DNA of 62,261 nucleotides, filler included. It is 6 parts of 6 records of this genome, joined end to end, with 100 filler letters (N's around TTAATTAATTAA, not from the genome) between each part and the next. Parts side by side here need not be neighbours in the genome. Positions count along the whole stretch, not along the records: positions 38,302 to 47,526 come from SRR2962707_2000; 5 more parts are not named here. One strand, written 5' to 3'. The notes below the pieces were generated by a model. The model searched no databases, was not told the origin of the DNA, and worked only from the letters and a program-made list of their open reading frames with translations. Positions 1 to 62,261 of the stretch are shown here, piece after piece (within the stretch, counting starts at the first letter, position 1; each line of letters opens with the position of its first letter). The translations under genes were made by a program, and so were the position numbers.

Positions 1-1
1 A

Positions 2-334
2 CTACATGTTGACACTATCATAGGCGTGTACGATTTTGAAAAAGAAACTAAGCAGAGTTTGTATTTTGATATCGAAATGCTGTGTGATATTAAACCAGCC
101 GCAGCAACTGATGACATTGCTTTAGCGCTGGATTACGCAAAAGTAAGTGAGCGTGTTATTGCTCACACTACAGCAAAACCGGTTGAGTTATTAGAGACGT
201 TAGCTGAGCAACTAGCGGCCATTATTTTAACTGAGTTTACGACTACACAAGTGACTATCCGAATTAGTAAGCCTGCTGCAGTTGCCCAAGCAAACACCGT
301 TGGTGTTGAAATTACCCGACACAAGGCTTGTTAA
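2..334 (+). CDS. folB: Dihydroneopterin aldolase (5'-truncated at window edge)
   Basis: Frame is open from nt 2 (LHVDTIIGVYDFE); LDYAKV, LLETLAEQLA and ISKPAAV..VGVEI motifs; lies directly upstream of folK. Confidence 0.93.
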   Translation, partial: LHVDTIIGVYDFEKETKQSLYFDIEMLCDIKPAAATDDIALALDYAKVSERVIAHTTAKPVELLETLAEQLAAIILTEFTTTQVTIRISKPAAVAQANTVGVEITRHKAC

Positions 335-335
335 G

Positions 336-824
336 ATGGCGCAAATATACATTAGCCTTGGCTCCAATGTTAATAAAGAGCATTATCTTCGCCAAGCGCT
401 AATCGCCCTTAAAGCTCATTTAACTGAGTTTGAGCACTCTAGTGTATTTGAAAGTGAAGCTGTTGGTTTCGCAGGTAGTAATTTTTATAACTCGGTAGTG
501 GGTGCGCAAACACAGATACCGCTTGCTGAGCTTTGCCACATCCTGAAACAGATTGAACGTGATAACGGCCGCACAGCTAACGACAAAAAATTTAGCCCAC
601 GTACACTTGATCTCGATTTATTATTTTATGACGATATTGTGTGTGATACACCAGCACAGTTACCCCGTGATGAAATAACCAAAAATGCCTTTGTATTGCA
701 GCCACTGGCAGAAATTGCCCCTAATTTTTACCATCCTACAGCAAAGCAAACTATTGCCCAGTTGTGGGGTGCTTACAACAACCCCAAGCAAAAACTATGG
801 AAGGTGGAGTTTATTAACCCATGA
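336..824 (+). CDS. folK: 2-amino-4-hydroxy-6-hydroxymethyldihydropteridine diphosphokinase
   Basis: [13 protein letters not shown] and [11 protein letters not shown] motifs; ATG at 336 follows the folB stop. Confidence 0.95.
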
Positions 825-1621
825 GTATTATCGAAATTATCGTTTTAGCCCTGATCCAAGGATTGACTGAGTTTTTACCTATATCTAGCTCAGCGCATCT
901 TATTCTTCCATCACAAATTCTCGGTTGGCAAGACCAAGGCCTCGCCTTTGATGTTGCTGTGCATGTTGGTACCTTGATTGCTGTGATCATTTATTTCCGC
1001 AAAGAAGTCGTTGAAATACTAAGCGCATGGTTTAAGTCATTTGGGGCACAAGGAGCTACAGACGATAGTAAACTTGGCTGGTGGATTATTTTAGGTACTA
1101 TACCGGCCGCGGTGCTCGGCTTAATTTTTAAAGATTTAATCGAGCTTTATTTACGCAGTGCTTGGGTAATTGCAATTACGACGATTTTGTTTGGTTTATT
1201 ACTTTGGTATGCAGATGCAAAAGGCAAGCAAACCAAAACAATTTATCAGTTAACATGGAAATCTGCGTTGATGATTGGCCTGGCGCAGGCGATGGCAATG
1301 ATCCCTGGTACATCACGTTCTGGGATCACCATGACTGCGGGTTTAATGCTTGGCATGAATAAGCAAAGCGCAGCACGTTTTTCATTTTTACTGGCGATTC
1401 CGGTCATTTCTATGATGGGACTTTATTACATCATTGAACTTGCATTAGGCGATCATATTGTTGATTGGACTACGTTAATTTTAGGTGCGGGTTTATCTTT
1501 TATTTCTGCTTATGCATGCATCTTCTTATTCTTAAAAATCATTGAGCGCATGGGTATGATGCCATTTGTTATTTACCGCTTATTATTGGGCGTGGGTTTA
1601 ATCGCATTTTTAATGATCTAA
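821..1621 (+). CDS. uppP: Undecaprenyl-diphosphate phosphatase (BacA)
   Basis: [14 protein letters not shown] and PGTSRSG motifs; hydrophobic; ATGA overlap with folK. Confidence 0.96.
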
Positions 1622-1643
1622 TAATGAACTTTAAAATATAAAT

Positions 1644-1680
1644 AAAAACGCCTCAGTTCGATGAACTGAGGCGTTTTTTT
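1644..1680. terminator. Bidirectional Rho-independent terminator
   Basis: Perfect hairpin AAAAACGCCTCAGTTC-gat-GAACTGAGGCGTTTTT with A/T tracts, between convergent uppP and the TBDR gene. Confidence 0.92.
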
Positions 1681-1701
1681 ATCAGTTAAACACCTTTTTA
1701 A

Positions 1702-4602
1702 TTAGAAAGTGTATTTAGCGCCCAGCGATAAGCGGCGACCTTTAACATCAAAGAACTCACCATCATCGTAAGTGAAAGGGTTACGTGGCGGCTCGCGGTC
1801 TAGGATGTTGTTTACACCAACACGCAGCTGTAACTCATCCATCAGATATGTTTTGTACATAAAGTCAAATGTCGTGTAAGACGGGATGTTATTGTACTTG
1901 TTATCTTCAATAGTCCAGTCATTATCATTAACGGTAGCATGGCGGTAATTCATCGTTAGTACGTAAGCTGAATCATCTTGAGAGTAAACAGCATTAAAGC
2001 GACCTTTCCAACGAGGAGATGCAATTTCGCCCACATCATTACGGAAATCTTCTTCTCTGCCTGTTGAGTTACTATTATCATCAATAAGATACGTTGCGGT
2101 TAGCTTAAGAGCTAAATTGCCAGAGAGCATATCTGTACTGTATGCAGATTCAACATCGATACCTTTTTTGTTTATAACAGCCGCATTTATTGGGCGGTCA
2201 TAGAAGTTATCTATTTCTCCAGTTTCTGTGTTACGTACAACGTTACTACAGAATGGATTATCAAGCGATGATGATTCGTAGCATAGTTCAACATTGTCAC
2301 GGCCAAAGTATTCAATAGCGCCTTCTACTTCAAATGACCAGTAATCAAATGTTAAATCTAAATTTTCAATAAATTCAGGTGTATAAATAAAGCCGATGGT
2401 GTAATCGTTTGACGTTTCATTTTCCAGCTCTTGGTTGCCTTGAATGTAGCCAGGCAAGCTACCTGCAGACAGCCACTCTTCTGATGGCATCCAACCTTCA
2501 GGCAGGCCAGCTGCTTGACAGTTTTTGATCACGTTATCTTTGTATTTGCTTCCTGACTCGGCAATTGAGTCTGCTCTACATACATCAGCTCGACCTGAGC
2601 TAAATGTTTTCGAGTTTGGTGTAAACAGGTCACCAATGTTTGGCGCGCGTACTGATTTAGAACGGTTCAGTCGAATACGCAGCTCATCAGTTACACCCCA
2701 GTTAAGTGCTAATTTCCATGCGTTATCTTCACCTGTTACTGAATAATCCATGTAACGAAATGCCGTCTCAAGAGTTAAATCTGTAGCAAGAAATGCATCC
2801 TCAAGCAGCGGGATTGAAATTTCAGCAGATAGCTCATCGACTTCAATTTCTCCATCCATAGGTAAGCTTGAGTTACCAAAAATTAGACCTTGTTCCATAT
2901 TTTGAGATGGTGTAGTCGTTGCTGACTCTCTACGGTGCTCAGCAGTAAATGCTGCAGCAACATAACCTGCTGGCAGCTCAAATAATGAACCATCAACAGT
3001 AAGTGCAAATACAACTTGGTCATGTTTTGCAAAACGAGTTGCCGTTGTGCCAATATAATCTTGCTGAGCTTGTGTTGCTGATGTAGCGCCCATAGTATTA
3101 AACGGTGTACAGCCTGCAATAGCGCCAATAACATCGCCATTTTCGTTACGCTTAGCACACACTACGTTACCTTGATATTCTACAGCATCAATCGCGTTTG
3201 CTAAGTTTTGGGTGAGAACTTCACCGGTCCAAAGTGTATCTTGTTCAATACGACCAAATTGAGCGTAAGTCGAGTAGCCCCAATTATCAGTTAATACACC
3301 TTCAGCGCCGATAGAAGTACGGAATACCTCACGTTCTTGATTATAAGTGCGATCTCCCCATAGGTTCTCGTTTGCTTGGCGTAGAGAAACAGATTTTAAG
3401 CCATTATCATCCATTAATTTCGCCATATCACCTTTCATAAAGGCGTTGTCACGATTTATCGTATGGACAAAAAACGACGGTGAGCTTTCTGTGGTAGAGT
3501 CGGTATTAGAGTAGGTGAAATCAAACGTTAGTGTGTGTTCATCATTTAATTCATATGTACCGTAAGCAGAGGCAATAATCCGCTCTAGTGGCGTTTGAAA
3601 ATACTCTTTGTAACCATGGCCGAATACACCATCGCCTTGGTGTTGATTATCTTGAAAATAGCTTGTCGCATCACGACCTACACCTGGGTTAGGGATACGA
3701 CCTAAACCATAATCAAATGGCCGTGTATTGCCGTTTGCATCAAAGGTGTAGTGGTGGTTATTATATCCGTTATCAGCAAATGCATCTTTAGTGAAAAAGT
3801 CACCGCCTTCAGAGTAATAGGCAAGTCCCGTTGGTTGACCTAGAACAATACGAGATGGAACACCATCAGTGCCACTTCTATTAGCTGGGTTTGCATATGA
3901 GTTAACAGGGTTGCGGTAAAAATCACGGCTTAATTTACCGTAGCTTTTATTTTCGGTGTAGTTAAACGATGCAATAAAAGAAAGCTTATCACCTTCCATA
4001 CCACCGGTAATAGAGAAGTTATTTTGCTCGCCACCACTTTGCTCTGGGCGGACAGTTGATACATCTAGCTCAATGCCATCCATTGATTTTTTGGTAATTA
4101 TGTTAACAACACCGGCGACTGCATCAGCGCCGTATACCGCAGCGGCACCACCGGTGGCTATTTCAATACGTTCAATCATGGTAGTTGGGATGTTATTTAA
4201 ATCAACCGCAGTATCGCCAATCGAACCTGGTACAAAACGACGGCCATTTACAAGAACTAATGTTCGCTCTGAACCTAAACCACGTAGATCGGTGGTATTT
4301 AGTCCTGATGCATAAATTGAGTTTGTTGTTGTTTCAGGTGAAAGGCCAACGGTTGCCTGCGGCATCTCAGCAAGTAGGTCATTTACGTTTGTAATACCTT
4401 GGTTTTCCATCTCAACGCCACTGATCACCGTCACAGGTGTTGGTGAAGTAAGGTTAAATCGTTTTATTTTTGAACCTGTTACTTGAATACGTTCTACTGG
4501 CTTTACTTCATCAGTTGTATTTGCAAAGGCAGCTGAAGTGCCTGCAGCTGTAATGATGACTGCTTGGATGCCAGCAGCAATGAGATTTAATTTTTTCAAC
4601 AT
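1702..4602 (-). CDS. TonB-dependent outer-membrane receptor (966 aa)
   Basis: Signal peptide, TonB box ERIQVTGS, plug motifs LRGLGSERTLVLVNGRR and AVYGADAVAGVVNII, C-terminal GAKYTF. Confidence 0.95.
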   Translation of the reverse strand: MLKKLNLIAAGIQAVIITAAGTSAAFANTTDEVKPVERIQVTGSKIKRFNLTSPTPVTVISGVEMENQGITNVNDLLAEMPQATVGLSPETTTNSIYASGLNTTDLRGLGSERTLVLVNGRRFVPGSIGDTAVDLNNIPTTMIERIEIATGGAAAVYGADAVAGVVNIITKKSMDGIELDVSTVRPEQSGGEQNNFSITGGMEGDKLSFIASFNYTENKSYGKLSRDFYRNPVNSYANPANRSGTDGVPSRIVLGQPTGLAYYSEGGDFFTKDAFADNGYNNHHYTFDANGNTRPFDYGLGRIPNPGVGRDATSYFQDNQHQGDGVFGHGYKEYFQTPLERIIASAYGTYELNDEHTLTFDFTYSNTDSTTESSPSFFVHTINRDNAFMKGDMAKLMDDNGLKSVSLRQANENLWGDRTYNQEREVFRTSIGAEGVLTDNWGYSTYAQFGRIEQDTLWTGEVLTQNLANAIDAVEYQGNVVCAKRNENGDVIGAIAGCTPFNTMGATSATQAQQDYIGTTATRFAKHDQVVFALTVDGSLFELPAGYVAAAFTAEHRRESATTTPSQNMEQGLIFGNSSLPMDGEIEVDELSAEISIPLLEDAFLATDLTLETAFRYMDYSVTGEDNAWKLALNWGVTDELRIRLNRSKSVRAPNIGDLFTPNSKTFSSGRADVCRADSIAESGSKYKDNVIKNCQAAGLPEGWMPSEEWLSAGSLPGYIQGNQELENETSNDYTIGFIYTPEFIENLDLTFDYWSFEVEGAIEYFGRDNVELCYESSSLDNPFCSNVVRNTETGEIDNFYDRPINAAVINKKGIDVESAYSTDMLSGNLALKLTATYLIDDNSNSTGREEDFRNDVGEIASPRWKGRFNAVYSQDDSAYVLTMNYRHATVNDNDWTIEDNKYNNIPSYTTFDFMYKTYLMDELQLRVGVNNILDREPPRNPFTYDDGEFFDVKGRRLSLGAKYTF

Positions 4603-5186
4603 AACACCTTTAATTTCGACAACTTTAATATAGAGAATTTAAAGTTGATTGCACGAATATCTGATCGCAGTTCTAGCGTTAATAAATCACCAGTAATGTA
4701 ACCAAATGTAATTTAGCGGTATGTTTTATCACAGCAAATAAATGGCGTCTTGTACCTGATAAATGTATAACTTGTTGCTAAAAGGTTTTTTGTGTTTTGT
4801 TTTTATTTATTTTTGGGTATGCGGCTGTTTTTAATGAAAAATATTTGTATTCAAAGCTTTACGTTGTCATTTTTAAAGTGGTATTGAGTTGCATGTCAAA
4901 GTACCTATTAACTGTACATTAATTTTAAATACACAAAACTGTCTGTTTATAAATCTAAAATGTTAATATTGGTTGTTTTTTGATGTTTGTTTTTTGCTCG
5001 GTTGAATTTGTTTAAGGAACTTTTTTGAAAAAGCGCTTATGCGAGGTGTTTTTGATAATGCTCACACGCAGAAGGCGATGGTAACTGATGGCTATTTTTG
5101 GCATTATAACAGCCTTATTTATTATTGATTTTTAGTGCTGCATAAGCGATTTTTGGCGGCAAAGGAATAATATGCATATTCATATT

Positions 5187-5286
5187 NNNNNNNNNNNNNN
5201 NNNNNNNNNNNNNNNNNNNNNNNNNNNNNNTTAATTAATTAANNNNNNNNNNNNNNNNNNNNNNNNNNNNNNNNNNNNNNNNNNNN
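5187..5286. other. Artificial contig linker
   Basis: N44-TTAATTAATTAA-N44 (stops in all six frames); composition changes across it. Confidence 0.98.
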
Positions 5287-5287
5287 C

Positions 5288-6082
5288 ATGGCCGACCTGA
5301 TGTGGATCGAACATGTAGGTGCCCGCGCTTTCGCAGCCATGGCCAAGAAAGCACCGGATGACACGCTGCGGGAAATCTACACCTATTTCCACGCCGAAGA
5401 ACAGCGCCACGCCAACGCCGAAATGGCGCTGATGAAGCGCTGGGGCATGCTGGAAGAAAACGAGCTGCCCGAGCCCAACAACAACCTGCGTCTGGTGATC
5501 GAGTGGCTGGACCGCTTTGCCGACGACCAGCCCGTGTACGTGCTGGGCACCGTGGTCCCCATGCTGGAGATTGCGCTTGATGGTGCCCTCTGCAAGTTCC
5601 TGCTGGAAACCGTGGACGACCCCGTCTGCCATCAGGCCTTTGAGCTGATCAACAACGACGAGTCCCGGCACCTTGGCGTTGGCTTCACGGTGATGGAAAT
5701 GCAAGGCCATGGAAAAACCTACAGGGAACTGGCGCGTATGGTGGCCCAGTTGATGGACCCCCGGCTGATCCTCGGTATCGCCTCCTACTTTCCGTTGCTG
5801 AACAAGATGCGCGACAACATCATCGAAATGGGCCTGCCGGAAGAGAAACTGTACGCAGCCATGCAGAAATTCGAAAAGATTGGTGGCCGCTCAGAAGACG
5901 GCCGGCGCAACCCCTGGTTCCAGATCATCAAATACCACGGGCGTTTCGTGGTGGATCGGGGTAACCGGTTCTACCACAAGCCGATCGACGCCTTGGTCAA
6001 AGTGACCGACGCCATCCCCCGGCGCGCCTTTCCCGCTGTACCCAGCTGGGTGCGCGAAATCACCTACCAGACGACGGCCTGA
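5288..6082 (+). CDS. Ferritin-like (AurF-like) di-iron protein, probably 5'-truncated
   Basis: Two ExxH pairs (EEQRH, DESRH), each with an upstream Glu (WIE, MLE); begins at the contig edge. Confidence 0.75.
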   Translation: MADLMWIEHVGARAFAAMAKKAPDDTLREIYTYFHAEEQRHANAEMALMKRWGMLEENELPEPNNNLRLVIEWLDRFADDQPVYVLGTVVPMLEIALDGALCKFLLETVDDPVCHQAFELINNDESRHLGVGFTVMEMQGHGKTYRELARMVAQLMDPRLILGIASYFPLLNKMRDNIIEMGLPEEKLYAAMQKFEKIGGRSEDGRRNPWFQIIKYHGRFVVDRGNRFYHKPIDALVKVTDAIPRRAFPAVPSWVREITYQTTA

Positions 6083-6086
6083 CACC

Positions 6087-7565
6087 ATGACTGACGCACA
6101 GACGACGACTGTGGTTACCACCCTGATCATCGGGGCCGGTTTTGCCGGCCTCGGCACCGCCATTCGCCTGCAGCAGGAAGGCATCGATGACATGGTCATA
6201 CTGGAACGGGACAAGCAGGTAGGTGGAACCTGGCGGGATAACCAATACCCCGGTGCCGCCTGCGACATCCCCTCAAACCTGTATTCCTATTCGTTTGCGC
6301 CAAACCCGGATTGGTCCCGAAGCTTCTCCGGTGCTCGCGAGATCCTGGGCTACATCCACCATCTGGTGAACCAGTTTGACCTGGCCCGATACATTCGCTT
6401 TGGCACCAACGTCACCGGCCTGAACTGGGATCAGGATAGGGGCGTATGGGAGGCCACCACCGAGGGCGGAGAAACCTACTACGCAAAAACCGTGGTGATG
6501 GCCCAGGGACCGTTATCGAACCCGGGCTTTCCGAATATTGCAGGCATCGAAGACTTTCAGGGCAAAAAAATCCACAGCGCCCAGTGGGACCACAGCTACA
6601 ACCTGGAAGGCAAGCGTGTCGGGGTAATCGGCACCGGTGCCAGCGCCATCCAGATCGTGCCAAGCATCGTGGGCAAGGTCGACAAGCTGACCGTGTTCCA
6701 GAGGACACCACCCTGGGTGATGCCACGGCCAGATTTCGAAACGCCGGACTGGCAGAAGCTGGCGTTTCGAAAACTGCCCCTGAGCCAGAACGCATTGCGC
6801 AAGGCGCTCTACCTCGCCCACGAATCCATGGCTCTTGGGGTGATCTGGAACTCACCCCTCACTCGCCTGGCGGAGCGGCTGGGCAAGTGGCACCTGCGCA
6901 ATCAAGTGAAGGATCGCTGGCTTCGCCGCCAGCTAACCCCAAACTACCGCCTGGGCTGCAAGCGGGTATTGGTATCCAGCGACTATTACCCGGCCCTACA
7001 GCAACCCAATTGCAAGTTGATCACCTGGCCCATTGCCCGGATCGATGAAAACGGAGTGCGCACGGTTGAGGGCATCGAGCACCAGTTCGACTGCCTGATT
7101 TTTGCCACCGGTTTCAACGTCAGCAACGCGGGCACACCGTTTCCGATAACCGGTGTGGATGGCCGGCAATTGAACGAAGAATGGAAACGGGGCGCATCGG
7201 CTTACAAAAGCATCAATGTTTCCGGCTACCCGAACCTTTTCCTGACGTTCGGCCCCAACTCCGGCCCCGGGCATAACTCCGCTCTGGTGTATATGGAGTC
7301 GCAGATTAACTATATTGTTAAAGCCGTGCGCACCATCACCAGCCTTGACCTGAAAGGATTGGACGTGCGCCAGAGCGCACAGGAAAGTCACAATCGTGCG
7401 ATACAAAAGCGCCTGTCACGAACCAACTGGAACTCCGGCTGCAAAAGCTGGTATCTCACCGAGGATGGGTTTAACGCGACGATGTATCCGGGATTTGCCA
7501 CACAGTATGCGCTGCAAATGAAAGAGGTAGTTCTGAAAGACTATCGGCTTCTGCCGCATAGCTGA
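6087..7565 (+). CDS. Baeyer-Villiger-type flavin monooxygenase
   Basis: GAGFAG, GGTWRDNQYPGAACD, BVMO fingerprint FQGKKIHSAQWD, second Rossmann motif GTGASA. Confidence 0.92.
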   Translation: MTDAQTTTVVTTLIIGAGFAGLGTAIRLQQEGIDDMVILERDKQVGGTWRDNQYPGAACDIPSNLYSYSFAPNPDWSRSFSGAREILGYIHHLVNQFDLARYIRFGTNVTGLNWDQDRGVWEATTEGGETYYAKTVVMAQGPLSNPGFPNIAGIEDFQGKKIHSAQWDHSYNLEGKRVGVIGTGASAIQIVPSIVGKVDKLTVFQRTPPWVMPRPDFETPDWQKLAFRKLPLSQNALRKALYLAHESMALGVIWNSPLTRLAERLGKWHLRNQVKDRWLRRQLTPNYRLGCKRVLVSSDYYPALQQPNCKLITWPIARIDENGVRTVEGIEHQFDCLIFATGFNVSNAGTPFPITGVDGRQLNEEWKRGASAYKSINVSGYPNLFLTFGPNSGPGHNSALVYMESQINYIVKAVRTITSLDLKGLDVRQSAQESHNRAIQKRLSRTNWNSGCKSWYLTEDGFNATMYPGFATQYALQMKEVVLKDYRLLPHS

Positions 7566-7637
7566 AGAGTCTTTCAAAATCTCCAACGCTTCGGGGCGCA
7601 TTTTGCTGTGGGTATCTGCGATCACACCAATTTGCAT
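7563..7637 (-). pseudogene. N-terminal remnant of a YfcE/MJ0936-type metallophosphoesterase
   Basis: MQIGVIADTHSKMRPEALEILKDS carries the first DxH motif; AAGGGGG RBS upstream; similarity ends at the BVMO stop. Confidence 0.7.
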
Positions 7638-7655
7638 CTACGCCCCCTTTTATCT

Positions 7656-8135
7656 TCAGTGATGCCCACCCGGCCCATGCGCGTGGCCGTGCGCTATCTC
7701 TTCCGCATCGGCGGCACGTACTTCGATCACTTCGATATCGAAGGTCAGGGTTTTACCGGCCATCGGGTGGTTGGTGTCGACATCGGCAAATTTGAGGCCG
7801 ACCTTGGCAACGACCACATGGCGCGGGCCCTGCTCGGTTTGCACTTGGGCGATCATGCCCCGCTTCCAGCGTTTGGCACCCATCAAATGCTTGACCGGCA
7901 CGCGCTGCACGGCATCGGCCTTGCGCGGGCCGTAGGCTTTTTCCGGAGTGACGGTAACGCTGAACGTATCGCCGGCTTCGCGACCTTCCAGAGCTTCTTC
8001 CAGACCCTGGATAACGCCGCCGTGGCCATGCAGATACGCGTTCGGCTGACCGCCACGGGAATTTTCAACTTCGTTGCCCTGTTCATCACGGACACTGTAG
8101 TGAAACAGGACCACCTGATTCTTTTCGATTGGCAT
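7656..8135 (-). CDS. slyD: FKBP-type peptidyl-prolyl isomerase, SlyD family
   Basis: YLHGHGGVIQGLEEAL, PEKAYG, DTNHPMAGKTLTFDIEV and a His-rich tail; ATG at 8135. Confidence 0.92.
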   Translation of the reverse strand: MPIEKNQVVLFHYSVRDEQGNEVENSRGGQPNAYLHGHGGVIQGLEEALEGREAGDTFSVTVTPEKAYGPRKADAVQRVPVKHLMGAKRWKRGMIAQVQTEQGPRHVVVAKVGLKFADVDTNHPMAGKTLTFDIEVIEVRAADAEEIAHGHAHGPGGHH

Positions 8136-8351
8136 AGGATAGGTTCTCTTCGACGGTTCAATGTACGCCATTATACCCAGTGGCGGCACTGACTTCAGTG
8201 AAGGCAAATCAGACCTGCCTCGGTTCACTTCCATCTGATAACAGGTCGCGGAACTTTTTTCAGCAAGCTATGATCAGGTAACAACACTCTCCGTTAATTC
8301 GAAATCTGACCCACACTCTGATTTTCCTCCAACAGCAGATGAGGTTCATGA

Positions 8352-10763
8352 ATGGTAGGCGCCAACTTGGGAGTAAAGTATCAGGAGCTCAGACAGCAGT
8401 ATGCTCAAAACCTTCCAAGCCGCGCAAAGGAACTGAGAGCTTCCTGGAGCCATTTGCAACATGTCAATTGGGACAAGAAAACACTGTTGCTCATGGATCG
8501 GTGCGCCCACAAGCTGTCGGGCAGCGGAACTACGTTCCAGTTTTCTGCCATCAGCGAAAGTGCACAGGTCCTCGAGAGCCAGTTGCAGCACGTGCTGAAT
8601 AAACCGGTAGCAACTCCCATAGAACGTGACCAGATTGAAGCCTCGCTCCAGGCTCTGGAGCGGGCCATTGACCAGGCTATCAATACCGCCACCCAGAACG
8701 AAACGGCCCCGGCGGCTGTGACTGTCATAAACCATCACCGAATCGCCGTCATCGAGGACGATCGCAACCAGGCGGTTTTTCTGCAGGGTTGGTTGGAACA
8801 ACGGGGCTTTGATGTTGACACGTTCGACACGCCAAACGCCTTTAGCCAACAAACAAACGACTACTACCACTTGATTCTTCTGGACATCAGCTTCCCCGAC
8901 GGCGCTTTGGAGGGAATAACGCTTCTTGACCGCCTCAAGCACCAGGTGGATGCCTGTAGCCCGGTGATCATGATGTCAGCCCGAAATGACATCGTCGCAC
9001 GTATGCGGGCTATGCGGGCCGGCGCGGATGGCTACATCACCAAACCCCTGGATATGGACGCGCTGGAGAAGCGGATCGATCAGCTACTCAGCACCAGTGT
9101 CAGGCAAAGGGTACTTTGGGTGGATGACGACAGCGACCTGCTCGCCTACTATCAAGACTTACTGTTCAATCAAGGTTACGAAGTAGAAGGCCTTTCCCAG
9201 CCCGCGAGAATTCTCGAGCGCATCGAACAGTTCCAACCTGACGCCATCGTGCTGGACCACGAAATGCCGGGAGTTCAAGGTCTGGAACTTGCCCGCGCGC
9301 TGCGCCAGGACCCAAGATATCTCACCATCCCCATCCTGTTTGTGTCAGCGTCGCAGGCAGTGGCCGACCACCTCGAGACGAACAGCATGGCGGGCAATGA
9401 GTTCTTCCAGAAACCACTCGACAATCAACGATTCTTGGCGGCGCTGCATCATCACCTGGCACAGGCTCAACGCATCTCGGCGCGCATCAACCTGGTCAGT
9501 CAACGCAAAGAACGTCAGGGCTTGCAGAACCATGACTTTTTTCTGACCGAACTGGCCTCCTCCCTCGCTTATCTTGAGGCCTCGCCTAACAACCAGGCGC
9601 GGTTTCTGGTCCAGGTGGGAATCGACCGCGAGGAGTACCTGCGCGCACAGCATGGCGCACGCGCACTGGCCAGTTTAACTGCCCGCATGGAGCACCACTT
9701 CGCGGACCAATTGGGTGCCAGGGATTCCGGCTGTCGCCTGGGCGGCGGCAGCTTCCTGTTTCAAATAACCGCGCCTGTAGCCGAGGACGCAAGTGCCTAT
9801 CTGGACCAGTTTCACCAACGCCTGAACAGCCCGGCATGGTCCCTGGGTGAACCGCCGAATTCCGTTACCGTCAGTATGGGCGTATTGCCTCTTACAGAAG
9901 CGGTGAATGAAGACAAGGCCCTGATGGAAGTCGAGCAGGCTTGTTGTGAGGCCATGCAGGCGGACAACGCTCGGGTGGTCTGGCGGCGGGCGCCGGAGCG
10001 TTCCGATCATAGCAAACTGGATGATCGCATTCGGGAACTGCTAGATGCCCAGGCCTTCAAACTGCACTACCAGCCGATCGTGAATATGAACTCCGGAGAT
10101 ACTGTCTTTGAAGCCCTGGTACGGCTAGTGGATGAAGACGATGCCTTGTATCTGCCCGGCCAGTTCTTGCCACAGCTGACAGAGGGAAATCATGGCACCT
10201 TGCATGATCTCGATCGTTGGGTCGTGGAGCACGCGCTTGAGGGACTCTCAGAGCTTTCGGGAAAAGCCGCAGCGGGTTACTCCGTGGCGATCAAACTCGC
10301 GTCCCCCATGGCGGATGTAGCCAGAATGATGCCCTTTCTCAGCAGCGGTATGCGCAACGCGAGCATCAAAGGCAAACGCCGCATTTACCTCGCATTGTCC
10401 AGCCCAACCGTGATCAAAGACGTCGCAAAGGCCAAGCAGGTATTAAACGTGCTGCACGGCATGAACTGTGGTCTTATCATCGAGCACGTTGAGACCGGCC
10501 CGGCATCGATTGAACTGCTGAAAGAGTTGCCGACCGTGGAATTCGTGAAGCTGGCTCCAAAGTATGGCACCAGCGCCGAGCAGACGGCTGAACTGGAAAA
10601 CATGCTTCGCCAGCTTACCGGGGTCTTCGGGTCGAGCCAGCCAATCGTAGCCACCCGGGTCGAAGACGCCAAGGCTCTGACGTGGTTCTGGGACCGTGGC
10701 ATCCGCCATTTTCAGGGGCACTTCATCCAGGCGCCGGAAGTGGCCATGACCTTCGAGCTCTGA
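8352..10763 (+). CDS. Hpt-REC-REC-GGDEF(degenerate)-EAL(degenerate) response regulator
   Basis: AHKLSGSG (Hpt His); LLDISFPD and VLDHEMPG (REC Asp); RLGGGSF in place of GGDEF; YQPIV..FEALVRL. Confidence 0.85.
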   Translation: MVGANLGVKYQELRQQYAQNLPSRAKELRASWSHLQHVNWDKKTLLLMDRCAHKLSGSGTTFQFSAISESAQVLESQLQHVLNKPVATPIERDQIEASLQALERAIDQAINTATQNETAPAAVTVINHHRIAVIEDDRNQAVFLQGWLEQRGFDVDTFDTPNAFSQQTNDYYHLILLDISFPDGALEGITLLDRLKHQVDACSPVIMMSARNDIVARMRAMRAGADGYITKPLDMDALEKRIDQLLSTSVRQRVLWVDDDSDLLAYYQDLLFNQGYEVEGLSQPARILERIEQFQPDAIVLDHEMPGVQGLELARALRQDPRYLTIPILFVSASQAVADHLETNSMAGNEFFQKPLDNQRFLAALHHHLAQAQRISARINLVSQRKERQGLQNHDFFLTELASSLAYLEASPNNQARFLVQVGIDREEYLRAQHGARALASLTARMEHHFADQLGARDSGCRLGGGSFLFQITAPVAEDASAYLDQFHQRLNSPAWSLGEPPNSVTVSMGVLPLTEAVNEDKALMEVEQACCEAMQADNARVVWRRAPERSDHSKLDDRIRELLDAQAFKLHYQPIVNMNSGDTVFEALVRLVDEDDALYLPGQFLPQLTEGNHGTLHDLDRWVVEHALEGLSELSGKAAAGYSVAIKLASPMADVARMMPFLSSGMRNASIKGKRRIYLALSSPTVIKDVAKAKQVLNVLHGMNCGLIIEHVETGPASIELLKELPTVEFVKLAPKYGTSAEQTAELENMLRQLTGVFGSSQPIVATRVEDAKALTWFWDRGIRHFQGHFIQAPEVAMTFEL

Positions 10764-10868
10764 GCATCACGACCTCGTGCGCGCAACCAGGCGCTAACGC
10801 CCCCCGGTTCGGCAGCGTGCACTTCAATCAATTCGATATAGAAGGTCAGGGCTTTACTGGCCATCGGT
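10762..10868 (-). pseudogene. Degenerate second copy of the slyD 3' end
   Basis: 10809-10867 matches 7708-7766 at 50/59 nt by manual alignment; translates PMASKALTFYIELIEVHAA versus PMAGKTLTFDIEVIEVRAA. Confidence 0.8.
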
Positions 10869-10869
10869 T

Positions 10870-12660
10870 TTACACCTCATTCGCCTTACGATAGCTACCC
10901 CGATAATCAAAAATCCGCTCCTGCACCTGCCAATAATGCTTCTGCTTGCGGGCAACAACAAAATCCGGCGCTGGCAACAAGGCCTGGCTCTCAAGTACTT
11001 CCTCCGCCTTGCTGAATGTTTTCGGCGCTCGGCCATTCGCGAAACGCCGCCCGAACAGCTTATTGAAAACGGTGCGCTGGCCAGGCTTGCTGAAATCAAA
11101 CGACTCCCTGAGTTCCTCCCCGTCCTCGCCGTGATAGGTCACTCTCAGCTTGTTTCCATCAACACTGAGTGCAATTCCAGCGCAACGGATCACCATGGCA
11201 TCCTTGAGCTTCAGCGCATCTCTCAGCTGATCATCCGGGTCGATAATGGCTTTCTGGCATCGGTGACAGTTGCGGGCGGCAATATCGTTCTCGCCACCGC
11301 AGTGGGGACACTCCTTGAAGCGAAAACGGTAATCACACTGCTCAAGGCGACCTTTCTGCGAAGCAGGCTCGTCTACGTCCACAGGCTCCAGAAGCCCCTG
11401 ACAACGGCGCCCGTAGTGCTCGATCACACGGCCTTCACTGTCTGTTTTGCCCCAGAAGATATTGGCAAAGCCACAGCCCGGGCAAAACACCTGCACCGGC
11501 TCACTGTCCGGGTTCGGTTTCGGTTCGCCCACCTCCGGATGATGCAGATTCACGTGGTTGCCCGCGTAATCAATCACCAGGCAATCCTGCTTGCCCTCGT
11601 CAAGGCGAAGACCTCGGCCCACGATCTGCTGATACAGGCTGACCGACTGGGTAGGCCGAAGAATGGCAATAACGTCCACATGGGGCGCATCAAAGCCCGT
11701 GGTGAGCACGGATACGTTCACCAAGTACTTCAACTGCCGCTGTTTGAATCGTTGAATCAGCATGTCCCGATCTTTCTGATCGGTCGCGCCAGTTACCAAA
11801 GCGGTCTCATATTCAGGAAGATAACCGGTGATCTCCCTCGCATGCTCCACCGTGGCCGCAAAGATCATCACTCCCTGGCGCTCAGCGGCCAGTTCCATCA
11901 CCTGCTCAATGATCGCGCGGGTCACACGCTTGTGTTTGCTCAGCAGCTGGTTGACGTCCTTCTCGGCATACTCGCCAAAGCGGTCCCGAGCCAGCGCGGA
12001 GAAATCGTATTGCGCCACTGCCGCATTCACCAACTCGGGCCGGGTGAGATACCCCCGATTGATCATATAGCTCAACGGCAGTTCGTAAATGCAGTGCTGA
12101 AAGGGCTTGTCCTGCTCGTCAACAGAGCCACGAACAAAGCCCCGGTAGTGATAACGATAGATCCAGCCCATGGCCAGACGGTAGGGCGTAGCGGTCAGCC
12201 CGAGCACTTTGAGGGCGTCATTCTGTTGCCGTAGCAACTCAATGATGCGTTGATACTGACTGGTTTCATCGCCGCTGACCCGATGACACTCATCGATGAT
12301 GACCAGCGAGTATTCATCCCGGAACTGATCCAGATTCGCCGATACCGACTGCACACTGGCAAACGTCACCTGATGGTGGCTTTCCTTGCGCTTCAGCCCG
12401 GCGGAGAAGATGCCGCCGGCCAACCCATAACTCTGGTATTTGGCGTGATTTTGCTCCACAAGCTCTTTGACGTGGGTCAGCACCAGAATCTTGCGCCGGG
12501 CAAGACGGGCCAGCTCGGCAATGACCAGGCTTTTGCCGGCGCCGGTTGGCAGCACGATGACGGCAGACTCATCGGATCTGCGGAAATGATTCAGCGTGGC
12601 GTCGACGGCTTCCCGTTGGTACGGGCGGAGTTTGAAAGGGGCTCCTGAATACGCAGGCAT
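10870..12660 (-). CDS. radD: SF2 DNA repair helicase RadD (YejH)
   Basis: [35 protein letters not shown]-terminal CxxC zinc motifs. Confidence 0.9.
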
Positions 12661-12837
12661 ACTAGAAAAACAGTACCGGAGATAGTGCTTCTCTGATCTC
12701 AACAAAAGCAGGCGATAGCATAAGCCTCACTCCTTAATTGCGACGGTATTTGTCAGTAAGCCGGTCGTATTCGGCGTGGCTGCAAATGTGTTTTACGTAC
12801 ATGCGATTATCACGAAATTCAATGAAGGCAATCAGCC

Positions 12838-13062
12838 TTAAATTGAAAGCCATAACAACAAGCCGGCAACCACGACAAAAAGCACGGCAACATGAACAGC
12901 CAGGTTCTTCCGAGTCGTTGGAGCGGGCTTTCTGGCGAAACGAAAATAGTCGTCACCAAACAGCCCAACGCCGCAGCCCTCACAGTAGTTTTTTGAGTAC
13001 GAAAGCCTCAGCTCGGATGGCTCAAACTTTTTCCGACAGCTGTAGCAACTCGGCTTGATCAT
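12838..13062 (-). CDS. Small zinc-ribbon membrane protein (hypothetical)
   Basis: CYSC...CEGC plus a C-terminal hydrophobic helix; ATGA overlap with the upstream lipoprotein stop. Confidence 0.6.
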   Translation of the reverse strand: MIKPSCYSCRKKFEPSELRLSYSKNYCEGCGVGLFGDDYFRFARKPAPTTRKNLAVHVAVLFVVVAGLLLWLSI

Positions 13063-13511
13063 TCCGGGCTCCGGGCAGAGCCGTGTTCGGTCAACAATCG
13101 GCAACTCCCCACCGCCTGCGCCTGCAGATACTCACAAAACGCCGTCACATCGGAATTTGTGAACTCACTGGAAATGAACTCACCCGGAATCAGCCCTTCA
13201 TCCCATCGAGACGTCACCAAAGTATGGGGATACGCCACATCGTCGCCGGGATAAATCTGCACCACCGCTTGGGTCTGGTGAATATATAGATCGCGAAGTT
13301 CTTTGGCACACCGAAGCGTACTCAGATCATGCCTGGCATCACACTCATAGTCCTTCCCGATGAAGAACTCACTGGCAACGGAAAACAGCGTGTTTTCATC
13401 CAGAGCAGACGACGGCGCCGGATGAATGGTTCTGGCGACATCGCCGGCCATGTTGGTACAGCCGGCGATTAACAACAGCAATGGAATCACCAACACCTGA
13501 ATCTTATTCAC
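13059..13511 (-). CDS. Hypothetical lipoprotein
   Basis: Lipobox LLLIAGC after a probable GTG start at 13511 (start uncertain). Confidence 0.65.
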   Translation of the reverse strand: MNKIQVLVIPLLLLIAGCTNMAGDVARTIHPAPSSALDENTLFSVASEFFIGKDYECDARHDLSTLRCAKELRDLYIHQTQAVVQIYPGDDVAYPHTLVTSRWDEGLIPGEFISSEFTNSDVTAFCEYLQAQAVGSCRLLTEHGSARSPE

Positions 13512-13757
13512 AACAGCGCCTGACCACTTAATTTTTTCGATTGGCATAACGTTTTCTGCAACGGTTTGAGGTAGGCCATTATAGCCAGCAGCGGCACTGA
13601 CTCCAGAAGCCAGCGATCGGAACACCTCGGCTCAACCTGGTGAACAGGAGAGTATGCCGCCCTCTCCAGAGAGAGCCAGGTCTATCGCGGCCATCCACCT
13701 TATGCAACAATGATATAACAATATTCTATTTAGATAACATTGTAAGGAAACAGAACG

Positions 13758-14318
13758 ATGAAAAGGATTTTGGCATGCACCTTTATTTCGGCATTAATGG
13801 TCGGTTGCGGAGGCGGCGGAAGTGGGAGCGATCTGGAAAAAACCAACGAAAATACCACTCCCGGTTCAGGTTCGTCTGACGGGAACGACGATAGCGACCC
13901 CGTGACGCCACCCGATCAAGTCACGGTACTCGAGGGCACCTGGAAGAAACCATGCGGGCACGTGGAGGGCGAAGCACACTACGATATCGTAACGGTCTCT
14001 TTCACCCGCAGCGCATTTGCCACAAGTATCGAGAACTACATCGATAGCGCTTGCACCACCCCGTTACCGGAAGCTCCAAATCCTACCTCATCAGGCAACT
14101 TCACACTGGGTGAAGACGTTTTACTGAGTTCCGGCCTCACCGCTACCGAACTCACGTCGCATGTGACTCAGTTCAATGGCGCCGACTTCGAGATCGACGA
14201 GTACAATGTCGTTTACATCAACAACAATATTCTCTACACAGGAGAAGGCACAACCAGTTCGCCAGACCAGCGGCCAACCAGTCTCGATTATGATCGTCCA
14301 TTCTATCGACTGAACTAG
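13758..14318 (+). CDS. Hypothetical lipoprotein
   Basis: MKRILAC..LMVGC lipobox followed by a Gly/Ser/Asp linker; AAGGA RBS. Confidence 0.75.
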   Translation: MKRILACTFISALMVGCGGGGSGSDLEKTNENTTPGSGSSDGNDDSDPVTPPDQVTVLEGTWKKPCGHVEGEAHYDIVTVSFTRSAFATSIENYIDSACTTPLPEAPNPTSSGNFTLGEDVLLSSGLTATELTSHVTQFNGADFEIDEYNVVYINNNILYTGEGTTSSPDQRPTSLDYDRPFYRLN

Positions 14319-14371
14319 GTTATTTGCCCAGGGGCGGGAATGACTCACCCTGCCCAGCCTGCCCAAGAGAT

Positions 14372-14386
14372 TTTACGAAATTTTAC
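14372..14386 (-). promoter_or_regulatory. CpxR-type binding box (GTAAA-N5-GTAAA)
   Basis: + strand TTTACgaaatTTTAC is the reverse complement of GTAAA-ATTTC-GTAAA; lies about 125 nt upstream of a lipoprotein gene. Confidence 0.55.
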
Positions 14387-14511
14387 TCCGGTTGCCGCTT
14401 CGGTACATAGCAAGCCCACCAACGCTCAGCTACCATGGCCCGCTGCTCTGAGCCCAGGCTCAATGGCAGGCAATACCCCAAAATAATCAAATAAGTAAGA
14501 AGGAACCTACC

Positions 14512-15063
14512 GTGCGAAACGCAAGGATTCTGGCGGTGCTAGCCGCTCTGCTCTACCTCACCGGCTGCGCCTCCGGCGCCAAAATGGGCAACATGGTGTA
14601 CGACGGGCAAGTGAAGCCCTACGACGCGGCCCTGCAAAACAATGTGGATGTCACCAACGTGTCGGGCGGCGAAGAGACCAACCCCGCATGGACCTCCGAG
14701 ATCGACAACAACGCATTCGCTGGTGCTCTGAAGCAAACCCTGCAGAAACAAGGTCTGCTAGCCGGTTCTGGCCGCTATCAGCTTGAAGCGCTCCTGCTGG
14801 AAGTTGACCAACCCGTCTTCGGGCTGGACTTCGAGGTAACCACCCACGTGAAGTACATCCTGACCGACCGTGAAAACAACGGCGCAGTCGTCTTGAATGA
14901 AACGATCACTGCCCCCTACACCGCCACCATTGGCGATGCCTTCGCTGCCATCAAGCGCCTGCGACTGGCCAACGAGGGATCCGGAAAAGCCAACATTCAG
15001 GGCCTGGTTGAGAAACTCTCTGAACTGCAAATCCAGCCCGGCAACATCTCGCTGGCGCAATAA
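14512..15063 (+). CDS. Hypothetical lipoprotein
   Basis: LYLTGC lipobox; AAGGA RBS; coding-like codon usage. Confidence 0.8.
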   Translation: MRNARILAVLAALLYLTGCASGAKMGNMVYDGQVKPYDAALQNNVDVTNVSGGEETNPAWTSEIDNNAFAGALKQTLQKQGLLAGSGRYQLEALLLEVDQPVFGLDFEVTTHVKYILTDRENNGAVVLNETITAPYTATIGDAFAAIKRLRLANEGSGKANIQGLVEKLSELQIQPGNISLAQ

Positions 15064-15429
15064 CTTTCCTGGAATTCAGCACTTCTACAATGCACTTTCT
15101 GGGCATCGACGCCACGCAGAAAGACACCACCGTCCGGGCACTGAACCAGCTTGCCCTGGCGAACGAGAACGACCTTGAACTGGCTAAAACGATCATTGAG
15201 GTTTACGACGTTCAGTAAGGCGCCAAGAGCCACTTTCGAAACCGGGGCAGGCCTATTCTTCAAACCACGAAGATAGATCTGTCCCGGCTCTCTCGATTCA
15301 GAAAATTATACCTGCCTATATCACCGCCCCCACAAGCGTGCTAAAAATCTCCTCCCAGCGATAGCCTGGGCATTCTCCTCGCCAGGTTCTCAGTCTGTCA
15401 GATAAATTATTCTTCAAAGGACGGTGACT

Positions 15430-15870
15430 ATGATTGTATGTGGAGTTGAACTGACGGGCAGCGATGCGGTGGTGTGTTTGCTGAATATGGACAGAGGGCA
15501 GTTCAATCTGCCGGAGTGCAAGGTGCGCAAACTGTCTCTGCCGAAAAACCATAGCCGTGAAGACCTAAAGCGGTTCCAGGCGGCCTTTGCGGAGTTAATG
15601 GCCGAGTACGGGATCACCCGTGTCGCGATCAAGGAGCGGATGCCGAAAGGCAAGTTTGCAGGCGGTGCCATCAGCTTCAAATTGGAAGCGGCCATTCAAC
15701 TGATCACGGATACAGAGTTAACCGTGACCCTGCTACCACCGGCACTAATCAAATCCACCCTGGCATCTAACCCGCTGCCGATTGCGTTTGCCGATACGGG
15801 TTTGAAGGTCTTTCAGGAAGCGGCCTTTATCACTGCTTATGTAGGACAGCTGCATCGTCATTGCACCTGA
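15430..15870 (+). CDS. DUF3010-like protein (RNase H-like fold)
   Basis: MIVCGVEL..IKERMPKGKFAGGAISFKLEAAIQL resembles DUF3010. Confidence 0.75.
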   Translation: MIVCGVELTGSDAVVCLLNMDRGQFNLPECKVRKLSLPKNHSREDLKRFQAAFAELMAEYGITRVAIKERMPKGKFAGGAISFKLEAAIQLITDTELTVTLLPPALIKSTLASNPLPIAFADTGLKVFQEAAFITAYVGQLHRHCT

Positions 15871-15929
15871 CAGTGTGCATCTGGCTGCAAAAGCGACCGT
15901 CCCTGGTCGCTTGCCAAAGTATCAACGAT

Positions 15930-17456
15930 TTATTTCACCAGATGAGATCCGCGATATTCCATATCGCTCTTGAACTTACCAAGGCCTTTACCTTTATCAG
16001 TGCCGTTAACCGCAGAGGTGGTCATGGCGAAGGTCATCACCGAATGGGCGACAGCATCCGACATCTCGTCCAGCGCCTGCAGGCTTATATTATCGAAGGT
16101 GTCACAGGCAAGGTGGTAACAGGGGTCGTATTGATCCCCCGCTGTACCGCCATACAGAGCAGCTTCGTCCGGTGTCTTGATCCCTTCCGCGCCGGTGAAG
16201 AGCCCGCCCGCAGGAATGCCGACCTCGATAAACGGCCCGTAGTCGGAGCGGCCGTCGAATGCCGTGGGCTCAACCGGTAAGGACATCGCTGCGAAGTAAT
16301 CCAGGAAGACACTTTCGATGTTCTTCGAACCGTTCGGGCCTGCCAGCGGGGTATCAGAGCCATCACCGTCGTAAACAAAGCGGACAAAATTCGGTGAACC
16401 TATCATGTCGAAATTCAGGTTCAGCGCAATGTCCTTGATGTCTCGCGGGCTCAACTGATCAACATAGTGTTGTGCACCCAGTAAGCCGGCTTCTTCCGCA
16501 CCCCACCAGGCAAAGCGAACCTGATTTCTCGGGCTGATTTGCTGGTTTGCCATCTGAATCGCAATCTCCAGAATGGCCGCGGAGCCACTGCCGTTATCCT
16601 GGATACCGGGGCCTTCAGCGACGGAGTCAAGGTGGGCGCCCACAACAACAACCCGGTCGTCCCGGCCTGCCGGCGAGTTGGCAATTACGTTTGAGGTGGT
16701 GCGGATTTCCGAGCTGGCGTCTACCACGAGATTCACTTCAACACCGCCGCCGGCAAGCTCAATTCCGACCTCAAATGCGGCCCCCACCACTGGAACAGTA
16801 ATACCGGGGCCACCGAGCGTTCCCAGAAAGTTATCTGTGCGCCCGGGCTGACCTTCATTGAAAATAATGACTCCGCTGGCACCGGCGCTTTCGGCATTCA
16901 GTGCCTTCTGGCCAAATGAACAGGAGCCCCTCTGGATCAGTGCGATGTTGCCGGCAGTAAAACCGGCGAAATCCGTTGCTTCACAGCCACTGGTTGAGGT
17001 GTCGGCCGCCGTTCCGGGTGGTAATGCCAGGTCCACACCCTCGACCACGGCCGTTACATTGCCACTGCCGGAATACGTCATGGTGGCAAAGCCGTCGAGG
17101 CCGAAATACGTGTAGACAGTCGGATTGGGGCTTATCTGCTCCAGAGTGGCGGGTACGTTTTCCTCAAAGAATGGATAGTCAAACTGTTGGATGGTTACGT
17201 CATACCCAACAGAGGTCATCTGGTCGACAACATAGTCCACCGAGGCCTGGTAGCCGGGCGATGAAGCTTCTCGGGTTCCTCCATTGTCGTCTGCTGCTGC
17301 CTGGAAGGCAGCCTGGTGACTGCGAACACCTTCAACAGTAACGGCTTCTCGAAGGGTATAGGTATCAACGCTGGTAGCGGCGAAGACAGGTAAGCCGGTC
17401 GCTGCTGCGACCACTGCAATGGCAAGAGGTGTACGATTAAACCTGATGTTTAACAT
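15930..17456 (-). CDS. Secreted M28 aminopeptidase with PA domain
   Basis: Signal peptide; PA motif IALIQRGSCSFGQKA; GAHLDSV, GIQDNGSG, GAEEAGL, NFDMIG, CYH. Confidence 0.92.
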   Translation of the reverse strand: MLNIRFNRTPLAIAVVAAATGLPVFAATSVDTYTLREAVTVEGVRSHQAAFQAAADDNGGTREASSPGYQASVDYVVDQMTSVGYDVTIQQFDYPFFEENVPATLEQISPNPTVYTYFGLDGFATMTYSGSGNVTAVVEGVDLALPPGTAADTSTSGCEATDFAGFTAGNIALIQRGSCSFGQKALNAESAGASGVIIFNEGQPGRTDNFLGTLGGPGITVPVVGAAFEVGIELAGGGVEVNLVVDASSEIRTTSNVIANSPAGRDDRVVVVGAHLDSVAEGPGIQDNGSGSAAILEIAIQMANQQISPRNQVRFAWWGAEEAGLLGAQHYVDQLSPRDIKDIALNLNFDMIGSPNFVRFVYDGDGSDTPLAGPNGSKNIESVFLDYFAAMSLPVEPTAFDGRSDYGPFIEVGIPAGGLFTGAEGIKTPDEAALYGGTAGDQYDPCYHLACDTFDNISLQALDEMSDAVAHSVMTFAMTTSAVNGTDKGKGLGKFKSDMEYRGSHLVK

Positions 17457-17712
17457 TGTGTAGCTCCTTGCTGCGTTTTTTTATCTTTCCCTGGATACCC
17501 CTCGCGTCTCGTCGCAGAATCAGCTGCGACGAATCAAGCGTATCAGGTTTCTTCCGTTCCGCCAGTTTCAGCCATCAGGCTCAACTATCTTTCAGACAAC
17601 ACGCATAGGAAAAGCCGGACCTGACCCGCAAAATGATTTATGAGGACTAGGCCCCTGGACTTCCTCCAGCAGGTCGGCCTGACCGACAGACGGATCGCAG
17701 ACCTTCCGGCCC

Positions 17713-18981
17713 CTAGGACAGCTGTTCCTGCGGCACCTCCTGGCTTGAGCCTGACTCTACCGCCTCATATTTATCCTCAGAACGGGCAATCACCGAAGTG
17801 CACACCAGATCCCCGGTGACGTTCATCGCCGTGGCCCCCATACCCACAAGGGCATCGATGGACACCAGCAGCGCTACGGTTTCAATGGGCAGGCCCACCT
17901 GGGCAAACACCGTAGCAATCATCACGATACCCGCACCCGGCACACCGGCCGTACCGATAGAGGCCAGAGTGCCGATCAGAACGATTTCCAGCATGGTGAC
18001 AAAGTCCAGGGGCACCCCGATCACATTGGCCGCAAAGGCTGCAGAAATCGCAATGCGGATGCCGGCTCCGTCCATGTTGATGGTCGCGCCCAGCGGCAGG
18101 CTGAAGCCATAGATACTCTGGGGAACACCCAAACGCCGAGCCGCGTTCAGGGTCAGGGGCAGCGTCCCGGAGCTGCTCTGGGTGGCAAAGGCCGTGGCGA
18201 CCGGAGCCCGGGCCTCACGAACAAAGTCCATAAGGTTAACGCCATTTAGACGCATAAGAACCCCGTAGACCACCAGCTGTACCGCCAGGGCGATGTACAA
18301 CACCATGACCATATCCCCGAGGGCCAGTATCGTGTTCATGCCCTGCTCACCTGCAGTGCTGGCCACAATCGCAAACACACCAATCGGAACATACTGGAGC
18401 ACCCCGGCCATCACCTTCATGGTGACCTCATTCAGGCCAGATACCACACCATACACTCGCTCAGCGACTTCGCCGTGAGCCTTTGACTCCCGCAGCTTCA
18501 ACAGTGCAATACCAAAAACAATCGCGGTGAAGATAATCCCCAGCAGGTTCGGCTCGGCGAATGCCTCAACCATGTTGGTGGGAACAATGTTCAGAAGTAC
18601 CTGGATAAAGCCCGGATTCTCCGGCACTTCGACACTTTCCGAAGACGTCAATTCCAGGCCACTGCCAGGCGAGAAAGCAGACGCTACACCCAGCCCCACC
18701 GTGATCGCCAACGCCGAAGTCAGCACATAGAAGCCCAGCATCTTCCGGCCCACACGCCCCATACTGCCAAGATTGGCCTGATTGATTCCCACCATCAGGG
18801 TTAACAGGACAATCGGCACAACCAGGAACTTCAGCAACCGAAGCAGCAGTTCTCCCAGAGGGTCCAGCCATTCGGCCACCGCTGGCCCGCCCACCAGTCC
18901 TACAACCAGACCAAGAACAAGCGCAATACCAATGCGCAGCACCAGCGAAGTATTCAGATAGGCATCAAGTACAGCTTTCAT
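17713..18981 (-). CDS. Dicarboxylate/amino acid:cation symporter (DAACS family)
   Basis: AFATQSSSGTLP, GATINMDG and GTAGVPG motifs; multi-TM. Confidence 0.92.
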   Translation of the reverse strand: MKAVLDAYLNTSLVLRIGIALVLGLVVGLVGGPAVAEWLDPLGELLLRLLKFLVVPIVLLTLMVGINQANLGSMGRVGRKMLGFYVLTSALAITVGLGVASAFSPGSGLELTSSESVEVPENPGFIQVLLNIVPTNMVEAFAEPNLLGIIFTAIVFGIALLKLRESKAHGEVAERVYGVVSGLNEVTMKVMAGVLQYVPIGVFAIVASTAGEQGMNTILALGDMVMVLYIALAVQLVVYGVLMRLNGVNLMDFVREARAPVATAFATQSSSGTLPLTLNAARRLGVPQSIYGFSLPLGATINMDGAGIRIAISAAFAANVIGVPLDFVTMLEIVLIGTLASIGTAGVPGAGIVMIATVFAQVGLPIETVALLVSIDALVGMGATAMNVTGDLVCTSVIARSEDKYEAVESGSSQEVPQEQLS

Positions 18982-19272
18982 GGAGGCTCCCGTTATACCC
19001 TGGCCCGTTAGTGAGCAGGCATTCAAAAACGTAAGGGCGAGGATTCTGGTCAGTACCGGCTCGTTGGTAAACCGGTATTGCCACGTACTTTACTCACAGA
19101 AGCTGTGGATAAGTTTGTTGGAAACCTAGGGTTAAATACCCATAAGCCTTGTGCCACAAGGCTTCGGGGAATCTGGTGCAATTATGGGCTATACGCGGGT
19201 GGTATATGGATATGAAGAATCCGTCTCAGCAGGGGGAGCCTGTTCCGGTTTTCCGTTTAGGCGAGGCTTTTT

Positions 19273-19896
19273 CTACCAAGCTTCTAGCTCTCTCCCAACG
19301 TCCCGATAGAACTCTTGATTCCGCGATTCCAGAAACTCAGCGAATTCAAAAGCATCAAAGCCGTGGAAATCCTTTTCTGGACTATCAATCGGCAACCCCG
19401 GATCCGCCCCAAGCTTTAGCAGTGCGCGGAGATAGTCAGTATCGGCGTACAGTAATGCCTCATGCACCGGTGTGAACCCATTGTAATAGCCGTTAACAGG
19501 CTCGCCCCTTGCCGCAAAATGTCGAAGCAGCTCGTAACCACGGCGCTTCATGATAGAGCCACTATCGTGCCTATCCAACGACGCGCCAACGAAATTGACC
19601 AGCGGTTGCGAACAGCCGCTCATCGCGCTCGTCACTTTACCGCAGCGTTCATACGGCCAGTCGAAACGCGTCAGAAGCCAATAGGCCGCTGCAGGCCGGA
19701 TTGCCAGGCTATCGGAATCGAAAGGGCTCCAGGGCATTTCCTCAGGATCAAGAAGCGCAATGATGGTCAGGCCCCAAGCATCGGAACCAAAAACCCAGGT
19801 GCGATAGATCATTGGGAATAAAGTCAGGGTAATGGCCAGCACCACGCCGCCAATAGTGAATGCCTTTTTGTGGCTCAGAAAATATGTAATAAGCAC
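19273..19896 (-). CDS. Membrane-anchored protein with an ankyrin-like repeat
   Basis: N-terminal TM helix; NGFTPVHEALLYADTDYLRALLKLGADP fits the ankyrin consensus. Confidence 0.6.
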   Translation of the reverse strand: MLITYFLSHKKAFTIGGVVLAITLTLFPMIYRTWVFGSDAWGLTIIALLDPEEMPWSPFDSDSLAIRPAAAYWLLTRFDWPYERCGKVTSAMSGCSQPLVNFVGASLDRHDSGSIMKRRGYELLRHFAARGEPVNGYYNGFTPVHEALLYADTDYLRALLKLGADPGLPIDSPEKDFHGFDAFEFAEFLESRNQEFYRDVGRELEAW

Positions 19897-20136
19897 GTCG
19901 CTCCTCCGTGAGCTGTGAGAGATAGGTTTTTACTCCCTTAATATTCCGAAGCTTTCCTTTATAAAAGCAGTCCAACTATCAAAAGAACGACAAAGCACCC
20001 GTACAGCAGCAACGGCGGCAGCAATGCCCATAAGGTCAATCGAACAGGCAATCGAGTTGATATATCCCCAATATGCGCAGCTGAGCGATTCAGCCGGCTA
20101 GAGGGCACAGACCGAAGCACAAGAAACGTAAACACG

Positions 20137-20236
20137 NNNNNNNNNNNNNNNNNNNNNNNNNNNNNNNNNNNNNNNNNNNNTTAATTAATTAANNNNNNNN
20201 NNNNNNNNNNNNNNNNNNNNNNNNNNNNNNNNNNNN
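20137..20236. other. Artificial contig linker
   Basis: N44-TTAATTAATTAA-N44. Confidence 0.98.
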
Positions 20237-20347
20237 ATGCCCTTCATGCAGTGCGCCCATGGTCGGGACCAGTGAAATACGCTGGCCGTTCCGGCGCCAG
20301 TCGGACGTCAGTTCGCGCAACTCTGCGACACTCCGCGCAATCTGCAT
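20237..20347 (-). CDS. panC: Pantoate-beta-alanine ligase (N-terminal part, truncated by contig end)
   Basis: [14 protein letters not shown] motif; directly downstream of panB. Confidence 0.92.
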
Positions 20348-20358
20348 CCGGTTTTCCC

Positions 20359-21189
20359 TCAGCTCGTCGTGCCCGGCTTCTTCTTGGGCACCCCGAAACA
20401 ATGCTCCAGTCCCGGGAAGCTCCCGCCCCGGACCTCGGCAGCATAGGTCGCGACAGCATCCTCGATCAACGCCCCGGCATCGGCATAGCGTTTAACGAAT
20501 TTCGGTGTGAAGTCTGCAAACAGGCCGACCATGTCCTGGGTCACGAGGATCTGTCCGTCACATGCCGGCGAGGCGCCGATCCCGATCAGCGGAATCCCGC
20601 TGCGGGCGGTTACTTCGCGCGCCACGGCTTCGACGGTACCTTCGATGACGATAGCGAAGGCACCGGCCGCTTCGATCGCTGCGGCATCGCGATAAACCTG
20701 TTGTGCGCCTTCATCGTCCTTGCCCTGGATTTTGAACCCGCCCCGGCTTTCCGCTTTTTGCGGCAGAAGCCCGATATGCCCAAGGACCGGCACACCGGCA
20801 TCGACAATGGCGGCGACCGTGGCGGCCATATCTTCGCCGCCTTCGAGCTTAACGGCCTGGCAGCCGGTTTCTTCCATGACGCGTTTCGCGGAACGGACGC
20901 CCGTTTCAGGGCTCTCTTCGTAACTGCCGTGCGGCAGGTCAACAACGACACATGCACGCTCGGTGCCGCGCATCACCGCCTGGCCGTGCGCAATCATGAT
21001 ATCGAGAGTAACCCCGCGCGTGGTCTCCAGCCCGTAGACCACCATGGCCAGTGAGTCGCCAACCAGGACGAGATCGCAATGAGCATCGACACGTTTGGCC
21101 ATGGGCGTGTCATACGCCGTCAGGCACACCAGGTTACCAGCGCCCTTGCGGGTACGTATGTCGGATGATTGAAGTCTGGATGCTGCCAT
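20359..21189 (-). CDS. panB: 3-methyl-2-oxobutanoate hydroxymethyltransferase
   Basis: [31 protein letters not shown] motifs. Confidence 0.96.
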
Positions 21190-21363
21190 GATGATGGCTG
21201 CTCCTCTCCCCGTCTTGAATGTTCTCCCGCGCAGAAACTATCCCGAAGGTGTTGCGGTGCACAACAGCAAAATTTTAGGCAAAAATTCAAAAATGACTTT
21301 CCTACAAGGCGTTAGGCTGAAGTGTTCTGTGGATATCTATTTGGATAAAATGTGCACAACTAT

Positions 21364-21510
21364 TCAGTTCATATCTATCGTATTGCTTGAAGATTTCCCG
21401 GCAAGGTCCTGATTCCTTTTCTTTTTACGCGGCTTAAATCCCCAATATAACACCCCGGCGAAAAGCACCAGCAGGATGACCACGAAATGGTCTCTGAGCA
21501 GCTCGGCCAT
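21364..21510 (-). CDS. CcoQ/FixQ-like small membrane protein (48 aa)
   Basis: FVVILLVLFAGVLYWGFKPRKKKR resembles the CcoQ pattern (TM helix, then W-x-F-x-P and basic residues). Confidence 0.55.
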   Translation of the reverse strand: MAELLRDHFVVILLVLFAGVLYWGFKPRKKKRNQDLAGKSSSNTIDMN

Positions 21511-21622
21511 TGCGTTCCCCGTCCTGATCTTTTCCGCAAACAGCATGCCGGTCAGCCCTTGTTTGAACATCAAGTGCCGCCGATCTAACTTTCATCAGCA
21601 TTTTACAACGGCAGGATCATTC

Positions 21623-23359
21623 ATGCGAGGATTGCGATTACCGGCACCGGCTGCATTTGCCGCCATCCTTGGGCTCATTGCGATAACCGGACTTACCGGC
21701 TGCGATGACACAATCGATATCGACGCGCACAGGCGGGGCGAAGCCGAAACCTACATGATTGCGGTGGCGCACCCGCTTGCCGCTGCGGCCGGGCGTGACA
21801 TTCTCGCCGAAGGCGGCAGCGCCGTCGATGCAGCCATTGCCGCTGAAATGGTTTTGACCCTGGTCGAGCCGCAATCGTCGGGGATCGGCGGCGGCGCGTT
21901 CATGGTGCATCATGATGCATCGGCGAATGCCGTTGAAACCTATGACGGCCGTGAAACAGCCCCTGCATCCGCACATCCCGGCATGTTTCTGGATGCGGAC
22001 GGCAACCCGATTGCCTGGCCCAAGGCCGCACTGGGCGGGCGTGCCGTCGGCGTCCCGGGTCTGATGCGCATGCTGGCACTGGCCCATGGCAAACACGGCA
22101 TTCTGCCCTGGGCAGACCTGTTCCGGCCTGCAATCCGCCTCGCCGAAGACGGCTTCACCGTTACGCCAAGACTGGCCGGTCTGCTGGCCGCAGATACGGA
22201 AATGCCGGACGTCCCCGGAACCAGTGATTATTTTTATCCCGGCGGTCAGCCGCTCAAAGTCGGGACTAAACTGAAGAACCCGGCACTTGCCCGGGTTTTG
22301 ACGCAAGTCGCCGAAACCGGCGCGGCGGCGTTCTATGCCGGTGAGATCGCTGAAGGCATCGCCGATACGGTCTCGAATGCAGCCTTCAATCCGGCACCGA
22401 TGACGGCTGAAGACCTTGCCGGTTATCGCGCACAGACCCGCGATCCGGTGTGCGTCAGCTATCGCGCCTATCGGGTTTGCGGCATGGGGCCGCCGTCATC
22501 CGGCGGCATTCTGATCGGGCAAATATTGGGCATACTTGATCATTTCGACCTCGGTGCCGAAAAACCTTTTTCCGCTGAAGCCGTGCATCTGATTGTCGAA
22601 GCCAGCCGCCTCGCCTTCGCCGATCGCTCACTATACGTCGCCGACAGCGATTATGTCCCGGTCCCGGTCGCGGGTCTCCTGAACCCTGCATATCTGGCGG
22701 AACGGGCCAGGCTGATCTCGCCCACACAGCGCATGGACCATGCCGGACCCGGCCGTGCCGGCCGCACCGCATGGCACTGGGAAGCCGAACAGGGAGCTGA
22801 AAAAGGCCTATCGACAACGCATTTCTCGGTCCGTGACCGCTATGGCAACATCGTTTCGATGACCGCCAGCATCGAACGGGCGTTCGGCTCCAAGCATATG
22901 TCGCAAGGATTTCTGCTGAATAACGAACTCACGGATTTTTCTTTCAGCCCGTCATCCAAAGGTCTGCCCGTGGCCAACGCCCCCGCGCCCGGCAAGCGCC
23001 CGCGCAGCACCATGTCACCGACCATCGTCTTCGATCAGCAAGGCCAGCCGGTGCTGGCGATCGGCTCACCCGGCGGCTCGCGTATTGCCGGATATACGCT
23101 GAAGGTCATTCTGGGCGTGATCGACTGGAACATGCATGTGGCCGACGCCATTGCAGCGCCGAATATCGTCAGCCGGGGCGGACCCGTGGAGATCGAGGCA
23201 GGCACCCCTGCGGAAGACCTGAAACCCGCGCTCGAAGCCATGGGGCATGCCGTCAAGCTGCGTGAAATGACAAGCGGCCTGCACGGCATCCATATGATCA
23301 ACGGCAGGCTTGTCGGCGGTGCCGATCCCCGCCGCGAGGGCGTTGTTCTAGGCGACTAG
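21623..23359 (+). CDS. ggt: Gamma-glutamyltransferase
   Basis: EPQSSGIGGG, DGRETAP, nucleophile STTHFS, LNNELTDF, KRPRSTMSP, GSPGG, ADPRR. Confidence 0.95.
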   Translation: MRGLRLPAPAAFAAILGLIAITGLTGCDDTIDIDAHRRGEAETYMIAVAHPLAAAAGRDILAEGGSAVDAAIAAEMVLTLVEPQSSGIGGGAFMVHHDASANAVETYDGRETAPASAHPGMFLDADGNPIAWPKAALGGRAVGVPGLMRMLALAHGKHGILPWADLFRPAIRLAEDGFTVTPRLAGLLAADTEMPDVPGTSDYFYPGGQPLKVGTKLKNPALARVLTQVAETGAAAFYAGEIAEGIADTVSNAAFNPAPMTAEDLAGYRAQTRDPVCVSYRAYRVCGMGPPSSGGILIGQILGILDHFDLGAEKPFSAEAVHLIVEASRLAFADRSLYVADSDYVPVPVAGLLNPAYLAERARLISPTQRMDHAGPGRAGRTAWHWEAEQGAEKGLSTTHFSVRDRYGNIVSMTASIERAFGSKHMSQGFLLNNELTDFSFSPSSKGLPVANAPAPGKRPRSTMSPTIVFDQQGQPVLAIGSPGGSRIAGYTLKVILGVIDWNMHVADAIAAPNIVSRGGPVEIEAGTPAEDLKPALEAMGHAVKLREMTSGLHGIHMINGRLVGGADPRREGVVLGD

Positions 23360-23374
23360 ATTGCGTCCCTGAGA

Positions 23375-24790
23375 TCAGGTGTCCGGCGCATCCATGGCGG
23401 CGACATGCGGCGGAATGTCATCGGGGAAAGTAAACCGGAACGTCGTTCCATCGGCACCGGTTTTCAGCAACTGTACATCGCCGCCATGTTCGACGGCGAC
23501 TTCACGGACAATCACCAGACCTAGCCCGGTCCCGCCCTTGCGGCCCGACCCGGCAAAGGCCGTAAACAGATTGTCCCGGGCTTTTTCCGGCAGCCCGTGC
23601 CCGTCATCGGCAATATCGATGACGATCATGCCGTCTTCGACCACGGCGTGAATTTCAAGGCTCTTGGCGCCGGCCTGCAAGGCATTGGCGCACAGATTGT
23701 TGAGCGCGCGCAGCAGATGGCGGCGGTCGGCGACGATTTCCAGAGATGGATCGACCCTAATCTGCCACTTCGTCTCCGGCTGGTCCTCGGACATTTCCAG
23801 CAGGATCTGCATCTCTTCGATCAGGTCATACAGAACGAACAAGCGCGGTCGCAGCACCAGCATTTCATCCGCGGCGTAATTCAGCGTCTGGCTGCACAGA
23901 TCAATGGCCCGGTCGATGGCCTTCATCAGGCGCGGCGTGACGCGTTTGACCTCCGGGTCCTCGATCGCCTGCAACTTGTCTGAAACCAGAACCGCCGTCG
24001 CCAGGGTGTTCCTGAGGTCATGGTTGATCTTGGTCATGGCACTGCCCATGGCCGCGAGGCGGTTTTTCTGTTTCAGGGACAACTGCACCTGCCGCTGCAT
24101 TTCGGCAAGCTCCCGCTGCGCCGTCCCGATCTCGTCGCCGCGTGCCGTCGGCACGATAATTCTGCCCGCATCCTCGGGATTGTCGCGAAATCCGACCATG
24201 GCACGGGTCAGGCGTCGGATCGGCCGGACAATCATCCATTGCAGGGCCAGGAACACCAGAGATGCCGTGATAAGCGAAATCACCAGGGACAGGTTGAAAA
24301 TCCGCCATGAGAAATCAAGCATGGCGGCGCGCAGGGGTTGTTCCTCGAACAGCACTTCGACGGTCAGGTCCGGCTGCTTCGGCGGCATACCGATGGCGCG
24401 GATCACCCGGTTGTCGGTGCGTCCCAGTGTGTCGAAGGCCTCCGCGATCAGGCTGAAGAAATTCTCATCACGCATATCCACGGATAGATCGACGGCAGGC
24501 GGCATATCGCCGCCCACCATCAGCATGCGCCGGTCCGGCCGGTTGACGATGATCGCCAGGGCTTCAGTCTGGTGCAGAAGCGCGTTCTCCAGATCCTGGT
24601 TGGGCTGGGTTTCAGGCATCGCATCAAGAGCCACCATCGACAGATAGGCCCGGTTGATGAAATCATCGATATAGCTTTTGCGAAACCGCGCAACCGACGG
24701 CGTCCAGATCAGCACCTCTGCCAGCATGACGAACAGCACTGTCAGTATCAGCAGCCGCGATGACAGATTTTTAAACCGCTCAGAAGGCAT
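23375..24790 (-). CDS. HAMP-domain sensor histidine kinase
   Basis: Two TMs, HAMP (RGDEIG), H-box INHDLRN, N box NLCANA, DDGHG, GTGLGL. Confidence 0.92.
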   Translation of the reverse strand: MPSERFKNLSSRLLILTVLFVMLAEVLIWTPSVARFRKSYIDDFINRAYLSMVALDAMPETQPNQDLENALLHQTEALAIIVNRPDRRMLMVGGDMPPAVDLSVDMRDENFFSLIAEAFDTLGRTDNRVIRAIGMPPKQPDLTVEVLFEEQPLRAAMLDFSWRIFNLSLVISLITASLVFLALQWMIVRPIRRLTRAMVGFRDNPEDAGRIIVPTARGDEIGTAQRELAEMQRQVQLSLKQKNRLAAMGSAMTKINHDLRNTLATAVLVSDKLQAIEDPEVKRVTPRLMKAIDRAIDLCSQTLNYAADEMLVLRPRLFVLYDLIEEMQILLEMSEDQPETKWQIRVDPSLEIVADRRHLLRALNNLCANALQAGAKSLEIHAVVEDGMIVIDIADDGHGLPEKARDNLFTAFAGSGRKGGTGLGLVIVREVAVEHGGDVQLLKTGADGTTFRFTFPDDIPPHVAAMDAPDT

Positions 24791-24826
24791 GAGGATAAAA
24801 CTTCGTATTTGATAAAATGATGATTT

Positions 24827-26254
24827 TTACCCGAATTTTGCCAGAAAACGGACGATTTTTCGGGTTTTTTCGCTGAAAAGCGATGATGTGTAAAAACTCC
24901 CAGCGGCCCGTTTGCTGACTTCGCCCAATGTCGGATAGGGCGCGATCATGCTGGCCATGCCGCCGATCTTGATTTTCTGCGACATCGCCAGCACCCAGGT
25001 CTGGATCAGTTCACCGGCGTGCGGCCCCGCAATGCCGCAGCCCAGAATCACGCCTTTCTTCGTCGTCACGGCCTTGATCAGCCCTTCCGTTTCACCTTCC
25101 GCCTGAGCGCGGTCATTTTCATGAAACGGCCAGCGCAGGATGCGGATATCATTTCCATACTTTTTAAGGGCCTCGGCCTCCGTGAGACCGACCTGCGCCA
25201 GCTCCGGCGATGTATATGTCACCCATGGCACGCAACGGTGATCCGCCTTGGCCGGGAGGCGGAAAAGCGCATTCCTGATGACGATCCCGGCGTGATATCC
25301 GGCAACATGGGTGAACTGCAGCCCCCCCGCCACATCCCCGATGGCGAATATCTTTTTATTCGAGGTGCGCAGACGCGCATCGACCTCCACCCCCTTGTCG
25401 GAATAGGCGACGCCTGCAGCTTCGAGGTTGAGGCCCGACACATTGGCGCGGCGCCCGGTCGCGACCAGCAGATGCGATCCGGCGATTTTTTCTTCCTTTT
25501 CTCCGGCGTCGAGCAAGACCGCGATCCCGTCGCCGTCCTTTTCCACCCGCGCGATCTTGACGCCTTCACGTATATCAATGCCGTCCTGATCAAGCTGGCG
25601 GCGGACCACGTCGACCAATTCAGGATCGTCCTTGGGCATGACCGAGAAAAGCTCCAGCACCGTCACCTGGCAGCCCAGATGCCGGTGGGCCTGCGCCAGT
25701 TCGATCCCGATCGGCCCGCCGCCGATGACGATCAGGTGTTCCGGGAGCTGATCGGCGTAAAAAACGGTTTCGTTGGTGTAATACGGCACATCACCCAGGC
25801 CCGGGATCGGCGGCACAAAGGCAGACGATCCGGTGGCGATCACGAAGCGCCGGGCGGATATCCGGGCATCGCCCGCCTCGACGGTTGTCGCGTCGACAAA
25901 CCGTCCCTCGGCTTCGATCACCTTGACGCCCAGAGCGGTAAACCGTTCGACTGAATCGTTGGGTGCAATCGCTGCAATGGCGCCATGCACATGCGCGAAT
26001 ACACGTCCGGCATCAACCTCTGGCGTCCCGGCATCGATCCCGAAGCGCCCGGCGCCACGGATATGCTGGGCGGCATGCCCCGCGGCCAGCAGCGCCTTGG
26101 ACGGGACACAGCCGAAATTCAGGCAATCCCCGCCCATTTTATGCTTTTCGATCAGCACCGTATCGGCACCCATTTGCTGGGCCCCCGCCGCGACCGAAAG
26201 TCCCCCAGAGCCGGCGCCGATGACGCAAATGTCCGTCTTGATATGCTCGACCAT
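24827..26254 (-). CDS. Pyridine nucleotide-disulfide oxidoreductase (LpdA/MerA-like)
   Basis: GAGSGG, GGDCLNFGCVPSK, GGGPIGIE; C-terminal APYPT rather than HPHPT; no terminal Cys pair. Confidence 0.88.
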   Translation of the reverse strand: MVEHIKTDICVIGAGSGGLSVAAGAQQMGADTVLIEKHKMGGDCLNFGCVPSKALLAAGHAAQHIRGAGRFGIDAGTPEVDAGRVFAHVHGAIAAIAPNDSVERFTALGVKVIEAEGRFVDATTVEAGDARISARRFVIATGSSAFVPPIPGLGDVPYYTNETVFYADQLPEHLIVIGGGPIGIELAQAHRHLGCQVTVLELFSVMPKDDPELVDVVRRQLDQDGIDIREGVKIARVEKDGDGIAVLLDAGEKEEKIAGSHLLVATGRRANVSGLNLEAAGVAYSDKGVEVDARLRTSNKKIFAIGDVAGGLQFTHVAGYHAGIVIRNALFRLPAKADHRCVPWVTYTSPELAQVGLTEAEALKKYGNDIRILRWPFHENDRAQAEGETEGLIKAVTTKKGVILGCGIAGPHAGELIQTWVLAMSQKIKIGGMASMIAPYPTLGEVSKRAAGSFYTSSLFSEKTRKIVRFLAKFG

Positions 26255-26256
26255 GT

Positions 26257-27018
26257 TCAGACCTTTTGCCCGCGGCCCGATTTGAACCGTTTATAGAGTA
26301 CCGGCACCAGTGACAGCACCGCCAGACCAAGGATCGGCATCAGGATTTCCGGTGTGAAGATGATCCCGAGATCGGGTTTCCCGCCCTGCTCGAACACACT
26401 GCCGAGGCCCGCACCGACACTGACATAGACGACCGATCCCGGAATAATCCCAAAAAAGGTCCCGATGACATAGGTCCTGAGCGGCACGTCCAGAAACGCC
26501 GGCACCAAATTCACCAGCCAGAACGGGAATAGCGGCACAAGGCGCAGCACGAACATGTAACTGAGCGCATTTTCATTGAAGCCGGTCCTCATCTTGCTGA
26601 TGGCGTTGCCGGTTTTCGCACGCAACATGTCGGCAAGCGCATAGCGTGCGATCAGGAAAATCGCGGTGGCCCCGAGCGTGGCCCCGGTCACGACATAAAT
26701 CCCGCCGATCACGGTGCCGAAGACGAAGCCGCCGGCCAGTGTCGCCCAAACCGCCCCCGGTACAGACAGCGCGACCATGATGCAATACCCGGAAATGAAG
26801 CCAACGGCGGCCAGAGCACGGTTCTCCGCCGTCCATTCCAACAGGAATTCACGGTTTTCCTTCAATGCCTGAAAAGACAGAAACCGGTCGAGATCAAAGA
26901 TGAACACCGCCGCCATCGCCGCCGCGACGAGCGCCAGCGGCCAAAGCCGGCTGATCACCGATGGCGTTGCATCCACATGCTTGGTGTCAGGCTGTTTTTC
27001 CTGATCCCGCTCGTCCAT
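26257..27018 (-). CDS. TVP38/TMEM64 (DedA/VTT) membrane protein
   Basis: LRLVPLFPFWLVN and TFFGIIPG motifs. Confidence 0.88.
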   Translation of the reverse strand: MDERDQEKQPDTKHVDATPSVISRLWPLALVAAAMAAVFIFDLDRFLSFQALKENREFLLEWTAENRALAAVGFISGYCIMVALSVPGAVWATLAGGFVFGTVIGGIYVVTGATLGATAIFLIARYALADMLRAKTGNAISKMRTGFNENALSYMFVLRLVPLFPFWLVNLVPAFLDVPLRTYVIGTFFGIIPGSVVYVSVGAGLGSVFEQGGKPDLGIIFTPEILMPILGLAVLSLVPVLYKRFKSGRGQKV

Positions 27019-27266
27019 CAATCATCCCCGTTCATGGAATAAATTTTTTCCGCAACGTATGAAAAAATGTCCGTCGCAGTCTATTCACCCAATAGATCAG
27101 CCACGGCGCCAAAGCCCCCTGATCCATTGCATTTTCGCGATTGAACCGCCAAGAGCAACCTACGTTCCACTAACAACGGGTCAAGTTCACGTGAACAACC
27201 TAACGTCATTCATCAAGCGGCTGAGAAAATACTTCGATTAATCGTACGAAAACAGCATCGCCATCG

Positions 27267-27295
27267 TTGACTTGCCTGCGCCAAGACCGTATACA
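27267..27295 (+). promoter_or_regulatory. Sigma70 promoter of the rpmH operon
   Basis: TTGACT-17 nt-TATACA upstream of the AGGAG RBS. Confidence 0.65.
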
Positions 27296-27322
27296 GCGGG
27301 CGATTTTGCAAGGAGAAGTTCC

Positions 27323-27457
27323 GTGAAACGCACGTATCAGCCAAGTAAGCTTATCCGCAAGCGCCGTCACGGCTTCCGTCACCGCATGGCGACGGTTGGT
27401 GGTCGCCGTGTGCTTGCAAACCGCCGTACCAAGGGCCGCAAGCGCCTGTCCGCTTAA
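27323..27457 (+). CDS. rpmH: 50S ribosomal protein L34
   Basis: GTG start; [24 protein letters not shown]. Confidence 0.97.
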
Positions 27458-27482
27458 GGGCGGGCGGTCGTACCGCGTCCGC

Positions 27483-27896
27483 ATGTCCCTGCCCCCTACA
27501 CAGCCCGGACCTTCACGCCTGAAAAAAAGGCGTGAATTCCTTGCTGTTGCCGGGGCAAACCGTAAATGGGCAACGCCGGGTATGGTGGTTCAAGTCCGCA
27601 AGCGTCGACCTGGCGAAGCCGGAGATGATCTGGTCCGCGTCGGGTTTACGACCAGCCGCAAGGTGGGGAATGCCGTGGTACGCAACCGTGCCCGTCGCCG
27701 GTTGCGCGCCTGCGTCGATGCTGTCCTGCCGGGCCTCGTCAAGCCGGGCCTGGACATCGTGGTGATCGGCCGTGCCGCAACCCCGGCGCGTCCGTTCGAG
27801 GCCCTGAAGGACGATTTCTTGAAGAGTCTGAGAAAACTCGACGCCTGCACCGACATCCCTCGGGACACCCCCAAGGGGAGCGCCCGCCATGTTTGA
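27483..27896 (+). CDS. rnpA: Ribonuclease P protein component
   Basis: RLKKRREF and [24 protein letters not shown] motifs. Confidence 0.95.
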
Positions 27897-28188
27897 GGGC
27901 CGTCCCGGTTACTGGGCAAAGCAGATCGCCATCGCCCCGATGCGGGCGCTGATCCTGATTTACCGCTATGCCATTTCGCCGTTCACGCCCGGCACTTGCC
28001 GGTTCCATCCGAGTTGTTCCGCCTATGCCGAAGAAGCCCTGCACACACACGGGCCGCTCAGCGGAAGTTTTCTCGCTTTCAAACGAATCTTACGTTGCCA
28101 CCCCTGGGGGGGTTCGGGATACGATCCCGTCCCCACAGCCGACCCGGTCAGCCTGAATGACCGAAAAGGGAGCCCTGAACACCCATGA
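27889..28188 (+). CDS. yidD: Membrane protein insertion efficiency factor
   Basis: [11 protein letters not shown] and [17 protein letters not shown] motifs. Confidence 0.93.
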
Positions 28189-29615
28189 ACGACCAAAAGA
28201 ACATGATCCTGGCCATCGCCCTGTCGGTTGCCATTCTGGTGCTGTTCGAGACTTTCTTTAACACCAGCACGGTCCCGCCGGAGCAACAGGCCCAGCAACA
28301 GGCGGCACAGCAGGGCCAGGGCATTCCGGCAACACCCGGCAGCAATGTCACCCCGCAGGCGCCCGCAATTCCGGGATCTGCGCCCGTCAACACCACCGAG
28401 GCGTATGTCGAACAAAGCCGCAAGGCAGCCATGGACAGTGTTCAGCGCATTGACATCGATGCACCGCGTCTGCACGGCTCAATTTCGCTCATGGGCGGTC
28501 TGATCGACGACCTCACGATGATCGACTATCACAAGACCATCGACCCCTCGAGCCCGGAAATCGTTCTGCTTTCACCGCGCGGCGCCGTCGACGCCTATTA
28601 TGCCGGATACGGCTGGACCGGTGCCGAAGGTCAGGCCATGCCGGGCCTGGACACCGTCTGGAGCGCCGACAGGGACACGCTGAGTGTCGGCAACCCGGTG
28701 ACGCTGAGCTGGGATAACGGCACGGGCCTGGTCTTCAAGTGCACGATCAGCATCGACGAAAATTACATGTTCACCATCGACCAAGCCGTCGAGAACAGCA
28801 CCGGACAAGCACTGACGCTTTATCCATACGGTCTTCTCAGCCGCTTCGGCACACCGAAAACGACCAACTTCTACATCCTGCATGAAGGTCTGCTCGGTGT
28901 TATCGATGGACAGCTCAAGGAAATCGACTACGACGACATCAAGGACGAACCGGCCGGCATTTCACAGGAATCAAACGGCGGCTGGATCGGCATCACAGAT
29001 AAATACTGGCTCACGACCCTGATCCCAAATCAGGCCGATAAGGTCCAGACCCGCTTCCTGCATCGCAAAGAAGGCCTGGTCGACGTCTATCAGACGGATT
29101 ATCTGGGTGCCCCCGTGGTCGTCCCTGCGGGCGGCAGCGCATCCAGCCAGTCGCACATGTTCGCCGGCGCCAAGGAAGTCTACCTGCTCGACGGCTACGA
29201 AGAAAAACTGAACATCCTCAATTTCGATCTGGCCATCGATTTCGGCTGGTTCTACTTCCTCACCAAGCCGATCTTCCTGGCCCTGCTGTGGCTGCACGGC
29301 CATGTCGGCAACCTGGGGCTGTCGATCCTGCTGCTGACCGTTGTCATCAAGGTTCTGTTCTTCCCGCTCGCCAACAAATCCTATGTTTCGATGAGCAAAA
29401 TGAAGCAACTGCAGCCGCAGATGGTCAAACTGCGTGAGCGTTTCAGCGAAGACAAAGTCAAGCTGAACCAGGAAATGATGGCGCTCTACAAGCGTGAAAA
29501 GGTCAATCCGGCATCGGGCTGTCTGCCGATCCTGCTCCAGATTCCGGTATTCTTTGCGCTGTACAAGGTGCTGTTCGTGACCATTGAGATGCGTCACGCG
29601 CCGTTCTTCGGCTGG
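28185..29615 (+). CDS. yidC: Membrane protein insertase YidC (3'-truncated)
   Basis: [12 protein letters not shown] and [20 protein letters not shown]; canonical rpmH-rnpA-yidD-yidC order. Confidence 0.96.
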
Positions 29616-29715
29616 NNNNNNNNNNNNNNNNNNNNNNNNNNNNNNNNNNNNNNNNNNNNTTAATTAATTAANNNNNNNNNNNNNNNNNNNNNNNNNNNNN
29701 NNNNNNNNNNNNNNN
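29616..29715. other. Artificial contig linker
   Basis: N44-TTAATTAATTAA-N44. Confidence 0.98.
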
Positions 29716-29806
29716 CCAAATGGAAATAAATCCCCGCCGGAGGCACCAAACGCCCCTGCGGGACGCAGGGGCAAACATCATGTCGCGCGTCAGCGCGTCC
29801 TTTGGA

Positions 29807-31210
29807 TCAGCTTGGCAGAATTTTACCGGGGTTCATGATGTTGTCGGGGTCCAGCGCGCGCTTAAGCGTGCCCATAACGTCCACCGCAGCGCCAAGCTCT
29901 GAAACCAGATAGGGGCGTTTGCCCTGCCCGATACCATGCTCACCCGTGCAGGTTCCCTCCATCGAGATCGCCAAACTGCTCAACCAGCTGATATACTCTT
30001 CGGCCCGGGCAACCTCTTCCGCGTCGTCCATATCCAGCAACAGCGACGCGTGGAAATTGCCATCACCTGCGTGGCCAACAATCGGCGCAATCAATCCCAG
30101 CTCATCGGCCTTGGCATTCGCGGCACCCACGGCATCTGCCAAGCGCGAGATCGGCACACAAACATCCGTCGCAACAGCCTTGCACCCGGGGCGCAGCGCC
30201 AGCATTGCCCAATATGCATCGTGGCGCGCCTGCCATAGCTTGTTGCGTTCCTCAACGGTGCTGGTGGCCTGATAATCCGACCCGCCGTTTTCCTCGGCCA
30301 GCGCGCTAAATGTTTCGGCTTGCTCGGCCACGCCCGCATCTGATCCGTGAAACTCTAGCAGCAACATCGGTGTTTCGGGCAACGACAGTTTTGAATAGCC
30401 ATTCACCGCCTTTACCACCATCGCGTCCAGCAACTCGATCCGTGCCACCGGCAGCCCGAATTGAATAACGCTCATCACGGTTTCACAAGCAGCCTCAACC
30501 GTTGGAAACGAACAGCGGGCTGAATTGATTGCCTCGGGGATGCCCTGCAATTTCAAGGTGATTTCCGTGATAATCCCCAGCGTCCCTTCGGAGCCCACCA
30601 TCAGGCGAGTCAAATCATAGCCCGCAGATGATTTACGCGCCCGCGCGCCGGTGCGGATCACTGTGCCGTCAGCCATCACGGCTTCGACTGCGATCACGTT
30701 GTCCTTCATCGTACCATAGCGCACCGCATTGGTGCCTGACGCCCGCGTCGCCGTCATACCGCCAAGCGATGCGTTGGCACCGGGATCAATCGGGAAAAAC
30801 AGCCCCTGATCGCGCAAATGAGTATTCAGCGCCTCGCGTGTCACGCCCGGCTGCACGCGGCAATCCAGATCACCTGCGTTGACTTCCAGCACTTGATCCA
30901 TCTGCGACAGATCAATCGAAATCCCCCCGGCGGGCGCGTTTACATGCCCCTCCAGCGATGTACCGGTGCCAAAGGCAATCACCGGCACCTTATGTGCTGC
31001 GCAAACCTTTATCACATCCGAAACGTCTTGGGTGGACCGGGCAAAGATAACGGCATCCGGGGCCTGATTTTTGATCCACGTCGTGGTATGTCCGTGCTGT
31101 TCGCGGATCGCTTGCCCAGTCTGGAGTTGCTCTGCGAACTGCTGCTTCAAAACCCCCAAAACGGTGGCAATGCCGGTTTCGTTTCTCGGAAAATCTGTCG
31201 GCTGTACCAT
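29807..31210 (-). CDS. FAD-linked oxidase (D-lactate dehydrogenase/GlcD family)
   Basis: FGTGTSLEGH, DPGANASLGGM, GSEGTLG, GHAGDGNFH, GEHGIG, NPGK motifs. Confidence 0.92.
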   Translation of the reverse strand: MVQPTDFPRNETGIATVLGVLKQQFAEQLQTGQAIREQHGHTTTWIKNQAPDAVIFARSTQDVSDVIKVCAAHKVPVIAFGTGTSLEGHVNAPAGGISIDLSQMDQVLEVNAGDLDCRVQPGVTREALNTHLRDQGLFFPIDPGANASLGGMTATRASGTNAVRYGTMKDNVIAVEAVMADGTVIRTGARARKSSAGYDLTRLMVGSEGTLGIITEITLKLQGIPEAINSARCSFPTVEAACETVMSVIQFGLPVARIELLDAMVVKAVNGYSKLSLPETPMLLLEFHGSDAGVAEQAETFSALAEENGGSDYQATSTVEERNKLWQARHDAYWAMLALRPGCKAVATDVCVPISRLADAVGAANAKADELGLIAPIVGHAGDGNFHASLLLDMDDAEEVARAEEYISWLSSLAISMEGTCTGEHGIGQGKRPYLVSELGAAVDVMGTLKRALDPDNIMNPGKILPS

Positions 31211-31225
31211 GTATAAGTCCCTTGG

Positions 31226-33004
31226 TTACTGACCAAGGGCGATGCCTTCGCGGCGCGGGTCGGCACCGCCGCTTAGACCGTCACCGATGGCGATCATATG
31301 CAGGCCCGATGTCAGCGCCCGCGTCGATGTTTTGTAGCCGAGGTTTTCTAGGGCGTCGACCGAAACCGCCATATCCGTGCCCTCCTCCAGATCATAAGTG
31401 CCGAACCGGTTCACCGCATGGGGCAAACTTGCGGCTTGCTGCACATCTAGCCCCCAATCTATATGCGCGATGATGGCCCCCGCCACATAGCCGATAATGC
31501 GGCTGCCGCCCGGGCTGCCCACCGCCAACACAGGCGCGCCGTCCTTCATCACAATCGTTGGGGCCATTGACGACCGGGGCCGTTTGCCCGGTTCAACCCG
31601 GTTGGCAATCGGCACGCCGTCCGTGTGACTGCGAAAAGAGAAATCCGTCAACTCGTTGTTCAACAGGAAACCGCGCACCATCAGGCGGCTGCCGAACCCG
31701 TTTTCAATCGTCGTGGTCATGCTGACGACATTGCCCATGCCATCCACGATAGAGATATGCGAGGTCGATGGCAGTTCGATCGCTATGTCATCGGCCCAGT
31801 TCAGCGCATGATCAAAGGCGGGCGTGCCGGGGGCCACCTCGGGCAGCGCATCATCGCCAGCCAACAGTTTGGCACGTTCAGCCAGATAGCTGGGGTCCAG
31901 CATGCCTTGTACGGGAACAGGCACATAATCGCTATCGGCTACATAGCGGCCACGATCCGCAAAGGCTAAGCGCGATGCGTCCCCGATCAGGCGCAATACA
32001 TTCGGGTCTTTTGGCCCCGCGCTTAGATCGTACCCTTCAAGCAGGCCCAATATCTGCCCGACAGCCAAAGCGCCCGAGGATGGCGGCCCCATGCCGCAGA
32101 CATCATGTGCGCGGTAGACGGCGCAGACGGCGGCGCGTTCCCTGACCTGATAGATCGACATATCGACTGGCGATAAAACACCGGGATTGCCCGCAGCCCC
32201 TTGGACCGTGGCGACAATATCTGCAGCGATATCGCCTGTGTAAAAGGCATCTGTGCCCTGATCCGCCAATATCGCAAGCGTCCGTGCATACTCAGGGTTT
32301 TTCAATGTCATCCCCGCCGTAATCGGCTGTCCGCCGGGCAGGAAATACGCCGCAGCGGTGGCAGAGCTTGCAAGCCGTTCAGCGTCGCTTGCCACAAGGC
32401 CGGCAAGGCGCGGCGATACGGTGAAACCCTTTTCCGCCAGCGCCGTCGCGGGGGCCAGCAGGTCGGCCCATTTCTGCGTGCCCCACCGTTCATGGGCAGC
32501 CTCAAGCAATGCGGGCGTGCCGGGGGTGCCGACGGATCGGCCACCAACGACGGCATCAAAGAACTTTAGCGGTGCGCCCGCATCATCCTGAAACAACTGC
32601 GGTGTCGCGGCCAAGGGGGCCGTTTCGCGGCCATCCAATGTCGTGAGTTCGCCGCTCGCCGCATCGTACCAGACCAGAAACGCGCCGCCGCCAAGGCCCG
32701 AACTTTGCGGTTCAACCAGTCCCAGTACCGTCTGCACCGCCACCAATGCATCCGCCGCCGTGCCGCCCGCAGCCAGCACATCCGCGCCCGCCTTAACCGC
32801 ATGGGGATTGGCTGCCGCAACCATCCAGTTTTCCGCCATCACCGGCTTGCCCGCGTCTTTGGCAGCAAAGGATGCGGTTACATCAGAGGATATAGCCTCG
32901 AACGCCCCGCCGCCTGCCGCCTCTGGTGCGACGCTATCCGCGGCCTGCTGGGCAAGCGCCCCACCGGCCAAACACACTGCAAAAGCTGTCAGGATCATAC
33001 GCAT
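31226..33004 (-). CDS. ggt: Gamma-glutamyltransferase
   Basis: Signal peptide; EPQSSGLGGG, STSHIS, LNNELTDF, KRPRSSMAP, ADPRR. Confidence 0.95.
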   Translation of the reverse strand: MRMILTAFAVCLAGGALAQQAADSVAPEAAGGGAFEAISSDVTASFAAKDAGKPVMAENWMVAAANPHAVKAGADVLAAGGTAADALVAVQTVLGLVEPQSSGLGGGAFLVWYDAASGELTTLDGRETAPLAATPQLFQDDAGAPLKFFDAVVGGRSVGTPGTPALLEAAHERWGTQKWADLLAPATALAEKGFTVSPRLAGLVASDAERLASSATAAAYFLPGGQPITAGMTLKNPEYARTLAILADQGTDAFYTGDIAADIVATVQGAAGNPGVLSPVDMSIYQVRERAAVCAVYRAHDVCGMGPPSSGALAVGQILGLLEGYDLSAGPKDPNVLRLIGDASRLAFADRGRYVADSDYVPVPVQGMLDPSYLAERAKLLAGDDALPEVAPGTPAFDHALNWADDIAIELPSTSHISIVDGMGNVVSMTTTIENGFGSRLMVRGFLLNNELTDFSFRSHTDGVPIANRVEPGKRPRSSMAPTIVMKDGAPVLAVGSPGGSRIIGYVAGAIIAHIDWGLDVQQAASLPHAVNRFGTYDLEEGTDMAVSVDALENLGYKTSTRALTSGLHMIAIGDGLSGGADPRREGIALGQ

Positions 33005-33030
33005 GGGGAAACTCCGTCTGTTAAAGGGGG

Positions 33031-34017
33031 TTATAGCATTGAGGGCACGACCTGATCCGGTGGGCGGTGGCCGTCTTCGAATGTCTTGATGTTGATGATA
33101 ACTTTCTCGCCCATCTCGATCCGGCCTTCCAACGTGGCGGACCCCATGTGCGGCAGCAAGACAACGTTATCCAGCTCGCGCAGGCGCGGGTTAATGTCGG
33201 TGCCGTGCTCGTAAACATCCAGACCGGCACCTTGCAATTCGCCGGCCCGCAGCATCCGCGTCAGGGCGTTTTCATCGATTACTTCACCCCGCGAGGTGTT
33301 CACGATCACGGCATCCGGCTTCATCAGTTTCAGTCGACGCGCGTTCATCAAATGAAAGGTGCTGGGGGTATGCGGGCAGTTGATGCTAAGCACGTCCATC
33401 CGCGCGACCATCTGGTCTAGGCTTTCCCAATAGGTGGCGCCCAGTGCTTCCTCAACCTCGGGGCGCAAGCGGCGGCGGTTGTGGTAATGGACCTGCATGC
33501 CAAAGGCGGCCGCACGGCGTGCCACGGCCTGACCGATCCGGCCCATGCCAAGAATACCCAAACGGCGCCCGCTGACCCGACCGCCCAGCAATGCCGTGGG
33601 GGCCCAGCCTTTCCAGTCGCCAGATTGCATCTGTGCCATGCCTTCGGACATGCGGCGGGTCACGGCCAGAATAAGCGCCATGGTCATATCGGCAGTGTCA
33701 TCGGTCAAAACGCCCGGCGTGTTGGACACCAGAATCCCGCGCTGGCGGGCTGTCGTCACATCGATATGGTCAACACCCGCACCGTAATTCGCGATCAATT
33801 TCAGCTGATCGCCCGCCTGCCCCAGCAGGGCCGCGTCGATTTCATCCGTGACCGTTGGCACCAGAATATCGGCTGTTTTCATGGCCTCGCCCAGTTCGGC
33901 GCGTGTCATTGGCGTATCGTCTTCGCGCAATGTCACCTTGAAAAGTTCCGACAATCGCTTTTCAACGACCTCCGGCAACCGTCGCGTGACTACAACACTT
34001 AGCGGTTGCTTTGACAT
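33031..34017 (-). CDS. D-2-hydroxyacid dehydrogenase (glyoxylate reductase-like)
   Basis: GAGVDHID, GMGRIG, VNTSRG, LDVYE, LPHMGS motifs. Confidence 0.92.
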   Translation of the reverse strand: MSKQPLSVVVTRRLPEVVEKRLSELFKVTLREDDTPMTRAELGEAMKTADILVPTVTDEIDAALLGQAGDQLKLIANYGAGVDHIDVTTARQRGILVSNTPGVLTDDTADMTMALILAVTRRMSEGMAQMQSGDWKGWAPTALLGGRVSGRRLGILGMGRIGQAVARRAAAFGMQVHYHNRRRLRPEVEEALGATYWESLDQMVARMDVLSINCPHTPSTFHLMNARRLKLMKPDAVIVNTSRGEVIDENALTRMLRAGELQGAGLDVYEHGTDINPRLRELDNVVLLPHMGSATLEGRIEMGEKVIINIKTFEDGHRPPDQVVPSML

Positions 34018-34143
34018 TTTGAGCCTCCCAAATCTGGCTTTGCGCTTTGCTTGGTGGCATGGTGTCCCAAGCGGCGACGAGGCACAAGAACTTCGCGGCG
34101 TAAATGAGCACAAAATCAACCACCAAAGATCAAGCAGGCCGTC

Positions 34144-34653
34144 ATGACATCCAAGTTCCGTATCGCCCTATTGGGGGCGCTGGTATCGATTCCATTGGCT
34201 TTCAGCACCGCCCAGGCGGCAGAGGGGGTTGGTCAGGTCACCAATCTGCCTGTCCCCCGTTTTGTGTCGATGAAGGCCGCCGAGGGCAATGTGCGGCGCG
34301 GCCCGTCCCTGACCCACCGTATCGATTGGGTGTTCAAACACCGCGACATGCCCCTGCGCATTACGGCTGAACATGGCCACTGGCGCCGCGTTGAAGATCG
34401 CGATGGCATGGGCGGCTGGGTACATTATTCGCTGCTGTCCGGCACACGCACGGTGCTGATCGAGCAAGACAAAATGAAACTATTGACGCGCCCGGACCCG
34501 AACGCACCCGTTGCTGCCGAATTCGAAATCGGTGCCATTGCGCGACTGGGGCAATGCAGCCTTGAATGGTGTTTCCTGCGCGCAGACGGCTACAAAGGCT
34601 GGGCCCCCAAGGCACGTCTTTGGGGCGTTGGCACCCGCGAGATACGCGACTAG
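34144..34653 (+). CDS. Periplasmic tandem bacterial SH3-domain protein
   Basis: Signal peptide; LPVPRFVS, NVRRGP, WRRVEDRDG..GWV. Confidence 0.85.
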   Translation: MTSKFRIALLGALVSIPLAFSTAQAAEGVGQVTNLPVPRFVSMKAAEGNVRRGPSLTHRIDWVFKHRDMPLRITAEHGHWRRVEDRDGMGGWVHYSLLSGTRTVLIEQDKMKLLTRPDPNAPVAAEFEIGAIARLGQCSLEWCFLRADGYKGWAPKARLWGVGTREIRD

Positions 34654-34707
34654 GGTGATACAAAGCCCCATCGGCCCAACGACATTTGACAAGACAAGGA
34701 ACGACAC

Positions 34708-35697
34708 ATGCGCGCTATTACCTATTCCACATTGGGCGAAGCCCGCGATGTACTAAAGCTGGTGGAAATGGAAACGCCCGCCCCGGCCCAAGGCGAAGTC
34801 TTGGTGCGTTTGGCGATGTCCGGCGTGAACCCGTCTGATGTGAAATCGCGGCGCGGAAGACCCGGCATGACAAAGCCCCCCTTTGATCAGGTTATTCCAC
34901 ACAGCGACGGCGCGGGCGTGATCGAAGCGGTTGGGAGCGGCGTCGATGGCGCACGGATCGGCCAGCGCGTTTGGATTTGGAATGGCCAGTGGCAGCGCCC
35001 GTTTGGCACGGCAGCGACCCACATCACGCTCCCCTCGGCCCAAGCCGTCGATCTGGCCGATGACGTGTCGTTTGAGGCCGCCGCGAGTTTTGGCATCCCT
35101 GCCCTCACCGCCTGCCACGCAGTTTTTAACGGCGAAGATGTCAAAGGCCAGACGATCCTGATTCAAGGCGGCGCTGGCACAGTGGGCTATCTGGCCGTGC
35201 AACTGGCCAAATGGGCAGGCGCAAAGGTGATTGCGACAACCGGCAAAGACGGCGCGCGCCGCGCCCGAAAAGCTGGCGCAGATGTGGTGTTGGACTATGC
35301 CTCCCCGGACTTGTTAGAACAGGTGTTGGAGGCGAACGGCGGCAAGCCCGTCGATACCGTGATCGAGGTGGAATTCGGCGTGAACGTCGGGCTGGATGCC
35401 GAAGTGATCAAACCAAACGGCCGCATCGCAGCCTATGGATCGGCCAAGGAAATGACCCCGACCCTGCCGTTCTTACCGCTGCTTTTCAAAGCAGTCACAA
35501 TCGATATTATTCTGGTTTACCTTCTGACGGACGCCCAACGCCGGATCGCCATCGACAAGGTCCATCAGGCATTGACCGACGGCGCGTTGGATTGCCCCGT
35601 CGAGCAGATATTCCCGCTGGCCGAGACAATACGCGCCCACGATGCGGTCGAGGCGGGTGCGCGCAGTGGCGCAATCTTGGTTGATTGTTCAGAATAA
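34708..35697 (+). CDS. NADPH:quinone reductase (zeta-crystallin/MDR family)
   Basis: GVNPSD, PHSDGAG and GGAGTVG motifs. Confidence 0.9.
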   Translation: MRAITYSTLGEARDVLKLVEMETPAPAQGEVLVRLAMSGVNPSDVKSRRGRPGMTKPPFDQVIPHSDGAGVIEAVGSGVDGARIGQRVWIWNGQWQRPFGTAATHITLPSAQAVDLADDVSFEAAASFGIPALTACHAVFNGEDVKGQTILIQGGAGTVGYLAVQLAKWAGAKVIATTGKDGARRARKAGADVVLDYASPDLLEQVLEANGGKPVDTVIEVEFGVNVGLDAEVIKPNGRIAAYGSAKEMTPTLPFLPLLFKAVTIDIILVYLLTDAQRRIAIDKVHQALTDGALDCPVEQIFPLAETIRAHDAVEAGARSGAILVDCSE

Positions 35698-35833
35698 CAG
35701 TGCGGCGCAGGGCGGAATTTTCAAAAAATTCCGGACCGGTTTCTTTGTAAGAAATCGCACGCGATTGCAAAATTGCGTGCCACGGCACAGTCTAGGCCTG
35801 CGACCCTGTTTGTCCGGCATCAGGAGATGTACC

Positions 35834-37150
35834 ATGAGACTTCTTGCACTGATTTTCTGCCTGTTGCTGCCGCTGGGGGCGGCTGCCCAAAACACGACCA
35901 CCCAGCCCACAGGCACCATAACCATACAAGAAAGCGCCGCCGGCGACCGCGCCATTGCAAAGCGGATTCGCGATATCCTGGCTGAACTAGACGGGTATGC
36001 CAGTGTGGAGGTCGCCGTTTCAGCCGGCATCGTGACCCTGACCGGCACCACAGTCGACACCCAAAAGACCAAGCAACTTAACGATCTTGTCGGGCGTATC
36101 GAAGGGGTTGTCGCAATCGAAAACGAGGTGGCGGAAACCACCGATGTCGCAGACCGCCTGAACCCCGTTCTTGACCGGTTCAAGGCCCGCATCGCACAAG
36201 CCGTGGCGTTCCTGCCCCTTGCTGGCATTGCTTTGGCTGTTTTTGTCGGAATTGTTCTTTTGGGCTTTTTCATCGCAAGGTGGCAGCAGCCATGGAACAG
36301 AATTGCCCCGAACCTGTTCATCGCCGACATTTACCGACAGGTCATCCGAATGCTGTTTATCATCGCGGCTCTGGTGCTTGCCCTTGATATTGTCGGTGCG
36401 ACTGCGCTTTTGTCCGGCATTCTGGGTGCGGCAGGGATCGTCGGTCTGGCAATCGGTTTTGCCGTCCGTGACACCGTCGAAAATTTCATCGCATCCATCA
36501 TGCTATCGATTCGCCAACCCTTCCGGCCCAACGATACAATCGAGATCGAAGGCGACACCGGCAAGGTCATCCGCCTGACCAGCCGCGCGACGATTCTGCT
36601 CAGCTTTGATGGCAACCACATCCGAATCCCGAATGCGACCGTCTTCAAAAGCCGAATCGTTAATTTCACGCGCAACGCCGAGCGCCGTTTTTCCTTTGAA
36701 CTGGGTATGGCCCCCGATACCGATTTCGCCGCCGCGCGCACTCTCGCCCTTGAGACATTAGCCGCGTTGCCCTTTGTGCTGGATACGCCAGAACCCAGCG
36801 TTTGGATCGAAACCATCGGGGATAGCACGATTTCACTGCAACTTGCGGCATGGGTGGACCAAACCGATACCAGCATTGACCTTGCCCGCGGCGAAGCAAT
36901 TCGCCTAACAATAGCCGCGTTTGACCGCGCCGGCTTTGTCATGCCGGAACCAACCTACAGGCTGACACGCCCTGCCGAGGTGCCTAGCAAAGAGCCGCAG
37001 CCCCAAACTCCGGGAACGCCAGCAGCGCCCCCCTCGATGGCCCCGCAAGACGTCGATGCAAACGCAGAGAAAGCTTTGGAGCAGATCATTGATCAAGAAC
37101 GCGCCGGTACAGAGAGCGACTTGCTGACCGATCGAGCCGCTAACGAATAA
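35834..37150 (+). CDS. MscS mechanosensitive channel with N-terminal BON domain
   Basis: Signal peptide, BON-like VSAGIVTLTG, GLAIGFAVRD, PFRPND, IRIPN. Confidence 0.88.
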   Translation: MRLLALIFCLLLPLGAAAQNTTTQPTGTITIQESAAGDRAIAKRIRDILAELDGYASVEVAVSAGIVTLTGTTVDTQKTKQLNDLVGRIEGVVAIENEVAETTDVADRLNPVLDRFKARIAQAVAFLPLAGIALAVFVGIVLLGFFIARWQQPWNRIAPNLFIADIYRQVIRMLFIIAALVLALDIVGATALLSGILGAAGIVGLAIGFAVRDTVENFIASIMLSIRQPFRPNDTIEIEGDTGKVIRLTSRATILLSFDGNHIRIPNATVFKSRIVNFTRNAERRFSFELGMAPDTDFAAARTLALETLAALPFVLDTPEPSVWIETIGDSTISLQLAAWVDQTDTSIDLARGEAIRLTIAAFDRAGFVMPEPTYRLTRPAEVPSKEPQPQTPGTPAAPPSMAPQDVDANAEKALEQIIDQERAGTESDLLTDRAANE

Positions 37151-37189
37151 ATTTCACCCGAAACTCTGCATTTTTTCATCAATCAGGTC

Positions 37190-37218
37190 TTGCACCATCC
37201 TGAAACCCGGACTAAATA
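37190..37218 (+). promoter_or_regulatory. Sigma70 promoter of tRNA-Gln
   Basis: TTGCAC-17 nt-TAAATA just upstream of the tRNA. Confidence 0.6.
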
Positions 37219-37229
37219 ACGGCCAGTGA

Positions 37230-37304
37230 TGGGATGTGGCCTAGCGGTAGGGCACCTGTTTTTGGTACAGTAGATCGTAGGTTCGAATCCTACCATCCCA
37301 GCCA
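37230..37304 (+). tRNA. tRNA-Gln (anticodon TTG)
   Basis: Acceptor stem TGGGATG/CATCCCA plus GCCA; D arm GCC..GGC; anticodon loop TTTTGGT; T arm GTAGG-TTCGAAT-CCTAC. Confidence 0.93.
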
Positions 37305-37898
37305 CTACTCTTCTGAACATTGTTGCAAGCACCCGAGCCACCCGCTCTTGCTGTTTCTGCCCCAGTTTTCGCCCCAGCCGACCCCGCAACCTGTGCGGGT
37401 GCCACGGGTGACCCCTCCCAAGGTCTGGGAGAGGTCGTGGGCATAGCCACAGGCCTAGAGCAGAGCCCTCCAGTCTACCCCGTTGGCCCGTCTATCGCGA
37501 TCATCGTTCAGATTATCCCTCTTGTCCCCAATAGCTAGGTGGCGCGGATTAACGCAGCGGCGATTATGGCAAAGATGGCGGACGACCTGATCTCGATTGG
37601 TGGCTACTTGACGATGCGTAAGGTGTGTGCGATTAGAGTTTCGAAATCAGCGTCTAAATGTGGCGCTATTGACGTCGAGCCGAATGGCAGACCTCAATTT
37701 ACTGGCAAACAAGGGCCAGACGCATCCGTCATTTATTTGACCAGATACATCCAAATCAACTGATTATCTCGCGCGCGAGTACAATTCGTATGCGCTTACC
37801 CACGGTTAGCTATGGCTCAAATGTTGAGTCTGTTCACAATGGTTTTCAGCGATGAGGTGATCAAAATAATCAATTTTTGAAGAACTAGGACGATATTT

Positions 37899-38201
37899 AT
37901 GTTGCACCAAGAATCTAAACCTGTGGCCACCAAACTATCGCGCAAAGGTGACGCAGTCGCTATCGCCCCGAAAAGCGAAAACAACTATGATGAAGAAGAT
38001 AAGGCGAAGCTCGCTCGCTATATTGCCCAGCGCTTTGTTCGCCGGGATAATAAATTTTACCAGATTGCAAATTCTGGTACCGCTATTTCGGCTTCCGACG
38101 TAAAACGCGTGAGCTTGCACCAAGTCAAGGCGGCCTTCCCAGAAGTCGAAATCACCGACGAACTTTGGTCTGCAGTTTGCCAACACGCCATCAACGATAC
38201 C
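37899..38201 (+). CDS. Hypothetical protein (3'-truncated), probable island gene
   Basis: AGGA RBS; open to the contig end; lower GC than the upstream genes. Confidence 0.55.
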
Positions 38202-38301
38202 NNNNNNNNNNNNNNNNNNNNNNNNNNNNNNNNNNNNNNNNNNNNTTAATTAATTAANNNNNNNNNNNNNNNNNNNNNNNNNNNNNNNNNNNNNNNNNNN
38301 N
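38202..38301. other. Artificial contig linker
   Basis: N44-TTAATTAATTAA-N44. Confidence 0.98.
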
Positions 38302-38651
38302 TGAGTGAGTCCTCGTGAGTGTGAGTGAGTGGCGGTTGATTGGTCAGTCTGTTCATCGGTTTGTCCGTCGCCCCTTGGCCGCACCACCTTCAGCATTGAG
38401 TGGTGCTCGGGTATTTTGGTAAGGTTGGAACGCACTCGAGGGAACGCAGGGGGGTGGTGCGAGTGAAATGGCTAGCTCTTGTTGGACTTTTACTGGTGCG
38501 TTGGTGCACGCTCATGACACGAGTACCTTACCAACAGCCGGATAGAAACACCAATATCCCTTCGTTGCGGAAAACGGTCGCCAGCGTCCTGGAAGGGAGT
38601 GCGCTGTGGTCAAACAAGCGACAGCAACGGCACCAATATCGATACCGAAAA

Positions 38652-38722
38652 CGTTGCTGTTTCTTTTGTTGTTCTTTTTGTTGTTGTTGTTGCTCTGTTG
38701 CTGTTGTCGTGGCTGCTTGCTT
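38652..38722. repeat. Imperfect (GTT)n microsatellite
   Basis: ttgttgttctttttgttgttgttgttgctctgttgctgttgtc; TGAG repeats also occur at 38302-38330. Confidence 0.8.
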
Positions 38723-38828
38723 TTGATGATCCCCTTTTATTGTGGTTGGCAGTTGCACGTGTTGTGGTTGTCTTCGACTCAGTGGTGGGAGTGGAAACGC
38801 AGTGTAGCAGCGCGCGGCGCCAGTTGTG

Positions 38829-41800
38829 ATGAACAATATCGTGCTGTACTCCGACCAGGGCGCCGACCAGGGCGGCGGTAGTGGCAGTGGCAGGGGCAGT
38901 AGAACCCAGCTGTCGTTGACGAAGACTCAACTTGCCAATGACGGCGGCCGCGGATCTGAGCTGGTGCCGCGCGGCCAACGGTCGGTGGTATCCTCTTCAC
39001 TTGCCCTCCTTCCATCTACGCGTGCGGGATACACTGCCGATCGCCCCTCGGTGTCCAGTGAACTCGACACTCTGGACTCCGAAAAATTAGCACGCTGGGT
39101 GAAGATGCAGGACCCGCGTCTCGCACCAGCTGCAACGGACTTGGTGCGGTCGGGCATCACTGGTGCAATTATCACGCAGGAGCTTGGATGCGGGCCACAA
39201 CACTTTCAACGTTTTCTGCAGCACGATTTAGGAATCAAGCGTCAGTTCTGCGGCGCATTACACCAGCTACTGACGGGAAACGACACCGTCTCCAAGGTCA
39301 CGGCCAGGATTTGCGATGGGGACTACGGTCAATTCCTCGAACGCAGCAGGCTGCTGCCCCCTGGGCGTGAGCTTGACAAACTCGCAGACGCGCGCCGCTT
39401 CGTGAACTTTTGCGCCGCGACCGTCAGTGCCGGTGACAGCGATGTAGCAAACGCCGCCCACGCCAAAGCGATCGGCCTTGCAGAACAAGGAAAAGCACTT
39501 TTCCAACTTCAGCGATTTGCGGAAGCTGCGAGTGCGTTTCGTGCCGCCAGTGATATCGCCTTGACACAGAAAGGCAAAGATGTTTTCGACCGCCAAGCCC
39601 AAGACGCAAGCAAGCGTGCGCGTCAAAAGCTGCTGGATCTGTACAAAGAATTTTGCGCGACAGACTTGTCGGATTTTGCCGAACTCATGAGGCGAGCAGC
39701 GCTGGACGAGGGCCACGTCAACAGTCTGTCGACCGACGAAAGCGTCTACCTGCTGATGCAGATCGTGACTGGCGGAGCGGAGTGCGCCGATCGTCTGCAG
39801 TGCAGAGCCAGACTGAACGCGCGCCAACGGCGCCCGGGGAAGTTCTTCTTCCTGCTGGGGGATACAGGGCTTGGCAAAAGTACGTGTCTCAACTACGCCA
39901 ATGGGTGCAACTACAAGAAAAACGGTGAAAGCGAGCTGAGGCCCCTCGGCACGGAGATTACCGCCGTTGGCAACCACGGCGAATCTAAAACCTTCTTTGC
40001 CAAACCCTTCGAGATCGGCGATCACTTGTTCATTGACTGCCCGGGTTACGGAGACACCAAAGGCCCGGTAATTGCCATCGGGAACTCCGTCAACGTCCGC
40101 AATGTGCTCAACGCGTGCATTGCCGCGGACTGGAGCATCTTGTGCTTCTTGCGCACAGCGCACGTGGAGGCCGATTCCAGGGCGAAGACTTTTGAGCGGA
40201 TTTACGAAGACACAAAGCGGCTGTTCTGCAACAACCAGGCCTTTGTCCAGCAATCCGGGAGAATTGTGTGCGTCTTCAACGGTGAACCGGCCAACCGAAA
40301 AGGCGAGTTTTTGGAGAACTTCACAACCATGGCCACCAATTTCATGACCAATAGAGGCACCGATTCAGACACCACCCAGGCTTGGCTCCGCATTGTGCTA
40401 AAGCAACACGTCTTCGTCGACTGCACCCGGGCGGGCGGTGGACGTAACTTTATCTCCCAGTTGGAAAAGGCCGCGTCGCGTGGCGTCGACTCACGCGGTG
40501 GCGTTGCTAATCCTATCACAGCGGCTTCCCCCTTCCAAGTGCAACTGCAGGACGCGGCACGCCTTCGGCTTAGCCGTATTTGTCGTGACGCTAGCGACAA
40601 TATTGAAAAACTGATTCACTCTCACACCAGCGAGTCACTGAGCCTCGTACATCGCAATTGGGCTGTGGTGAAGAGCCTGGTTGACATCGTAGATGACGAT
40701 ATAGAATTACAACAGTCGTTCAAGCTGAAATTGCCCCAAGCTCTGGTGAACTTTGCCCGACACGCGTTCCCTCTGCAGCAGCTGCTGCGCGAACCGACAT
40801 ACAGCTATGAGAAGATGCTGTCAGTGCAGAACACTCTGCGCAGCTTCGATGCGTTTGCGCGCACCTACCCCAACGTTCACCAGCTGACTGAGATGTACGA
40901 GGACGAGGCCAAACAGGCCGCTGAGAGCATCTGGGACGTCTTCCAACGCGCGTTGACGTTTGAGGCGCCAATGCCGGTTGACGCCACTGATGCAATCGAC
41001 CACATTTTGAGCGTGTCCCAACCGTCCGAAGTTCTTTGTGTGGCGGTGTCGGCGTCGCGGAAGGAAATTTTATTTGCGTTTCACGCACTGTGCAAACTCG
41101 TGCACCCTGACAAGAACTCGGGTGTAACCGCAAAACAAGCATTTCAAAAGCTCGCACAAGCAAGACAGCAGCTGCTACACACGGGCGGGAACGCAGTCGA
41201 CGTGGAGACTCACGGGTGCTCAATGGAAAGTGTTTGCAAGCTGCTCCAGCAACTGTCCGTGACTGCTAACATTGTTCATCGTGTCCGCGCTGTGATCGAT
41301 GCACCAGCCGACGCTGCCCCCCCCGCCGTGAAAAGGGCCTGCGCGTTAGCCTTGAAGCATATTAGCAACGGCACGTGGCTGCTGCAATACGCGCAGCTGG
41401 TTAAAGTTCCAACACTGCTGGAGCAGCGGTTCAAGACGGTGACCAGTGCCTTGGACGGCCTGTTTGCCCAAATTGCGCGCACACAATTGGAGGCTGCGCG
41501 TGATGCGGTGCTCTCGGCCGCGGACAGCGTCTTCCAATCGTTGAGCGACAAATGGCCAGCCCAACTCCAACAACACGTGTCAGAGCTCCAACAAAAGCTC
41601 TCAAAACCTACACTGGGCCCGTTGAAGCAAACGCTGGAAAAGATTGCTCGCATCACCGGCCGACACGAGGTGCAGCACATTGCAACCAAAGTGAAGGAGT
41701 TCTACCAAGTTGGCCTGATGGTCCGAAAGGTTGTCGACCTCTGCGAGACGGAATCGAAGCGCAGCGACCTACTCGGTCAGTGCAGCCGAAAGACTGGTCT

Positions 41801-44800
41801 TGACCTGGCTGACATCAACAATCAACTCCGAACCGTGTGCCTCCGCGCCAGCACGGCTGCGAACGAAGAAACCACCATTGCCAGGCTCGACGCTCTGTTT
41901 GACAAGGTGGCGCTGCAAGCCGCGAAGTGGAGTGCCTTTCCCGCCGCACAGCGGGACCTCGCTGGCCTGCGCCAAAGCGCAGACACAATTTGCGGGCACG
42001 CAGAGCAGTATTCCGCCGGCGCTGGCTCGATGGACAAGATCCGCAAACACGTTGTGCTCTTGATGAAACGTGTGGACAGCTGGCGTCCACTGTTCGTCGG
42101 CCGCCTCGAGAAGCAGCTCGACCATCACCTCAAAAATGGCGATGTGGACAGTGCACGTGTCGCGGCGGAACAGCTGGCAATGGCTGGCGATGCATGGCCG
42201 GAGCTTGTAGAAGAATTGCGGGAGAGATTTACGACAGAATTTGCGACCTGTAGAAAAGAAGTGAATGATTGCGTGATCGCCATTTCCAAAATCGACAACA
42301 TTCACGAGGAAACGGCCGCCTACGACGACAGATTCCGGCACTTGCCTCAGTTCTTCGTGACTGCCCATGTTCACTTTGAACTCAGCGGTGATTCGAGGCC
42401 GTCTGAAAAATTTCAGGAGCAGGTGGCCTGGGTGCAGTCTTTGCTTGAAGTGGCATGTCGCGAATTGGAAAGCTACCCTGCAGCAGACGACCGCGTGGTG
42501 CCGCAGCTCGTCGCAATCTACGCCTGTGCCGAGATTGCTGACCAACCGGACTTGCATTCGGCAGTGACCAAGGCGATCAAAGCTTGGTTGAACGCGTTCC
42601 AAGATCCGTTGAGCATCAGCCAGATTGGCAAGACGCTCCTGAGTTGCGAACGCACAGTGCAGTATGTCTCGCAGCTTCTCAACGCGTTTCCCAAGTTCAA
42701 ACGCATTCAGGTTAAACTTCACAAGCAGTATGCCAGCGTTGGAGCCCAAGATTACTACGCTGCTCTGTTGGGTGCCAACCCCGCTGCCGAACCACATATC
42801 CGCCACATGAAGGCGATATTTGATGACTTCGAGAAGCGTCATGACGGTGCGTGTGGTTGTGATGACCGTGTGTGGTGCTTGTTCGCATACGCATTCTGCG
42901 TGCGTGGCCTGATGAAAGGCGCGAGCGAGCGAAGGTGCTAGTGCGGTTGCGGGCGCAAGGCATGTTCTCACGGCTGTGCTTTCCTGGTGTGCCAACCTCA
43001 GACCTTCTGGGGGAAATTGTTTCAGTTGTCCATCAAGAGGGTGACTCGCAGGCTCTGCGGCAGTCCATCATCGACCGAGCAACCGGCGCCGCCGCTCAGT
43101 ACCTGAACGATGGGCGGGGCGACGGTCACCTAGCTGAGCTCCTCACAATGGTGTGCGGTGGCCGGTCCTTCGTCGACGCTTGCTCGCCAGGCTCCGGGTT
43201 TTTGACAGACAGGACTTTCCTTTTCGAGTGCCACCCAATGCAAGTCTTTGCGATGCTCAGCTTTTTCGTGTGCCAAACGCACCTGCCCGGAACAACTCCT
43301 GGCGGTGCCACTACGGCAGCGGAGATCCCCCAAGAGTTCCTATTCCGCTCCGTTGGGACAGGAGAAGGCAAATCTATTGTGATCGCTGGCATCGGTATCA
43401 TGTGCACGCTGATGGGTCTTCAAGTGGACGTGGCATGCTTTAGCAAAATCCTCGCCGCCCGTGACGAAAACAACTCCCAAGCGTGGTGTGACATGTTTAG
43501 TGCGAAGCTGAAATACGGCACCATCGACGGTCTCATCACCGTCGCGCCGGAGTACCAAGCGCAGGCAGCGGCGCGTGCGCGCCAAGTGTTGGAAGGGAAG
43601 AAGCTTCAACCGCTTCACACCAGCGGGGGCACCAATGCCGCACCGAAACCACGTGTGCTCATTGTCGACGAAGTCGACGTGCTGTTCAGCGAGAACATGG
43701 TTTCCAAGGTCTGGGACTTTGCGTCGATGCACAAGGACGAAAATTTTGCCAAACTTTACTTGGACATTTGGGATCGGCGATGTAACAGCTTGAAGGAGGC
43801 CCTGGCGTCCCCCCACGCTGCAGCTGTGCAGGCCACATTCCCGCACTTGAAGCTCGACAGGGTGATTGCACCTACTTTTCCTGCCGCGGACGAGGTTCGA
43901 GCAGGTCGATACGTTTACAAGGTTGGGGAAGACCAGCACGGCAGGCCGTGCATCATGCGCCGCAGCGCGATCGATGGGAGGCTCGAAACCTATGCTGAAC
44001 CCGTTGACTATTTTGCGGCCCTCAAAGAAAGCCGAATCCCGACAGAGGCGGCTCTGCAGCAAATCTCCATCCTGACGCCCTTTGCCTCAAAGCACGCACT
44101 CTCATTAACTCGCAACTATGGCGCTGTGTGGGGGCTAAGTGGAACCTTGGCTTCAACCTTCTTTGACAGTTTGCGCGATGTGTTTTTCCCGGACCCTCGC
44201 AGCCAGCCCCAAACAATGGTGCTCCCGACGTCATTTCATACTTCCCACAAGTTGACGGTTGATGACCCCATCGTTTGCGGCCCTGACAGTGAGGACAAAG
44301 CCCAGGCATTCGACCCAACACACCCCGAGAACTCAGGCTTCTTTCTGAACATCAAGAAGGAAATCGAAGCCAAAGTGCAAGACTCTCGCGCGGTGTTAGT
44401 GGTGTTCGACACGCTGGCGCAACTTAGTGAGTTTCGTGCGTGGTTACAAGCCCGACCCATTGCGGGAACTCAGACGGCACGTTCTATCAAAGTCCTGCCC
44501 CCGGAACGGGCAACCGACAATTTTTCGGTGATCGACAAGACCATTCGAGTCGCGGCCTCGAGGTGTCGTGTAACTCTCGCCACTCGCGCGTTCGGCCGTG
44601 GCTCCGACTTTGTGTGCACGGACGCGCTTCTCAAAAGCCAAGGCGGCATGCACGTAATTCAAGCATTCTGGACGCCCAGCGAGGCCGAGGAAGTGCAGAT
44701 CAAGGGGCGCACCTGCCGTCAAGACAACCCTGGAAGTTACCGACAAATTCTGCTGGCAGACAAAAATCGCGACAACGCTGCAGCTCTTACAGACTTGCCC

Positions 44801-45767
44801 TACCTGCTGGATGTATTTGGTGACCCGAGCGCCGTCAAGAGCGAGGAGGCTGTTCGGACAGCACGCAAAGCATACTATGCGCGCCGACGAGATGCAATTG
44901 TGAAGGATGTAGCGGAAGCAGCGCAACGAGAGACAAAGTGCGCGACTTTTTTGCGGAATCTGCACGAAGCCACCGACATTGACAGCATAATCGGGTACAT
45001 CAACTCACCACACGTGCAAGCCGCCGCTACAGCGGTAATCATCGTATGCGACGTGTCCGGCAGCATGGGCGGAAGGAACATCGACGAAGCTTGCTCAGGG
45101 TGCGCTCAACTGCTTGACGCGCTGCAACAGCGCAACTGCTTGGCCGACACCGTAACGGTCTTCACATTCAACCACGAGTGTTCCGTGCTCATCGAAACAG
45201 CGCCCGTTAGCAGTGTGGACACTCACTATATCCAGCAACAGCTTCATGCTCGCGTCTCCGGCGGCACGGTATGTCATATGTCGTCGCATTTTCTCCAAGC
45301 GAGTTGCCTGTCTGCTTTGCGATGCTTCGGGGAACCCAAAGGACTGTCGCTGATCATCTGCTTCTTTCTTGCATGCACGTCTGCTCCATGGTTCCGCTTT
45401 ACGCACCTCTTCTTGCTGGGTCACTCTTCAACCGCAGGCGCTGTTCGACGCAATTGGGGAAACTGTTAAAAGCTGTTCTGTGACGGCCGACCCCACGGTC
45501 GCGGTCGAGATGCTTTTCCTCACTGACGGCGAAGAAGGTAGTTCTCGCCACTACAATCAGCAAGCAGTGCGACAGGCCTTGGCATCCCCGCCCAATCGCA
45601 ACCTGCACATCACAATGGTCAGCGTTGGCTCCAGCCGTGGCAAGCAGACGCTGGAGGCACTAGCGGCGGGCTTAGACCATGTGACAGTCGTTGGGCATGA
45701 AGGGGCTGCTGGAAACATCGAAAAGGCCTTCACATCTTTTGCGTCGTCCCGCATTGCCGCTCAATGA
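38829..45767 (+). CDS. Spliced eukaryotic gene of about 2204 aa (exons 38829-42846, 43002-45268, 45438-45767): SAM-TPR-GTPase-J-domain-SecA-like ATPase-vWA
   Basis: Both splices keep the frame (phases 1 and 0). Motifs: GDTGLGKS and DCPG; HPDKN; GTGEGKS, DEVD, ATRAFGRGSDF and QIKGRTCRQDNPG; DVSGS, GGT|ALFDAIG and LTDG. Confidence 0.8.
42847..43001 (+). other. Spliceosomal intron 1 (155 nt, phase 1)
   Basis: Donor ACG|GTGCGT, branch-like CTCAC at 42967-42971, acceptor CTCAG|; removal gives KRHD-D-LLGEIV in frame. Confidence 0.75.
45269..45437 (+). other. Spliceosomal intron 2 (169 nt, phase 0)
   Basis: Donor ACG|GTATGT, pyrimidine-rich body, acceptor CGCAG|; removal rebuilds the vWA motif GGTALFDAIG. 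Confidence 0.88.
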
Positions 45768-46988
45768 CGGCACCCGACCTTCAAACGTGCGTCGCCGTGG
45801 CTATGCAGGGAATCACGGAGATTACCAAGCTCGGTCGGTGTGCTTGTGGGACCGTGGAGTGACGCGCAGAAACACGTTGAAAATCCGTGGGCGGCGGGTG
45901 GCTGTTTTTTTCCTTTCTCCAATCCAAGCGCAGCCTGCATCTCGATCCCCAACGTTGGGAGAAGGATGTTCAAATTTCATAATGCAATTTTGCTATCTTC
46001 ATATTAGTTTCAGTAAAAAATTGTTGATGATGAATTGTCACACCCTTCGGGTTACTGCACTCTATCGGGCCACCCCTACGAGCTGGTAATAACCAAAAAT
46101 CGCCAGTGGGTACGAACCATTTCTGGCTCCTTGGTTGATTGTTTGAGTCTCAAGCACCTCTTGAGTCTTCTAAAATGATCGCTTGCCGGAACGATCGACA
46201 GGGAGTCTAGAGAGTTTAATTTCGAGCAGTCTGTGAACGAGAAAATCCCGGGTAGGATGGCTGGAGTTGAAGGAGCATGTGAGCCCCCGGGCGTCGGCTC
46301 AGGATCCGACGATGGGTCTCATGGCCATGCGCGATGAAATGAGCGAGATGCGGGTGGAGAACAGGCAACTCCGCCAGCAAGTTGCAGCTATCAGTCCCGA
46401 GCGTAGACAGCCAGCCGACGACCCGCGTGTCCCTGTCGCTGTTTCACCTCCTGGGGGTCGGTGTCGTGACCACAGTGGCGGTGGTGCTTCGGACGACGCA
46501 GACTCGGGTAGTTCGGCGTCCTTTGACGTGTCACGCGCTCTGCGGGTCAGTACGGATGGATCTGTGGCAAGGCTTTGGCACATGATCATTTTTGATGGAC
46601 GCTGGTTGCAGCTCCATTGGTGCAGCAGGGCACTAAACGTTTGTGCAATTACATGTCAAGAGCGTCACTGCAGTAAAATGTTTTTGTGCGTGCGGAAAAG
46701 CACAATGAATTTCATGCAGTGGTGCATTGAGTAAGCTTCAAGTGATGGGCTGCTCCAGCACCATTCCCAGCAGCCTGGGCCGAAGTCAGTGTGAAAATGC
46801 CGGAACAGCTAATTTTATGAGCACACACAGTCCCTAAACGAGCTTCAAGATTTAAAAGCAATTATCATCACTTTTACCAAGGGAAGTCATCAACCTGATC
46901 AAGTCTAGTGCTCTGGTCCGTGTTGCTTGTAGGTGAACTGCAATAATCGAGCCTCGTTCTGCCTTCGGGGCCAAAATTCATTTCTAGC

Positions 46989-47525
46989 TCATAAAAAATT
47001 GTTTTCAGGGACAACACGTAAGCAAAACACACATTCATAGGAAAAAAAAATGCATTCAAACGAAATTTGGTGCTCTGATCCGATATTTTTTAGGTGCCGT
47101 TGCCGCAAATTAACCTCCATCCGCCATTTCGGGGAATTAGGTTTGAACAAATCGAATACATGTTCTGGATTGTTGTTCGGATGGCAGTACCAAAACAACC
47201 GGGCACTGGTTGCACAGCCAATGCACACGTTTCGACCACAACAGAAAGTTGTCTGTCCTTTTCCTGACGCTGGAAAGGAATGTTTATTGATCCAGGGAGC
47301 CTCAAGAGCGCGTGAATCACCAATTCGATCGAAATCAGTCCAACTTTTCTAAATTGAGCGTTTTTCGTGTGTCGAGGAAGGGATGGGCAAATAACTGCAA
47401 TTGCCTCCTTGCACAGTTAAGATCGGCTTGTTGAAGAATTCCTTATTAAAGCCAAGGGCGTTCAGTTGTTCGACAACATCAAAATCATATTTGGCCTTGA
47501 ATTCGTCCACATTCCGCGCAAGCAC
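46989..47525 (-). pseudogene. Possible degraded ORF with one in-frame TAG
   Basis: About 179 codons open from the contig end, except for TAG at 47349-47351; no family recognised. Confidence 0.3.
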
Positions 47526-47526
47526 A

Positions 47527-47626
47527 NNNNNNNNNNNNNNNNNNNNNNNNNNNNNNNNNNNNNNNNNNNNTTAATTAATTAANNNNNNNNNNNNNNNNNN
47601 NNNNNNNNNNNNNNNNNNNNNNNNNN
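47527..47626. other. Artificial contig linker
   Basis: N44-TTAATTAATTAA-N44. Confidence 0.98.
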
Positions 47627-47800
47627 CATGGCTTCAATCTTGTTTTTGGCAAGATCATTCTTGTGCATGAGCTGCGCTCGCTCACGGTTCCAGTCGTCCT
47701 GCAGCTCGCGCAGCATCGCGTTGTCACGTTCCAGTTTGCGACAGTGTTCGATCAATCTGTCGAGTTTGTCCGCCAGTGCCTGTAGTTCGGACTGTTCCAT
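47627..47800 (-). CDS. TIGR02449/ZapB-like coiled-coil protein (3'-truncated)
   Basis: LQALADKLDRLIEHC..WNRERAQLMHKNDLAKNKIEAM; this family is usually divergent from ygfB-pepP. Confidence 0.82.
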
Positions 47801-47902
47801 GAGTCGTCCAACGCCTGTATCAAAGAAGTGAACTAACTATAAGTGTGGACTGCAAGTTGGTCAATTTACAGGGATGTCATGGCCCGCGTTGCGTGATGTC
47901 CG

Positions 47903-49177
47903 TCACTCTGGGGCCACGTGTCCCAGCCCCTGTTTTCGGCTGCCCCGCCAGGCCTGGAGCGCCGGAATCAGTCCCACCAGCAACGCTGCCAGAGGGACGC
48001 TGGCGATGATCGACCATTCCGTTGCATTCAGCGGCCGCAGGCCTACCTGAACGCCCCACGTATCCAGTAGCCAGGGGCTAAGAGCCGCGATGCCGGCCGC
48101 TCCGGCCAGTATCGCGAGCCCACAGGCCGCGATGGCCAGCAGAATGCATTCGATCACGTGCAATGCCGCGATGAGGGCCGGCGAAGCCCCGGTAGCCCTG
48201 AGAATCGCCACTTCCTGCCGCCGCTGCGCCTGCAGAGTCAGCAACACGGCCACGAGCCCGACTAGGCTGGTGACCACGACAAAGCCGGTGATGCCCAGCA
48301 AGGCTTTTTCGAACTGACCCATGATTCGCCAGAGTTCGCTGAGCGCCACCCCCGGGAGAATCGCCGACAACGGTTCGAGCTGCGATTCGTTGATCTGGCG
48401 CTGAACCTGAAAAGTCAGCACCTTGCGGTCGATGCCCACGAATGCGGCGGTAATCGCGTCCGGTGTGAGGTCCCTCTGCCTGGCCTGTTCGGGCGTGACG
48501 GTTCGCCCGGGGATGGCAACACCGGATTCCCAGCCAATATGGATGGCTTCGAGGCCCTCCAGGCTGACGTAAACTGCCTGGTCCACCGGTGTACCAGTGG
48601 GAGCGAGGATGCCAGTGACCGTAAACGGAGTGTCCTTGTGGTTGGAGAAGCTGGTCTTGCCGCCGCCATGGGACAGGACAACCCTGTCGCCAGTCTGGTG
48701 AGCGTGCTTGCGGGCTACTTCGGCCCCCAACACCACGTCGAAGACATCGGCGAACCATTCTCCCTCGGCCAATGCGGGTTTCTGGTCCCGACCGTAGCGG
48801 AAATGTTCCGGGAACTGCTCGCTGGTGCCGACAACCCGGTGCCCGCGATAACTGTCGCCCAGGGATATGGGCACCAGCCAGCCGATGCGCTCATCCTCCT
48901 GGAGTTTCTCGTAGGTACTCCAGCGGATGTTATTGGTGGCGTCACCGATGTGAAAGACCGTGTACAGCAGCAGGTTCAGCTGACCGCTGCGAGCGCCCAC
49001 GATCAGGTCGGTGCCGGAGATGGTGCTGGTAAAGGACTGCTTCACTTCGGTGCGAAGGTACTGAACGCCCAGAAGCAGGGTGATGCTGAGGGTCAGGGTC
49101 AGGGTTACCAGCGCCAGTACCCTGCGCCGATACCAGAGGCTTGCCATGGCCAGAGACAGTGCCAGCCGCAGGTTCAT
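47903..49177 (-). CDS. ABC transporter permease (FtsX/MacB-like; ZrgC-like)
   Basis: TDLIVGARSGQLNLLLY, PISLGDSYRG, RRQEVAILRATGA motifs. Confidence 0.85.
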   Translation of the reverse strand: MNLRLALSLAMASLWYRRRVLALVTLTLTLSITLLLGVQYLRTEVKQSFTSTISGTDLIVGARSGQLNLLLYTVFHIGDATNNIRWSTYEKLQEDERIGWLVPISLGDSYRGHRVVGTSEQFPEHFRYGRDQKPALAEGEWFADVFDVVLGAEVARKHAHQTGDRVVLSHGGGKTSFSNHKDTPFTVTGILAPTGTPVDQAVYVSLEGLEAIHIGWESGVAIPGRTVTPEQARQRDLTPDAITAAFVGIDRKVLTFQVQRQINESQLEPLSAILPGVALSELWRIMGQFEKALLGITGFVVVTSLVGLVAVLLTLQAQRRQEVAILRATGASPALIAALHVIECILLAIAACGLAILAGAAGIAALSPWLLDTWGVQVGLRPLNATEWSIIASVPLAALLVGLIPALQAWRGSRKQGLGHVAPE

Positions 49178-49914
49178 GGGGTCACCTCCAGGGCCAGTTG
49201 GTGGTTAAAGCGTTGGGCCAGGCTCTTGTCGTGACTGACAAAGACAACGGATGAGTGTTTTTCCGCCGCCAGCCCCAGCAACAACTCGATAAAGCGGTCC
49301 CGGTTGTCGCTGTCCAGGGCCGAGGTGGGCTCGTCGGCGAGGATCAGTTCCGGGGCGCCGGTCAGTGCCCGGGCGGCGGCTACTCGCTGTTGTTGCCCGA
49401 CGCTGAGGGTGGTAACACGCCGGTGCCAATGGCTCTGGGGGATGCCCAGGGCAGTCAGCAGGGATTTCGCTTCTGCCTCCGGCGAAGACAAGGCCCGCGC
49501 TCGGCGTTTCCGTGAAAGCTTGCAGGGCAGTGTGACGTTGTCCAGCGTGCTCAGGTAGGGCACCAAGTTGAACTGCTGGAAGATAACGCCCATGTGGTCG
49601 GCCCTGAATCGGTCGCGTTGGCCGCTGGTCAGGCCTGCCAGGTCTGTGCCCAGTAATTCCAGGCGACCGGAGTCCGGCACGATCAGGCCTCCCATCAGGC
49701 TCAGGAGTGTGCTCTTGCCGCTACCGCTGGGGCCTCGGAGGAAAAGGTGTTCACCGCTGTTCAGTGTTGCGTCAGGATAGCGGATGCCCGGCTGGGTCCG
49801 GTCCCAGCGAAAAGTGAGTTCGCTGATGCGGAGGGTTTGCCGTGGGGTTACGGAACTCTCTGAGGTTACGGAACTATCTTTGTGCAAGTCTGTCTTGCCG
49901 GTCATGTCAGGCAT
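49174..49914 (-). CDS. ABC transporter ATP-binding protein (ZrgB-like)
   Basis: GPSGSGKS, LSVGQQQR, ADEPT, VSHD motifs. Confidence 0.92.
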   Translation of the reverse strand: MPDMTGKTDLHKDSSVTSESSVTPRQTLRISELTFRWDRTQPGIRYPDATLNSGEHLFLRGPSGSGKSTLLSLMGGLIVPDSGRLELLGTDLAGLTSGQRDRFRADHMGVIFQQFNLVPYLSTLDNVTLPCKLSRKRRARALSSPEAEAKSLLTALGIPQSHWHRRVTTLSVGQQQRVAAARALTGAPELILADEPTSALDSDNRDRFIELLLGLAAEKHSSVVFVSHDKSLAQRFNHQLALEVTP

Positions 49915-49963
49915 TGGTCATCCGGTGTATGATCCCTGAATCGTTACAGGAGACGTCAGTTTT

Positions 49964-50506
49964 ATGTCAGAACCTCTGGAATCCCGATCGCGGCAACGCT
50001 CTCTGTTCGCCACCCTGTGTATGGTGGCGCTGGTCGCGGCCTTCAGTCTTTCAACCGCCGTTAGCGCCAAAGACGCCTCGCAAGAGATCGACTGGCTGGA
50101 ATTGATGCCAGAGGAGGATCTCAACCTACTCGAGAATATGCCAGAAGTCTCCCACGAGGGTGACGGCCCTGCCACATTGCCGGACGAGATCATGACAGGT
50201 CGCGTGGTGCCTGAAATGGATGGCCGGTCGGGCCGGATTCCGGGTTTCGTCGTGCCGCTGAAAACCACACAGGATATGCGCATTCTGGAGTTTTTCCTGG
50301 TGCCATACTATGGCGCCTGCATACACGTGCCGCCACCTCCTCCCAACCAGATCATCCATGTGAAGTACAAGAAGGGCTTCAAGCTGGAAGCACTCTACGA
50401 TCCGGTGTGGATTGAGGGCACCCTGAAGATCGAGAAGACCGAGAACGACATTGCTTCGTCCTCATACTCCATCGTGGCGGAGAACGTCTCACCCTACGAG
50501 GAGTAA
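49964..50506 (+). CDS. DUF3299 family protein (ZrgD-like)
   Basis: IDWLELMP, RIPGFVVPL and EFFLVPYYGACIHVPPPPPNQII motifs. Confidence 0.88.
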   Translation: MSEPLESRSRQRSLFATLCMVALVAAFSLSTAVSAKDASQEIDWLELMPEEDLNLLENMPEVSHEGDGPATLPDEIMTGRVVPEMDGRSGRIPGFVVPLKTTQDMRILEFFLVPYYGACIHVPPPPPNQIIHVKYKKGFKLEALYDPVWIEGTLKIEKTENDIASSSYSIVAENVSPYEE

Positions 50507-50529
50507 TGTCTTTGCAGGGCATTCATAGG

Positions 50530-51168
50530 TCAGTTGTTGACCGTAAATGCCCGGTTTGAGGGTGTCAGCCGGGCACTGCCCTGGCCAGAGGGGCTGACCC
50601 ATTCGACGGTGAGTTCCTCCATACCCTCGAACCTCTCCATCAGTGCCGATGTGAACTCCTGATCGGCGTCGATGCGGTTGCATGCCAGTTGCTGGGATAC
50701 GTCGTATTCCCGATGAGTGGCTTCCCCATGATGTTCTTCGTCATGATGTCCTTCGTCGTGATGTTCGGCCTCGTGATGATCGTGCTCGTCGTGGCCGTGA
50801 TGAGTCTCCCCACCATGGTTTTCGTCTTCCCCGCCGAGTTCCACGGCTGCGGCTGTCACGCGGCAGTCGGCCGCTGCGGTGTTGACCAGCGGCGTGGTTT
50901 CCAGCCAGCGGGTAATGTCCGCCAACCGGCTTTTTTCCGCCTCTGTGCGGGCGCCATGCTCGAACCCGGCGAGGTTGTACGCAGGGGAATTGAGCATCAG
51001 GTCAATACGGTTTTCTTCCACCGCCATCTGCAATCGGGCATGGCCGTGCTCGTGGGCGCCGGGATTGTCGGCGGCCAGCGCCATCGGTGCCAGGCTGCAG
51101 GCGGCGATCATGCATCCAAGTGTATGCAGCGAGCATGGACGGTTGGGGTGTGTGTGTTTGGCGGACAT
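50530..51168 (-). CDS. DUF2796 His-rich periplasmic zinc-binding protein (ZrgA-like)
   Basis: Signal peptide, AHEHG, SPAYNLAGFEH, His/Glu/Asp-rich loop. Confidence 0.88.
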   Translation of the reverse strand: MSAKHTHPNRPCSLHTLGCMIAACSLAPMALAADNPGAHEHGHARLQMAVEENRIDLMLNSPAYNLAGFEHGARTEAEKSRLADITRWLETTPLVNTAAADCRVTAAAVELGGEDENHGGETHHGHDEHDHHEAEHHDEGHHDEEHHGEATHREYDVSQQLACNRIDADQEFTSALMERFEGMEELTVEWVSPSGQGSARLTPSNRAFTVNN

Positions 51169-51190
51169 GGCAGGCGCTCTCCTTGAAATT

Positions 51191-51213
51191 GATATGTTAT
51201 AACATAATTTACT
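51191..51213. promoter_or_regulatory. Zur box
   Basis: GATATGTTATAACATAATTTACT contains the perfect palindrome ATGTTATAACAT and resembles GAAATGTTATA-N-TATAACATTTC; lies 22 nt upstream of the zrgA-like start. Confidence 0.8.
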
Positions 51214-51307
51214 CTTTCCCGGTCCGGAATCAAGAGGGCAAGTGTCTTAAATGCGCCTGAATGCTAGGATAGGGCCTTCACTCATTCATACAGGACCGTC
51301 CCGTTTC

Positions 51308-51904
51308 ATGTCCGAAACCGACACCTCCAACGCCCGCGCCGTCGCCTTTGAGCGCTGGGCCAATATGTTTACCGCTCACAAGGCTTTCAGTCATCCGTCA
51401 GAGCTCCATGGTGTGCTTTGTGGCCGGCTTGCTGCCGGCGCTCGTATCAGTGAAGAGGAATGGCTGGCCATGGTGTGTGAGCACATGGGCCTGCCCCAGG
51501 CTGCGACCGACGAATCGGACGAACTGCGGGAATTTATGGCCTCGGCCTATAGCCAGACGCTCGAGTTGCTCAAGGCCACCGATATGAGTTTTCAGCCCTT
51601 GCTGCCGGATGACGATTACGCCATCGAACAGCGACTGGAAGCGCTCACCTCCTGGGTGCGTGGTTTCCTGGAGGGCATGGCGCTGTCCGCTGGTCAGGCA
51701 CTGGGTGAGGCGCCGGACGAGATTCGCGAACTCATTGAAGATCTGGTGGCGATCAGTCAGGTGGCCGATGATGACGAGCCGGACGATGAAAGCGAACAAC
51801 AATTGATGGAAATCGTCGAATATGTACGGCTGGGGGCGCTAGCGGTGTTCACTGAGTTCAATCCGCCGGAAAAGCCGTCACCCAATACCCCGACTTTGCA
51901 CTGA
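51308..51904 (+). CDS. ygfB: UPF0149 family protein (YgfB)
   Basis: PSELHGVLCG, LLPDDD, WVRGFLEG, EIVEYVR; upstream of pepP. Confidence 0.88.
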   Translation: MSETDTSNARAVAFERWANMFTAHKAFSHPSELHGVLCGRLAAGARISEEEWLAMVCEHMGLPQAATDESDELREFMASAYSQTLELLKATDMSFQPLLPDDDYAIEQRLEALTSWVRGFLEGMALSAGQALGEAPDEIRELIEDLVAISQVADDDEPDDESEQQLMEIVEYVRLGALAVFTEFNPPEKPSPNTPTLH

Positions 51905-51931
51905 ACAACGCTGATACCCGTGGGAGACTTC

Positions 51932-53254
51932 ATGGCTTCACTGATACCCGTCAAGGAATTCAACGATCGCCGGCACCGGCTGATGGAAAGAATGGCGCCG
52001 GATAGCATTGCCATACTGCCAGCCGCCCCTGAACGGGTGCGCAACCGGGATGTCCTGCATCCGTTTCGCCAGGACAGTGACTTCCATTACCTGACGGGGT
52101 TTGGTGAGCCGGAAGCGGTCCTGGTTCTGATTCCCGGCCGGGAGCATGGAGAGTCCGTACTTTTCTGTAAGGAACGAAACCCGGAAAAGGAGCTTTGGGA
52201 TGGCTTCCTGGCAGGCCCCGAGGGTGCCATCGAGACCTTCGGCCTGGACGATGCCTTTCCCATTGCCGATATTGACGACATCCTGCCCGGCATGATCGAA
52301 GGTCGCAGCCGGGTGTATTACCCACTGGGCAAAGATCATAATTTTGATGCCAAGGTGATGGACTGGGTCAAACTGATCCGCAGCAAGGTGCGTTCGGGGG
52401 CCCATCCGCCCGGCGAGTTCGTAGCCTTGGAACACTTGCTCCACGACCTGCGCCTGTACAAGAGCGCGGCGGAAATCAAGGTGATGGCAAGGGCCGGCGA
52501 GATCAGTTGTGAGGCCCACAAGCGGGCGATGAAGAGGGCCGGCAAAGGGGTCTTTGAATATGCCCTGGAAGCCGAACTGATCCACACGTTTATGGAAAAC
52601 GGTGCCCGCTCCACGGCCTATCCGTCGATTGTGGGGGGCGGCCAGAACGCCTGTATCCTCCACTACATTGAAAACAGCGCCCCGTTGAACGATGGCGACC
52701 TGGTGCTTATCGATGCAGGCTGTGAACTGGAATGCTATGCCTCCGATATTACCCGTACCTTCCCGGTCAGCGGAAGGTTCAGCGATGAGCAGCGGGCCCT
52801 GTATGAAGTGGTGCTGGCGGCCCAGTACGCGGCCATTGAGGAAGTTCGTCCCGGGAATCACTGGGACCATCCCCACCAGGCCGCACTGAAAGTACTTACC
52901 CAGGGCTTGATCGATCTTGGCCTGCTCAAGGATACGACGGTAGAGCAGGCCATTGAGGAACAGGCGTTCAAGCCGTTCTTCATGCACCGTACCGGCCATT
53001 GGCTTGGCCTGGATGTGCATGATGTCGGGGACTACAAGGTGGGCGATGCGTGGCGCGAACTGGAGCCGGGCATGGCACTGACCGTGGAGCCCGGGCTATA
53101 TGTGGCGCCGGACAACACCAGCGTGGATGCGAAATGGCGTGGTATCGGCATTCGCATCGAGGATGACGTGGTGGTGACGAAAGAGGGCTGTCGGGTACTC
53201 ACCGAGGCGGTCCCCAAGACCATTCCCGAGATTGAAGCGCTGATGGCCGACTGA
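51932..53254 (+). CDS. pepP: Xaa-Pro aminopeptidase P
   Basis: FRQDSDFHYLTG, DAG..YASDITRT, HRTGHWLGLDVHD, TVEPG, RIEDD motifs. Confidence 0.95.
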   Translation: MASLIPVKEFNDRRHRLMERMAPDSIAILPAAPERVRNRDVLHPFRQDSDFHYLTGFGEPEAVLVLIPGREHGESVLFCKERNPEKELWDGFLAGPEGAIETFGLDDAFPIADIDDILPGMIEGRSRVYYPLGKDHNFDAKVMDWVKLIRSKVRSGAHPPGEFVALEHLLHDLRLYKSAAEIKVMARAGEISCEAHKRAMKRAGKGVFEYALEAELIHTFMENGARSTAYPSIVGGGQNACILHYIENSAPLNDGDLVLIDAGCELECYASDITRTFPVSGRFSDEQRALYEVVLAAQYAAIEEVRPGNHWDHPHQAALKVLTQGLIDLGLLKDTTVEQAIEEQAFKPFFMHRTGHWLGLDVHDVGDYKVGDAWRELEPGMALTVEPGLYVAPDNTSVDAKWRGIGIRIEDDVVVTKEGCRVLTEAVPKTIPEIEALMAD

Positions 53255-53256
53255 CC

Positions 53257-54537
53257 GTGAACCAGCACGATACCGATATCATCATCGCCGGTGGTGGGCT
53301 GGCAGGAGCCACCCTGGCATTGGCGCTGGCGAGAACCTTGCCGCAATTGCGGGTGACCGTGGTAGAGGCGTTTCCGTTGTCTCCGGAGGCCCTGCCTGAC
53401 AGTTACCAGCCCAGCTACGATGCCCGCTCCACAGCGCTGGCCTGGGGCTCAAGATTGATCTTTGAAGAACTGGGCCTGTGGCAACAGCTTTCCGAGCATG
53501 CCACGCCCATTCGCCATATTCATGTATCGGATCGTGGGCATTTCGGGGCCACGCGCCTGAACGCCGCCGAGCACCAACAGGAGGCTCTGGGCTATGTCGC
53601 GGACAACCGCTGGATGGGGCTGTGCCTGATGCGGGAACTGCTGCAGACGCATGTGGTCTGGGAAGCACCGGCGGAAGTGACAGCCATGCAGCCGCTATCG
53701 GAGGGTGTTCGCGTTACCCTGGGCGCCGACACGGGAAATCGGGAACTGACCGCGCAGTGTCTGTTGGTGGCTGACGGCGGCCGTTCCGGCCTGCGTGAAA
53801 CACTGGGCTTCCGGGTCAATGAACAGGCGTACGATCAGCATGCCCTGATCGCCAATGTCTCCACCTCCCATAGTCATGAGTTTACCGCGTTTGAACGTTT
53901 CACCGATGCTGGCCCCATGGCGTTGTTGCCTCACGGCTCGCCAGCGCGCGCCGGCACAAACGCCGCCCTGGTATGGACGTTGAGTAGTAAGGCTCTTGAT
54001 GAACTGCTGTCATTGGGCGATGACGATAAGTGCCAGCGACTGCAGCATCGTTTTGGCTGGCGCCTGGGGCGTTTTACCCGCATCGGTGAATGCAGCCACT
54101 ACCCGCTGACCCTGAAAACCGTGGATGAGGCGGTTCGGCCTGGTGTGGTGTTGGTAGGCAATGCGGCGCACACCCTTCATCCGGTTGCCGGTCAGGGCTT
54201 CAACCTGGCGTTGAGAGGCCTGATGGCGCTGGTGGAACAGTTCCGTGTGGCCGTCGAGCAGCAGCAACCCCTGGGCAGCCTGGGCGTGCTTAACGCTTAT
54301 CAGGCTCGTCATCGCCGGGACTGGCAACAAACCGTACGGTTTTCCGACTCACTGATCCAGCTTTTCGGTAATCATCTACCCCTGGTGGCCACCGCCCGCG
54401 ACGCCGGCCTGATGGGGCTGGATCTGCTACCCGGCGCCAAGCGCTGGTTTGCCCGCCAGGCTATGGGCCTGGGTGGGCGCCGGGCCGAGCTTCGTACTCC
54501 TGACAACGTTTTCTCGGAACGCAATGACCATGAGTGA
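53257..54537 (+). CDS. ubiH: 2-octaprenyl-6-methoxyphenol hydroxylase
   Basis: GGGLAG, YDARSTAL, AFERF, GNAAHTLHPVAGQGFNL; follows pepP. Confidence 0.9.
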   Translation: MNQHDTDIIIAGGGLAGATLALALARTLPQLRVTVVEAFPLSPEALPDSYQPSYDARSTALAWGSRLIFEELGLWQQLSEHATPIRHIHVSDRGHFGATRLNAAEHQQEALGYVADNRWMGLCLMRELLQTHVVWEAPAEVTAMQPLSEGVRVTLGADTGNRELTAQCLLVADGGRSGLRETLGFRVNEQAYDQHALIANVSTSHSHEFTAFERFTDAGPMALLPHGSPARAGTNAALVWTLSSKALDELLSLGDDDKCQRLQHRFGWRLGRFTRIGECSHYPLTLKTVDEAVRPGVVLVGNAAHTLHPVAGQGFNLALRGLMALVEQFRVAVEQQQPLGSLGVLNAYQARHRRDWQQTVRFSDSLIQLFGNHLPLVATARDAGLMGLDLLPGAKRWFARQAMGLGGRRAELRTPDNVFSERNDHE

Positions 54538-55753
54538 GCAACCGCAATTCGATATCCTGGTGGTTGGCGGCGGCATGGTGGGCTCGGCCCTGGCGCTGGG
54601 TTTGTCTCGGCAGGGCTGGAATGTCGGGCTGGTGGAAGGTGCCGACCGAAAGGCCTTGATGCAGGGCCTCGAAGAAGCGCTATCTGTGGAAGATTTCGAC
54701 CCCCGCGTGAGCGCCATTTCGGTCGCCAGCCAGCGGCTGCTGGAACAGTTGGGGGTATGGCCGGACATAACCGCTGGTCGCCACTGTTCCTACCAGACAA
54801 TGACGGTGTGGGACGGCGATGGCACCGGCCGCATCCAGTTCGAGGCGGCAGAGCTCCGCGCCCCGGCGCTGGGTACGATCATTGAGAACCGTCGAATTGT
54901 GCAGGCACTGTTTGATGCCCTGGCTGACAGCGCTGTGACCCTGATTGACGGGGTCAGGGTGAGTGGCTGGTGGCAGGACGGGCACACGCGAGGCATCCGC
55001 CTGGAAGACGGCCAGACCTTCGGCGCCAGGCTTGTAGTGGCGGCGGACGGTGCCCACTCCCGATTGCGCCAGTGGGTGGGGCTACCGACCCGCGAGTGGG
55101 ATTACGGCCAGCAGGCCATCGTATGCACCGTTCGAACGGCCCAGAGCCACCGCTATACCGCCTGGCAACGGTTCTCGCCCACAGGACCTCTGGCGTTCCT
55201 GCCATTGTTGTCAGAGTCCGGCGATGAGCATTTTTGTTCTATTGTATGGTCACAGGATACTGAAGAGGCACGGCGTCTGATGGGGCTGGATGACCACGCC
55301 TTCAAAGCGGAACTGGAACGGGCGATAGAGCGTGAACTGGGCGCAGTGGATCTGGTCTCGCGTCGCTACGCGTTTCCTTTGCGTCAACGCCATGCCAAGG
55401 AATACATCGCCCCTGGCTTTGCGCTGGTGGGAGATGCTGCCCATACCATTCATCCCCTGGCCGGCCAGGGGGCGAATCTGGGTTATGGGGATGTTCGTGC
55501 GTTGCTGGATGAACTTGCCAGTGCCCGGAGCAAAGGCATTGATCCAGACAACGAGCTTGTTCTGGCTCGCTACCAGCGCCGTCGCAAGGGTGAGAACCTC
55601 GCGATGATGGCGGCCATGGAAGGTTTCAAGCAACTGTTTGGCCGAGATGAGTTGACCCTGCGTTGGCTTCGCAACACCGGCATGCGCTGGCTGAACCAGC
55701 TTGGGCCGATCAAGAATCGTATTGCCGCCGAGGCCATGGGGCTGGATGCCTGA
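54530..55753 (+). CDS. ubiI: UbiH/UbiF/VisC-family hydroxylase (UbiI position)
   Basis: GGGMVG, RVSAI, GDAAHTIHPLAGQGANLG; follows ubiH. Confidence 0.8.
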   Translation: MSEQPQFDILVVGGGMVGSALALGLSRQGWNVGLVEGADRKALMQGLEEALSVEDFDPRVSAISVASQRLLEQLGVWPDITAGRHCSYQTMTVWDGDGTGRIQFEAAELRAPALGTIIENRRIVQALFDALADSAVTLIDGVRVSGWWQDGHTRGIRLEDGQTFGARLVVAADGAHSRLRQWVGLPTREWDYGQQAIVCTVRTAQSHRYTAWQRFSPTGPLAFLPLLSESGDEHFCSIVWSQDTEEARRLMGLDDHAFKAELERAIERELGAVDLVSRRYAFPLRQRHAKEYIAPGFALVGDAAHTIHPLAGQGANLGYGDVRALLDELASARSKGIDPDNELVLARYQRRRKGENLAMMAAMEGFKQLFGRDELTLRWLRNTGMRWLNQLGPIKNRIAAEAMGLDA

Positions 55754-55805
55754 GTATGGTTTGCAGGGCGCACTATAAACATCGTTGAACCAAAAGGAAT
55801 TCGTT

Positions 55806-56720
55806 ATGGCTGCCAGCAGTCTCCTCGTATTGATTGATGACATCGCCACGGTTCTGGACGATGTGGCGTTGATGACCAAGGCGGCCACCAAGAAAACCGC
55901 CGGCGTGCTGGGGGATGACCTTGCGCTTAATGCCCAACAGGTGACCGGTGTGAAACCTGCGCGGGAACTGCCGGTGGTCTGGGCGGTGGCGAAGGGCTCG
56001 ATGCTCAACAAGACCATCCTGGTTCCGGGCGCTCTCGCCATCAGCTTCTTCGTGCCCTGGTTGGTGATTCCCCTGCTGATGCTCGGCGGCGCCTTTCTCT
56101 GCTTTGAGGGGTTTGAAAAAATCGCTCACCGGTTCCTCCACAGGCAGGAAGATGAACAGCACAAGGAAGAACTCCGCAACGCCCTCAAAAATCCCGACGC
56201 CGATCTGAAAGCGGTTGAGAAAGACAAGATCAAAGGGGCGATTCGCACGGACTTTATCCTATCGGCTGAAATCATAGCGATCACCCTGGGAACGGTCAGT
56301 AGTCAGAGCATCGGAATGCAGTTCATGGTGCTGACGGTCGTCGCCATAATGATCACCATCGGTGTCTACGGCCTGGTGGCCGGCATTGTGAAACTGGACG
56401 ATGGCGGTCTCTACCTCAGCCAGAAAGAAAGCCCATTTGCCAAGCGGGTTGGGGAAGGCATCCTCTGGTTTGCTCCCTGGATGATGAAAGCCTTGTCAGT
56501 GCTGGGCACCATTGCCATGTTCCTGGTGGGTGGCGGCATTCTCACCCATGGACTGCCACCGGTATATGAGGCCATTCATCTCTTTGTCGAAGGTTTTGGT
56601 GGTGTCGCCCAGGCCGTAGTTCCGGTGCTTGCGGACGGCCTTTTCGGCGTTGTAGCGGGGGCTTTGCTGGTAGCGGTGATCACACCACTGACAAAACTCT
56701 GGAAGGCGCGTTCGGCCTGA
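55806..56720 (+). CDS. DUF808 (YedI-like) inner membrane protein
   Basis: LIDDIATVLDDVALMTK..GDDLALNA and GAIRTDFILSAEI motifs. Confidence 0.88.
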   Translation: MAASSLLVLIDDIATVLDDVALMTKAATKKTAGVLGDDLALNAQQVTGVKPARELPVVWAVAKGSMLNKTILVPGALAISFFVPWLVIPLLMLGGAFLCFEGFEKIAHRFLHRQEDEQHKEELRNALKNPDADLKAVEKDKIKGAIRTDFILSAEIIAITLGTVSSQSIGMQFMVLTVVAIMITIGVYGLVAGIVKLDDGGLYLSQKESPFAKRVGEGILWFAPWMMKALSVLGTIAMFLVGGGILTHGLPPVYEAIHLFVEGFGGVAQAVVPVLADGLFGVVAGALLVAVITPLTKLWKARSA

Positions 56721-56721
56721 G

Positions 56722-57441
56722 CTAAACGCAGGCGTCGAACAGGCGGCTGACCAGCACAGGTACGGCGGTCTCCACCCGGAGGATACGGTTGCCAAGGTGC
56801 ACCGCCTCGCAGCCCGCCTCGGTCAGCTTGTCGACTTCATACGGTATGAACCCGCCTTCCGGGCCAACGCACAGGGTGGCGGGTTCGTTGATGTGTGCCG
56901 GGCAGGGCTCGCTGGTACCGGGATGGGCCACCAGGGCACGGGTATTTCTCAGCAGGGCCGGCAATTCATCTTCCACAAACGGCTTGAACAGCTTGCGGAC
57001 GTGCAGCCGGGGCAGGTGGGTGTCCCGCGCCTGCTCCAGGCCGAGTACCATGTTTTCCCGCAGATTGTCCTCCGACAGCCACGGCGTTTGCCAGAAGCTT
57101 TTCTCCACCTTGTAGGCATTGATCAGCCAGATGTCCTTGACGCCAAGGGTTGCGCAGGTCTGCAGTACACGGCGGAACATCTTTGGCCGTGGCATGGCCA
57201 GGATCAGCGTCAAGGGGAGGGGGGCTGGCGGCGGTGCAGTTAATTCCACCTTCAGTACGGCCTCGGCATCGGTAAGCCTGACCACGCGGCCCGTGCCAAT
57301 ATCGCCGTCCACCAGGCCCACGGGGACCAAGTCGCCTTCCGCGACCTTCAACACTGAATGCAGGTGTGCCAGCCGGCGGCCTGTGAGCAAGGCTGTGTCC
57401 GTCGCCACGAAATCATCCTGGAACAGCAGTGCCAGGTTCAT
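56722..57441 (-). CDS. RsmE-family 16S rRNA m3U1498 methyltransferase
   Basis: SPOUT motifs VGPEGGF and LGNRILRVETA. Confidence 0.85.
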   Translation of the reverse strand: MNLALLFQDDFVATDTALLTGRRLAHLHSVLKVAEGDLVPVGLVDGDIGTGRVVRLTDAEAVLKVELTAPPPAPLPLTLILAMPRPKMFRRVLQTCATLGVKDIWLINAYKVEKSFWQTPWLSEDNLRENMVLGLEQARDTHLPRLHVRKLFKPFVEDELPALLRNTRALVAHPGTSEPCPAHINEPATLCVGPEGGFIPYEVDKLTEAGCEAVHLGNRILRVETAVPVLVSRLFDACV

Positions 57442-58232
57442 TCGTTGGAGGCGTCCGTTGCGTCAGGGGTTTCCACCTCGCGCCTGGCGAGCCGACCAAA
57501 CAGAATGCCGAGTTCAAACAACAGCCACATGGGCACCGCCAGCAGAGTCTGGGAGATGATGTCCGGTGGGGTCAGCAACATGCCGATTACGAAGCAGCCC
57601 ACCACGATGTACGGGCGCTTCGCAGCGAGGTCTTCGGGCGTGGTGGCGCCAGTGAGAATCAGCAGTATGGTGGCGATGGGAATTTCGAAGGCGACCCCGA
57701 AAGCGAAGAACATCTTCAGTACGAAATTGAGGTAGCTGCTGATATCCGGCAACTCAACAATGCCTTCCGGGCCGATGGCGGTGAAGAATCCGAACACCAG
57801 CGGGAACACCACGTAATAGGCAAAGGCCGCCCCCAGATAAAACAGGACGACTGACGTAAACAGTAAGGGGAACGCCAGTTTCTTCTCATGGGCATACAGG
57901 CCCGGCGCAATAAAACTCCAGAGCTGGTAGAGGATCACCGGAATGGCCACGAACACAGCTAGCACCAGGGCCAGTTTCAATGGCGCGAAGAACGGCGAGG
58001 TGATGTCCGTTGCGATCATGGTCTGGCCGACTGGCAGCAGGTCCCGCAAGGGTTGCGATATCAGCAGGTAGAGTTCATTGGCAAACGGGTAGATGGCGGC
58101 AAAACAGATGATCACCGCCAACACCATTTTCAGCAGGCGGTTGCGCAGCTCCAGCAAATGCTCGATCAGTGGCATTTCCGGCTGTGCATCTTCGGGACGT
58201 TGGGCGTTTTTGCCGTCGGGCTGGGTGGTCAT
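57438..58232 (-). CDS. tatC: Twin-arginine translocase TatC
   Basis: PLIEHLLELRNR, FIAPGLY, FEIP, LTPPD motifs. Confidence 0.96.
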   Translation of the reverse strand: MTTQPDGKNAQRPEDAQPEMPLIEHLLELRNRLLKMVLAVIICFAAIYPFANELYLLISQPLRDLLPVGQTMIATDITSPFFAPLKLALVLAVFVAIPVILYQLWSFIAPGLYAHEKKLAFPLLFTSVVLFYLGAAFAYYVVFPLVFGFFTAIGPEGIVELPDISSYLNFVLKMFFAFGVAFEIPIATILLILTGATTPEDLAAKRPYIVVGCFVIGMLLTPPDIISQTLLAVPMWLLFELGILFGRLARREVETPDATDASNE

Positions 58233-58732
58233 GAACGGTTATCCGGCGTGCTTTCCTGTTGTTTCGGGGTGCCATCGGCCGAATGGTCGTGCGTGCTGTC
58301 ATCCTCTCGTGGCGGATCATCAGGGGCCAGAGAGGCATGTCCGGAACCGTTGGCTGAGGTAGGGTCTTCCTCAGGGTCCATTACGGGCTCTTCGGGTTCG
58401 GCAATCCGACGGGTCGCAGGTGCGGGCCGGTGTTTGGGCTTATCGTCGTCGGACAGAACCATGTGTTCGTATTTCTTGGCCTCGTCCAGGGCGCCGCGCA
58501 CCGACTTCTGGACATCTTCCAGGCCGACGTCGCCGGCTTTGCGCAGTTCTTCGCGAAGCTCTTCCGCCTTGAGCTGACGGTCGAGTTCCGAGGAGAACTG
58601 GCTCACCATGCGGCGGGCACCACCAATCCAGCGCCCGGCTGCCCGGGCCGCTGTAGGCAGCCGTTCGGGGCCGAGAACCAGTAACGCAATGACGCCGCAG
58701 ATCAGCAGCTCGACAAAGCCGATATCAAACAT
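58229..58732 (-). CDS. tatB: Twin-arginine translocase TatB
   Basis: MFDIGFVELL..LGPERLP. Confidence 0.95.
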   Translation of the reverse strand: MFDIGFVELLICGVIALLVLGPERLPTAARAAGRWIGGARRMVSQFSSELDRQLKAEELREELRKAGDVGLEDVQKSVRGALDEAKKYEHMVLSDDDKPKHRPAPATRRIAEPEEPVMDPEEDPTSANGSGHASLAPDDPPREDDSTHDHSADGTPKQQESTPDNRS

Positions 58733-58742
58733 TCAGCCCGTC

Positions 58743-58979
58743 TCAGCTGTGGGACTTGTCCCGTGGCTTTTCTTCGGCGCGGGCTTCATGAGCTTTCGCG
58801 TCGGCATCGTCTGCAATGGCGTCCGGGTCATCGTCCTTCTTGTCGTCTTCGTTCATGGATTTTTTGAACCCACGAATGGCACCGCCGAGATCCCCGCCGA
58901 TGTTGCGGAGCTTTTTGGTTCCGAACAACAGGATAACAATGCCAAGTACGATTAGGAGTTGCCAGATACTGATGCCCAT
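58743..58979 (-). CDS. tatA: Twin-arginine translocase TatA
   Basis: [27 protein letters not shown]. Confidence 0.95.
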
Positions 58980-59067
58980 GCCGGGACCCTCGTCTTAAGG
59001 TTTCTGTTACGGTTGATTGTACGCCACTTCGGGGGGCTTCCGGAAACCCTCTTCAGGGCTGCCCGGA

Positions 59068-59397
59068 TCACTGATCCCGGGAGGCTTTTTCTTCAAGGCC
59101 AGACAGGTCAAATCGGCTGGCGAGCTCGTCGATGACGTCCTTGGGGCCAAGGCCAAGCCGGGACAGCATTACCATGCTGTGAAACCAGAGGTCGGCGGTT
59201 TCATAAACCACGTCCCGGGTTTCACCGGAGTGCTCCGCGTCCTTGGCGGCCAACAACGTCTCGGTGCACTCTTCCCCTACCTTTTCCAGGATCTTGTTGA
59301 GCCCCTTCTGGTGCAGGCTGGCGACATAGGAGGTTTCCGGATCGGCCTCCTTGCGGGCTTCCAGCACCTGGGCCAATTGCTCAAGAATGTCACTCAT
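59068..59397 (-). CDS. hisE: Phosphoribosyl-ATP pyrophosphatase
   Basis: [20 protein letters not shown] motifs. Confidence 0.94.
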
Positions 59398-59827
59398 GGT
59401 TGCTACCTCCCTGTTTGTCACCGTAAATAGCGCCGGGATCCCGCAGAACCGGATCCACGCTCGTCCATTGCCCGCCTTCCAGTTTGCGATAGAAGCAGCT
59501 TCGTCGCCCGGTGTGGCAGGCGATACCGCCTTTCTGCTCAACCTTCAGAAGAATCACGTCTTCATCGCAGTCCAGCCGGATTTCCGAGATCACCTGTTGG
59601 TGCCCGGAGGTTTCCCCTTTGCGCCACAATTTTCCGCGGGAACGGGACCAATATACGGCCTGGCCTTCTTCAGCGGTCAGCCGGAGCGACTCTGCGTTCA
59701 TCCAGGCCATCATCAGGATGTCGCCGGTAGCGGCGTCCTGGGCAATGGCAGGTATCAGCCCATCCGCATTCCAGCGGATTTCCTCTAACCAGTCAGGCGT
59801 CCCGACTCTAGCGTTTGAATCTTGCAT
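59390..59827 (-). CDS. hisI: Phosphoribosyl-AMP cyclohydrolase
   Basis: [26 protein letters not shown] motifs. Confidence 0.95.
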
Positions 59828-59841
59828 TTAGATGACTTCCG

Positions 59842-61491
59842 TCAGTTTTTCCGTTCATGGCCTACAACCAGCCAGGCCGCCACGGCCAGTAGAGCCCAAC
59901 CATGAACGGGCATGGTCTGCGCGAGGGTGGCAAGGTCGTGGTCGAGGCTCAGCCAGGCCACCCCCGCCAAGGCTGCAGCGGCCAGCCCCCGTCGCCAGCG
60001 CCGGTCGGCCCGGGCCCGGTTTTCACGAATAAGTTCCAGTGTAGCGCGACTGGGGTGGTCGTTGGAGCCCGTGTTGCGTAACTGCACCAGCGCGTCGTGT
60101 ACCAGTTGTGGCATTTCCGGCGACTGCTCCAGCCAGGCTGGCAAATGGGACTGCAGGGATTTGATCAGGCCGGACGGGCCGATGCGTTTGCGCATCCAGG
60201 CTTCCAGGAAGGGTTGAGCGGTGCTCCACAGGTCCAGATCCGGGTAAAGCTGGCGCCCCAGACCTTCCACATTCAGCAGGGTTTTCTGCAGCAGCACCAG
60301 TTGCGGTTGCACTTCCATGTTGAAGCGCCGCGCCGTCTGGAACAGCCGTAGCAGGAAATGGCCAAAGGAGATGTCTTTCAGTGGCTTCTCGAAAATCGGC
60401 TCGCAAACAGTGCGGATAGCGGCCTCGAATTCATTGACCCGGGTGTCCGGTGGCACCCAGCCGGACTGTATATGCAGCTCGGCGACCTGGCGGTAATCGC
60501 GGCGGAAAAACGCCAGCAAATTGCGGGCAAGATAGCTTTGGTCATCTGGTGCAAGGGTACCAACGATGCCGAAATCGATGGCAATGTACTTCGGGTCCGC
60601 GGGGTTGCTGACATCCACGAAAATATTGCCCGGGTGCATGTCGGCGTGGAAGAAGCTGTCCCGGAAGACCTGGGTGAAGAAGATCTCCACCCCTTTCTCT
60701 GCCAGTACTTTCAGATTAACGCCGGCTTCACGAAGCGCCGGAACGTCAGCAATGGGGATGCCGTGGATGCGCTCCATGACCAGAACGGACTTGCGGGTGT
60801 AGTCCCAGTCGATGGAGGGGATATAAATCAGCGATGAGTTCTCGAAATTACGGCGCAGCTGACTGGCGTTGGCGGCTTCGCGTTGCTGGTCGAGTTCGTC
60901 ATGGATGGTGGAATCGTAGTCCGCCACCACTTCCACCGGGTGCAGCCGACGGCCTTCGGACCAGTAGCGTTCCAGCAGACCGGCCATCATGTACATCAAT
61001 GCCAGGTCCTGGCGGATGACCCGTTCAATGTCGGGGCGGATGACCTTGACCACGACTTCCCGGCCGTCGAGAAGCGTGGCGGCATGCACCTGGGCGACGG
61101 AGGCAGAGGCCATGGGCTCGCGGGAAAACTCCGCAAACAGTTCCGACACCGGCGCACCGAGGGATTTTTCGATAATGCCCTGGGCGACGTCGCCGGGAAA
61201 AGGCGGTACCCGGTCCTGCAGGTTTTTGAGGGAAAGCGCCATGTCGTCGGGTAGCAAGTCCCGTCGCGTCGACAGGATCTGGCCGAATTTGACGAATACC
61301 GGCCCCAGCTCTTCAAACGCGAGGCGTAGGCGGTCCCCCCGGTCCAGCTTGGGTTTCGGAAACAGGTGCCAGGGGGCCAACAGGAAAAACACTTTCAGGG
61401 GGACAGGCAGTTCCGCCAGCGGTAGAAAGGTGTCCAGCCGGTAGCGGCAGAAGACCCAGGCAATGCGGAACAGGCGTTGCAGGCGCGTCAC
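59842..61491 (-). CDS. ubiB: Ubiquinone biosynthesis kinase-like protein UbiB
   Basis: [34 protein letters not shown] motifs. Confidence 0.95.
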
Positions 61492-62126
61492 GGCGTCTCC
61501 GTTTGGTCTTGTTGTCTGGGATGCTCCAGCCGCGTGACCCTGGCTTCCAAGCGTTCGGTCTGCAGGTTCAGCCGGTCGATATCGGTAAACGTGGCTTCCA
61601 GCTCCCGGCGCCCGGGCAGGCTTCGGCTTTCTTCATGAATATATTCTTCAACATTGGCGTTCAGGGACGCAAACGCCTGTCGGCTCCAACGAACAGCCCC
61701 GCGAACGCGCTGGCCGATAAAATGCGCCGGCACATCACCAATATAGCCGGCCATGGCAGCTTCCCAGTCGGGGTCGAGTTGGTCGATGGCGCGCTGGAAC
61801 TGGTGCGCCAGGGCGGTATCGCCAGTCACGTGAATGCGGCCTTCGCTGAAAACTCCGTCATCGCCGGTAGCCAGGGCGGCGAACGCCATGGGGCGGCCGG
61901 ACAGGATCAAAGCAGGAGCTTCCGAGGGCTGGCTGGCAACCTGAATGCGATCTCCCGCCTGTTGCAGCGTCAGCGTGAGGCCGAGCCCGTCCAGCGAAAA
62001 CTGTACCGGCCCCGTGAGCGCTGACATCAGCGCTTGCTTGCCAGCGGGGTCCAGCGCCAGCGCTCGGTTGAGCGCGCTCTCAATGATAGAGGTGGCGGCA
62101 GACAGCAGGGTTGGGCCGGGAAACAT
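61488..62126 (-). CDS. ubiJ: Ubiquinone biosynthesis accessory factor UbiJ (SCP2 domain)
   Basis: [17 protein letters not shown]; lies between ubiE and ubiB. Confidence 0.88.
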
Positions 62127-62260
62127 CAGGGCTTGATTCCCACATGCAGGGCGACCACGCCACCGGTCATGTTGTAGTACTTGCAATTCACCAGGCCGGC
62201 CTCTTCCATCATCGCCTTGAGCGTATCCTGGTCCGGATGCATGCGGATGGACTCGGCCAG
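62126..62260 (-). CDS. ubiE: C-methyltransferase UbiE (C-terminal part only)
   Basis: Minus strand reads [44 protein letters not shown]; its TGA overlaps the ubiJ ATG. Confidence 0.93.
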
Positions 62261-62261
62261 G

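Follow-up and report, generated by a model that had tools for sequence, protein, structure and literature searches.

The window, a stretch of 62,261 nucleotides, consists of six contigs placed end to end and separated by 100-nt artificial spacers of the form N44-TTAATTAATTAA-N44. The spacer at 38202–38301 marks the start of the contig that bears the gene described here, and further identical spacers are located at 5187, 20137, 29616 and 47527. The spacer positions define a stand-alone, eukaryote-type contig of 9225 bp (38302–47526; GC 0.55), the remaining five segments of the window being bacterial. Because the window is a spacer-joined concatenation, the bacterial genes nearby carry no genomic context; GGT, YidC, a histidine kinase and the other bacterial neighbours were considered as gene context and were ruled out by the spacers. 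Sequencing run X1 contains 0.96 of the words sampled from the contig, within which no repeats were found. The nearest genome (G001) holds neither a match to the contig nor a relative of the protein.

Three open reading frames of 1371 aa (38826–42941), 865 aa (42872–45469) and 132 aa (45369–45767) lie on the + strand of this contig, as do all features given below. The initial annotation had proposed that they are spliced across two GT-AG introns into a 6615-nt coding sequence for a eukaryotic protein of about 2200 aa, and this structure is confirmed by the join itself, by run X2, by the family profile and by the relatives. Joining 38829–42846, 43002–45268 and 45438–45767 yields an uninterrupted frame of 6615 nt that encodes 2204 aa. 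Exon 1 (38829–42846) encodes aa 1–1339 and the first base of codon 1340; its ORF is P0004. The start at 38829 is the first in-frame ATG downstream of a stop and is predicted only, since the N-terminal 300 aa are without any relative. Intron 1 (42847–43001; 155 nt, phase 1) begins with GTGCGT and ends with a polypyrimidine tract and CAG (CCTCAG), and the family profile aligns seamlessly over the resulting junction, EKRHD/DLLGEIVS. Exon 2 (43002–45268; aa 1340–2095) is followed by intron 2 (45269–45437; 169 nt, phase 0; GTATGT...CCGCAG), which interrupts the vWA domain. Exon 3 (45438–45767) contributes the second half of that domain (ALFDAIGE..., with the MIDAS motif LTDG) and the stop codon at 45765–45767. 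A probable 3′ UTR occupies 45768–45987, at the end of which the spliced X2 contig stops; a contig end such as this does not map a poly(A) site.

Over aa 300–2133 the spliced protein aligns as one domain to a profile built from 24 uninterrupted homologues (525 bits, E 2e-161), with neither splice junction gapped. The similarity to P0005 (52% identical) covers query residues 2–757, beginning at the intron-1 acceptor and ending at the intron-2 donor, and in both P0005 and P0021 it ends directly after ...GGGT, where the next residue is V (encoded by GTN), at the position of intron 2. Record 14 of run X2 (depth 42.4) omits exactly the 169 nt of intron 2, with GT..AG ends, and X1 retains this intron. 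The X2 skip, the gapless profile, the span of P0005 and the common break in P0005 and P0021 place the splicing beyond chance. X2 belongs to a different study under the same organism code, and its reading as RNA is a guess of the tool, no RNA run being on record. Of the two junctions, over which the initial annotation had suggested mapping metatranscriptome reads, that of intron 2 is covered by the exact skip in X2, and intron 1 is without RNA cover. Run X3 gave nothing, and a search of JGI metagenomes with exon 2 yielded 64 pattern matches and a single distant locus (L023), which was left aside.

The locus might alternatively be read as bacterial, either as three separate ORFs or as a pseudogene with frameshifts, given the bacterial nature of the five other segments and an ATG at 42962, downstream of the ORF1 stop (42939–42941). 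This is scarcely credible. The spacers set the contig off from the bacterial contigs; both interruptions have GT-AG ends and pyrimidine tracts, and one of them is spliced out in X2; and the vWA domain and the family alignment become whole only with both introns removed. On the strength of the spacer isolation, the completion of the vWA domain by splicing and the spliced X2 form, the gene is assigned to a eukaryote and not to a bacterium.

The 3′ portion of the gene is present in more than one copy. Over 44947–47526 the X1 depth is 66.8–107.8, versus 23.7 for the rest of the gene (approximately threefold), and a second locus has this stretch in common, with different upstream sequence. Three variants (45127, 45210 and 45599) and a loose 5′ end before 44947 are common to X1 record 7 and X2 record 14. 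By these variants and this end, the spliced X2 contig matches the higher-copy partial locus, not the full-length gene. The jump in depth at 44947, the foreign sequence upstream of that position at the second locus and the breaking of X1 contigs there are what one would see if the junction of the SecA-like gene with the vWA-coding 3′ part were an assembly chimera, arising from a multi-copy element, and the real gene end differed. We consider such a chimera very unlikely. X1 record 6 (44857–44976, depth 25, 0 differences) enters the shared stretch by 30 nt at single-copy depth, an overlap one letter under the 31 that the tool requires of a bridge. In P0005 and in the family consensus, the motor leads directly into the vWA domain within one ORF, and the profile alignment is unbroken to aa 2133.

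The N-terminal 300 aa had no relatives in the ORF1 word searches, in the atlas search or among the 163 stored relatives. In the word-based searches ORF1 was its own only match in the near length range, no match came from the shorter range, and the atlas search with aa 60–320 gave no usable match. A SAM-like domain previously placed at ~39070–39275 was not borne out: no Pfam family matched aa 60–170 at E ≤ 10, and no recognisable SAM domain at aa 81–150 emerged from the Pfam, atlas or PDB searches. The accompanying TPR call is weak, with a single TPR-like repeat at aa 216–241 (39474–39551) that scores below the Pfam cut-off (TPR_2, E 0.003–0.024, 15–18 bits vs 27); the PDB search with this region returned the TPR of LGN at E 0.7.

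Downstream of this region lies a TRAFAC-type P-loop GTPase-like domain (39801–40448), with G1 (GDTGLGKS) at 39858, the switch-I motif SKT and G3 (DCPG) at 40035, these coordinates being as first reported. Its identification as a GTPase is upheld by PDB profile matches to septin-3 (4.5e-7), septin-9, Cdc10, IRGb10 and GIMAP4, and by fold matches to GIMAP7/2/5, Toc34, Nog1 and FeoB from a model of moderate quality (pLDDT 64). The E-values are modest and the Pfam models score under their cut-offs; midasin appeared in the PDB profile search through generic P-loop matches only. G1, the switch-I threonine and G3 are conserved as in the septin/AIG1 (GIMAP, Toc)/IRG group, from which the domain differs in its G4 motif. 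Neither NKxD nor AKxD is found at the G4 position, where the alignment reads VCVFNGEP in the window protein and LIGVTxxP in the relatives. Because this specificity motif is missing, the domain may bind ATP or be non-selective.

A J domain follows at aa 734–785 (41028–41183), its HPD motif at 41103–41111 (aa 759), again where the initial annotation had put it. The call is supported by Pfam (DnaJ, 33.1 bits vs a cut-off of 27.8, E 6e-8) and by a PDB match to the J domain of DNAJB9 (2e-4). None of the 163 relatives examined has a J domain; this family member has a canonical one built into its linker. The family-core linker itself (aa 786–1339; 41184–42846), in the place of the putative long helical region of the initial annotation, shows homology to nothing but the family profile, and Pfam has no match for it.

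The SecA-like motor occupies 43298–45019 and comprises NBD1 (Walker A, GTGEGKS, at 43358; DEVD), a ~110-aa insert at the place of the SecA PPXD, NBD2 (FGRGSD, GRTCRQDNPG) and a long scaffold-like helix. The family profile, Foldseek and VIA all put SecA first, in agreement with the original assignment. The family profile matched PDB SecA at 5e-20, covering SecA residues 96–614. With an AF2 model of the motor (pLDDT 77.6), the Foldseek matches listed, to rank 35, were SecA or SecA2 throughout (E 8e-20 to 4e-11), and VIA aligned 514 residues to 6itc_A (SecA) with a Z of 26.9, against 319 residues and a Z of 19 for DEAD-box helicases. The Pfam SecA_PP_bind and wing domains were undetected in the window protein and in 24 relatives, so that a polypeptide clamp is putative. 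After NBD2 there is one long helix and then the vWA domain, and no full helical scaffold, wing or C-terminal domains.

Being an SF2-type ATPase, the motor might have nucleic acid as its substrate or be a mere switch. Action on nucleic acid, as for other SF2 ATPases, would make the protein an RNA/DNA remodeller or sensor. DinG, LGP2/MDA5 and DEAD-box helicases are indeed the structural matches ranking after SecA, and Pfam finds Helicase_C in 4 and DEAD in 3 of 24 relatives. Yet the Foldseek E-values of SecA are ~12 orders of magnitude better than those of the helicases and its Z is 7 units higher, the motifs are of SecA type (TGEGKS, DEVD, GRxxRQxxPG), and no nucleic-acid-binding accessory domain was found by Pfam. 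We therefore judge this role unlikely.

The first half of the C-terminal vWA domain (45026–45268), with the MIDAS motifs DVSGS and GGT, matches Pfam VWA_2 at 1.4e-4 (22.9 bits vs a cut-off of 27); the score falls short because intron 2 divides the domain and the exon-2 half was scored alone. With the family profile, PDB vWA domains are matched at 1e-6. After splicing the MIDAS is complete (DVSGS at residue 2023, GGT at 2092 and LTDG at 2123), and the vWA call of the initial annotation is supported, the vWA fold itself being probable. The NTPase, HPD and MIDAS motifs are all intact in the spliced protein, and membrane-span-like segments are absent from it outside the NBD1 core.

The sequence places aa 300–2133 in a large and widespread family of giant proteins. 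With exon 2, 1735 representatives were retrieved at E ≤ 1e-3, of which 777 reached ≤ 1e-10 and 48 reached ≤ 1e-30; most are of 1000–3800 aa and match near their C-termini. As judged by profile comparison, the family core joins a septin/GIMAP-like P-loop GTPase, by way of a linker, to a SecA-derived ATPase of two lobes, and a vWA/MIDAS domain often comes next. SecA_DEAD was found by Pfam in all 24 members scanned and P-loop_SecA in 14 of them; the GTPase was detected by phmmer in 52 of the 163 stored relatives, a strict P-loop motif upstream of the SecA Walker A in 46 of the 163, and a vWA domain downstream of the motor in 33 of 69 proteins. The linker puts about 1100–1150 residues between the family P-loops, the spacing being 1115 aa (344 to 1459) in the window protein and 1149–1164 aa in its closest relatives. 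Around this constant core the N- and C-terminal modules vary (Ank, Sel1, TPR, kinase, vWA, J). The N-terminal ~300 aa and the J domain in the linker are, on these comparisons, private to the window protein.

Bacterial relatives are single-ORF genes on long contigs of MAGs labelled Legionellales (with gyrA adjoining), Chlamydiae and Gammaproteobacteria. In these giants of 2300–3000 aa, SecA_DEAD and P-loop_SecA are likewise preceded by an MMR_HSR1/AIG1-type GTPase, and Ank repeats or a vWA domain occur in some; the bacterial members differ from the window gene in their uninterrupted ORFs, and their identity to the window protein is 24–42% in the best segment. A passage of PMC3482391 gives the GIMAP-type GTPase and SecA-like domains as separate entries under 'other regulatory modules' of the effectors of Amoebophilus, an amoeba symbiont, and the Legionella table of eukaryote-like proteins in PMC4256840 describes L. 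fallonii lfa2470 as '[SecA DEAD-like]'; with both, the window protein is compared by these descriptions only. The initial annotation did not recognise the architecture as a characterised one, which overstates its singularity. Its core type recurs in hundreds of giants, bacterial ones included; none of the papers retrieved describes the eukaryotic family, no functional study of it was found, and the supplementary tables of PMC3482391, PMC4256840 and PMC8195603 may list the architecture. A viral origin is without support, as 145 pattern matches in IMG/VR included no relative and a BFVD fold search gave generic helicases only. An exploratory tree of the motor module (supports not displayed) has a long branch between the window module and Lentilactobacillus SecA2; with most tips unlabelled, no donor or direction of transfer is claimed.

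We favour, with moderate confidence, the reading that this is an intact eukaryotic nuclear gene, on a contig swept into a mainly bacterial assembly, for a spliced GTPase–SecA-like–vWA protein with a J domain that operates as follows. Removal of the two spliceosomal introns would yield a soluble 2204-aa protein, in which the GTPase may be a nucleotide-gated switch of assembly or localisation. The MIDAS site would grip a client or partner protein by an acidic residue, and the SecA-like motor would hold and move a polypeptide segment at the expense of ATP, independently of SecY. The J domain could then recruit Hsp70, to which the client would pass or by which it would be held. Like the capture-and-threading machine and the immune role suggested initially, this mechanism is an inference. 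A role at a host-symbiont or host-pathogen interface is suggested by the variable family ends and by the occurrence of the family both in eukaryotes and in intracellular bacteria, whether obligate or facultative.

These same features bear on a different function, that of a nucleotide-gated sensor or switch of cell-autonomous immunity, similar to STAND/NLR proteins, in which the NTPases would set conformation or oligomerisation, the ends would be sensor and output, and no threading would occur. The constant core amid variable terminal modules, the sharing of the family with intracellular bacteria, and the likeness of the GTPase to septin, IRG and GIMAP proteins, several of which have immune roles, are in keeping with it, as are the Amoebophilus entries in the passage cited above. 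However, Pfam detected neither a death-fold nor a TIR or nuclease domain as an output of the window protein, and the two exons compared with the PADLOC defence models matched none of their families; a single PADLOC match concerned a Legionellales homologue and fell within its ankyrin region. The ~145 residues aligned to full-length SecA (514) beyond those aligned to a bare DEAD motor (368–375) suggest mechanical work, and the J domain suits a chaperone link better than signalling. The immune switch is a credible but clearly secondary candidate.

SecA is the secretion motor of bacteria and plastids. The window module resembles SecA/SecA2 in its two-lobed DEAD-type motor, SecA-type motifs, PPXD-site insert and long helix after NBD2, but it is located near the C-terminus of a soluble 2204-aa eukaryotic protein, without SecY context. 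A close structural copy of SecA is present here in a soluble eukaryotic giant whose relatives number hundreds or more in eukaryotes and intracellular bacteria. More speculatively, and with considerable doubt, the family could represent a GTPase-gated, cytosolic, SecY-independent polypeptide motor derived from SecA and exchanged with intracellular bacteria for use in or against hosts. If so, host-symbiont conflict or proteostasis would involve a protein-remodelling machine of a new class, and the variant with J and vWA domains would exemplify cooperation of the motor with Hsp70 on a MIDAS-captured client. The private J-domain insertion hints at polypeptide handling with Hsp70 and offers a biochemical entry point to the family.

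Midasin/Rea1 and the MoxR-vWA pairs combine an ATPase motor with a MIDAS clamp, and sacsin is a giant protein with a J domain. The analogy suggested here is one of design, a mechanochemical NTPase with a client-holding MIDAS vWA domain in the former and a giant scaffold bearing a J domain in the latter; the motor of the window protein differs from all of these in being a SecA-like SF2 enzyme, and not an AAA+ or Hsp90-like ATPase, and apart from the generic P-loop matches to midasin no relationship in sequence was found. As a practical matter, eukaryotic contigs are mixed with bacterial ones in this assembly, and prokaryotic gene callers fragment such genes. P0004, which is ORF1 as called in the protein database, is one such gene fragment, and P0005 and P0021 look like fragments of the same sort.

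The gene under study lies on the plus strand at 38829-45767, where three ORFs of 1371, 865 and 132 aa are found. Joined as exons 38829-42846, 43002-45268 and 45438-45767, they give a 6615-nt reading frame for a 2204-aa protein with no stop inside. Intron 1 (42847-43001, plus strand, 155 nt) begins with GTGCGT and ends in a pyrimidine-rich tract and CAG, and intron 2 (45269-45437, plus strand, 169 nt) runs from GTATGT to CCGCAG. Intron 2 interrupts the vWA domain: exon 2 ends in ...HARVSGGT, exon 3 starts with ALFDAIGETV..., and once joined they put the MIDAS threonine back in its usual GGT-helix arrangement. Two sequencing runs were compared with the gene contig. X1 is the probable source DNA and holds 0.96 of the sampled words; X2, which belongs to a different study under the same organism code, is presumed to be RNA. 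Both introns are retained in X1. A contig of X2 (982 nt, depth 42.4) covers 44947-45267 and 45437-45987, skipping exactly 169 nt with GT..AG ends. The rest of the gene is present in X2 as short pieces at depth 3-4, exact matches to its unique parts, as a transcript at low expression would give and DNA would not. X2 therefore shows intron 2 removed, in the near-identical partial copy described below; intron 1 had no cover in X2.

The vWA-coding end has a second, partial locus. In X1 a depth of 23.7 gives way to 66.8 at 44947 and to 72-108 further 3'; relative to the remaining gene, the stretch 44947-47526 (the vWA-coding end with its 3' flank) is covered about threefold. A higher-depth X1 contig of 2102 nt (44947-47048) has nine differences from the window and other sequence before 44947. 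The spliced X2 contig carries the same alternative upstream sequence as a loose 5' end, together with three of those variants, and therefore derives from this near-identical partial copy, which is the one spliced and at higher depth in X2. It follows from the depth rise and the alternative upstream sequence that the vWA-coding end and 3' flank have about two further copies elsewhere, at least one of which is transcribed and spliced. The partial copy may represent either a vWA gene in its own right or a truncated duplicate. Two observations support the join at 44947 in the window: an X1 contig (44857-44976, single-copy depth, no differences) that reaches 30 nt into the shared part, one letter short of our bridging rule, and the continuity from motor to vWA in P0005, the closest database relative, and in the family.

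Comparison with relatives covered both junctions. A family profile built from 24 uninterrupted homologues matched the spliced protein as one domain (525 bits, E 2e-161; profile 158-1927, aa 300-2133), with high posterior probabilities and gap-free across both junctions (EKRHD/DLLGEIVS against profile ekeYdkiieeiis, and GGT/ALFDAIGE against profile Gge.gnEaveig, the slash marking the junction). P0005 (789 aa, 52% identical) aligns to residues 2-757 of the exon-2 query, from the first residue past the intron-1 acceptor to the residue past the intron-2 donor. Both in P0005 and in P0021, another database relative, the similarity ends directly after ...GGGT and then V, a GTN codon. A conserved intron read by a prokaryotic gene caller would give such a shared break. 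The open frame, the skip of intron 2, the profile and the breaks in the two relatives bear out a gene of three ORFs and two GT-AG introns, and the gene is eukaryotic, intact and spliced as proposed in the initial annotation. We hold this structure and the domain identities, taken jointly, to be very probable.

Four of the six domains called in the initial annotation hold. The J domain (aa 734-782, HPD at 759) scored 33.1 bits with Pfam DnaJ, above the cut-off of 27.8, and J domains in the PDB also match. The SecA-like motor was weak as a single sequence against Pfam (SecA_DEAD, 1.3e-3), and a profile of exon 2 and 23 relatives matched SecA residues 96-614 at 5e-20. The AF2 model of the motor (pLDDT 77.6, pTM 0.73) retrieved in Foldseek, among the rows listed, SecA and SecA2 only down to rank 35 (E 8e-20 to 4e-11), with helicases next (1e-7). 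In VIA-align it superposed on SecA with Z 26.9 over 514 residues (model 1-673 to SecA 32-733), the isolated DEAD motor aligned over 368-375 residues, and DEAD-box proteins gave Z 19 with 319 aligned. The motor motifs are intact and of SecA type (TGEGKS, DEVD, SGT, FGRGSD, GRTCRQDNPG). The module shares motifs, fold and profile match with SecA. An insert in the motor (exon-2 residues 245-355) lies where SecA has its PPXD; Pfam detected no PPXD or wing domain in the window protein or in the 24 relatives scanned.

Because intron 2 splits it, the vWA domain falls short of the Pfam threshold; the family profile matched PDB vWA domains at 1e-6 and the MIDAS set DxSGS...T...D is complete in the spliced protein, and both results favour a C-terminal vWA. 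For the GTPase, an alignment of the window region with ten relatives showed an invariant GxxGxGKST, a switch-I S-x-T and D-x-P-G. Its profile matched septin-3 (4.5e-7), septin-9, Cdc10, IRGb10 and GIMAP4, and a moderate model (pLDDT 64) matched the Nog1, GIMAP7/2/5, Toc34, FeoB, Era and GBP folds at about 1e-5. The call of a GTPase stands on these motifs and matches; the region resembles septin, GIMAP and IRG GTPases in profile and fold but has no NKxD motif in that alignment. A SAM-like domain found no support in Pfam, the atlas or the PDB. A single TPR repeat was indeed seen where a TPR-like region had been called, but it lies below the Pfam cut-off. No segment resembling a membrane span was found outside the NBD1 core.

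The architecture is not unique. The exon-2 search returned 1735 cluster representatives at E<=1e-3 (777 at <=1e-10, 48 at <=1e-30), most of them 1000-3800 aa long with the matched part near the C-terminus. Pfam found SecA_DEAD in all 24 relatives scanned, P-loop_SecA in 14, MMR_HSR1 in three, each vWA model in one or two, and a TKL-type kinase, Sel1 and Ank in one each; DnaJ was found in 0/24. Among 163 stored relatives, gathered via the motor alone, the window GTPase region finds 52, and 46 have a strict P-loop motif upstream of the motor. In the closest relatives about 1150 aa separate the P-loop from the motor, against 1115 aa in the window protein. Of 69 proteins, 33 have a vWA part after the motor, a share that may be biased since the profile was built from shorter, vWA-rich members. 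The linker is recognised by the family profile only, and phmmer searches with the J domain, the N-terminal 300 aa and two linker pieces each found 0/163 relatives. In the atlas, the nearest clusters to the motor are eukaryotic 'hypothetical protein' clusters with SecA_DEAD, labelled Rotifera, Arthropoda and Chordata, one of which has VWA_4 in 18% of its members; these placements are leads, not alignments. An exploratory motor tree, read without branch supports, separated the family from SecA2 by a long branch and grouped the window protein with P0005 on another long branch. The named bacterial loci were scattered, so no direction of transfer is drawn. With its J-domain insertion and private N-terminus, the window protein is a new variant in this widespread and uncharacterised family of GTPase-SecA-like proteins.

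Scanning prokaryotes at one genome per species yielded 112 pattern matches and 20 relatives. Thirteen of the relatives are family-like and come from MAGs labelled Gammaproteobacteria, Pseudomonadota/Proteobacteria, Legionellales, Chlamydiae and Actinomycetota, as well as from one short Wolbachia-assembly contig; the other seven, weak matches in Lentilactobacillus and other Lactobacillaceae records, are taken to be SecA2. The bacterial family genes are single giant ORFs. The Legionellales member (3025 aa; Ank, then MMR_HSR1/AIG1, then SecA_DEAD) adjoins gyrA on a 151-kb contig, the Chlamydiae member has 2340 aa, and a gammaproteobacterial member (2375 aa) lies on a 3.8-Mb contig. Directly behind this last gene lies another giant ORF, longer than 2595 aa and with no Pfam match; the pair lies at L014:2535-17458. 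The ORF upstream of the Chlamydiae member (L006:1472-2830) has a weak SidM_N match, below cut-off (E 1.8e-4), and SidM_N also matches one of the 24 relatives. The Wolbachia-assembly member lies on a 7.3-kb contig (L007) from an insect endosymbiont, and this contig may stem from the host or another contaminant instead of Wolbachia.

In excerpts of published reports, Amoebophilus effector modules include GIMAP-type GTPase and SecA-like helicase-related domains (PMC3482391), and L. fallonii lfa2470 is entered as '[SecA DEAD-like]' in a table of eukaryote-like proteins (PMC4256840). Excerpts of two others describe SecA-like domains in further giant bacterial proteins, secreted toxins and membrane giants (PMC8195603; bioRxiv 10.1101/2023.11.21.568195), which share this domain but differ in architecture as far as described there. 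Supplements aside, the literature search found no account of the eukaryotic family or its function.

The conserved core consists of two NTPases about 1100-1150 aa apart, with a linker between them and exchangeable ends. Such an arrangement is that of a regulated machine or switch. If it behaves like septin, GIMAP and IRG proteins, the GTPase would regulate assembly or attachment to membranes. The SecA-like module would perform ATP-driven work on a polypeptide. The main alternatives are that the protein is purely a switch or sensor, or that the SecA-like module acts on nucleic acid; work on a polypeptide is the simplest reading because all catalytic motifs are kept, with more of SecA than a bare helicase core. 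The MIDAS vWA may hold a partner via an acidic residue, and the J domain, unique to the window protein among the members examined, may recruit Hsp70. We put forward this scheme of capture, motor and Hsp70 only tentatively. Presence in intracellular bacteria and the variable ends suggest a possible role in host-symbiont conflict; defence-system models gave no match. The family merits investigation, and the window protein gives a way in to its function.

Five identical 100-nt spacers (N44-TTAATTAATTAA-N44) at 5187-5286, 20137-20236, 29616-29715, 38202-38301 and 47527-47626 mark the window as six concatenated contigs, so that adjacency across them is meaningless; the neighbouring bacterial genes are thereby ruled out as genomic context. 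The giant gene is alone on its 9225-bp contig (38302-47526, GC 0.55). Segments 5287-20136 and 47627-62261 are 97-98% identical to three unlinked places of G001, the nearest bacterial genome (4.6 Mb). The genes on segments 20237-29615 and 29716-38201 are of common bacterial types (two gamma-glutamyltranspeptidases, a histidine kinase, YidC with periplasmic domain, a GlcD-like oxidase, MscS), and these segments showed no DNA match to G001. Segment 1-5186 has a GC of 0.40 and genes for a TonB-dependent receptor and BacA. The assembly as a whole is a mixed bin, which seems to hold at least three bacteria beside the gene contig. At 59966-59978 in the last contig the G001 match jumps from position 585483 to 3576599, either a rearrangement relative to G001 or a misjoin. 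The sole tRNA/Rfam match in the window is a tRNA-Gln (TTG) at 37230-37304 on a neighbouring bacterial contig. The gene contig starts with a GTGA-type microsatellite (38302-38331) and has a GGC/AGC (Gly/Ser-coding) repeat near the start codon (38871-38904); contigs of X1 and X2 break or mis-anchor at these repeats.
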